This document shows, one piece after another, positions 1 through 25,581 of a stretch of DNA of 25,581 nucleotides. Numbering within the stretch: position 1 is the first letter of the stretch; every line of letters begins with the position of its first letter. This stretch comes from an uncultured archaeon (GTDB taxonomy: Archaea > Asgardarchaeota > Lokiarchaeia > Sigyniarchaeales > SOKP01), in assembly GCA_964447495.1 (NCBI GenBank), contig CAYUTF010000035.1, positions 1 through 25,581 of the forward strand. Direction: 5' to 3'. The notes beneath the pieces were generated by a model. That model did not search any database. It was not told where the DNA came from and worked only from the letters and a program-made list of their open reading frames with translations. Position numbers and translations under genes: made by a program.

Positions 1-69
1 TAACTTAAATGATTTTAACTAATTTTAAAAATATTAAGCTAATAAATTAAAAATAAAATAATTAAGTAT

Positions 70-78
70 AAAAAAAAA
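70..78 (-). terminator. Oligo-T tract after the last tusA (candidate archaeal terminator)
   Basis: T9 on the minus strand ~10 nt after the stop, followed by further T-rich sequence. Confidence 0.4.
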
Positions 79-88
79 TTGGGACACT

Positions 89-328
89 CTATTTTACTGC
101 TTCAAAATAGATGTGCCATTGTTCTTCGTCTTCGATAAAATCGGTTCCTAAATGCTTATGTTTTGTTTGCTTTAATAAGTCTCTTGGAACGGATTCACTT
201 GCGGGTTTATAATCTGTTATAACCTTTAAAACTGTTCCTGGTCGCATTTTCATAAGTTGCTTCTTTGTCTTCAATGCGGGAACAGGACAAACTAATCCGC
301 AAACATTTAATTCCATATCAAAATTCAT
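89..328 (-). CDS. tusA: TusA/SirA-family sulfur carrier protein (copy 2, last gene of the cluster)
   Basis: 79 aa; LNVCGLVCPVP contains the TusA CPxP motif; GTVLKVITD is typical; SD-like GAGGA upstream of the ATG. Confidence 0.9.
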   Translation of the reverse strand: MNFDMELNVCGLVCPVPALKTKKQLMKMRPGTVLKVITDYKPASESVPRDLLKQTKHKHLGTDFIEDEEQWHIYFEAVK

Positions 329-362
329 TTTTCATTCCTCTTAATTATATTTTTGTTATTTT

Positions 363-2834
363 TTATTCACATACTAAATTAAATATTGGCTCATCCATAT
401 CGGGCTCAACTTTCATTTCAATTTTCATTAACTGAGCTAAACGAAGAGCCTCGTAACGAACTTTCTTCGGTTCTAATCGTAAATTTTTTGCGATTTCACT
501 AATAGTACTTGATCCTTGAAGAGTTATATAATCTAAAACCTGTTGTCGAGGTGTTTTTTCGAAGTTTAACAATTCGCGCTTCGATTTAAGATTAATTGCC
601 TTTTTTATTTCTTCTTCATTTACATCTCCTATTTCAAAAAGTTCCTCTTTTATAGCATTCTCTATGATCTCTTTTCCTCTTTCAGTCCACACTACCACAG
701 TGGTGTATCCTTTCTTTGAGCCAACCTCTCCTGCTGTTAAATCAGAATAAATTGCTGGAAAGTCTTGACAATGAGAACAAAAGTGATTGCAGCTTAAACA
801 TCTTCGTGCTTCTTGAAGAGCCATATCTTCATTAAACATCTTATCAATTTCTTCAAAACTCCAAGAAATCTCCTCAGTTGCATCTTCTAATGTATCGGGT
901 TTCAATGAATAATCTTTTGGTGGCTTTTTTGGACCAGTGAAAAACATTTGTTCTCTTAAATAACGTCCTTCCATTAAGTCTTCACCTTTAAGATATCGAT
1001 CAATAGAGATTGCTGCTTCTTTCCCATGAGCAATTGCAGCTATAGCTACGGCTTTTGAGTTATTAATAATATCACCCCCCGCAAAAACTCCTGGGATGTT
1101 TGTTTCGAAGGTAATTTCATTAACTTTTATTTTATTACGTTCTTTTTCTAACTGATTTTGGGTTGCTACATCAATTTGTTCAAAGTCTACTGCCTGTCCA
1201 ACGGCAATCACTACAGAATCTACAGGGATTTTATAATCTGAACCCTCAACTTTATTTAAAGGTCTTCTACCGGTTTCATCTGGTTGACCCCATTCAATTT
1301 TATAACAGTTTAATTCAAGTTGACCATCTTTATTCTCTGTGATTTTAGATGTTGATGTAGCAAAGTGATATTGCATGTATTGGATCTCATTTTCCGGAAT
1401 ATCTTTTAAAACCAGCTCAAGCTGTTCTTCTGACATGATATCAACGAGATGAATTTGTTTTGCACCTAATCTGAGAGCTGTTTGCCCAACATCAACTGCA
1501 ACTGGACCGCCACCAATAATTCCAATTAATCTATCTTTAAATTCCTCATTGTTTTCCCAGTATCGATATTTTCTTTCCATAAGAAATGTAATTGCAACAT
1601 GGACATGAGGTAAATCTTCCCCTTCTAAGTGTAATGTTCGTGGTTTATATTGACCTGTAGCGATGAATATTGCTTCAAAACCCTCATTCTTTAAATCATC
1701 AATCGTCATTTTCGGTCCTAATGGTTTATTAAGTTCAATTTTTACTCCAGATTCCTCTATACGAGATACATCATAATCTAATACATAATTTGGTAATCGA
1801 AATTGTGGTACTCCAAATCGTAACATTCCCCCTGTTTTATCTGATTTTTCGAATATTGTTGGAGCATAGCCCTTTTTTTTCAAAAAGTAACCTGCTGTCA
1901 ATCCTGCAGGGCCAGATCCTATAATCGCAACCTTCTTAGCATTTTTATTGGTCACTTTCTTTCGTTTTAGTGCTTTAGTTTTTGCTTGTTCAATCTCCCA
2001 TTCAGTGACAAATTTCTTTAATTCTCGAATCGCTACCGGATGATCATCACCAATTAAGGTACAACCATGTTCACATTCATTTGTACAAATCCTTCCGCAA
2101 ATTGATGGAAGAGGATTATTCTCTCGAATTAAATTCACAGCGTCTTGATATTTTCCTTGACGAATTAATGAAATATATCCTTGAGCATTAACACCAGAAG
2201 GGCATCCATTGCAGCATGGAGAACATACTAAGCCTTGGTCGGTTTGTTTTGTTCTTATGTGAGAATTACAAAACAGCCCAATTTTTAGAATTTCACGTTT
2301 TATATCACTTTCTAATTCAGCTGCGCCCCTCATTTCACAAGGAACACCAACAATGCCTATTGATTCGTTGGTTTGCCCAACTAAATTAACTAGCTTTTCA
2401 AGAACCCCAGAACGACCATATACAACGCCAGCTTTCTTTACGGCTTCATCAGAATTCGATACAATTTCTGCTTTTGGTTTTTCATCATTTTCTTGAACCA
2501 TAACTATTTCCTCAAGAACTTTCGAATCTAATAATGTTTTAGCTAAAGTCGTTACTACTCCACCATTCGCAGCTTTTGCTAATATTTCAGGATTTTTACT
2601 TCGCAAAGAATAGATAGCTTTTGGTTTTTTTGATTTGAATTTTTTCTGTATTACCTGCGGGCAATTTTCATAACACCGACCGCAGTCTTGTCCATCCCTT
2701 TCAAGAATACAATAGTCTTTTAGAACAGGACGCTTCACACTCATTTCAATATGTTTACATGAACCAGCACATAAGCCACAGCCCTGGCATAATCCTGCCT
2801 CAATTATTTCAGTTTTTAATAATTCAAAACTCAT
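363..2834 (-). CDS. Fe-S flavoprotein: FrhB/FdhB-like (F420-hydrogenase beta) domain interrupted by a GltD/SudA/NfnB-like NAD(P)H:flavin module, with a C-terminal winged helix
   Basis: N-terminal CQGCGLCAGSC and CGRCYENCP; FrhB motifs GGVVTTL, VGVPC and IGLFC; GltD motifs PCCNGCP, ICGRICTNECEHGC, IIGSGPAG, IIGGGPVAVD, TNIPGVFAGGD and EARRCLSC; FrhB C-terminal part CSHCQDF...DLTAGEVGSKKGYTTVVVWTERG; last ~60 aa HTH-like. Confidence 0.85.
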   Translation of the reverse strand: MSFELLKTEIIEAGLCQGCGLCAGSCKHIEMSVKRPVLKDYCILERDGQDCGRCYENCPQVIQKKFKSKKPKAIYSLRSKNPEILAKAANGGVVTTLAKTLLDSKVLEEIVMVQENDEKPKAEIVSNSDEAVKKAGVVYGRSGVLEKLVNLVGQTNESIGIVGVPCEMRGAAELESDIKREILKIGLFCNSHIRTKQTDQGLVCSPCCNGCPSGVNAQGYISLIRQGKYQDAVNLIRENNPLPSICGRICTNECEHGCTLIGDDHPVAIRELKKFVTEWEIEQAKTKALKRKKVTNKNAKKVAIIGSGPAGLTAGYFLKKKGYAPTIFEKSDKTGGMLRFGVPQFRLPNYVLDYDVSRIEESGVKIELNKPLGPKMTIDDLKNEGFEAIFIATGQYKPRTLHLEGEDLPHVHVAITFLMERKYRYWENNEEFKDRLIGIIGGGPVAVDVGQTALRLGAKQIHLVDIMSEEQLELVLKDIPENEIQYMQYHFATSTSKITENKDGQLELNCYKIEWGQPDETGRRPLNKVEGSDYKIPVDSVVIAVGQAVDFEQIDVATQNQLEKERNKIKVNEITFETNIPGVFAGGDIINNSKAVAIAAIAHGKEAAISIDRYLKGEDLMEGRYLREQMFFTGPKKPPKDYSLKPDTLEDATEEISWSFEEIDKMFNEDMALQEARRCLSCNHFCSHCQDFPAIYSDLTAGEVGSKKGYTTVVVWTERGKEIIENAIKEELFEIGDVNEEEIKKAINLKSKRELLNFEKTPRQQVLDYITLQGSSTISEIAKNLRLEPKKVRYEALRLAQLMKIEMKVEPDMDEPIFNLVCE

Positions 2835-2836
2835 TT

Positions 2837-4072
2837 TTATCCCTCTTTGATTTTGATTTCTTTAATTATTCCCTTTGGATCAATACTATAATTTACCGAC
2901 CCATTTTTATAGATTCCTTCCACCACTTCAAAAACATGGCTTTTATATGTTTCAAAATTATCATTATCTTCAATTTGTTTTTTAAATCCGCCAAAATAAA
3001 GATTAGACAGATTCATATTTCCAGCAATTTTCCTAATTTTTTCAGTCGTTTCTTTATACTTTTGAGCATCTTCTTCGCTTGTAGCCTTAATTAATTCAGA
3101 TTCCAATTTAAGTAATTCGGCCCGATACTTTTTTGTTTGTTCGCTTATCTCAATATTATTAGCTTTTTCATAAGATTCTATAATCTTAAGAGTAAGGGAA
3201 ATTGACTTATTTCCTCCTAATAATCCTGTAATCAGAGGTAATTCCTCAATTAATCTTCCAGTAAAAACATCTTGTAATAATTTACCTGAAGATGGTATTC
3301 TACCTGTTGGTAAGCCTGAGGTTGGTAAAGTAAATCTGAAAAAATTTCCGAGAATATCTGGTAGGCTCTCGGTAACATCATCGTCAGCGTCAGCAAGCTT
3401 GTCCGTTGCTCCTTTTTCAGAATGTTCAGTAGCCATTTCAACATTTCCCATAAGAGTACCAAACATCCCTAACATACGGATTCCCGATCGTTCAAGCATC
3501 GGTTTACATCCTCTGCATGGAGTATTGTAATCTATACATCTTTCTTTACATGCTTTTGCTATAAATCCATTACACAGAAATCCTAAATCGTTAAAGCAAG
3601 TATTAGTGTCATCAATCTCGATCTGTCGATTTACTCTATCAAGATAATCGCAAGTTGCTCTCCTCTTACAGACATTGCAAAGTGGTTTGCTTTTAGGAAG
3701 CTCCTTTTCATTTATTATGTAACTCAACTCCTCAATTTCTCCTAGACAACCATTAACATTAAAACCATTACTAATTAAGGAATTTAAAGGAGTTACTTTA
3801 TGTCCTTTTTGGTTTGCTAATGCAAATACCCCACCCGTTGTCGTACAATCACCAAAGGCAACAACTTTTTTAGAATTCTTTTTGATTCGTTCTATCCATT
3901 CTTTATCAGCTGGTAATAAATACCCTGTAATAATAGCCAGATCTATAGATTCTTCCTTCCATTCGCTTGGCTTGGAAATGAGTTCTACATTGATTTTATT
4001 ATCTAACTTCAAAAGAATTGTTTCATAAAAACATTTATTACAACCGTTAAACTGAAAAACTCTAACATTCAT
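2837..4072 (-). CDS. mvhG: MvhG/VhuG-like [NiFe]-hydrogenase small-subunit homologue with a ~150 aa cysteine-free C-terminal extension
   Basis: GCNKC, VAFGDCTTTGG and NGC (proximal cluster); LCNVC, CFNDLGFLC and CKERC...PCRGC (distal/medial clusters); DILGNFFRFTLP resembles the MvhG tail; directly follows mvhD. Confidence 0.75.
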   Translation of the reverse strand: MNVRVFQFNGCNKCFYETILLKLDNKINVELISKPSEWKEESIDLAIITGYLLPADKEWIERIKKNSKKVVAFGDCTTTGGVFALANQKGHKVTPLNSLISNGFNVNGCLGEIEELSYIINEKELPKSKPLCNVCKRRATCDYLDRVNRQIEIDDTNTCFNDLGFLCNGFIAKACKERCIDYNTPCRGCKPMLERSGIRMLGMFGTLMGNVEMATEHSEKGATDKLADADDDVTESLPDILGNFFRFTLPTSGLPTGRIPSSGKLLQDVFTGRLIEELPLITGLLGGNKSISLTLKIIESYEKANNIEISEQTKKYRAELLKLESELIKATSEEDAQKYKETTEKIRKIAGNMNLSNLYFGGFKKQIEDNDNFETYKSHVFEVVEGIYKNGSVNYSIDPKGIIKEIKIKEG

Positions 4073-4514
4073 CTTTGATTGTCCCCTCTTCTTTAATTGC
4101 TGTAGTCAATCGATCAACAATATCCTCGAAATCTCCAACTGCGGTTTCACCTTCAGCAGCTCTCGATGTATATTGGTTAATAAATTGATCACTATATCCT
4201 AATTCTTTGAATAACTTTTTCATTAATTTTATTCTATGCATCGAAAGTAAATTTCCATTAAAAAAATGACATGCACCTATACAACATCCTACGCACGCAA
4301 CAGCATCAGCACCGTTACTTAAAGCGTCCATAATCTGAATGGGTCCAATTTGACCGGTACATTGAACTCTGACAATTCTAATTGCAGGTTCATATGCCAT
4401 TCGAGCCACTCCAGCAGTATTCGCTGAGCCTTGACCACACTCATTACACATAAATACTACTACATTTTGTATTTTTTCCTTTATTTCTTCATCGATTACT
4501 TCACAATCACTCAT
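4062..4514 (-). CDS. mvhD: MvhD-type [2Fe-2S] Hdr adaptor subunit
   Basis: FMCNEC, IRIVRVQCTGQI, ALSNGADAV and GCCIGACHF match the MvhD/FlpD pattern; ATG at 4514 overlaps the hdrA TGA (ATGA) and has GGAGGTG upstream, so it is preferred to the TTG at 4520. Confidence 0.88.
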   Translation of the reverse strand: MSDCEVIDEEIKEKIQNVVVFMCNECGQGSANTAGVARMAYEPAIRIVRVQCTGQIGPIQIMDALSNGADAVACVGCCIGACHFFNGNLLSMHRIKLMKKLFKELGYSDQFINQYTSRAAEGETAVGDFEDIVDRLTTAIKEEGTIKDEC

Positions 4515-6541
4515 TCGCAAACAGCACCTCCGCCAGAAACAGCGATTATTTCATCTAATAATTGATCATCTTTAAAATTAATTAATTGTATTGCTCCAGT
4601 AGGGCACACAGGCATACACATGCCGCATGATTTACACGCAACTTCATTAACAGATGGAATTCCATTTTCATCAATATCAATAGCCGCTGGCGCGCAAACG
4701 GTTTTACATAATCCACACTTAACACATAGGTCATAATTGATGGTAGGAATTAACATTTCTTTCTCAATATATCCTTTTACTAATGGGGCAGCCGCTAAAG
4801 CAGCAGCACTTCCTGCATGTGCCACCGATTCTGAAATATCTTTTGGACCTTGGATTGCTCCTGCCAAAAATATTCCTCCTTTACTGCTTAGAGTTGGATT
4901 CATCTTGATATGAAATTCTTTAAGAAATCCCTCTTTTGATCGCAACACATGAAGTTTCGACCCAAGTGGACCGATCCCTTCAGGAGGGACCATAGCAGCA
5001 GAAAGAACCACTAAATCTGCTTTTAATTGTAATGGCGTTTGACTTAGAGTATCTTCAACAATAACTCTTAATTCACCCGAAATTGGGTTTCGTACTATTT
5101 CAGAAGGTCTCCCTCGAATAAATCTTACCCCTATCTCTTGGGCAGATTTATAGAGTTCTTCAAAGTTAAGCCCAGGCGTTCTGATATCAATATAACAAAT
5201 AGTAACATCGGTATCAGGATACATCTCTTTAATGATTCGCGCATTTTTTATTGCAAATTTACAACATACACCCGTACAATACTGATTTCCGACTTGGTCA
5301 TTTCTACTTCCTACACACTGAATCATAACAACGTTTTTTGGTATTTTACCATCAGAAGGTCTTAAAACTTCACTATTTGTCAATGATGTAGGAGATAACA
5401 TTCGTTCAAGCTTAAGTTGGGTAATCACATCTTCATATCCTTCTTGATTATAGTGATAAGGCTCTATTTCTGTGGGATCATATTCATCATACCCAGCCGC
5501 GACGATAATTGACCCCACTTTTACCGTTTTAGTTTCTGGTTGCATCGAAAAATCTACCGCTTGAACAGGACAAACATTTACACATGTATTGCATTCAATA
5601 CAGTTTTTCTTATCCCGTACATATGTTGCGGGAATCGCTTGCGGGTATGCTTTATATATCGCTTTCCGCATAGACATTCCCATATCCCATTCACTAGGAA
5701 GTTCAACTGGGCAGTGTTCCGCACATTCACCACAAGAAGTACAATTATCTTTGACATAACGGGGCTTAATTTCAAATTCAACTTCAAAATTTCCCAAAGA
5801 ACCGTCTATATTCTTCACTTGAGCATTAGTATACAATTCTATCAAAGGATGATTTGCAACTCCATTCGTTAGAGGTGAGATTGAACATTGTGGACATTCA
5901 AGGGTAGGAAAAGTCTTGTTTAACCTCGTCATATGCCCCCCAATAGTTGATTCTCTCTCTATAAGATATACTGGAATACCTAATTCTGCCATATCATGTG
6001 CCGCCCGAAGACCAGCGATGCCTGCTCCGATTACTAAAGCCGCTTTTGTAGTTTTTACTTTTCGAGTTTCAACATCTTCTAGTTTACGCGCTCTATTTAC
6101 TCCTGCTTCAACCAATTGCTTAGCTTTTTGATTTGCCTTATCTTTTTCCTTTTGGTGAACCCAGCTACAATATTCGCGTACATTCACTTGTTGATGACGA
6201 TGTTTATTAAGCCCCATTTCCTCAATAGCTCGTGCAAATGTCTTTCCATGTTGATTTTTGGAACAACTTGCCACTACAGTACGATTCACCCCTAATTCTT
6301 TAATAGAATCTTTTACCATTTGAACTCCTGGTTTTGAACACATAAACATATAATGTTCTGCTTTTACAACATTAGGCAATGTTTTTGCATAATCAGCAAC
6401 TTTAGCAACATCCACAGTACCTGCAATATTATGACCACAATGACATACAAACACTCCAATTCTTGGTTCTTCTGAATCTATTTCTTTTGATTCCTCTTCA
6501 GTAGTATCTGTTTTTTTTACTTTTCCTTCTTTTATTGTCAA
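4511..6541 (-). CDS. hdrA: Heterodisulfide reductase subunit A (flavin, electron-bifurcating type)
   Basis: RIGVFVCHCG, NVREYCSWVH, LVIGAGIAG, GGHM..L.KTFPT, inserted ferredoxin (CTSCGEC..CP, CIECNTC..CP), IQCVGSR, YCTGVCC, GPKDI, C-terminal 2x[4Fe-4S]; TTG start 1 nt after the hdrB stop. Confidence 0.96.
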   Translation of the reverse strand: MTIKEGKVKKTDTTEEESKEIDSEEPRIGVFVCHCGHNIAGTVDVAKVADYAKTLPNVVKAEHYMFMCSKPGVQMVKDSIKELGVNRTVVASCSKNQHGKTFARAIEEMGLNKHRHQQVNVREYCSWVHQKEKDKANQKAKQLVEAGVNRARKLEDVETRKVKTTKAALVIGAGIAGLRAAHDMAELGIPVYLIERESTIGGHMTRLNKTFPTLECPQCSISPLTNGVANHPLIELYTNAQVKNIDGSLGNFEVEFEIKPRYVKDNCTSCGECAEHCPVELPSEWDMGMSMRKAIYKAYPQAIPATYVRDKKNCIECNTCVNVCPVQAVDFSMQPETKTVKVGSIIVAAGYDEYDPTEIEPYHYNQEGYEDVITQLKLERMLSPTSLTNSEVLRPSDGKIPKNVVMIQCVGSRNDQVGNQYCTGVCCKFAIKNARIIKEMYPDTDVTICYIDIRTPGLNFEELYKSAQEIGVRFIRGRPSEIVRNPISGELRVIVEDTLSQTPLQLKADLVVLSAAMVPPEGIGPLGSKLHVLRSKEGFLKEFHIKMNPTLSSKGGIFLAGAIQGPKDISESVAHAGSAAALAAAPLVKGYIEKEMLIPTINYDLCVKCGLCKTVCAPAAIDIDENGIPSVNEVACKSCGMCMPVCPTGAIQLINFKDDQLLDEIIAVSGGGAVCE

Positions 6542-6542
6542 T

Positions 6543-7460
6543 TTATATTACCTCTTCCTCCTTTTTCATTTCTCTTTCGCCAAAAATATAATTTTTACCC
6601 ATTAATTGATATTGGAGGCCAACAAACTCTTGATCCATTCCCATACAATATGCAGTTAATTGGGAGATATGGATAACAGGATAGTTATAATTACAGTCCT
6701 TATTTTTATTTAGATAATCTTGCCCTGTTTCAAATTGCAAATGACAAAAGGGGCAAATATCTAGTATAAAATCGGGCTTTACCTCATCTATATTCTTCAT
6801 CTTTTCTCCAAAGATAGTCATGCTTGCATCACCCGAATAGGCTTTTACACCACCACCAGCTCCACAACAAGTTAATTGTTCTTTAAAGCGTACAGATTCA
6901 ACGCCTAACGCTTCAAGATACTCCTCGACAATAGTGGGATTCTCTGAACTTTCAATTTCTCTAATTCGGGTTGGTTTTAGAAAGTGACAACCATAATGAA
7001 CGGCAGCTCTTGCATTTACTTTTCTGACAATTATATCTTCAATACCCCAAGGTCCTATTTCATAACCCAAAACTTCAGCTATGTGGCGAACATTAATGGT
7101 TCCCTTGAACTCATAATCTCCAATAAGCTTTAATTTTTCATTTACCATGATTCTATGGTCTTCGTTTTCTTTCAAGTGCTTATTAACTTCTTGAAGGGTT
7201 CCAAAACACCCATTACAAACGGTCAAAATATCAGTATCTAATTGCTCTGCTATACAAAGATTTCTCGCTGCAGCAACCATCCAATCTACCTTGTTAAATG
7301 AGCGGAACACTCCAGGAGCAGGGCAGCAACCAGCTTTTTTCATGTCTAAAAGTTCGTATCCTAATTTTTCCATGACAAATTTTGTAGCCTTTTCTATTGC
7401 TGGATATCTATTCGGCATTAAACACCCGAGAAAAAACGCAAATGTCTTCTCTTTTACCAT
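6543..7460 (-). CDS. hdrB: Heterodisulfide reductase subunit B (two CCG domains)
   Basis: FLGC, GCCPAPG and CNGC; HYGCH, CCGAGGG and CPFCHLQF; strong SD GGAGGAG. Confidence 0.96.
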   Translation of the reverse strand: MVKEKTFAFFLGCLMPNRYPAIEKATKFVMEKLGYELLDMKKAGCCPAPGVFRSFNKVDWMVAAARNLCIAEQLDTDILTVCNGCFGTLQEVNKHLKENEDHRIMVNEKLKLIGDYEFKGTINVRHIAEVLGYEIGPWGIEDIIVRKVNARAAVHYGCHFLKPTRIREIESSENPTIVEEYLEALGVESVRFKEQLTCCGAGGGVKAYSGDASMTIFGEKMKNIDEVKPDFILDICPFCHLQFETGQDYLNKNKDCNYNYPVIHISQLTAYCMGMDQEFVGLQYQLMGKNYIFGEREMKKEEEVI

Positions 7461-7472
7461 TAATTTCTCCTC

Positions 7473-8021
7473 CTATTCTTTGTCCTCTTCCTCTTTAATT
7501 GGAGGAAGAGCAAACAAATATTTTTCAAAATTCTTTAAATCATTATCATCCCCTTCTTGCTTGAATTTATACAAGGTTGGGGGAAGTTCTTCTAATCCTA
7601 ATTCTACTCTTCTTTTCTTTACTTCATCATTTATTGGAACTGCATGTCCCGTAGTTTTCAAAAACCCTACCACTGCTCTATGATTTGGAGATATATTCCC
7701 TCGTTTTGTGGCATAATTCCTTAATTCCATAATAACATCGGTTGGCCTTACATCTCTGGGACATCGCTCATAACATTGATAACATGTTGTACAAAGCCAA
7801 ATATCGGGATCATCTAAAACAGATACATCTCCTAATACAACTTTTCGCACTATTGAGCGAGTTTTTAAAGCAGTCCATCTGCCACTTTCACAACTCGCAG
7901 TACAAGTTCCACATTGAATACATTTCCAAATGTTAGATTTTCGTTCGATATTTTTAAAAAAATCTTCATCAAAATCTTCATCTGTCTTATATTCTCGATG
8001 TTGTTCTTTTACATCAGACAT
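7473..8021 (-). CDS. hdrC: Heterodisulfide reductase subunit C
   Basis: CIQCGTCTASC, IWLCTTCYQCYERCPR, TGHAVP, RVELGL. Confidence 0.95.
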   Translation of the reverse strand: MSDVKEQHREYKTDEDFDEDFFKNIERKSNIWKCIQCGTCTASCESGRWTALKTRSIVRKVVLGDVSVLDDPDIWLCTTCYQCYERCPRDVRPTDVIMELRNYATKRGNISPNHRAVVGFLKTTGHAVPINDEVKKRRVELGLEELPPTLYKFKQEGDDNDLKNFEKYLFALPPIKEEEDKE

Positions 8022-8046
8022 TTTTTACCACCATTTTATTAATTTG

Positions 8047-8061
8047 AAAAAAAAAAAAAAA
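8047..8061 (-). terminator. T15 tract between the dsrE2-like gene and hdrC (candidate internal terminator)
   Basis: 15 consecutive A on the plus strand, 6 nt after the stop at 8068. Confidence 0.4.
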
Positions 8062-8067
8062 TTTAAT

Positions 8068-8484
8068 TTATAATGAAACGATTTGTCCACCATTACTCAT
8101 TTCTAAAAATGAGGCGGCTCCAACAGGTTCTTCTACAAAGTCTAATAAGTCTTCTCTTTTAATCCCCATTAAATCCATAGTCATTTGACATGGATATAAT
8201 TTCATATTACCGTTTTCGACAGCTTCTTTAATCATTCCCCATGGATCTTCTATTCCGAACTTTTTCATTCTTTTCAGGAAGATTTTAGCTCCCATACCTT
8301 TCATAGGAGTAGGCATTCCTGCAACTTTAGGTTTAAATTTCTTTTGTAAAAGGTTTAAACCCCAAAACGTAAAGAAAAAGTTCATTTTAGTATCCATGGC
8401 ATCTCCTGTTGTACCAAGGATCATCATCATTGCGAATTTTTCGAATGATTTATCCTTAACAATAAAATTTACTGATTCAGCCAT
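8068..8484 (-). CDS. DsrE2/YrkE-like (DsrE/F superfamily) sulfurtransferase
   Basis: FFFTFWGL, LYPCQMTMDLMG and VGAASFL motifs; ATG at 8484 follows GGTGG, so it is preferred to the GTG at 8493. Confidence 0.88.
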   Translation of the reverse strand: MAESVNFIVKDKSFEKFAMMMILGTTGDAMDTKMNFFFTFWGLNLLQKKFKPKVAGMPTPMKGMGAKIFLKRMKKFGIEDPWGMIKEAVENGNMKLYPCQMTMDLMGIKREDLLDFVEEPVGAASFLEMSNGGQIVSL

Positions 8485-8605
8485 ATTTTCCACCTTTTTT
8501 TGTTTTTTATTTGTTTATATTTTTATGCAATTTTTTTAGCAGAATGCTAAACTTACGCTTTTTATTAATAGATTTAAAAAATTTTTGTAATTTATCCCGG
8601 ATTCA

Positions 8606-8947
8606 CTAAATCCAAGATATTATTTTTGGTGTTACATCTAAAATTTCTATTAGATCGTCATATTCAAGAGGCTTAATCTTATTATGAATACTTTCGGGAT
8701 TCAATCCTCGTGCCATTAAATCAGGTATCATAGCAAATATAGAAATGTTCAATCTGAGTAGTTCCTCCATCGCTTTCGAGATCTTTCCCTTAGCATTCGT
8801 CCCGATTACTCCATCATGAATTAATACTATTCCAATTTGAATGCCTCTATTAATTTGGGATTTAATTAAGGGTAATAATCGTTCTAAATGATTTCCTGTT
8901 ATTTCACTAAATCCAAATAAATATAGCATGTTCATATTTTGCGACAT
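8606..8947 (-). CDS. dsrH: DsrH/TusB-like sulfur relay subunit
   Basis: VLIHDGV, DLMARGL, YDDLIEIL...IISW; third gene of an E-F-H triplet; SD GGAGG. Confidence 0.85.
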   Translation of the reverse strand: MSQNMNMLYLFGFSEITGNHLERLLPLIKSQINRGIQIGIVLIHDGVIGTNAKGKISKAMEELLRLNISIFAMIPDLMARGLNPESIHNKIKPLEYDDLIEILDVTPKIISWI

Positions 8948-8962
8948 TTTTTTAAACCTCCT

Positions 8963-9331
8963 TTAAAATCTAAAGCAAGTATCTGCTCCCTCAATTAACT
9001 CAACTAATTCTTCAATGTTAATAATCTTTAAATTCTCATATTCAATTAAGTCATCAGCAGTCAAACCAGCTTCTTCTAAAGCTGTATCCACTATAAAGAT
9101 TTCTAAATCAGACAGGTCGGCCATTTCAATAATCTCATCAAAATTGTCCATCCCAATCAGTTCTGGCTTTGTATCTTTACTAAACAAATACACTGCATCT
9201 CCCATTAAAACAACCTGGCAACTAATATATTCACCAAGAGCTACAAATCCCGAACCAATACGAATTGCTTCCCCTGCGGAATTTTTCCCAACGGGTGACT
9301 GATCCGATATTATTACCACAGATTCGACCAT
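8963..9331 (-). CDS. dsrF: DsrF/TusC-like sulfur relay subunit
   Basis: SPVG..AGEAIR, VVLMGDAVY, ALEEAGL, C-terminal Phe; lies between the dsrE-like and dsrH-like genes. Confidence 0.82.
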   Translation of the reverse strand: MVESVVIISDQSPVGKNSAGEAIRIGSGFVALGEYISCQVVLMGDAVYLFSKDTKPELIGMDNFDEIIEMADLSDLEIFIVDTALEEAGLTADDLIEYENLKIINIEELVELIEGADTCFRF

Positions 9332-9336
9332 TTTGC

Positions 9337-9711
9337 TTAACCTCCAGTACCAAATACTATTATTTTATCTGATTCAATAGACCAGTTGGAAAAATCTCCT
9401 AAACCCTCTTCAGTAGCTCCTTTAAAAAAGTTTTCTTCACTAATTCCTGTCAAACTTACCCATGTGCTACAACCTGCTACGGGAATACCGTGTTCATTCG
9501 TAAATTCTTCCAACTTTTTTGGAATATGCCTAATTGACGAGCCACAGCTAATATCACTTTTAAGATTGTACACACCCGAACCAAAAAAGAAAATTCCCCT
9601 AATTCTATTTCCCTTTTTAATCACTGATTTTGATATTTCTATAAGTGAATCGACCGCTTCGAACTTATAAGGCTCCGTACTAATAAAGAATGTATAAGTT
9701 GTCATAGTCAA
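9337..9711 (-). CDS. dsrE: DsrE/TusD-like sulfur relay subunit with the conserved Cys
   Basis: EPY, IFFFGSGVYN, VAGCST (position of the DsrE/TusD active Cys), GLG..DKIIVF; start is TTG 9711 or ATG 9705. Confidence 0.85.
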   Translation of the reverse strand: MTMTTYTFFISTEPYKFEAVDSLIEISKSVIKKGNRIRGIFFFGSGVYNLKSDISCGSSIRHIPKKLEEFTNEHGIPVAGCSTWVSLTGISEENFFKGATEEGLGDFSNWSIESDKIIVFGTGG

Positions 9712-9735
9712 TCTTTCTCCTCAAGTTTAGACGTT

Positions 9736-9969
9736 CTAAGCCTTTTGGATCATAAAAGTTAATTGATCGCCACTTTCGGTTGTTCCGAGTAGCATATCGC
9801 CGGTCTTGTTTAAAAGAGCGGGTACATCTTTCAATGCTCCTTTATCATCAACAATCAGCTCAAGAGTTTGACCAGAATTCATCTTTTTTAACTCTTTTTT
9901 TGTCATCAAAACAGGCATAGGACATTTCTTTCCTACTGCATTTAATGTTAAATCAGCCATTTTTTTCAT
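9736..9969 (-). CDS. tusA: TusA/SirA-family sulfur carrier protein (copy 1, first gene of the cluster)
   Basis: LNAVGKKCPMPVLMTKK, GQTLELIVDD..A..DVP; start may be the second Met (9960). Confidence 0.92.
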   Translation of the reverse strand: MKKMADLTLNAVGKKCPMPVLMTKKELKKMNSGQTLELIVDDKGALKDVPALLNKTGDMLLGTTESGDQLTFMIQKA

Positions 9970-10005
9970 CTATCTTAGTTTTTTCTTCTATTTTTTTTAT
10001 TTTTG

Positions 10006-10032
10006 ATACCAAATTTATTTACTATTTGGTAT
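10006..10032. promoter_or_regulatory. 9-bp inverted repeat ATACCAAAT-N9-ATTTGGTAT upstream of tusA (operator or 5'-UTR hairpin)
   Basis: Perfect arms read directly from the sequence; function inferred from position only. Confidence 0.4.
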
Positions 10033-10081
10033 TACTTGTAGAAAAAAAATGTAAACATCTATTTAAATCATAGTTTTTTTT

Positions 10082-10114
10082 TTTATAAACACTGAATTTT
10101 TTAATAAAAATTCA
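10082..10114. promoter_or_regulatory. TTTATAAA TATA-like box next to the inverted repeat TGAATTTTT-N4-AAAAATTCA in the divergent tusA/lrp intergenic region
   Basis: TTTATAAA at 10082-10089; inverted repeat at 10093-10114; the AT-rich background lowers significance. Confidence 0.35.
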
Positions 10115-10254
10115 CTAAATTTACAAAGAATACTAGAGAAAAAAATTATTAACAAGTAAGAACTATATTTAAATAATGTAAAAAGAAATTTGAGACACTC
10201 TTTTTCAAACTAAAAATTATAAATTATAAATAAAACAGAACTAAGGAATATAAT

Positions 10255-10770
10255 ATGGTTATAACAAATGGACAAATAATCTATTTAGATGAAATTGACA
10301 GAGAAATACTTGAATTATTACAAAACGACGCAAAGATCACAATTAATGAGATTTCTGAAAAAGTAAAAGATAGATTAGGTTTAGATGAACCGAAAAGCGC
10401 AACAGCAATTAGAGCAAGAGTAAAAAGGCTAGAAAAGGATTTAATAAAAAAATATATGGCTATTATTGATTGTAGTAAATTAGGTTATCATGAAATGGTA
10501 ATTGCTTCACTTCGGGTGAACTCTCAGCAGCCTATTGATGATATAAAAAAGGAAATAGAAAGCTTGAACCAAGTTAAATATGCCTACATAGTAACAGGAG
10601 AATATCCTCTTATTGTAATGTTTAAATGCTTAAATCACGCAAATGCTATGGTTTTAATCGAAAAATTGAGAAAAATGCCAGGAGTAGAAGAGATTAAAAC
10701 TCAGATTGTTCTAGATAGAATAAAGGAGGACCATTCAATAATCATTCCTGAAGAAGAGGAAGAAGAATAA
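10255..10770 (+). CDS. Lrp/AsnC-family transcriptional regulator
   Basis: LDEIDREILELLQNDAK, AIRARVKRLE, AIID..KLGY, VTGEY (RAM domain), MPGVEEIKTQIVL; divergent from the sulfur/Hdr cluster. Confidence 0.93.
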   Translation: MVITNGQIIYLDEIDREILELLQNDAKITINEISEKVKDRLGLDEPKSATAIRARVKRLEKDLIKKYMAIIDCSKLGYHEMVIASLRVNSQQPIDDIKKEIESLNQVKYAYIVTGEYPLIVMFKCLNHANAMVLIEKLRKMPGVEEIKTQIVLDRIKEDHSIIIPEEEEEE

Positions 10771-10907
10771 ATTTTCAGATAAATTAGATTGATTTCAATC
10801 CAAATTATAGGTATTTAATTTATTTCCTTAGTGAAATCTATTTATATATGAATTAGGGATTCCTCGATAGTTTTAGATGTTTTAAAACGTTATAAATAAT
10901 TAGAAAT

Positions 10908-10939
10908 CCACTAATAGACCACTAATAGAACGTTCTATT
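10908..10939. repeat. Tandem 11-mer (CCACTAATAGA)x2 overlapping a perfect 16-bp palindrome AATAGAACGTTCTATT
   Basis: Read directly: repeat at 10908-10929, palindrome at 10924-10939. Confidence 0.8.
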
Positions 10940-11130
10940 TTTTAAAATCAAAAACAAATAAATTAGAGATCTGATTGATCGATTTCACACATGAATCTCA
11001 AAAATTTTTTTTATTTTATGTTTTTTTACTTCATTTTTCATTGGTTTTCGAAAAGAAAATCAGAAAATAATGTTGCGAAATGATTGAATAATGTTTTGAA
11101 AGAATTTATTAACGAGTACGAGAAGAGCTT

Positions 11131-11433
11131 TTATGACTTTTGTAATCTTTTAATTTTCCTGTTCTTTTCTTTGTTCAATTCCTTGATGTCCTTCGTTAAC
11201 TTTATAATAGAAGCGTCTAGTTTTACTTTTTTTGCCTTTAATGTAGAAATATTGGAAACACCATAAATTTTTTTTGATTCATGTTGTATTCCTTGTTCAA
11301 TTTGGTTTAATTCGTGATGTAATGCGGCTAGTTTTGATTCTAATTCTTTTAATTTTTTATGATATTCTGAGTGAATTTTTTTATACAATTCTGCTTTTGA
11401 TTCATTTACCATAAAATAATCATACTTAAGCAT
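11131..11433 (-). CDS. Small Lys/Glu-rich coiled-coil protein
   Basis: 100 aa with heptad periodicity; resembles 12701-13093; start may be the internal Met. Confidence 0.65.
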   Translation of the reverse strand: MLKYDYFMVNESKAELYKKIHSEYHKKLKELESKLAALHHELNQIEQGIQHESKKIYGVSNISTLKAKKVKLDASIIKLTKDIKELNKEKNRKIKRLQKS

Positions 11434-11600
11434 TTAATATAGTAATTGGAATATTTAAGATTACTTACTTTGAGTAGATATAATAAATACTTAAATATAA
11501 GAGTTTAGACATAGAACTTACTATTAATTGGGTTTTTTTTAGAAATCTATAAATCCCTAAAGGTCAAATTTATCAATATTATTAAGATCTAACACTATTT

Positions 11601-12575
11601 CTACTTTGGGTTTTTTTTATTTACAAGAACAATCCCAAATATTACCAAGAGCAGAGAAATTGGGTAGATAAAAACATCAAAATGTTCTTGTAAGAAGAGA
11701 GCTGAGAAAATTACTCCAAATAAAGGCACCAATGTTTGAAAAATCGCGGCTCTACTAGCACTTAAGCGTTTTATTCCCTCTAAATAAAAGGTATATGCTC
11801 CTACTGTGGATAGGAATGCTAAATACATAATTCCAATCCATATTCGAGGTGGAATGTATAAATATTCTAATGGATTTAGAAATTCTGGACTAACTATTAA
11901 TGCTATTGGAGTAGTAGTTAAAAAGCCAAAAAAGGATATCCAAGTGATTATCCATAAAGAACTTGGTTTAGTTAATTCAAGGCAGTTATTAGTTTTATTC
12001 ATGAAATAATGTGAAGTAACAGTATAAGTCGCATAAGCAAAAGCCGCAATTAAAATCAATATATCTCCAAGTAGTCTGTTTAAGACATTAACATTTGGAG
12101 AGAAGCCTACAACAATTACAACAGCAATAAAAGCCATAAGGGTCCCTATCATTTTCCTCCAACTGAATGTTTCTGTTTTTATAAATATGCTGGAAAGAAT
12201 AACCACCCAGACTGCATTTGTGGCAACCATAATACTTGCATCACTTGCGGCAGTAAATATTTCACCAATAAGATAACCTGTCTGATAAATTGTAACTGAT
12301 AATAACCCCATAAACGTTAGGATTTTCCAGTTTTGCTTTGCATATTGCCAGTTTAAAGTTCCTTCTTTGAGTTTAAGAATAATAAAAAAGCATACAATTG
12401 CTAAGAAATATCGTATTGCGGCTATCATAAGGGGAGGAATCGTAGCCCCTCCAATTTCTTCAGAAACCAGCCATCTCCCCATTGGCCAAGTACCACCCCA
12501 AATCACAGCCGTAAGAATCATTAAAAGGTAAGCAACGCCGTCAGACTTTTTAGAAGCGTCTAAATTTGAACTCAT
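11601..12575 (-). CDS. DMT/EamA-family transporter
   Basis: About 10 hydrophobic segments in two repeats; IWGGTW, IRY, LLGDILIL, ASRAAIF..LVPLFG. Confidence 0.93.
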   Translation of the reverse strand: MSSNLDASKKSDGVAYLLMILTAVIWGGTWPMGRWLVSEEIGGATIPPLMIAAIRYFLAIVCFFIILKLKEGTLNWQYAKQNWKILTFMGLLSVTIYQTGYLIGEIFTAASDASIMVATNAVWVVILSSIFIKTETFSWRKMIGTLMAFIAVVIVVGFSPNVNVLNRLLGDILILIAAFAYATYTVTSHYFMNKTNNCLELTKPSSLWIITWISFFGFLTTTPIALIVSPEFLNPLEYLYIPPRIWIGIMYLAFLSTVGAYTFYLEGIKRLSASRAAIFQTLVPLFGVIFSALFLQEHFDVFIYPISLLLVIFGIVLVNKKNPK

Positions 12576-12700
12576 TCTTTTTTCATCTATAATAAATTCG
12601 ATTATAATTGAGAAATTAGGACTAAGTAAATTAATGGATCAAAATAAATTATCGTTTCTATACTTTTCATAAATTTTTTTTATCTAAAATAGCAAAAAAA

Positions 12701-13093
12701 TTACTCTTTAGGTTTCTTCAATTCTTTTTCTAATGATTTTATTTCTTTATTAATGCTTTTCATTTTATTCTTCTTTTCGTCAGAGATCGCCTTAATTTTC
12801 TCTTTTATTGATTTTTCTTTATGACTTCTTAACTGTTTTCTTTCTTTTTCCAAATTCTTGATAATAGGTTCTATTTCATTCTTTTTTAAATTTAAACCAT
12901 TAATTTTTTCATTGATTTCGACCAATATAAATCTATTAGATTCTAATTTTGCTTCGATTTCATTGATCTTTAGATTAAAATCCTCACTTAATCTATTTTT
13001 AACGTATTCTAGTTTCTTTTTTGCTGCGTCTTCAATTTCTACAATTTTTTGAGCTATTATATTTATATGGTCTCTAAGTTCTTCATCTGACAT
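12701..13093 (-). CDS. Coiled-coil hypothetical protein
   Basis: 130 aa, highly charged, continuous heptads. Confidence 0.75.
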   Translation of the reverse strand: MSDEELRDHINIIAQKIVEIEDAAKKKLEYVKNRLSEDFNLKINEIEAKLESNRFILVEINEKINGLNLKKNEIEPIIKNLEKERKQLRSHKEKSIKEKIKAISDEKKNKMKSINKEIKSLEKELKKPKE

Positions 13094-13243
13094 TTTGCTT
13101 CAGTATTAATATGAAATTTTTTATTGAAATTATTTCGCATATTAAAATAAAAACTTACTCTATTAGTAAATTCTTAATTCTTCTAAAATAAATAATTATT
13201 GAAAAATTCTTTAAGTAAAAAAATCTCTTATACTTTTTTTTGA

Positions 13244-14059
13244 TTAATCTTTCTTTAAAGTAGATACTTTTTTATGAGATCGTGGAGGACAACGATAATA
13301 CTTAACATTGGAATACCCTATCGTAAAAACTCCCCAGCTCTTTCCTCTAATTCCGGCTAACTTTGTTAATTTACGATTATTTTGGAAAGCAATTTGAGTC
13401 CATCCGTTATAGCACGTACCTAAACCTAATGATTGAGCAGCTAATCTCCCATAAGTCACTATATTAGCAATATTATAATGATCAATTGGCGTATTTCCTA
13501 AGGCATAAACGATTATTACATGTGGAGCATCAAAATAGATTTGATATTCATATCGCTCATTATTGATTTGAAACGATTCTTCATACATAGACTTTGTTGC
13601 TGAATTCTTGAGGAGTTCTTCTTTCACAGCATCTGATAAAGATTTTAATTGGGAGGGGTCAGAGAGAATTGCTATTTTTTCAGCTCGTATATTAGCTGCT
13701 GTTGGAGCACATTCCATTGCACTAATAACTTTCTCGAGTATTTCTTTTGGTACAGGTTTACTATTATATTTCCTAATAGACCGATTTGCACGTAAAAAGT
13801 TATATATCTTTTCATAAGGAATATAAGTTGCTAAATTGTCTATTCCTTCAAAAGAATAGGGACCATCTCCAAATTCTTCAAAAATAATAGCCTCTTGAGG
13901 GCAAACTGCGATACAATGACCACAAAATATACAACTGCCTGATTTATCCTCAAATATAATCTTGTTATTATCTTCATTCTTTGAGAATCTTCTTGGACAT
14001 TCATTTACGCATAATTCACAGAGATTGCATTTCTCATAATCAATTCCTACTATTGGCAT
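13244..14059 (-). CDS. Ferredoxin-fused nitroreductase
   Basis: CNLCELCVNECP and CIFCGHCIAVCP, then NRSIRKY, APTAAN, FDAP and AAQSLGLGTC. Confidence 0.92.
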   Translation of the reverse strand: MPIVGIDYEKCNLCELCVNECPRRFSKNEDNNKIIFEDKSGSCIFCGHCIAVCPQEAIIFEEFGDGPYSFEGIDNLATYIPYEKIYNFLRANRSIRKYNSKPVPKEILEKVISAMECAPTAANIRAEKIAILSDPSQLKSLSDAVKEELLKNSATKSMYEESFQINNERYEYQIYFDAPHVIIVYALGNTPIDHYNIANIVTYGRLAAQSLGLGTCYNGWTQIAFQNNRKLTKLAGIRGKSWGVFTIGYSNVKYYRCPPRSHKKVSTLKKD

Positions 14060-14097
14060 TCTCTAATTCCCTTAAGTTATATTTTTTTATTTTAATT

Positions 14098-14829
14098 TTA
14101 TATTTTTTTAGTGTAATCTAAGTTATTAATAATATTGAGTACATCAATCATTTTTCTTACTTCAAAATCCGATATAATATCATCATCTCTCTTTTCATTC
14201 ATGTCATTAAACCAAATGCTGAGCATTCCATAATTTTTTGCTCCTTTGACATCAGTATCAAGTAAATCGCCAATATGAATGCTATTTTCAGGTTTGCATT
14301 CAAGAACTTCCAAGGTCTTCTGAAATATGATGTGTTTAGGTTTATTATATCCGATTTCATCAGAAAATACAGTAATTTGAAAATATCGAAGAATATCATA
14401 TTGCTCCATAACTTCTCGGATTACTTTGCCTGGTGTAATTCCTGTATTCGAAATAAGACCTATTTTATATTTTTGAGATAATTGTTTTAATGTATCAATA
14501 ACGCCTTCTTTTAACATTGGAGGACTTTTTAACATTTCTTGCTCCATTGATGTTACTATTTCTTTTATTTCGTTTCTAGCAAGTTCAATATCAAGACATT
14601 TCAACATGCGAATAATTATCTTTTCTGTATAGACATGCTGGAAATCCTCTTGTGCTTTATTCATCTCTAAATAATTGAATACTTTGTTATAGCACACTTG
14701 TATCGAGCTTTTTGTTATGATTTGTTTTTTCTTTGTAAAATATTGCTCTAAAAATTCTATTCTATTTTTTGAATAGGATTTATTCTCAAAAATAGTATTC
14801 CATAAATCAAATGTAACAGCTTCAATCAA
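14098..14829 (-). CDS. HAD-superfamily hydrolase
   Basis: FDLWNT (motif I variant), LISNT, KP, HIGDLLDTDVKGA; TTG start. Confidence 0.9.
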   Translation of the reverse strand: MIEAVTFDLWNTIFENKSYSKNRIEFLEQYFTKKKQIITKSSIQVCYNKVFNYLEMNKAQEDFQHVYTEKIIIRMLKCLDIELARNEIKEIVTSMEQEMLKSPPMLKEGVIDTLKQLSQKYKIGLISNTGITPGKVIREVMEQYDILRYFQITVFSDEIGYNKPKHIIFQKTLEVLECKPENSIHIGDLLDTDVKGAKNYGMLSIWFNDMNEKRDDDIISDFEVRKMIDVLNIINNLDYTKKI

Positions 14830-15123
14830 ACTACAACAAACTTATTTAATTTTAATTAAAAATTTTAATTAATCAAAATAAAAAATTATTATATAGATTT
14901 CAATTTTTTGATAATATATTTACACATTTAAGACATTTTAGCATTTGAAAACTAATTTGATGAAATTCATCTTGGTTTTTATAAAAGGTTTATTTACCTT
15001 ATTTTAAAGACTCCTAATTTTAAACATCTAAGTGTCCAAAGGACACCCTAAATCTTAATGATGATTTTATATAAGATTATATGTTAATATAAAGATTAAA
15101 AATAAAAGGATATTTTAAAAAGG

Positions 15124-16065
15124 TTATAATCGCATAATTTGATCAACTTCCTCTGCAGTTAGTGTTAATAAGCCAACTTTAGGCAATCGCTCGGCAAGAA
15201 GACGCCAATTTTCATCTTTATGAAAGACATCCTTGAATAATGGTATAGCTTCTGTTAATTTATGGACATTTGCTAATGAAACAGCGGTCCAAAACTTCAT
15301 TTCAAGGTTTTCAGGCATCAATTCTTGAGATGCGTTATATTCTTCCAATGCCTTAATCATGTCGTTTTTTTCCATGGCAATATCTCCATTATTCATATGT
15401 TCATAAGCACGATGGACTCTTAATAATCTTTCTAATTCTTTCAATGGTTCTTTATGGTCTTCGACTCTTAAATCAATTTCAGGGTCCTCCCATCTACTCT
15501 CTTTCTTCTTACCATCAACAATCAAAAGTGCAGCAGATTGTTTACCCCTAATGTCGCCACCTTGTGACTCTGCAGCCTTTAACACTTCGATAATTCTTTC
15601 TGGAAGGGGTAACTCATTGAACTTTTCAAATGCTTTAGCCATAGAAGGCCAAACGGAATCATAAAGCATCATATTTGCTTGTACAGAATAATTTTCCCCT
15701 TTGATATGACCAGCTGCTTGGATACAATTATCTCCTGTATGCACGGCAACTCTACCTTGTGTATCTAATATTGCGAGCTGTCTAACGTCCTTACCCTCAT
15801 CAGTTGATAATAATAAATCAAGACTTTCTTGGGGAGATTTACCTTCCTTTAAAAGTTCTAAGCCTCGTAATCCAAATGAAACATTAACAAATGCTTGAGT
15901 AGCAACTACACCAACTCCGGATTCACCCCATGATACCACAGATCCTACAGAAAACCAATGACTCTGTACACCAACTCCCATCTTCCCGGTAGATGGATCA
16001 CGAGCTATTATTGAATAAGTATGGGCAAAAGGCTTTTGAATTGTTCTATTAATTCGAAAATTCAT
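15124..16065 (-). CDS. DUF1028-family (Ntn-hydrolase-like) protein with a C-terminal TPR-like helical region
   Basis: HTYSIIARD, GVVATQA, HTG, SVQANM, GGDIRGKQSAAL, DLRVEDH..PL.EL.RL; C-terminal helical repeats. Confidence 0.85.
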   Translation of the reverse strand: MNFRINRTIQKPFAHTYSIIARDPSTGKMGVGVQSHWFSVGSVVSWGESGVGVVATQAFVNVSFGLRGLELLKEGKSPQESLDLLLSTDEGKDVRQLAILDTQGRVAVHTGDNCIQAAGHIKGENYSVQANMMLYDSVWPSMAKAFEKFNELPLPERIIEVLKAAESQGGDIRGKQSAALLIVDGKKKESRWEDPEIDLRVEDHKEPLKELERLLRVHRAYEHMNNGDIAMEKNDMIKALEEYNASQELMPENLEMKFWTAVSLANVHKLTEAIPLFKDVFHKDENWRLLAERLPKVGLLTLTAEEVDQIMRL

Positions 16066-16243
16066 AAGTAATCATTAATCAATAATCTAATTTTGAATTT
16101 ACTTTGATAAGATATTATTTTAATGTAATGTAAAAACAAATTTATTTTTTCTTCTGCTTTGTTTTCACATTTTTCTTAACCTATAGATTTTTATTCTTTC
16201 GGTAATAAAAATCTTTATTAAATAAACTACAAATAAAGAATTT

Positions 16244-16603
16244 ATGAGTTCAGAACCAAATCTTAAGGAATTGTTCGAAAATTGGAATGATTTAAATAAT
16301 AAAGTTCAAGAGTTAATGTCTAATTTTGATCTGGCTAACGTAAAAGAAGTAAGGAAAAAACAACAAGTAATTGAGGATATTATTTACATGATCTTGAGAG
16401 AAAATGCTCCTAATGAATTTAGAGAAGTATTACCAGAAGATTGCGGAGAACTGGAAGTGGGCTACGATACTAATAATAATGAGTTTTACTTTGTAATGAT
16501 TGATCCAAATAGTGAAGATAGTGATGAAGCTGTATTATTAGCATTTAATATCAATATTGATAAATCTGTAAAAAAAATTGAAAATTTTGAAATGGGAGAA
16601 TAA
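16244..16603 (+). CDS. Acidic hypothetical protein
   Basis: 119 aa ORF filling the gap between neighbours, with plausible composition; no family recognised. Confidence 0.75.
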   Translation: MSSEPNLKELFENWNDLNNKVQELMSNFDLANVKEVRKKQQVIEDIIYMILRENAPNEFREVLPEDCGELEVGYDTNNNEFYFVMIDPNSEDSDEAVLLAFNINIDKSVKKIENFEMGE

Positions 16604-16622
16604 TTAAAAAAATAGAAAAAAA

Positions 16623-18152
16623 TTAGAATTTATCATCTTCCGAATACCAATCAGGATACCATTGATAATACTCTCTGGGGAATGCTTTTTTCAAACCCTC
16701 GTAAGTTGCTTTAACGAGAACCATTTTGCCTTGCCGGTCGTGATGAATAACAACTAAATGTTGTTCTTCAAGAGTTTCTATTATTTTTTTTATCGCTGAT
16801 CTACTCCCTCCAATATCTTCTCTAACATCATCTGGACTCATATATAATCCAGGGTTTACTTTATAGTCATGAGCAATTACTTTTAATATATTATCTTCAT
16901 TTAATTCAAGTCCATGAAATCGGGATTCCTTTTTTGACACAACGGGAGCATTCACTTCATCATTCCACCTCATTCTCATAGGATGATTATATACCGGGAG
17001 CATTGAAGCGAATCGATATACAATCATTTTTTGAACTTCTGTTGTTCCTGCCACAATTTCGCCAATTTTTCCTTCCCTTACTAATCGTTCGACTGGATAA
17101 AATCTTGTGAGACCATCTCCCCCCATAACCTGTACAGCTTTCAGCCCTGCATCTCTAATATATTCACTAATTACCCATTTTGCTACTGAGGCATCTATCA
17201 TAGGTTCCAGTCCATCATCTAATTGTTTTGCAGTATTATAGGCAAAAAGTCTACCCATTCGATATTTTGCTATGATATCCGCAATTTCATTTTGAATTCC
17301 AGGAAATTGGTTAGTTGTTTTCCTAAATTGAATTCTGCGTTGAGTATACCAGAATAATATATTAATAATATCTTTTAAGGTCCCAACATAAACTGCTCCA
17401 GCAATTAAGCGTTCAAAATTCAATCCTGCCATCATAACATTCCATCCTTTTCCCACAGGACCAATTCTATTCTCATCAGGTATTTTTACATCATCAAATG
17501 TTATATACCCATTAGGTACATTATCAAACCCAACTAATTTATTTATCTTCTCTAGATGAAACCCTGGAGTTCCTTTTTCGACCAAAAATGAAGTAATATG
17601 ACTATATTGTTTTTTCGCATCAAGATCATCACTAGTTTTAGCATAAATGAAATACCTATCTGATACTCCAGCTCCTGTGATATATCTTTTCTTTCCATTA
17701 ATAATCCATTCATCTCCATCTTTTTCTGCGGTCGTCATAACATTTGCTGCATCTGATCCCGCAAATGGTTCAGTTATACAAACAGCTCCTAATTTATCTC
17801 CCTTGGCAAGCTGAGGTAACCATTTTTCTTTCTGTTCTTCTGTAGCATAGCGTAACATTTGCTCTAATCCAGCGAGCATTGAAACAACAAAGACATGACC
17901 TACAGCATATAACCTTCCTAACTGTTCAGCAACGATGCATGAGCCTGTAGCTCCTAATTCTAAACCACCATACTTTTTCGGAATCCCTACTCCAAAGTAT
18001 CCTTCCTTAGCTACTCTCCTAACTAAATCCCAAGGAAATCTTTTTTTCCAAAAATAAGCTTCCGCTTCTTCAAATAGTCCATCTGCGAACGATTCTACTT
18101 TTTTGGCAATTTCTTTTTGTTCCTCTGTCCACCAAAAATAAGATTCACTCAT
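16623..18152 (-). CDS. Acyl-CoA dehydrogenase with a C-terminal winged-helix-like extension
   Basis: IPKKYGG, CITEPFAGSD, INGKKRYITGA, LNFERL, RIQF, VQVMGGDG, GTTEVQ; ~115 extra C-terminal aa; ATG 18152 preferred to TTG 18173. Confidence 0.92.
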   Translation of the reverse strand: MSESYFWWTEEQKEIAKKVESFADGLFEEAEAYFWKKRFPWDLVRRVAKEGYFGVGIPKKYGGLELGATGSCIVAEQLGRLYAVGHVFVVSMLAGLEQMLRYATEEQKEKWLPQLAKGDKLGAVCITEPFAGSDAANVMTTAEKDGDEWIINGKKRYITGAGVSDRYFIYAKTSDDLDAKKQYSHITSFLVEKGTPGFHLEKINKLVGFDNVPNGYITFDDVKIPDENRIGPVGKGWNVMMAGLNFERLIAGAVYVGTLKDIINILFWYTQRRIQFRKTTNQFPGIQNEIADIIAKYRMGRLFAYNTAKQLDDGLEPMIDASVAKWVISEYIRDAGLKAVQVMGGDGLTRFYPVERLVREGKIGEIVAGTTEVQKMIVYRFASMLPVYNHPMRMRWNDEVNAPVVSKKESRFHGLELNEDNILKVIAHDYKVNPGLYMSPDDVREDIGGSRSAIKKIIETLEEQHLVVIHHDRQGKMVLVKATYEGLKKAFPREYYQWYPDWYSEDDKF

Positions 18153-18386
18153 TTTTTTTACCCTTCTAAACAATTCTATAAAAATTATTAATAATCTTAA
18201 TATGCTGTAATTATTTTTAAATCTAAAAGTTTAGGATATTTTATGTGTTTATTCTCTTTTTTAACAAACTAGCATATTTATACTACTTTACAAAAGATGA
18301 AAATAAATTAATGATAGTGTATTATTCTTTCAAAATAAGAAATATTTTAAAGAAGATAGAGTTAAAAAATACATTTTATTGCGTGA

Positions 18387-20006
18387 TTGCTTATTTCAAT
18401 TCCATCATCTTTACGAGAAGGACCACGAACAACCAATACATTAGCAAAAAAGCGTTATACTATTATTTATATTATAATAATGATCCTTAGCGCTCAACCA
18501 GCTATAATTTGGTTCTGGTTCTATTGGACAATATTTTCTTTAGAGGATGTTATATTCTATATCATATTTCCCGTTTCATTTTTAATAGGGGTATTGATTC
18601 TTATCCTCTCTTCTGTTATAATAGCTAAAATTTTTCTAATTTTTACAAATTTGCTCCACAAACCCATAGAAGGAGTTTATTCTAGGAATAGCGATGATAA
18701 AGATTATTGTTATTGGAGCTTGAGATCTATCATTAAAAAATGGCCTATATGGTTGATACGCCAACTTTCAATACCGTTCTTCGAAATTCTTGCGTACAAA
18801 ATATTTGGAGTGAAAACTTCATTTTCTAATGCTTTAGATAATGCTTGGGTTGATTGTGAATTCATAGAACTTGGAAAAAATATAAGAGTTGGTCAAGGTA
18901 GCATTATCATGTCAAACCTCATCATCAATGATAAGATTATAATTAAAAAAGTAAGAATTGGGAATAATGTTATTATTGGAGCACATGCCTTAATTTTGCC
19001 AGGCACAATAATTGAAGATAATAGTATAGTTGATTCGAATGGACTCACCTTGATAAATCAGAGATTAGAACCAGATTCCATTTATAGTGGAAATCCCGCT
19101 ACAAAATATATGCCTAATAGTGCAATTAAAAATAAAGATTTAATAGAGAGAGAACTATTCAGTATAGATAAAGATAAACCTGTTGAAAAAAGCTTCCTCA
19201 GAGAAGAAGTAAAAGAATTATCTGTTCCCTTTCACTTCTATGTAATAACAGGTATTATTATTGTTAGCTTTTCGTTTATTTTACCAGGGATTTTATTTTT
19301 CTTAACTCTATTTGGGCTAATTAATCCATATTTATTTTCAAATCCTTTAGTTATTGGGAATTTCTTAAACTTAAATACTTACATCATAATGCTTCTAATT
19401 CCTATAATTTTTATTGGCATTTACTTGCTGCACCTATTATTTGTTGCTTTATTTACCCGATGGTTTTATAAATTAGCAAATACTCGTGGAGCATCCCAAG
19501 GAATATATGATAGAAATTTAGCTGAAAGCTCAAAAGCGTTAGATTACTATCATTTTAGATCGTTCTTACTAAAGTATCCTATTTTTGCTTTCGCTCGCTC
19601 ACCTTTTCCTTGGTTGCTCAATTGGGAATTAAGGTTTATAAAATCAAATAAAATCGGAAAAAACACTGTTCTTGAAGAAACATTTCTTCATAGCCATATT
19701 AATTTTGGAGAGAATTGTTATCTAGGAACCTCATCACACATTACAAACCATTTAGTCGATGGGGTATATGGTGCAGAAAATCTGACTTTTGTTAGAGTAT
19801 CGATTGACGATAATTCTGTTCTTAATACCATAACTGGAGGGCTTCCAGGAACAGAGATTGGTAAAAATTCTACATTATTACCAAGTTGTACAACGATAAA
19901 ATTTGACAAAATTGCATCAAATGGTATATATGCGGGATTTCCAGCAAAAAAGTTAACTCAAGAAGAGATAATAAAATATTTAGGAGGGGAATATTCTGGA
20001 GAATGA
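18387..20006 (+). CDS. Membrane protein with two [TM hairpin + hexapeptide left-handed beta-helix] modules
   Basis: Two hydrophobic hairpins, each followed by G.Y/D..YW/Y..R and hexapeptide repeats (IELGKNIRVGQGS, IGNNVIIGAHA; IGKNTVL, FGENCYLG), ending YSGNPA / YAGFPAK; start uncertain (TTG 18387 or ATG 18480). Confidence 0.8.
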   Translation: MLISIPSSLREGPRTTNTLAKKRYTIIYIIIMILSAQPAIIWFWFYWTIFSLEDVIFYIIFPVSFLIGVLILILSSVIIAKIFLIFTNLLHKPIEGVYSRNSDDKDYCYWSLRSIIKKWPIWLIRQLSIPFFEILAYKIFGVKTSFSNALDNAWVDCEFIELGKNIRVGQGSIIMSNLIINDKIIIKKVRIGNNVIIGAHALILPGTIIEDNSIVDSNGLTLINQRLEPDSIYSGNPATKYMPNSAIKNKDLIERELFSIDKDKPVEKSFLREEVKELSVPFHFYVITGIIIVSFSFILPGILFFLTLFGLINPYLFSNPLVIGNFLNLNTYIIMLLIPIIFIGIYLLHLLFVALFTRWFYKLANTRGASQGIYDRNLAESSKALDYYHFRSFLLKYPIFAFARSPFPWLLNWELRFIKSNKIGKNTVLEETFLHSHINFGENCYLGTSSHITNHLVDGVYGAENLTFVRVSIDDNSVLNTITGGLPGTEIGKNSTLLPSCTTIKFDKIASNGIYAGFPAKKLTQEEIIKYLGGEYSGE

Positions 20007-20871
20007 TGATCCTGCTAAAGAACTTGAATCATTAGATATAACCAAATATCCAATTACTACAAACACTTTTACATGGTCATTTTCAGCCTCATTAATTTCA
20101 ATATTTCTTCATGTATTTTCATTTTTCATGCCCTCAGTTATGATCATGACGTTTTTCAGCTTTGCTATGGATTCTTTTTTTCTGCATTGGCGTGTCTTTA
20201 TCGTATTTTTAGATTTATTAGCATGGTGGGGTATTTATATTTTAGTCAGCTTACTTTTAGGAAAGCTAACATTAATTATTCTTAAAATGATCCACAAACC
20301 TAAAGAGGGCTTGTTTAAAGTGGATCATAAAGATATGGATTATAAATATTATTGTTTAAGAATCTCAGTCAAAAAATTTATATTCTGGATTTGGAATAAT
20401 TTTTGCTTCCCTTGGGCATCAAATTTAGCCTTTAAATTATGTGATATAAGAGCAGATTACAAGAGCACTCTTTTTGATGGATGGAGTGACTTGGAATTTA
20501 TTTATTTTGGCAATAATATGATGATTGGCCAGGGTGCAGTTGTCTTATCAAGTATGATAATCAGGATAGATAATACGGATTACTTACTCGTAAAAAAAGT
20601 AATAATTGGAGATCATGTTGTCCTTGGGGGACATTCTATTGTTGCTCCAGGTACAATTATCGGTAAGGGAACTACTTTAGGAATTTGGGCAGTGACGCAC
20701 ATCGGTCAGAAATTAGATGCTGATTGGATTTATATTGGCAAACCAGCTCGCAAATATCAACCAACAGATACAGCACGTGAAGAGAGTAAGAAAGTCTTGA
20801 TACGAAGAATTGTTGATACTGGTGAGCGAATTCCATATAACATTAAATCTCAGAATAAAAAATTAGAGTAA
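19996..20871 (+). CDS. Membrane protein with one [TM hairpin + LbH] module; probably starts upstream of the tracked ATG 20128, at a non-canonical CTG
   Basis: Frame is open from 19984; GGAGGGG at 19983-19989 precedes the in-frame CTG 19996; KPKEGLF..DY.YY.LR, FGNNMMIGQGA, IGDHVVLGGHSIVAPG and YIGKPARK are paralogous to the upstream gene. The CDS is solid; the start is tentative. Confidence 0.7.
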   Translation: MENDDPAKELESLDITKYPITTNTFTWSFSASLISIFLHVFSFFMPSVMIMTFFSFAMDSFFLHWRVFIVFLDLLAWWGIYILVSLLLGKLTLIILKMIHKPKEGLFKVDHKDMDYKYYCLRISVKKFIFWIWNNFCFPWASNLAFKLCDIRADYKSTLFDGWSDLEFIYFGNNMMIGQGAVVLSSMIIRIDNTDYLLVKKVIIGDHVVLGGHSIVAPGTIIGKGTTLGIWAVTHIGQKLDADWIYIGKPARKYQPTDTAREESKKVLIRRIVDTGERIPYNIKSQNKKLE

Positions 20872-20874
20872 TGG

Positions 20875-21576
20875 TTAATTCTTAAATCGGGATTTTTTAT
20901 ATCTGACTTCAAATACTACTAACAAACCAGTTGTAAACATTGCTGCAATTATGAAATAATTTTCAAAAGGGATAACTATTACTACATCTGATGTAACAAG
21001 TTCCCATTTAAACATGGTCGTTCTATTGGTTATTTTTTCTATAATTGTTGATATCCCTTTTGAATTATAAGTTAACTCAACGGTAGTCATATTACGATAA
21101 TCTAAAGTAAGCTTTGTATCACTAAATGAGTAGTTTAAAGGTCCAGACTTTTCAATGGCATCTCCAATTAAAGTAAAATTAATTGGTGTCGGAACAACGA
21201 GTGGTAAAGCATCAAGATATGCAACTTTCGACCAATTAAGATAATTCATCGAATAATTATATGCTAAATAAAAGCTATTATGATCCTCATATATCCATGC
21301 AAAATTGTGATAAAATTCTAGAGTATAATTTACTATTAAAGAATTAGGACCGTCAAATGTATCATTATAGATTTTATCAACAGTAAATCTAATGTATTCA
21401 AAGTCATTATATGGCGACTCTGTAGCATTAACAGTCTCCCATCGTACCCTTTTTCCCTCTTCTAATGGAAATGTAGAATCATATACAGTGATTTGCCCTA
21501 AAACCATTGGAATGCTGAGGATTCCAATTAATAGGCTACTAATAAGAGTCAAAATTATTAATTTTCGATTAAGCAT
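20875..21576 (-). CDS. Exported, C-terminally membrane-anchored surface protein
   Basis: N-terminal basic + hydrophobic signal (MLNRKLIILTLISSLLIGILSIPMVLG); several N-x-S/T sequons; C-terminal IPF motif + TM helix + basic tail. Confidence 0.78.
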   Translation of the reverse strand: MLNRKLIILTLISSLLIGILSIPMVLGQITVYDSTFPLEEGKRVRWETVNATESPYNDFEYIRFTVDKIYNDTFDGPNSLIVNYTLEFYHNFAWIYEDHNSFYLAYNYSMNYLNWSKVAYLDALPLVVPTPINFTLIGDAIEKSGPLNYSFSDTKLTLDYRNMTTVELTYNSKGISTIIEKITNRTTMFKWELVTSDVVIVIPFENYFIIAAMFTTGLLVVFEVRYKKSRFKN

Positions 21577-21815
21577 CTTCTGATCAAGAGGTTTTCTATT
21601 AGTGCAATATTATTTCTTCTATTATCTGATAATAAAATAATTCATATCAATATAGTATTTTTAAATTTAAATATATTTAACTAGCAAAATTGATTGTTCA
21701 TAATTTTAAGGATAATTAAACAGAATAATAAAAAAAATACTTTAATATAATCTGAAGTATAAATATAATCTAAAAATTTTTGATTAATTAATATTCAAGA
21801 AAATTGGTTAAAAAA

Positions 21816-23219
21816 ATGGAAGGAAATAATATTAGACCAAAAATTACTACAAAAAAAAAATTACAATGGGCTTCAGCAAGTTTCGGTGGGTCAATTATAA
21901 GTGGAATTTATGCTGCATTATTGCCAATTTTTTATGTAGATTATCTTGGATTGGTAGAGAACGCTCAAGTCATTTATATAATACAAATTATATATCTATT
22001 AGTCAATGCATTTAATGATCCTATCTTTGGAATTATTTCTGATAGAACTCGGGCAAAAAAAGGAAGAAGAATTCCTTTTATGAGGTACACCGCACCGTTT
22101 TTAGCTTTGACATTCATATTGGTATGGTTTTCACCAGATAAAACAGCTGGAGAGTGGTCAATATTTATTTGGATGGTAATTATGACCTGTTTGTATGATA
22201 CTGCATATACAATAATCTTTCTAGTTTACTCTGCGCTATTACCAGAGATTACTGAAAATGAACAAGAAAGGAATAGTCTTCAGGTTTGGGCTTCTTTTCT
22301 TCAATTGATTGGAATGATACTTGGATTCATTATCCCTGATATGTTTAGGAATCAAGATCGCTTTCTATTGTTGATGTCAATGGTTTTGGTTGGGGTAGTG
22401 GGTATGGCATTAATTCTCTACACAAGTTTCAAATTTAAAGAACGACCAGAGTTTACTAAAGTAGATGAACCATTAGGATTTGTTGATGCAATAAAATATA
22501 CTTTTAAAAATCGATCATTCTTAACTCTAGTAAGTGCAAATTTCATGGGAATCTTAATACAAGCTTTAATTGTTGGCTCTCTTTTCTACTTGGCAGATTA
22601 TGTCCTCAAAATGCCTGTTATCGTATTATTAATTTTTGTATTCTTACCACTGCTCATTGGAATCTGGATTACTCCAAAATTCATAAAGAAATGGGGAGTC
22701 TGTAAAAGTGATCAAATCTTGTTACTAATTGGTGGTTCGGGCTTAATCCTATTATTTTTCTTAAGTGGACTAAACATTAGTGCCTTGATTTTTATCTGTT
22801 TAGCAATTGCAGGATTTGGATTTGTTGGTCCTTTAATCTTTACAAACGTACTATTTGCTCAAGTTACTGATGAAGATGAGTTAAAAACAGGAGTTAGAAG
22901 AGAAGCTGCCTTTTTTGGAATGAATGCGTTATTAACTAAGCCTGCACAGAGTTTAGCAATAATAGTTCCTACTGCTCTTTTAGATCTCGCTAATTTTATT
23001 CCACATGAGCTTGGAGATCCCCCCGTATTACCTCAACCTGAAGCAGCAATCTTCGCAATACGATTATTCATCGGACTAATTCCTGGTATAGCTTTAATAT
23101 TAGCAGTAGTAATATTACACTTCTATCCAATAAAAGGAGAGTATTGGGTAAAAATTCAAAAGGATGTGTTATTATTACATGATGAAAAGCATAAAAAACT
23201 TCAAGAAATGGAAAGATAA
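21816..23219 (+). CDS. MFS transporter, GPH/MelB-like cation:sugar symporter family
   Basis: NAFNDPIFGIISDRTR..KGRRIPF, YSALLPEIT, DEDELKTGVRREAAFFG; ATG 21816 (alternative TTG 21804). Confidence 0.93.
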   Translation: MEGNNIRPKITTKKKLQWASASFGGSIISGIYAALLPIFYVDYLGLVENAQVIYIIQIIYLLVNAFNDPIFGIISDRTRAKKGRRIPFMRYTAPFLALTFILVWFSPDKTAGEWSIFIWMVIMTCLYDTAYTIIFLVYSALLPEITENEQERNSLQVWASFLQLIGMILGFIIPDMFRNQDRFLLLMSMVLVGVVGMALILYTSFKFKERPEFTKVDEPLGFVDAIKYTFKNRSFLTLVSANFMGILIQALIVGSLFYLADYVLKMPVIVLLIFVFLPLLIGIWITPKFIKKWGVCKSDQILLLIGGSGLILLFFLSGLNISALIFICLAIAGFGFVGPLIFTNVLFAQVTDEDELKTGVRREAAFFGMNALLTKPAQSLAIIVPTALLDLANFIPHELGDPPVLPQPEAAIFAIRLFIGLIPGIALILAVVILHFYPIKGEYWVKIQKDVLLLHDEKHKKLQEMER

Positions 23220-23220
23220 A

Positions 23221-23250
23221 TTTGTTTCTTAATTTTTTTTTTTAATTTAT
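23221..23250 (+). terminator. Oligo-T tract after the MFS gene
   Basis: T11 at 23233-23243 within T-rich sequence directly after the stop. Confidence 0.45.
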
Positions 23251-23389
23251 AATATTAGGGCTCTTATGTCAATTTAGCCATTATTTTGCTTGAATTGATT
23301 TTAAAAAGGCAATTCATAAATTATATTGTAAAAATATATAATTTAACAATATTTAATTTAACTTAGAAAAATTCTAAGTTTGATGAGAT

Positions 23390-24136
23390 ATGAAAAAATT
23401 AGTCTTATTACGTCATGGAGAAAGTATCTGGAATAAAGAAAATAAATTTACTGGATGGACAGATGTTGACTTATCAGAAAAAGGAATTGAAGAGGCTAAA
23501 AAAGCAGGGCAACTACTAAAAAATGAAGGTTATACATTTGATGTTGCCTACACTTCCGTACTTAAAAGAGGGATAAGAACTTTATGGATTGTTTTAGATG
23601 AAATGGATTTAATGTGGATACCTGTTTTTCGATCATGGCGGCTAAATGAACGTCATTATGGAGCGCTACAAGGTTTAAATAAAGCAGAATTAGCATCAAA
23701 ATTAGGGGAAGAAGAAGTATTGGTTTTAAGGAGAAGCTATGATGTTCCCCCGCCACCCCTAAAAACATCTGATCCACGCTATCCTGGAAACGATCCGAGA
23801 TATGCAGAATTAACTTCTAAAGAACTTCCCTTAACTGAATGTTTGAAAGACACCGTTGAGCGATTTCTGCCTTATTGGCACGAAACCATTGTTCCAGTTA
23901 TCAAAGAAGGTAAAAAAGTCTTAATTTCAGCCCATGGAAACAGTCTTCGAGCTCTTGTAAAATATTTAGACGATATTTCAGAAGCAGAAATCGTAGAGTT
24001 AAATATTCCTACAGGAATACCACTCGTTTATGAATTAGATGACGATCTTAAACCACTAAAGCATTATTATCTTGGTGATCCTGAAGAAATTGAAAAGGCA
24101 ATAGCAACCGTTGAAGAACAAGGGCAAGCAAAGTAA
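23390..24136 (+). CDS. gpmA: 2,3-bisphosphoglycerate-dependent phosphoglycerate mutase
   Basis: [57 protein letters not shown]. Confidence 0.97.
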
Positions 24137-24170
24137 AAAGTCTGTATATATAAAAAAAATAGGAATTTAT

Positions 24171-24959
24171 ATGAATAAAAAAAGTATAATTGATAATCCT
24201 GCTATTTCAAATATAGTTTTTTATCCGAGAAAAGTTCCAATTCCAGACGATTTAGAGTCTAATATAGAACCTCTAATATTTGAAATTGGTTCTAATATTA
24301 AAATTGGAGGATATTTTTTTATAAATGAAAGCTCTTTGCCTAATATTTTGCTTTTTCATGGGAATGGTGAAGTTGCTTTAGATTACCATTATTTTGCTCC
24401 AATGTTTTTTAATTGTGAAGTAAATTTAGCAGTTATCGATTTTCGAGGATATGGTCATAGTAATGATCAACCTTATTATACAAGTCTGATTAGTGACGCA
24501 ATACCCCTGTATAATCAGTTCCAAAAGTGGTTGAATAATAAAAGATTCAATTCTACAACCTTTGTATTCGGTAGATCCTTAGGAAGTATTTGTGCGGCAG
24601 AGATTGGCTCAAAACCTCAGAATAATTTGAAGGGGATAATATTTGAATCAGGTTTTGCCAGTGCATATAATGTAATGACTCATTTATTCCGAGTAAATAG
24701 TCCCAAGATTACACCTGAATATCTAAAACAATATTCTAACGATACTAGAATACAAAAATTCATTTATCCAACTTTAATAATTCATGGGACAACAGATTGG
24801 ATCATTCCTAGTTCTGAAGCAGAACTTATTTATAAAAGTCTTCCCGATAATATTGAAAAAAACCTAATTTTAATTGATGGTGCGGGTCATAACAATATTT
24901 TAACCTTTACTAAAGAATATTTTGACCCTTTATGTAGATTTATTGAAAAATATAAATAA
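24171..24959 (+). CDS. Alpha/beta hydrolase (ABHD13/17-like)
   Basis: FHGNG, DFRGYG, GRSLG (Ser), HGTTD (Asp), GAGHN (His); ATG 24171 avoids overlap with gpmA. Confidence 0.9.
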   Translation: MNKKSIIDNPAISNIVFYPRKVPIPDDLESNIEPLIFEIGSNIKIGGYFFINESSLPNILLFHGNGEVALDYHYFAPMFFNCEVNLAVIDFRGYGHSNDQPYYTSLISDAIPLYNQFQKWLNNKRFNSTTFVFGRSLGSICAAEIGSKPQNNLKGIIFESGFASAYNVMTHLFRVNSPKITPEYLKQYSNDTRIQKFIYPTLIIHGTTDWIIPSSEAELIYKSLPDNIEKNLILIDGAGHNNILTFTKEYFDPLCRFIEKYK

Positions 24960-25110
24960 TGATATATTTCTATTCCCCTCTACGCTTTCAATAAAAGCAA
25001 TTTTGGTATATTAACATCATTAGTGAGAAACATTTATATATTAGAACAAATAGCTTATTTAATTAGAAATCTTATTTAATTAAACACAAAATTAGAAGTG
25101 ATAATATAAT

Positions 25111-25515
25111 ATGGCAGAACAAATCTCTAAACAATTAAAAATAATGTTCCTTGTACATTTCTTCATAGCTGTCTTTTTTGGATTAGTTTTCTTAATCTTC
25201 ATTGAAGGATTCGTTAGCTTTATAGATTGGCCTTCCCAATATTTAGACCCAGTTATTGGTCGTTTATTAGGAGGAGCTTTAATTGGTTTTGCTGCAAGTT
25301 CCTTACTTGCATGGAGAGAGACACAATGGCTAAAAGTTAAACTAGTTGTGCAGATGGAAATCGTATGGTGCGCTGTTGGTAGTATTGTACTTTTAGTTAG
25401 CTTGTTTATCCCAACCATTCTTCCTCTTCCATTATTTACGTGGGTAATTACAATAGTGTTCCTGTTCTTCTTAATAATCTTTACGTGGTACTATTTTCAA
25501 CATGAAAAGGATTAA
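25111..25515 (+). CDS. Small four-helix membrane protein
   Basis: Four hydrophobic segments; DP..GRLLGGAL; TTTATATA TATA-like sequence ~70 nt upstream. Confidence 0.8.
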   Translation: MAEQISKQLKIMFLVHFFIAVFFGLVFLIFIEGFVSFIDWPSQYLDPVIGRLLGGALIGFAASSLLAWRETQWLKVKLVVQMEIVWCAVGSIVLLVSLFIPTILPLPLFTWVITIVFLFFLIIFTWYYFQHEKD

Positions 25516-25581
25516 ATAACCTAAACTAATAAATTATATTTTATTTTTTGTCTTTTTTCTTTCATATAGTGTTCTCAATCA

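Follow-up and report, generated by a model that had tools for sequence, protein, structure and literature searches.

The window analysed here is a 25,581-nucleotide stretch of a Promethearchaeota genome of the Lokiarchaeia type of Asgard archaea. Between positions 89 and 9969 it carries 12 genes, all on the minus strand, in the order tusA-dsrE-dsrF-dsrH-dsrE2-hdrC-hdrB-hdrA-mvhD-"mvhG*"-frhB::gltD-tusA; an Lrp gene is transcribed divergently from them on the plus strand (Table 1). Coordinates and domain assignments agreed with the co-orientation and order given in a first-pass annotation of this DNA. Its description of the genes as mostly 1 to 46 nt apart or overlapping was right because the successive spacings calculated from the coordinates (24, 5, 15, 112, 46, 12, 1, -10, -11, 2, and 34 nt) agreed with it, the 112-nt gap between dsrH and dsrE2 being the one exception. 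A Pfam scan of the window's 28 larger open reading frames revealed no MvhA, DsrAB, DsrC/TusE, MnmA, or GcvH/LbpA, as had also been claimed for mvhA, dsrAB, dsrC, tusE, mnmA, and lipoate-binding protein genes. An Lrp/AsnC homologue adjoined the cluster in 47 of the 84 related loci searched, loci of a second Asgard class included, and the operon may be under the control of this Lrp-type regulator.

Table 1. Features of the sulfur-carrier/hdr region, in window coordinates
Feature	Length	Position	Strand	Family matches and motifs
tusA2, second TusA	79 aa	89-328	-	PF01206, 64 bits; CPxP Cys14 plus Cys10
frhB::gltD	823 aa	363-2834	-	PF04422, PF14691, PF07992, PF04432; NF009410 380 bits, below cut-off
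mvhG::mvhA-remnant	411 aa	2837-4072	-	PF01058 at N terminus; remnant at C terminus
mvhD, [2Fe-2S] connector to HdrA	152 aa	4062-4520	-	PF02662, 108 bits
hdrA, full length	676 aa	4511-6541	-	HdrA2 model 1-640, 747.6 bits, below cut-off of 1100
hdrB	305 aa	6543-7460	-	TIGR03288 365.6 bits, over cut-off; PF02754 twice
hdrC	182 aa	7473-8021	-	TIGR03290 177.5 bits, over cut-off; two CxxCxxCxxxC motifs
dsrE2-type carrier	141 aa	8068-8493	-	PF13686, 86.5 bits; NF047629 54 bits, below cut-off
dsrH (TusB-like)	113 aa	8606-8947	-	PF04077; TIGR03011 44.5 bits vs cut-off of 49.2
dsrF (TusC-like)	122 aa	8963-9331	-	PF02635; TIGR03010 35 bits, below cut-off
dsrE (TusD-like)	124 aa	9337-9711	-	PF02635; TIGR03012 46 bits, below cut-off
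tusA1, TusA sulfur carrier	77 aa	9736-9969	-	PF01206, 80 bits; CPxP Cys16
Divergent intergenic region, tusA1/lrp	285 nt	9970-10254		Presumed promoter/operator, from position only
Lrp/AsnC-family regulator	171 aa	10255-10770	+	PF13404 and PF01037; divergently transcribed

Profile and solved-structure matches agreed with the earlier view that HdrB and HdrC are methanogen-like and that HdrA is full length with ferredoxin domains. All eight motif cysteines of HdrC were conserved (22/22). HdrB contains two complete CCG motifs (CX31CCX35CXXC and CX39CCX36CXXC), the ten cysteines of which were conserved in 27 to 28 of 28 orthologs, and it matched the solved methanogen HdrB with an E value of 9e-94. 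HdrA is built from an FAD fold, an inserted ferredoxin domain, and a C-terminal ferredoxin domain; residues 16 to 667 matched the solved methanogen HdrA (E = 7e-198), and the solved sHdrA aligned to residues 340 to 586 only (E = 6e-38). MvhD corresponded to the MvhD part (positions 642 to 770) of the HdrA2 model, and its six cysteines were conserved (26/26). HdrA, HdrB, HdrC, and MvhD are thus homologous to their counterparts in the HdrABC-MvhAGD complex of methanogens (e.g., 5ODC), with all cofactor motifs present. Unlike that complex, the locus has no catalytic large subunit, an FrhB::GltD input replaces H2, and five sulfur-carrier genes lie in the operon.

The protein first labeled "mvhG*" was found to be a [NiFe] hydrogenase small subunit (residues ~1 to 190, with 13 cysteines) fused to a cysteine-free large-subunit remnant (residues ~263 to 411), its parts deriving from MvhG plus MvhA. 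The small-subunit part matched MvhG by Foldseek, and this portion of the label stood; the tail, previously of no known kind, was identified by VIA-align, profile search, and hhalign. In VIA-align the top 15 rows for the C-terminal domain were [NiFe] large subunits or NuoD/MbhL/MbsL homologues (Z, 9.1 to 12.6), and the row after them reached only a Z of 5.3. A profile of the domain retrieved three true [NiFe] large subunits, and hhalign paired the remnant with a [NiFe] large subunit at 96% probability (E = 2.8e-9), the motif RICGACSISH being aligned with GLLGGNKSISL and the nickel-binding CxxC being replaced by G...K. The remnant has neither a conserved cysteine nor metal ligands, and the locus lacks a catalytic large subunit because the nickel ligands were lost. 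Therefore, the complex descends from Hdr-Mvh yet cannot use H2. Paired small and large subunits that lost the metal site and were reused for redox purposes are also seen in NuoB/NuoD of complex I and in MbsJ/MbsL, and NuoD, MbhL, and MbsL were among the structural matches of the remnant; here, however, a large subunit cut to ~150 aligned residues has been joined to the small subunit as a fusion, within a soluble Hdr complex.

An ordinary H2-driven Hdr-Mvh complex served by an MvhA encoded elsewhere was considered in this context. [NiFe] large subunits do exist on other contigs of the genome, and a 2025 preprint takes a group 3c hydrogenase as the donor. However, the search of the rest of the genome that had been proposed with the first annotation returned two large-subunit matches over the cut-off, on contigs C76 and C32, and each is adjoined by its own small subunit. 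In addition, the small subunit of the operon is already fused to a remnant without nickel ligands, and the place expected for mvhA is taken by the FrhB-type input gene. We regard an MvhA encoded elsewhere as extremely unlikely, and H2 is excluded as the direct donor on the basis of the fused remnant and of the prior pairing of the genome's large subunits.

FrhB::GltD consists, in order, of an N-terminal domain for two [4Fe-4S] clusters, FrhB_N (residues 75 to 146), an insert, FrhB_C (residues 668 to 740), and a C-terminal tail of ~85 aa for which no family match was obtained. The insert (residues ~197 to 660) is a GltD/NfnB-like NAD(P)H-FAD-2x[4Fe-4S] module. Among PDB chains, the protein matched those of the NfnA/NfnB/StnC type (1e-86 to 1e-64), and both of its ends matched Fsr/FrhB chains. 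As in FrhABG, FrhB adjoins a small-subunit Fe-S wire, and the insert is similar to NfnB and GltD, of the NfnB/GltD/DsrL group of NAD(P)H flavoproteins; in contrast to both, the locus fuses the two by insertion into one protein and has no catalytic FrhA. The GltD part was nearest to NADPH-binding NfnB-type chains, which argues for NAD(P)H. Of the two donors suggested at first, NAD(P)H or F420H2, the former was thereby favored. Nevertheless, locus L077 has a plain FrhB as its input, and L024 has a ferredoxin-like protein of 142 aa; since the input module varies between lineages, NAD(P)H is not a universal donor. The F420H2 option gained from the occurrence of F420 synthesis genes in the host genus and lost from the failure to find CofD in four other genomes with the system, and F420 use by FrhB::GltD, unlike that by FrhABG, is uncertain.

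A synteny check in relatives, named beforehand, supported the linkage of the carrier and hdr genes. Among 52 loci fetched with FrhB::GltD, the complete gene order was present in 29 of 29 with enough contig, that is, in all loci having at least 7,456 bases upstream. A second set, which shares genomes with the first, comprised 20 loci centered on the MvhG-like gene; 12 of them showed the full 12-gene order, and 6 of the other 8 were interrupted by contig ends. The arrangement was found again in dozens of species and is, on this recurrence, far beyond chance. Seven loci from another Asgard class had hdrCBA-mvhD-mvhG-like genes followed by tusA in five and dsrEFH in three, an order different from that of the Lokiarchaeia-type operon; in L077, the one locus of this class that was scanned, a DsrE-family gene precedes hdrC and the plain FrhB holds the input position. 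The hdr and carrier genes are together in this class despite the new order, and therefore the linkage survives rearrangement. Genomes of the same genus also possess a second, independent HdrCB locus with a true [NiFe] hydrogenase, in which hydrogenase-HdrC-HdrB is divergent from a neighboring TusA-YeeE-DsrE-DsrF-DsrH set. The system is patchy, being present in 49 of 89 family genomes with a completeness of at least 90%, and such a spread fits an accessory, habitat-linked function.

In known relays, sulfur passes from TusA through DsrE/TusD to DsrC/TusE. Cys16 of TusA1 was conserved in 15 of 15 aligned orthologs, the candidate sulfur-binding Cys81 of DsrE in 19/19, and the single Cys102 of the DsrE2-type protein in 18/18. 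TusA2 was strongly conserved (22 invariant columns in 25 sequences from two classes), with Cys14 present in 29/29 and Cys10 in 19/29. The invariant cysteines of TusA1, TusA2, DsrE, and DsrE2 support carrier-bound sulfur as the substrate. As in the DsrEFH/TusBCD relays, tusA is followed by DsrE-, DsrF-, and DsrH-family genes, the three being consecutive, and the DsrE cysteine is retained; unlike in those relays, DsrE, DsrF, and DsrH score below the NCBIfam cut-offs (which are set at equivalog level, with the carrier proteins falling below them), the acceptor DsrC/TusE was not found, and DsrH lacks cysteine, both in the protein encoded here and as a conserved column across 18 sequences. Both the scores and the cysteine-free DsrH count against carrier-bound sulfur, as does the YeeE/YedE sulfur importer, which was not associated with the system (20 of 49 genomes with it versus 14 of 40 without).

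Alternatively, the carriers might move selenium, with the complex reducing selenotrisulfide or perselenide-like species for selenophosphate synthesis. Within NCBIfam, TusA2 matches YedF best, although far below the cut-off, and selenocysteine is in use among Lokiarchaeia according to published work. In the host genome, a TGA-containing selD neighbors a split YedE together with a TusA and a DsrE-domain protein, and the YedE-selD neighborhood recurs in five other genomes; since TusA/DsrE-type proteins also stand beside selD, such carriers are not sulfur-specific evidence. However, selD occurs in 86 of the 89 family genomes and the operon in only 49, and therefore the operon is dispensable for selenoprotein synthesis. 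A bifurcating complex would also be disproportionate to the needs for a trace element, and a role in selenium metabolism appears very improbable.

With regard to the acceptor, McrA and DsrC/TusE were not found in the host genome, and neither siroheme sulfite reductase nor ComA was found in any of five genomes bearing the system. These results bore out the assignment to a nonmethanogenic archaeon and answered the rest-of-genome check for dsrC, sulfite reductase, mcr, and coenzyme M synthesis suggested with it. Because Mcr and ComA were not found, CoM-S-S-CoB is unlikely as a substrate. The FlxABCD-HdrABC complex of sulfate reducers is NADH dependent and has been proposed to reduce DsrC. Like it, the locus pairs HdrABC and an MvhD-like connector with a pyridine-nucleotide dehydrogenase, and the acceptor proposed is again a sulfur-carrier protein; unlike it, the locus has FrhB plus a GltD/NfnB-type module as its input rather than the FNR-type FlxA, and no DsrC was found in the genome. 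Contig C53 of this genome bears a separate Flx-like Hdr cluster.

We also considered that HdrB reduces a small heterodisulfide or thiol-persulfide of Asgard archaea and that the TusA/DsrE proteins make or load the thiol or serve unrelated sulfur insertion. HdrB is very near the CoM-S-S-CoB-reducing enzymes, which accept small substrates, the carriers fall below equivalog cut-offs, and a 2024 paper gives the Asgard Hdr substrate as 'an unidentified heterodisulfide compound'. Nevertheless, the locus contains no candidate thiol pathway, none of five genomes searched gave a ComA, and a side role is hard to fit with five carrier genes tied to hdr in two classes and with the second Hdr locus. A small heterodisulfide is thus a rather unlikely substrate.

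An Hdr-type complex is genetically tied to TusA/DsrE-family sulfur transferases also in the sulfur-oxidising sHdr-LbpA system with TusA/DsrE3 (Tanabe et al., 2024; PMC11094781). That system has two HdrB/HdrC pairs, a short nonbifurcating HdrA, and lipoate-binding proteins. The locus might accordingly be oxidative, carrier sulfane sulfur being oxidised and NAD(P)+ and/or ferredoxin being reduced, and TusA plus DsrE-type sets are hallmark partners of sHdr. However, there is one HdrB and one HdrC only, HdrA belongs to the long, bifurcating type, MvhD is present, and no LbpA gene is found in the locus, the GcvH-family genes being located elsewhere than the operon. Furthermore, the host group comprises anaerobic fermenters or acetogens. 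An oxidative role is therefore considered very unlikely, and the locus probably runs in the opposite direction to sHdr-LbpA.

Taken together, the locus is best read as encoding a single cytoplasmic redox machine in Asgard archaea of the Lokiarchaeia type. Gene content, cofactor motifs, nickel-site loss, and conserved linkage were established here, and we infer the electron path, donor, substrate, direction, and bifurcation as follows. Electrons from NAD(P)H, possibly F420H2, would be passed by FrhB::GltD through the clusters of the small subunit, fused to its catalytically dead remnant, and through MvhD to a methanogen-type HdrABC core, with the bifurcating FAD in HdrA and two noncubane [4Fe-4S] sites in HdrB. 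Sulfane sulfur would be carried as cysteine persulfides on both TusA proteins, on a DsrEFH-like complex, and on the DsrE2-type protein, which would offer it to HdrB either as such or in the form of a polysulfide or trisulfide bound to a carrier. HdrB would turn this sulfur into H2S, and the second electron of each pair would be driven uphill to ferredoxin. Judged from the sequences, an electron-bifurcating Hdr that is fed by NAD(P)H and/or F420H2 and reduces sulfane sulfur on TusA/DsrE carriers has about an even chance of being correct. The active site of methanogen HdrB is buried, and it is therefore uncertain whether a protein cysteine could enter it directly. Moreover, the potential for reduction of S0 or polysulfide to H2S is about -260 to -270 mV, and that of CoM-S-S-CoB is about -140 mV; at these potentials the thermodynamics is tight, and NAD(P)H-driven bifurcation to ferredoxin would be marginal if the sulfur species on the carrier were not more oxidising than this.

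The same chemistry might instead have an assimilatory or protective role, with no energy-coupled electron sink; sulfide for biosynthesis would be obtained from imported thiosulfate, S0, or persulfides, or reactive sulfane sulfur would be detoxified. A figure legend in the 2025 preprint proposes that Hdr reduces TusA- and DsrE-bound persulfides, with H2 as the donor, and the preprint suggests reductive sulfur assimilation by this route in a related archaeon without sulfite reductase; siroheme sulfite reductase was likewise not found in the five genomes here. The first-pass question of whether the system was undescribed is thereby answered in part, since the action of Hdr on TusA/DsrE persulfides had already been proposed, there with H2. 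Against an assimilatory role, it would be costly to maintain a complete bifurcating HdrA along with a large Fe-S wire for a trace flux, and 40 of the 89 related genomes are without the system yet must assimilate sulfur. Near-identical DNA is also present in metagenomes of salt-marsh sediment, a habitat in which free sulfide is usually plentiful, and we consider an assimilatory or protective role quite improbable. The operon points to carrier-bound sulfur as the substrate of Asgard Hdr.

The feature examined was a run of twelve minus-strand genes between positions 89 and 9969 of the window, which has a G+C content of approximately 31% and is part of a 3.81-Mb genome assembled into 223 contigs (G000; 98.4% complete). 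Pfam and NCBIfam assignments gave the order TusA, DsrE (TusD-like), DsrF (TusC-like), DsrH (TusB-like), a DsrE2-type protein, HdrC, HdrB, HdrA, MvhD, a 411-aa protein (MvhG*), an 823-aa FrhB/GltD protein (FrhB::GltD), and a second TusA, with successive intergenic gaps of 24, 5, 15, 112, 46, 12, 1, -10, -11, 2, and 34 nt. Together with the coordinates, these assignments bore out the gene content and order reported in the first-pass annotation, including the divergent Lrp gene. The host of the window is a Lokiarchaeia-type Asgard archaeon, and the 52 related loci bearing FrhB::GltD were labelled Promethearchaeota or Promethearchaeia, plus a few other Asgard labels. An EamA transporter gene and other downstream genes were excluded from the system, and their adjacency to the operon was not kept. 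Two further genes of the window, likewise not kept beside the operon in relatives, encode a 271-aa ferredoxin-nitroreductase fusion and an acyl-CoA dehydrogenase of 516 aa that is extended by approximately 130 aa at its C terminus.

Positions of the features discussed, in the window and in other contigs or fetched loci
Feature	Sequence	Position	Remark
tusA1	window	9736-9969 (-)	
411-aa protein gene	window	2837-4072 (-)	
FrhB::GltD gene	window	363-2834 (-)	
FrhB::GltD tail	window	363-617	residues about 739-823
tusA2	window	89-328 (-)	
Lrp/AsnC regulator gene	window	10255-10770	divergent from operon; Pfam/NCBIfam
EamA transporter gene	window	11601-12575	
Ferredoxin-nitroreductase fusion	window	13244-14059	
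Acyl-CoA dehydrogenase	window	16623-18173	
Paralogous hdrC-hdrB-hdrA-mvhD cluster	G000 contig C53 (locus L089)	6963-13945	
Likely selenium-handling locus	G000 contig C55 (locus L091)	8822-12838 (L091 3822-7838)	
SSU415-LSU434-hdrC-hdrB	G000 contig C76		[NiFe] large subunit above cut-off
hdrA::mvhD-mvhG-mvhA	G000 contig C32		[NiFe] large subunit above cut-off
[NiFe] hydrogenase with hdrC and hdrB	locus L093 (G007 contig C20)	5773-13009	
Second dsrE-F-H set	locus L008	2437-3520	
Second dsrE-F-H set	locus L012	16401-17498	

Orthologs of the 411-aa protein were found at E values of 1e-40 or lower in 79 of the 400 Asgard genomes sampled. With G000 excluded, orthologs were present in 63 of 134 genomes of family f1, 6 of 14 of f2, and 1 of 4 of f4, all within the same taxonomic order; elsewhere they occurred in seven genomes of f31, a family of another class (32 to 39% identity), and in one genome of f16, where the ortholog was 70% identical and lay on a 10-kb contig. 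The f16 copy (locus L086, the same as L034; contig C137 of G113, 10,210 bases) carries an operon 70 to 89% identical to that of the window in a genome labelled Hodarchaeota, and since the contig is short, mis-binning is a more likely explanation than transfer. Among 20 loci around the 411-aa gene, 12 showed the full 12-gene order, one lacked only a detectable dsrH, six were cut by contig ends, and one (L024, from a closed 4.4-Mb genome) was rearranged. A set of 52 FrhB::GltD loci, which overlaps the former set in genomes, showed the full order in 29, namely, in all 29 having at least 7,456 bases upstream; 20 of the remainder were truncated with a consistent partial order, and 3 held less than half of FrhB::GltD. 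The synteny search proposed in the first-pass annotation thus found tusA/dsrEFH linked with hdrCBA-mvhD in every FrhB::GltD locus with enough upstream sequence and also, in another gene order, in f31. In two related genomes (loci L008 and L012), a second dsrE-F-H set, 36 to 48% identical, lies 3 to 4 kb past tusA2.

The seven f31 loci had the order hdrC-hdrB-hdrA-mvhD-411-aa gene, with tusA downstream in five and dsrE-F-H in three. At locus L077, hdrC has a DsrE-family gene upstream, and the 411-aa gene is followed by a plain FrhB of 347 aa that lacks the GltD insert; at L024, a 142-aa ferredoxin-like protein with 4Fe-4S motifs replaces FrhB::GltD, with tusA and a further DsrE-family gene after it. 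An Lrp gene adjoined the cluster in 47 of the 84 loci searched, f31 included, and the other neighbours in the window did not. The constant core therefore comprises hdrCBA-mvhD, the 411-aa gene, TusA, DsrE-family carriers, and Lrp. Variants are carried by closed genomes, with FrhB::GltD in G171 and G038 and the ferredoxin-type input in G032. The operon is a real feature, coherent and strongly conserved.

The 411-aa protein carries 13 cysteines within residues 1 to approximately 190, in the pattern of a three-cluster [NiFe] small subunit, and its whole model matched only small subunits in Foldseek, MvhG among them. Beyond residue 190 or so, the window protein and the conserved columns are cysteine-free, conservation is strong overall, and the C-terminal domain matched no Pfam family. 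Folded alone, this domain gave a mean pLDDT of 74.8, exceeding 85 over most of sub-model residues 80 to 160. When residues 263 to 411 (approximately) were searched with VIA against 48,161 chains, the top 15 were all [NiFe] large subunits or NuoD/MbhL/MbsL/HycE homologues (Z of 9.1 to 12.6 over 143 to 160 aligned residues; Z of 5.3 for the next row); the top 10 Foldseek matches likewise belonged to the large-subunit family, with weak E values (0.2 to 0.8). A profile of the domain matched 29 representatives among 1.84 billion proteins, 25 of which were members or fragments of the same fusion family, and three of the last four were true large subunits by Pfam. Alignment with one of the true large subunits by hhalign (96% probability, E value of 2.8e-9, 34% identity over 62 columns) paired the large-subunit motif RICGACSISH with GLLGGNKSISL, such that the metal-binding cysteines correspond to G286 and K289 and the histidine corresponds to L293. 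In the product of the 411-aa gene, a small subunit is thus joined to a shortened large subunit that has lost these metal ligands; the complex is of Hdr-Mvh descent but cannot split H2. The claim that no hydrogenase catalytic subunit accompanies the operon held up, the locus having only the fused remnant without CxxC metal ligands. Elsewhere in G000, the two above-cut-off [NiFe] large-subunit matches (C76 and C32) each adjoin a small subunit of their own, and a third match, on C17, was weaker, its 23.7 bits falling below the cut-off.

An N-terminal 2x[4Fe-4S] domain opens the 823-aa protein, in which a GltD/NfnB-like module (residues ~197 to 660) separates FrhB_N from FrhB_C as an insert. The nearest chains to the inserted module were NADPH-binding chains of the NfnB type (1e-86 to 1e-64), and both ends of the protein matched Fsr/FrhB-type chains. 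Its tail of approximately 85 residues had no Pfam match at an E value of 0.01 or lower and by eye may be a small helical, possibly winged-helix-like, domain. Of the candidate donors, NAD(P)H has the best support here, and F420H2 is possible. CofH exceeded its cut-off in G000 as well as in 4 of 4 same-genus genomes, and CofD did so in 5 of 5 same-genus genomes, the G000 CofD being a fragment interrupted where a 5.5-kb contig ends. In four other genomes that carry the system (G032, G171, G320, and G312), no CofD was found; G171 has FrhB::GltD and G320 a plain FrhB. A preliminary argument that F420 was unlikely, based on a missing or partial CofD in five genomes, was dropped once CofH and CofD turned up in the genus of the window. 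The input module varies and is exchangeable between lineages.

HdrC and HdrB scored above the curated cut-offs of CoB-CoM heterodisulfide reductase equivalogs (TIGR03288 for HdrB); HdrA, MvhD (a PF02662 match), and every carrier fell below their own NCBIfam cut-offs. HdrB has both CCG motifs complete (CX31CCX35CXXC and CX39CCX36CXXC, for two non-cubane [4Fe-4S] clusters), HdrC has the CxxCxxCxxxC motif twice, and the 676-aa HdrA has N-terminal cysteines, a GxGxxG FAD motif, and inserted and C-terminal ferredoxin domains. The typing of HdrA and HdrB against mHdr and sHdr was a comparison with solved chains, which gave E values to the methanogen enzymes of 7e-198 for HdrA across residues 16 to 667 and 9e-94 for HdrB. 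The catalytic cysteines of HdrB and HdrC were invariant or nearly so among orthologs. G000 contains at least 15 HdrA-like open reading frames, spread over C2, C4, C5, C9, C25, C32, C51, C126, and other contigs; several are approximately 1,000 aa long, with their HdrA matches split over two or three segments, and some adjoin MvhD-like genes. The closest paralogous cluster, on C53 (38 to 50% identity), continues after mvhD with an FrhB/Fer4 protein, a Fer4_22 protein, and an FNR-type FAD/NAD-binding protein in a Flx-like arrangement.

With regard to partners, the genome search suggested in the first-pass annotation for mcr, dsrC, dsrAB, and CoM synthesis found neither McrA nor DsrC/TusE (PF04358) in G000 and neither a siroheme sulfite reductase domain (PF01077) nor ComA in any of five system-bearing genomes (G000, G032, G171, G320, and G312). 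The canonical acceptor DsrC/TusE and the substrates CoM-S-S-CoB and sulfite thus appear to have no genetic basis in these genomes. The MnmA family (PF03054) gave weak partial PP-loop matches only, the control also matching in 14 of 14 genomes. No GCV_H-family (LbpA-type) gene was found within the window; the two GcvH-family genes of G000, on C20 and C49, are unlinked to the locus.

The locus shares with HdrABC-MvhAGD an HdrB with two CCG motifs, a full-length HdrA with FAD and ferredoxin domains, and MvhD, but it lacks the catalytic large subunit MvhA with its CxxC ligands, and McrA and ComA were not found in the genomes searched for a route to CoM-S-S-CoB, the substrate of that complex. The sHdr system (hdrC1B1A-hyp-hdrC2B2) is likewise accompanied by TusA and DsrE-family sulfur transferases; however, it has two HdrB/HdrC pairs, a short HdrA, and a linked lipoate-binding protein, LbpA, whereas the locus has a single hdrC and hdrB and a longer HdrA. 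FlxABCD-HdrABC is closest in working logic: its input is linked to a nucleotide, its connector is MvhD-like, and its acceptor is a sulfur carrier. That input, however, is the FNR-type FlxA rather than FrhB plus GltD, and that acceptor is DsrC; in G000, an FNR-type module lies in the separate cluster on C53. DsrEFH/TusBCD shares the three DsrE/DsrF/DsrH-family subunits and the conserved DsrE/TusD cysteine; its acceptor is DsrC or TusE, with DsrAB or MnmA downstream, and neither the DsrC/TusE family nor the siroheme sulfite reductase domain had a match here. The earlier statement that the locus fits none of the sHdr, DsrEFH, TusBCD, and HdrABC-MvhAGD systems holds for HdrABC-MvhAGD and sHdr, in spite of the common core and carriers. 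No description of the operon, the FrhB::GltD insertion, or the fused large-subunit remnant was found in the main texts of open-licence PMC papers and bioRxiv preprints, whose supplementary gene tables may list them.

The carrier genes inside the operon encode two TusA proteins, DsrE, DsrF, DsrH, and a DsrE2-type protein. DsrE, DsrF, and DsrH matched Pfam families above gathering scores, with the NCBIfam equivalogs below their cut-offs. Carrier catalytic cysteines were invariant or nearly so across orthologs (DsrE/TusD-type Cys81 in 19 of 19), except in DsrH, which has no cysteine. Certain CCG-domain enzymes reduce DsrC-bound sulfur; by analogy, the product of HdrB would be H2S and its substrate a persulfide, polysulfide, or trisulfide on a carrier. 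The argument on the substrate is one of genomic context: five carrier genes are linked to this Hdr in two classes, and this linkage, with the missing canonical acceptors, suggests sulfane sulfur on the TusA/DsrE carriers as a candidate substrate of HdrB. Against this reading count the thin thermodynamic margin that NAD(P)H would leave for bifurcation, an HdrB site that may be too buried to admit a protein cysteine, the cysteine-free DsrH, the lack of co-occurrence with YeeE (20 of 49 genomes with the system versus 14 of 40 without it), and the fact that TusA and DsrE-type proteins also accompany selD in this organism. Of the 89 family genomes that are at least 90% complete, 49 have the system, a patchy distribution, whereas selD is nearly universal (86 of 89); these counts speak against a function in housekeeping or in the synthesis of selenoproteins.

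The YeeE/YedE-TusA locus on C55 was rejected as a thiosulfate importer for the operon, since it adjoins selD and YeeE does not track the operon. Likely a selenium-handling locus, it comprises a pair of YedE/YeeE genes of half size (171 and 169 aa) followed by genes for a 75-aa TusA and a 414-aa protein that ends in a DsrE domain, and then selD, which has a TGA in frame. G264, G191, G279, G277, and G281 share this neighbourhood of split YedE and selD. Separately, L093, L094, and L095, from same-genus genomes, carry a true [NiFe] hydrogenase (small subunit of 438 aa, large subunit of 434 aa) with HdrC and HdrB and without HdrA, standing divergently beside TusA, full-length YeeE, DsrE, DsrF, and DsrH. 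This arrangement is an independent repeat of the pairing of HdrB/HdrC with carriers. In the orthologous G000 locus on C76, the hydrogenase and hdrCB are present, and no such carrier genes were found alongside.

The first-pass annotation had proposed that HdrB acts on carrier-delivered sulfur, with NAD(P)H or F420H2 electrons bifurcated at HdrA to ferredoxin. This mechanism is the best available reading, with about an even chance of being right, and it gains two refinements, namely, that the hydrogenase module is dead and that the input module is exchangeable. Substrate, donor, and reaction direction are inferences, as is the bifurcation. Stated most fully, and as a tentative proposal that we hold somewhat more doubtful than probable, an Asgard Hdr-Mvh would have become an H2-independent "pseudo-hydrogenase" that passes NAD(P)H (or F420H2) electrons to ferredoxin by bifurcation, with protein-bound sulfane sulfur on TusA/DsrE as the high-potential acceptor. 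Asgard archaea are rich in Hdr genes, and a 2024 paper gives the acceptor of the Asgard Hdr as an "unidentified heterodisulfide." Because a methanogen-type HdrABC is tied here to a complete set of persulfide carriers, the operon provides a concrete, testable hypothesis for that substrate. If true, the full proposal would represent energy-coupled cytoplasmic S0 or polysulfide reduction of a previously unknown mode, would put a name to the long-unidentified substrate on which Asgard heterodisulfide reductases act, and would be relevant to hydrogen-sulfur syntrophy models of the origin of eukaryotes. Moreover, with its small subunit joined to a dead large-subunit remnant, the 411-aa protein clearly exemplifies a hydrogenase turned into an electron wire. 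An "Mvh-Hdr" annotation in Asgard genomes therefore need not mean H2 metabolism, and the metabolic reconstructions behind models of eukaryogenesis are affected.

Follow-up and report, generated by a model that had tools for sequence, protein, structure and literature searches.

FrhB-type flavoproteins carry one [4Fe-4S] cluster next to their FAD, and the cysteines of this cluster are described as following a PC...C...CxxC pattern (PMC10229431, PMC3591093). For Fsr the pattern is given as PCX40CX54CX2C, which places ~54 residues between ligand cysteines 2 and 3 (PMC10229431), and for FrhB itself the ligands are reported to be cysteines 104, 134, 192, and 195, with a sheet at 148-172 that carries a conserved IGKGK turn at the F420 ring, and with two small residues, S209 and V210, adjoining that ring (PMC3591093). 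In Frh, Fdh-Hdr, and Elp-Hdr, FrhB-type subunits are described as docking on a scaffold of the hydrogenase small-subunit or the Fdh kind (PMC3591093, PMC12350162). In two of these systems, represented by ElpB (Elp-Hdr of M. marburgensis, 8RVU) and FdhB (Fdh-Hdr-Fmd of M. hungatei), the flavoprotein comes with an MvhD-type connector and HdrABC, adjoins a catalytically dead scaffold and, as reported for Elp-Hdr in particular, replaces the Mvh hydrogenase as the donor of HdrABC (PMC12350162). FpoF, the N-terminal half of Fsr and the F420-reductase subunits of Ca. Ethanoperedens CODH and Fwd (8RIU, 8RJA, 7NP8) share a layout in which a ferredoxin domain precedes the FrhB fold.

Pyridine-nucleotide ports of the GltD/NfnB type are known from other iron-sulfur proteins. 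The GltD-type domain of StnC from Sporomusa ovata StnABC (8OH5), aa 102-565, is described as a non-bifurcating NADPH port that feeds a cluster chain (PMC10482914), and StnC and the NfnA of Bfu-type NfnABC (9BOV, 9N5U/9N5V) both nest this domain within a NuoG/FdhA-like host that is joined to a HydBC-type bifurcating module. [quoted passage not shown] HdrABC-type complexes are widespread beyond methanogens, where their donors and acceptors are mostly unknown, and in Asgard archaea 'MvhADG-HdrABC' gene sets are routinely read as an H2-evolving hydrogenase (bioRxiv 10.1101/726976, 10.1101/2025.02.26.640444).

The locus analysed here lies in a window of 25,581 nt (the whole stretch of DNA under study) from an Asgard archaeon and ends an hdrCBA-mvhD-mvhG-like operon with a gene for an 823-aa protein (363..2834, minus strand). 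Sequence comparison and structure models indicate that this single polypeptide nests a whole NAD(P)H-oxidising iron-sulfur flavoenzyme within an FrhB-type fold. A GltD/NfnB module inside FrhB was not found described in the literature searched, which consisted of main texts outside subscription journals.

An FrhB fold with a permuted cassette in its loop

The features of the protein and its neighbours are compiled in the table. The frame is open over all 823 codons; the span 555..2834 that the initial annotation had discussed corresponds to aa 1-760, and its conversions from nucleotides to residues were correct. The four Pfam families that it had named were all matched: FrhB_FdhB_N at aa 75-146 (49.0 bits, cut-off 22), FrhB_FdhB_C split over two stretches (67.8 bits, cut-off 23.3), Fer4_20, and Pyr_redox_2 at aa 300-604. 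The better of the two FrhB_FdhB_C stretches, aa 668-740, covers profile positions 79-149 of 150.

Features of the 823-aa protein and of the neighbouring genes (all on the minus strand)
Feature	Residues	Position	Evidence and marks
2x[4Fe-4S] ferredoxin domain, N-terminal	1-62	2649..2834 (-)	Cys 16, 19, 22, 26, 42, 51, 54, 58
FrhB fold, first part (FrhB_FdhB_N and start of FrhB_FdhB_C)	63-196	2247..2648 (-)	Pfam, 6qii_B; ligands C166 (PC), C189 (LFC)
Cassette Fe-S domain (Fer4_20)	197-283	1986..2246 (-)	Pfam, 81 bits; starts CxxxCP (C207, C211); C246, C250, C254, C258
Cassette FAD and NAD(P)H Rossmann domains	300-618	981..1937 (-)	Pyr_redox_2, 91.4 bits; 9n5v_A, 4ylf_B
Low-confidence linker, then GltD leader helix (C679, C682)	619-683	786..980 (-)	9bov_A and 8oh5_C alignments
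FrhB fold, remainder	684-758	561..785 (-)	Ligands C686, C689; conserved G-x-x-G-S strand region; 8riu_B, 3zfs_C
C-terminal tail, winged-helix topology (3 helices, 2 strands)	759-823	366..560 (-)	AF2 secondary structure
MvhG-like Fe-S subunit, 411 aa		2837..4072 (-)	Pfam Oxidored_q6
mvhD		4062..4520 (-)	Pfam FlpD
hdrA, 676 aa		4511..6541 (-)	NCBIfam HdrA2/HdrA
hdrB		6543..7460 (-)	Pfam CCG domains
hdrC		7473..8021 (-)	Pfam/NCBIfam scan
79-aa ORF, Cys-Pro-x-Pro motif, directly downstream		89..328 (-)	ORF list

All eight cysteines of the ferredoxin domain were invariant in an alignment of homologues (A1), and the domain is common to the 823-aa protein, FpoF, Fsr, and the F420-reductase subunits: in a sequence search of the PDB, aa 6-175 matched Fsr (7np8_A 5-169) and 8riu_B (12-194). 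Searching solved structures placed aa 72-196 on FrhB 6qii_B 14-145 and aa 685-763 on FrhB 9r51_B 192-268. When used as the sole query, aa 684-757 still found the FrhB-like chain 8riu_B (269-342, E 4.4e-11) with C686/C689 on its CxxC, and the remainder of the fold also matched 3zfs_C 192-256 (E 3e-7), so that the reading of aa 683-750 as the FrhB C-terminus was borne out. The four cysteines C166, C189, C686, and C689 sit where they had been assigned, are invariant in A1 and align with the cluster motifs of FrhB and Fsr, but the spacing between ligand cysteines 2 and 3 is 496 residues here versus about 54-57 in FrhB-type proteins.

The AF2 model of the protein (pLDDT 87.3, pTM 0.82, with values below 50 at aa 649-655 of the cassette linker) was compared with known folds. 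Foldseek against the PDB returned GltD-type matches only, and the FrhB matches came from a wider structure search: both FrhB halves together superposed on 8riu_E (Z 29.8, rmsd 3.1 A, 278 aligned, model 1..758), on 8rja_K (Z 28.0), on Fsr 7np8_A (Z 24.4), and on 8rvu_E of Elp-Hdr (Z 21.8), and FrhB 9r51_B aligned with aa 65..761 (Z 23.0, 224 aligned). From this rigid-body superposition I infer that the four ligand cysteines would converge on one FrhB cluster. Since both halves superpose together on single FrhB-type chains, the arrangement is a domain insertion or replacement within FrhB rather than an end-to-end fusion, as the initial annotation had proposed.

The inserted GltD module itself was confirmed, while its limits had to be moved from aa 204-682 to aa 197-683. 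This 487-aa cassette starts after the LFC cysteine C189 and ends before C686xxC689; C679 and C682, immediately ahead of the FrhB CxxC, are part of the leader motif of the cassette. At its other end C207 and C211 are conserved in the distant full-length relatives P0121 and P0122, whereas C204 and C208 are not. The Fer4_20 ligands for two [4Fe-4S] clusters are present and the FAD motif is intact. StnC and Bfu-type NfnA were the best matches in sequence (E 1.8e-86 to 1.2e-72 in the PDB search) and in fold: the cassette superposed on NfnA 9n5v_A with Z 41.4 (443 aligned, model 189..686) and on StnC 8oh5_C with Z 40.1, and NfnB followed with 4ylf_B (E 1.1e-69, Z 36.1) and 5jca_L (E 2.7e-64).

The cassette does not have the canonical order, in which an N-terminal leader with RCxxC directly precedes CxxxCP. 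Its leader region aligned with 9bov_A 483-569 and 8oh5_C 482-566, and the motif at aa 657-682 resembles the one that follows the domain in 9bov_A, 8oh5_C, and 9n5u_A; alignment with the N-termini of canonical NfnB 4ylf_B (10-47) and GltD 7mfm_I (27-58) was weak. CxxxCP came first and the leader last in all ten relatives that were read and in the cassette rows examined of a second alignment (A2; at most 27 of its 55 rows per block), as they do in StnC and Bfu-type NfnA (leader RCLxC), while the canonical NfnB encoded by the same genome has its leader at the N-terminus only. By its sequence the cassette is thus circularly permuted, with its first two cluster cysteines displaced to its C-terminal end. 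Because both of its termini lie at its own distal cluster, they meet, and the cassette can fit into a loop without breaking the host fold. What sets it apart from its best matches is the host, here an FrhB fold beside Hdr. Unlike in ANME-1, the HdrA encoded here is of ordinary length, and the cassette resides in the donor subunit.

The C-terminal tail consists of helices at 762-773, 778-785, and 789-801 and strands at 805-808 and 817-820 (block pLDDT ~90), and is kept in long forms, in the short forms described below and in the outgroup sequence P0325. Two homologues are named '...predicted transcriptional re...' by their source.

Substrate sites

At the end of the NAD(P) strand the protein reads VDI...LEL where relatives have YRR...EMPA. 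The 26 close long forms in A2 share VDI...LEL, P0121 has VEI and P0122 keeps YRRS; the cassette relatives (27 of the 55 rows of A2) mostly read YRR(S)..EMPA, and StnC and NfnA likewise keep the NADPH-type YRR. The site is therefore likelier to be of the NADH type, the exchange of VDI for YRR being a rule of thumb for specificity. This signature, the permutation and the place of C679 and C682 within the cassette had escaped the initial annotation.

The FrhB flap, ~55 residues between ligand cysteines 2 and 3, has been replaced by the cassette, and the sheet with the Lys-rich turn is missing from long and short forms alike, while a turn of the INKGK or GGGK type is still present in three FrhB paralogues from this genome. 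The equivalent of S209 is E703. The protein retains the FAD motifs of FrhB, namely GG.VT and the K-Y loop Tyr. The initial annotation had left a choice between a dual input of F420 and NAD(P) and a trade of the F420 site for one that binds pyridine nucleotides; the replaced flap together with VDI for YRR makes NADH input and a degraded F420 site likelier, and, with Glu in place of S209, the sequence favours the trade over the dual input. The FrhB flavin would then probably be kept as a relay or side station, not as an F420 site.

Operon, distribution and short forms

The mvhG-like gene, mvhD and hdrABC immediately precede the gene and share its strand, and sulfur-carrier genes flank the operon. 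One of these is the 79-aa ORF, which I take to be a TusA-like sulfur carrier; it is nearly identical to the ORF that follows the short form in the congeneric genome G065, where the order FrhB-type, mvhG-like, mvhD, hdrA, hdrB, hdrC, dsrE2-like is the same. The MvhG-like subunit contains a whole MvhG in aa 1-256 (profile matches to 9sw2_E, E 4.8e-19 over 92-256, and to 5odc_E, E 1e-16). Its remaining ~155 aa (257-411) were considered as a possible relic of the large subunit; neither a profile search against the PDB nor Pfam at E up to 10 gave any relative for them. The AF2 model of this subunit had pLDDT 50.1 and pTM 0.37. A complex prediction run without controls for the G065 short form (380 aa) and its MvhG-like neighbour (411 aa) gave a score of 0.03 against a mark of 0.32, which speaks neither for nor against a contact.

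A [NiFe] large subunit was absent from the 25 ORFs scanned in the window, including 15 other ORFs. The window thus holds the gene set of a donor arm, i.e., FrhB-type protein, MvhD-type connector, and HdrABC, without a catalytic hydrogenase or Fdh subunit. The earlier suggestion that the 823-aa protein is the electron entry point in place of MvhA fits this gene order and the Elp-Hdr precedent and is kept here as a conditional reading. ElpB and FdhB differ in being uninterrupted, F420H2-using, and placed on a truncated FdhA, whereas here the flap is lost to the cassette and the neighbour is MvhG-like.

The architecture recurs in all 119 other protein clusters among the matches listed (the same four Pfam families, 71-83% identity, 754-825 aa). 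Of 301 genomes in the phylum, 32 had full-length copies, and six more had pieces cut by contig ends. Contigs of four other sequencing runs (X2-X5, with the possible source run excluded) bridge both junctions, at nt ~2246 and ~786, without a single difference, indel or joint, so the locus also passed the check for a chimera that the initial annotation had called for. An assembly chimera or a decaying pseudogene would have to coexist with the open frame, the 119 clusters, the 32 genomes, and the bridged junctions, and such an artefact can be ruled out with near certainty.

In three related genomes the same operon slot is occupied by short forms of ~380 aa, which lack the NAD(P)H body, keep remnants of the cassette and have all cysteines conserved. 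On account of the remnants they look like deletion derivatives of long forms. A quick ML tree was built from 70 rows (49 long forms, being every third one plus divergent ones, 20 short forms and P0325) over columns aa 1-190 and 684-823. The short forms formed one clade (SH-aLRT 99) within a larger clade that comprised 22 long forms and these 20 (SH-aLRT 98). Holding all long forms together gave p 0.745 in the AU test, with the held tree better by 10.3 lnL and the long-branched outgroup P0325 joining the stem of the short forms; with P0325 left out, keeping the 47 main long forms in one group cost 17.8 lnL (p 0.175). These tests do not reject keeping long forms together, and the direction of change is hence read from the remnants and the taxonomy, not from the tree. 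That short forms keep the slot and the cysteines without an NAD(P)H body argues that the FrhB part has a role of its own, and their persistence means that NADH cannot be the sole possible donor of such a complex.

Proposed working, alternatives and meaning

With a probability of roughly 0.6, I read the protein as an FrhB-type iron-sulfur flavoprotein whose flap was replaced by a permuted NADH-type cassette, and which would be the donor arm for an HdrABC complex that has no hydrogenase. NADH would reduce the cassette FAD, electrons would travel via the two cassette clusters, first the proximal and then the distal one, to the FrhB cluster (C166, C189, C686, C689) and on to the two clusters of the ferredoxin domain, and from there they would reach the bifurcating FAD of HdrA by way of the MvhG-like subunit and MvhD. 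Judging from the gene neighbourhood, the sulfur carriers encoded alongside probably provide the acceptor of HdrABC, in the form of a disulfide or persulfide.

Retained FAD-contact motifs and FrhB_FdhB_N/C scores above the Pfam cut-offs, together with genomic matches to CofH and CofE that exceed their cut-offs (458.9 and 195.4 bits, respectively), make it possible that F420 is used at the FrhB flavin, so that F420/F420H2 would react there and NAD(P)H at the cassette FAD, and the protein would feed Hdr from both or equilibrate F420 and NAD(P) through its cluster chain as a transhydrogenase. The persisting short forms, with conserved cysteines, suggest a working donor site in the FrhB part as well. 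The sheet whose Lys-rich turn is described at the F420 ring (PMC3591093) is, however, absent from long and short forms, the small S209 beside F420 has become Glu, and CofD gave only a partial match below cut-off; such a dual input is accordingly judged unlikely.

Less plausible still is a protein that works on its own, for example as an NADH:ferredoxin or NADH:sulfur-carrier oxidoreductase or as a winged-helix redox-sensing regulator with an incidental operon. It would account for the built-in ferredoxin domain, the winged-helix tail and the TusA-like gene that directly follows, but the gene order is held in G065 even with a short form, and the docking of FrhB-type subunits on scaffolds in Frh, Fdh-Hdr, and Elp-Hdr (PMC3591093, PMC12350162) speaks against it. 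Homology of the cassette to NfnB would also allow its FAD to bifurcate like the b-FAD of NfnB, so that the complex would contain two flavins that bifurcate, in series with HdrA. The FRLP motif has its Arg, presumably the counterpart of NfnB R201, and the same idea has been raised for the ANME-1 HdrA-NfnB fusions (PMC9012536). But the closest solved relatives are StnC and Bfu-type NfnA, the FAD of StnC is reported to have been shown non-bifurcating (PMC10482914), and neither an NfnA-like [2Fe-2S] cluster nor a second exit path by the cassette FAD is evident in the sequence, which renders a second bifurcation site very improbable.

Returning to the donor-arm reading, the protein probably gives a hydrogenase-less heterodisulfide reductase a pyridine-nucleotide port. 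A small subunit without a large subunit in the window, combined with a pyridine-nucleotide donor, means that at least this Hdr cluster should not be classed among the hydrogenases; its role may instead be to couple the re-oxidation of NADH to the reduction of ferredoxin. The locus also offers a natural example of a permuted redox cassette dropped into loops of unrelated iron-sulfur proteins, the hosts being FrhB here, NuoG-like proteins in StnC/NfnA, and HdrA in ANME-1. A farther-reaching version is tentative and on balance doubtful: FrhB would have become a two-flavin junction box without any F420 use, in which NADH drives a hydrogenase-derived, nickel-free HdrABC that bifurcates electrons between ferredoxin and a persulfide or disulfide bound to the TusA-/DsrE-type carrier proteins encoded nearby. 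If true, the archaea closest to eukaryotes would possess an Hdr that depends on NADH and is linked to sulfur carriers, and the short forms would be natural knock-outs, made by evolution, in which the operon is the same but the NADH port is gone. The long and short forms that occur side by side in one genus lend themselves to a direct biochemical comparison.

Architecture and integrity of the long form

The 823-residue long form is encoded on contig C35 of a 3.81-Mb genome (completeness 98.4%), in a window of 25,581 bases with a G+C content of ~32%, and public relatives of the window proteins are labelled Promethearchaeota or Lokiarchaeota, i.e., Asgard archaea. A search against solved structures placed aa 72-196 on FrhB residues 1-145 and aa 685-763 on FrhB residues 192-268, with aa 201-618 matching NfnA, StnC, NfnB, GltD, and DPD at E values of 1.8e-86 to 5.7e-37. 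Used as a separate query, aa 684-757 matched the FrhB-like chain 8riu_B (E 4.4e-11), and C686 and C689 fell on the CxxC of that chain. Pfam, these matches, and the cysteine positions corroborate the initial annotation of an FrhB domain split by a GltD/NfnB-type insert, including its coordinates and the FrhB identity of the C-terminal part; the insert indeed lies inside FrhB, with bounds of aa 197-683 rather than ~204-682. Preceding the split domain, aa 1-62 hold eight cysteines in two ferredoxin-type motifs, arranged as in FpoF, Fsr, and F420-reductase subunits. The winged-helix tail is kept in long forms, short forms, and the Thor-labelled relative P0325, and might serve for docking or DNA binding.

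Features of the long form, its gene neighbourhood, and the short forms
Feature	Residues	Coordinates	Strand	Remark
Long-form ORF	823 residues	363..2834	minus	
FrhB_FdhB_N	aa 75-146			Pfam
FrhB_FdhB_C	aa 668-740 (better of two separate stretches)			Pfam; profile positions 79-149 of 150
Fer4_20	aa 197-283			Pfam
Pyr_redox_2	aa 300-604			Pfam
C-terminal tail	aa 759-823	366..560	minus	winged-helix topology
MvhG-like gene	411 aa	2837..4072	minus	upstream of long form
DsrE_2, DsrH, and two DsrE-family genes		8068..9711	minus	upstream of Hdr genes
ORF with Cys-Pro-x-Pro motif	79 aa	89..328	minus	downstream of long form
Short form, congeneric genome G065	~380 aa	8887..10029 of L021 (G065:C4:50000-69000)	minus	
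Short forms, other genomes		G355:C10:50206-51342; G382:C203:1955-3148		

An AF2 model from a 98-row alignment reached a pLDDT of 87.3 and a pTM of 0.82, and was weakest at two seams (aa 192-199 and 649-655). In an exhaustive structural search with this model, the predicted cassette superposed on NfnA 9n5v_A (Z 41.4, 443 residues aligned, model 189..686), StnC 8oh5_C (Z 40.1), and NfnB 4ylf_B (Z 36.1). The two FrhB halves jointly superposed, as one body, on 8riu_E (Z 29.8, rmsd 3.1 A, 278 residues aligned, model 1..758), and likewise on 8rja_K (Z 28.0), Fsr 7np8_A (Z 24.4), FrhB 9r51_B (Z 23.0), and 8rvu_E of Elp-Hdr (Z 21.8), each a single FrhB-type chain. Taken together with the sequence alignments, this superposition would bring the four FrhB ligand cysteines (C166, C189, C686, and C689) together.

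The architecture is real and conserved. Contigs of four other sequencing runs ran across the two junctions between the domains (nt ~2246 and nt ~786) with 0 differences, indels, or joints, which disposes of the assembly chimera that the initial annotation had named as a possible pitfall. The same four Pfam families occurred in 119 of 119 other listed clusters (71-83% identity, 754-825 aa). When 1.84 billion representatives (50% identity) were searched, the full architecture recurred in only two more full-length clusters, namely the distant relatives P0121 (57%) and P0122 (47%); the other matches listed in that search were 4 fragments, 1 short form, and 143 with the cassette only. Within the phylum, 30 of 301 genomes, the window's own included, had a full-length copy with an identity of at least 71%, while two further genomes held copies at 52% and 46% and six held contig-cut pieces. 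All these copies belonged to two families of one order, except in G295, which is assigned to another family (f24) and has a full-length long form of 82% identity at G295:C137:2056-4533; this may be a mis-binned contig or a recent transfer.

A permuted cassette in place of the F420 flap

The canonical GltD/NfnB module starts with a leader helix whose end carries RCxxC, and CxxxCP comes immediately after it. Exactly this order is seen in the NfnB of the same genome, which has nothing beyond its last Rossmann helix. In the long form, CxxxCP (C207, C211) opens the cassette, and the leader, which contains C679 and C682, comes after the Rossmann domains. In 9bov_A, 8oh5_C, and 9n5u_A, this leader aligned to the motif that follows the domain; in 4ylf_B and 7mfm_I, it aligned weakly to the N-terminus. 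Judged by motif order, the cassette is circularly permuted. Ten of ten relatives read shared the permuted order, as did the cassette rows inspected in alignment A2 (27 of 55 per block), in hosts that were very different and spanned 500-1500 residues. C204 and C208 were not conserved in P0121 and P0122. The permuted cassette has both ends at its distal cluster and can therefore fit into a loop. Nested modules are known from StnC, where the cassette sits at aa 102-565 as a non-bifurcating NADPH port, and from HdrA of some ANME-1 and Bathyarchaeota (excerpts of PMC10482914, PMC9012536, and PMC12054007); the host is NuoG-like in the former and HdrA in the latter, whereas in the long form it is FrhB.

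The most similar cassettes (52-57% identity) were found in proteins of ~922-930 aa from the same archaeal family (e.g., G192:C50:9673-11133 and G252:C21:38063-39517), which points to domain shuffling within the lineage. Reading the sequence of their representative P0127 by eye, these proteins appear to begin with an HdrC-like region and to end in a Cys-rich part, with the cassette in between; the long-form query found none in the window's own genome. That genome also encodes, at L003 (G000:C100:2913-7337), a protein of at least 983 aa, cut at the contig end, whose C-terminal part is the same permuted cassette with the leader motif last and whose N-terminal part reads as NuoF/HydB-like.

The cluster ligands of M. 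marburgensis FrhB are Cys 104, 134, 192, and 195, and the segment from Cys 134 to Cys 192 contains a three-stranded sheet (148-172) whose only conserved part is the IGKGK turn at the F420 ring, with lysines proposed to bind the F420 phosphate (excerpts of PMC3591093); the FrhB-type cluster of Fsr has the pattern PCX40CX54CX2C (excerpts of PMC10229431). In the long form, the whole Cys 134-192 segment is replaced by the cassette, and the equivalent of S209 is E703. Three FrhB paralogues of the same genome kept an INKGK- or GGGK-type turn, and the long form itself kept the FAD-side FrhB motifs, GG.VT and the Tyr of the K-Y loop. Since CofH and CofE scored above their cut-offs in the genome and CofD gave a partial match below its own, F420 is probably made. 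From the replaced flap, the E703 substitution, the turns kept in paralogues, the FAD motifs, and the Cof genes, I concluded that the canonical F420 site of the long form is probably degraded and that the protein could still use F420.

Short forms in the same operon slot

Searching for shorter relatives yielded 20 clusters of 366-399 aa, with 62-70% identity to aa 1-196 and ~70% to aa 660-823, tail included. These short forms lack aa ~196-253 and ~284-659, and with them the FAD/NAD(P)H body. They retain the cassette leader with its two cysteines and a stretch aligning to the last helix of the cassette Fe-S domain (aa 256-283). That helix is a generic feature of GltD and occurs in the NfnB of the window's own genome as well. 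Eight cysteines are conserved in their linker region, which would suffice to bind the FrhB cluster and a single vestigial one. Only 3 of 400 genomes of the phylum had a short form, two from the window's genus (G065 and G382) and one from a sister genus (G355), and none of the 45 genomes of the order with a match had both forms. The cassette remnants and the taxonomy indicate that the short forms arose from the long form by deletion; an ML tree agreed, and AU tests left other placements possible.

The short form of G065 occupied the identical operon slot, next to the same row of genes: 380-aa FrhB-type gene, 411-aa mvhG-like gene, mvhD, hdrA, hdrB, hdrC, and a dsrE2-like gene. The downstream genes in G065 include a TusA-like ORF and two genes that are HdrC-like (171 aa) and HdrB-like (290 aa).

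Operon context and proposed electron entry

Upstream of the long form, residues 1-256 of the MvhG-like protein span an entire MvhG (E 4.8e-19 against 9sw2_E), whereas the conserved tail of 155 aa gave no sequence match and a poor AF2 model. MvhD, HdrA, HdrB, and HdrC follow on the same strand, and then the four DsrE/DsrH-family genes; a [NiFe] large subunit was not found among the 25 window ORFs scanned. By its motif, I take the 79-aa ORF downstream to be TusA-like. Sulfur-carrier genes thus bracket the Hdr genes, which suggests a protein-bound sulfur substrate for Hdr. In Elp-Hdr, the place of Mvh as donor to bifurcating HdrA is taken by an FrhB-type subunit, which sits on a catalytically inactive scaffold and is accompanied by an MvhD-type connector (excerpts of PMC12350162), and the gene content of the long-form operon follows the same logic of FrhB-type donor, MvhD-type connector, and HdrA.

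After the second Rossmann strand, the cassette relatives inspected (27 of 55 in A2) mostly had YRR(S)..EMPA. The 26 close long forms in A2 had VDI...LEL at the same position and P0121 had VEI, with P0122, the most distant full-length relative, still showing YRRS. In the long form, the Asp of VDI is D465. An acidic residue at the YRR position usually signals a preference for NADH over NADPH.

The favoured reading, at a probability of roughly 0.6, makes the cassette FAD the point of NADH entry. Electrons would then pass through the two cassette clusters to the FrhB cluster and the ferredoxin-domain clusters, and from there along the MvhG-like wire to MvhD and HdrA. A dual input of F420 and NAD(P)H at the long form finds its main support in the short forms, which show the FrhB part to have a function in its own right; set beside a canonical F420 site that appears degraded, it was considered unlikely. 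Literature searches found no description of a permuted cassette nested in an FrhB cluster loop. Each part of the long form is of a known kind, and what is new is the nesting: a permuted cassette placed inside the cluster loop of FrhB, where the F420 flap would be, in a donor arm of Hdr.
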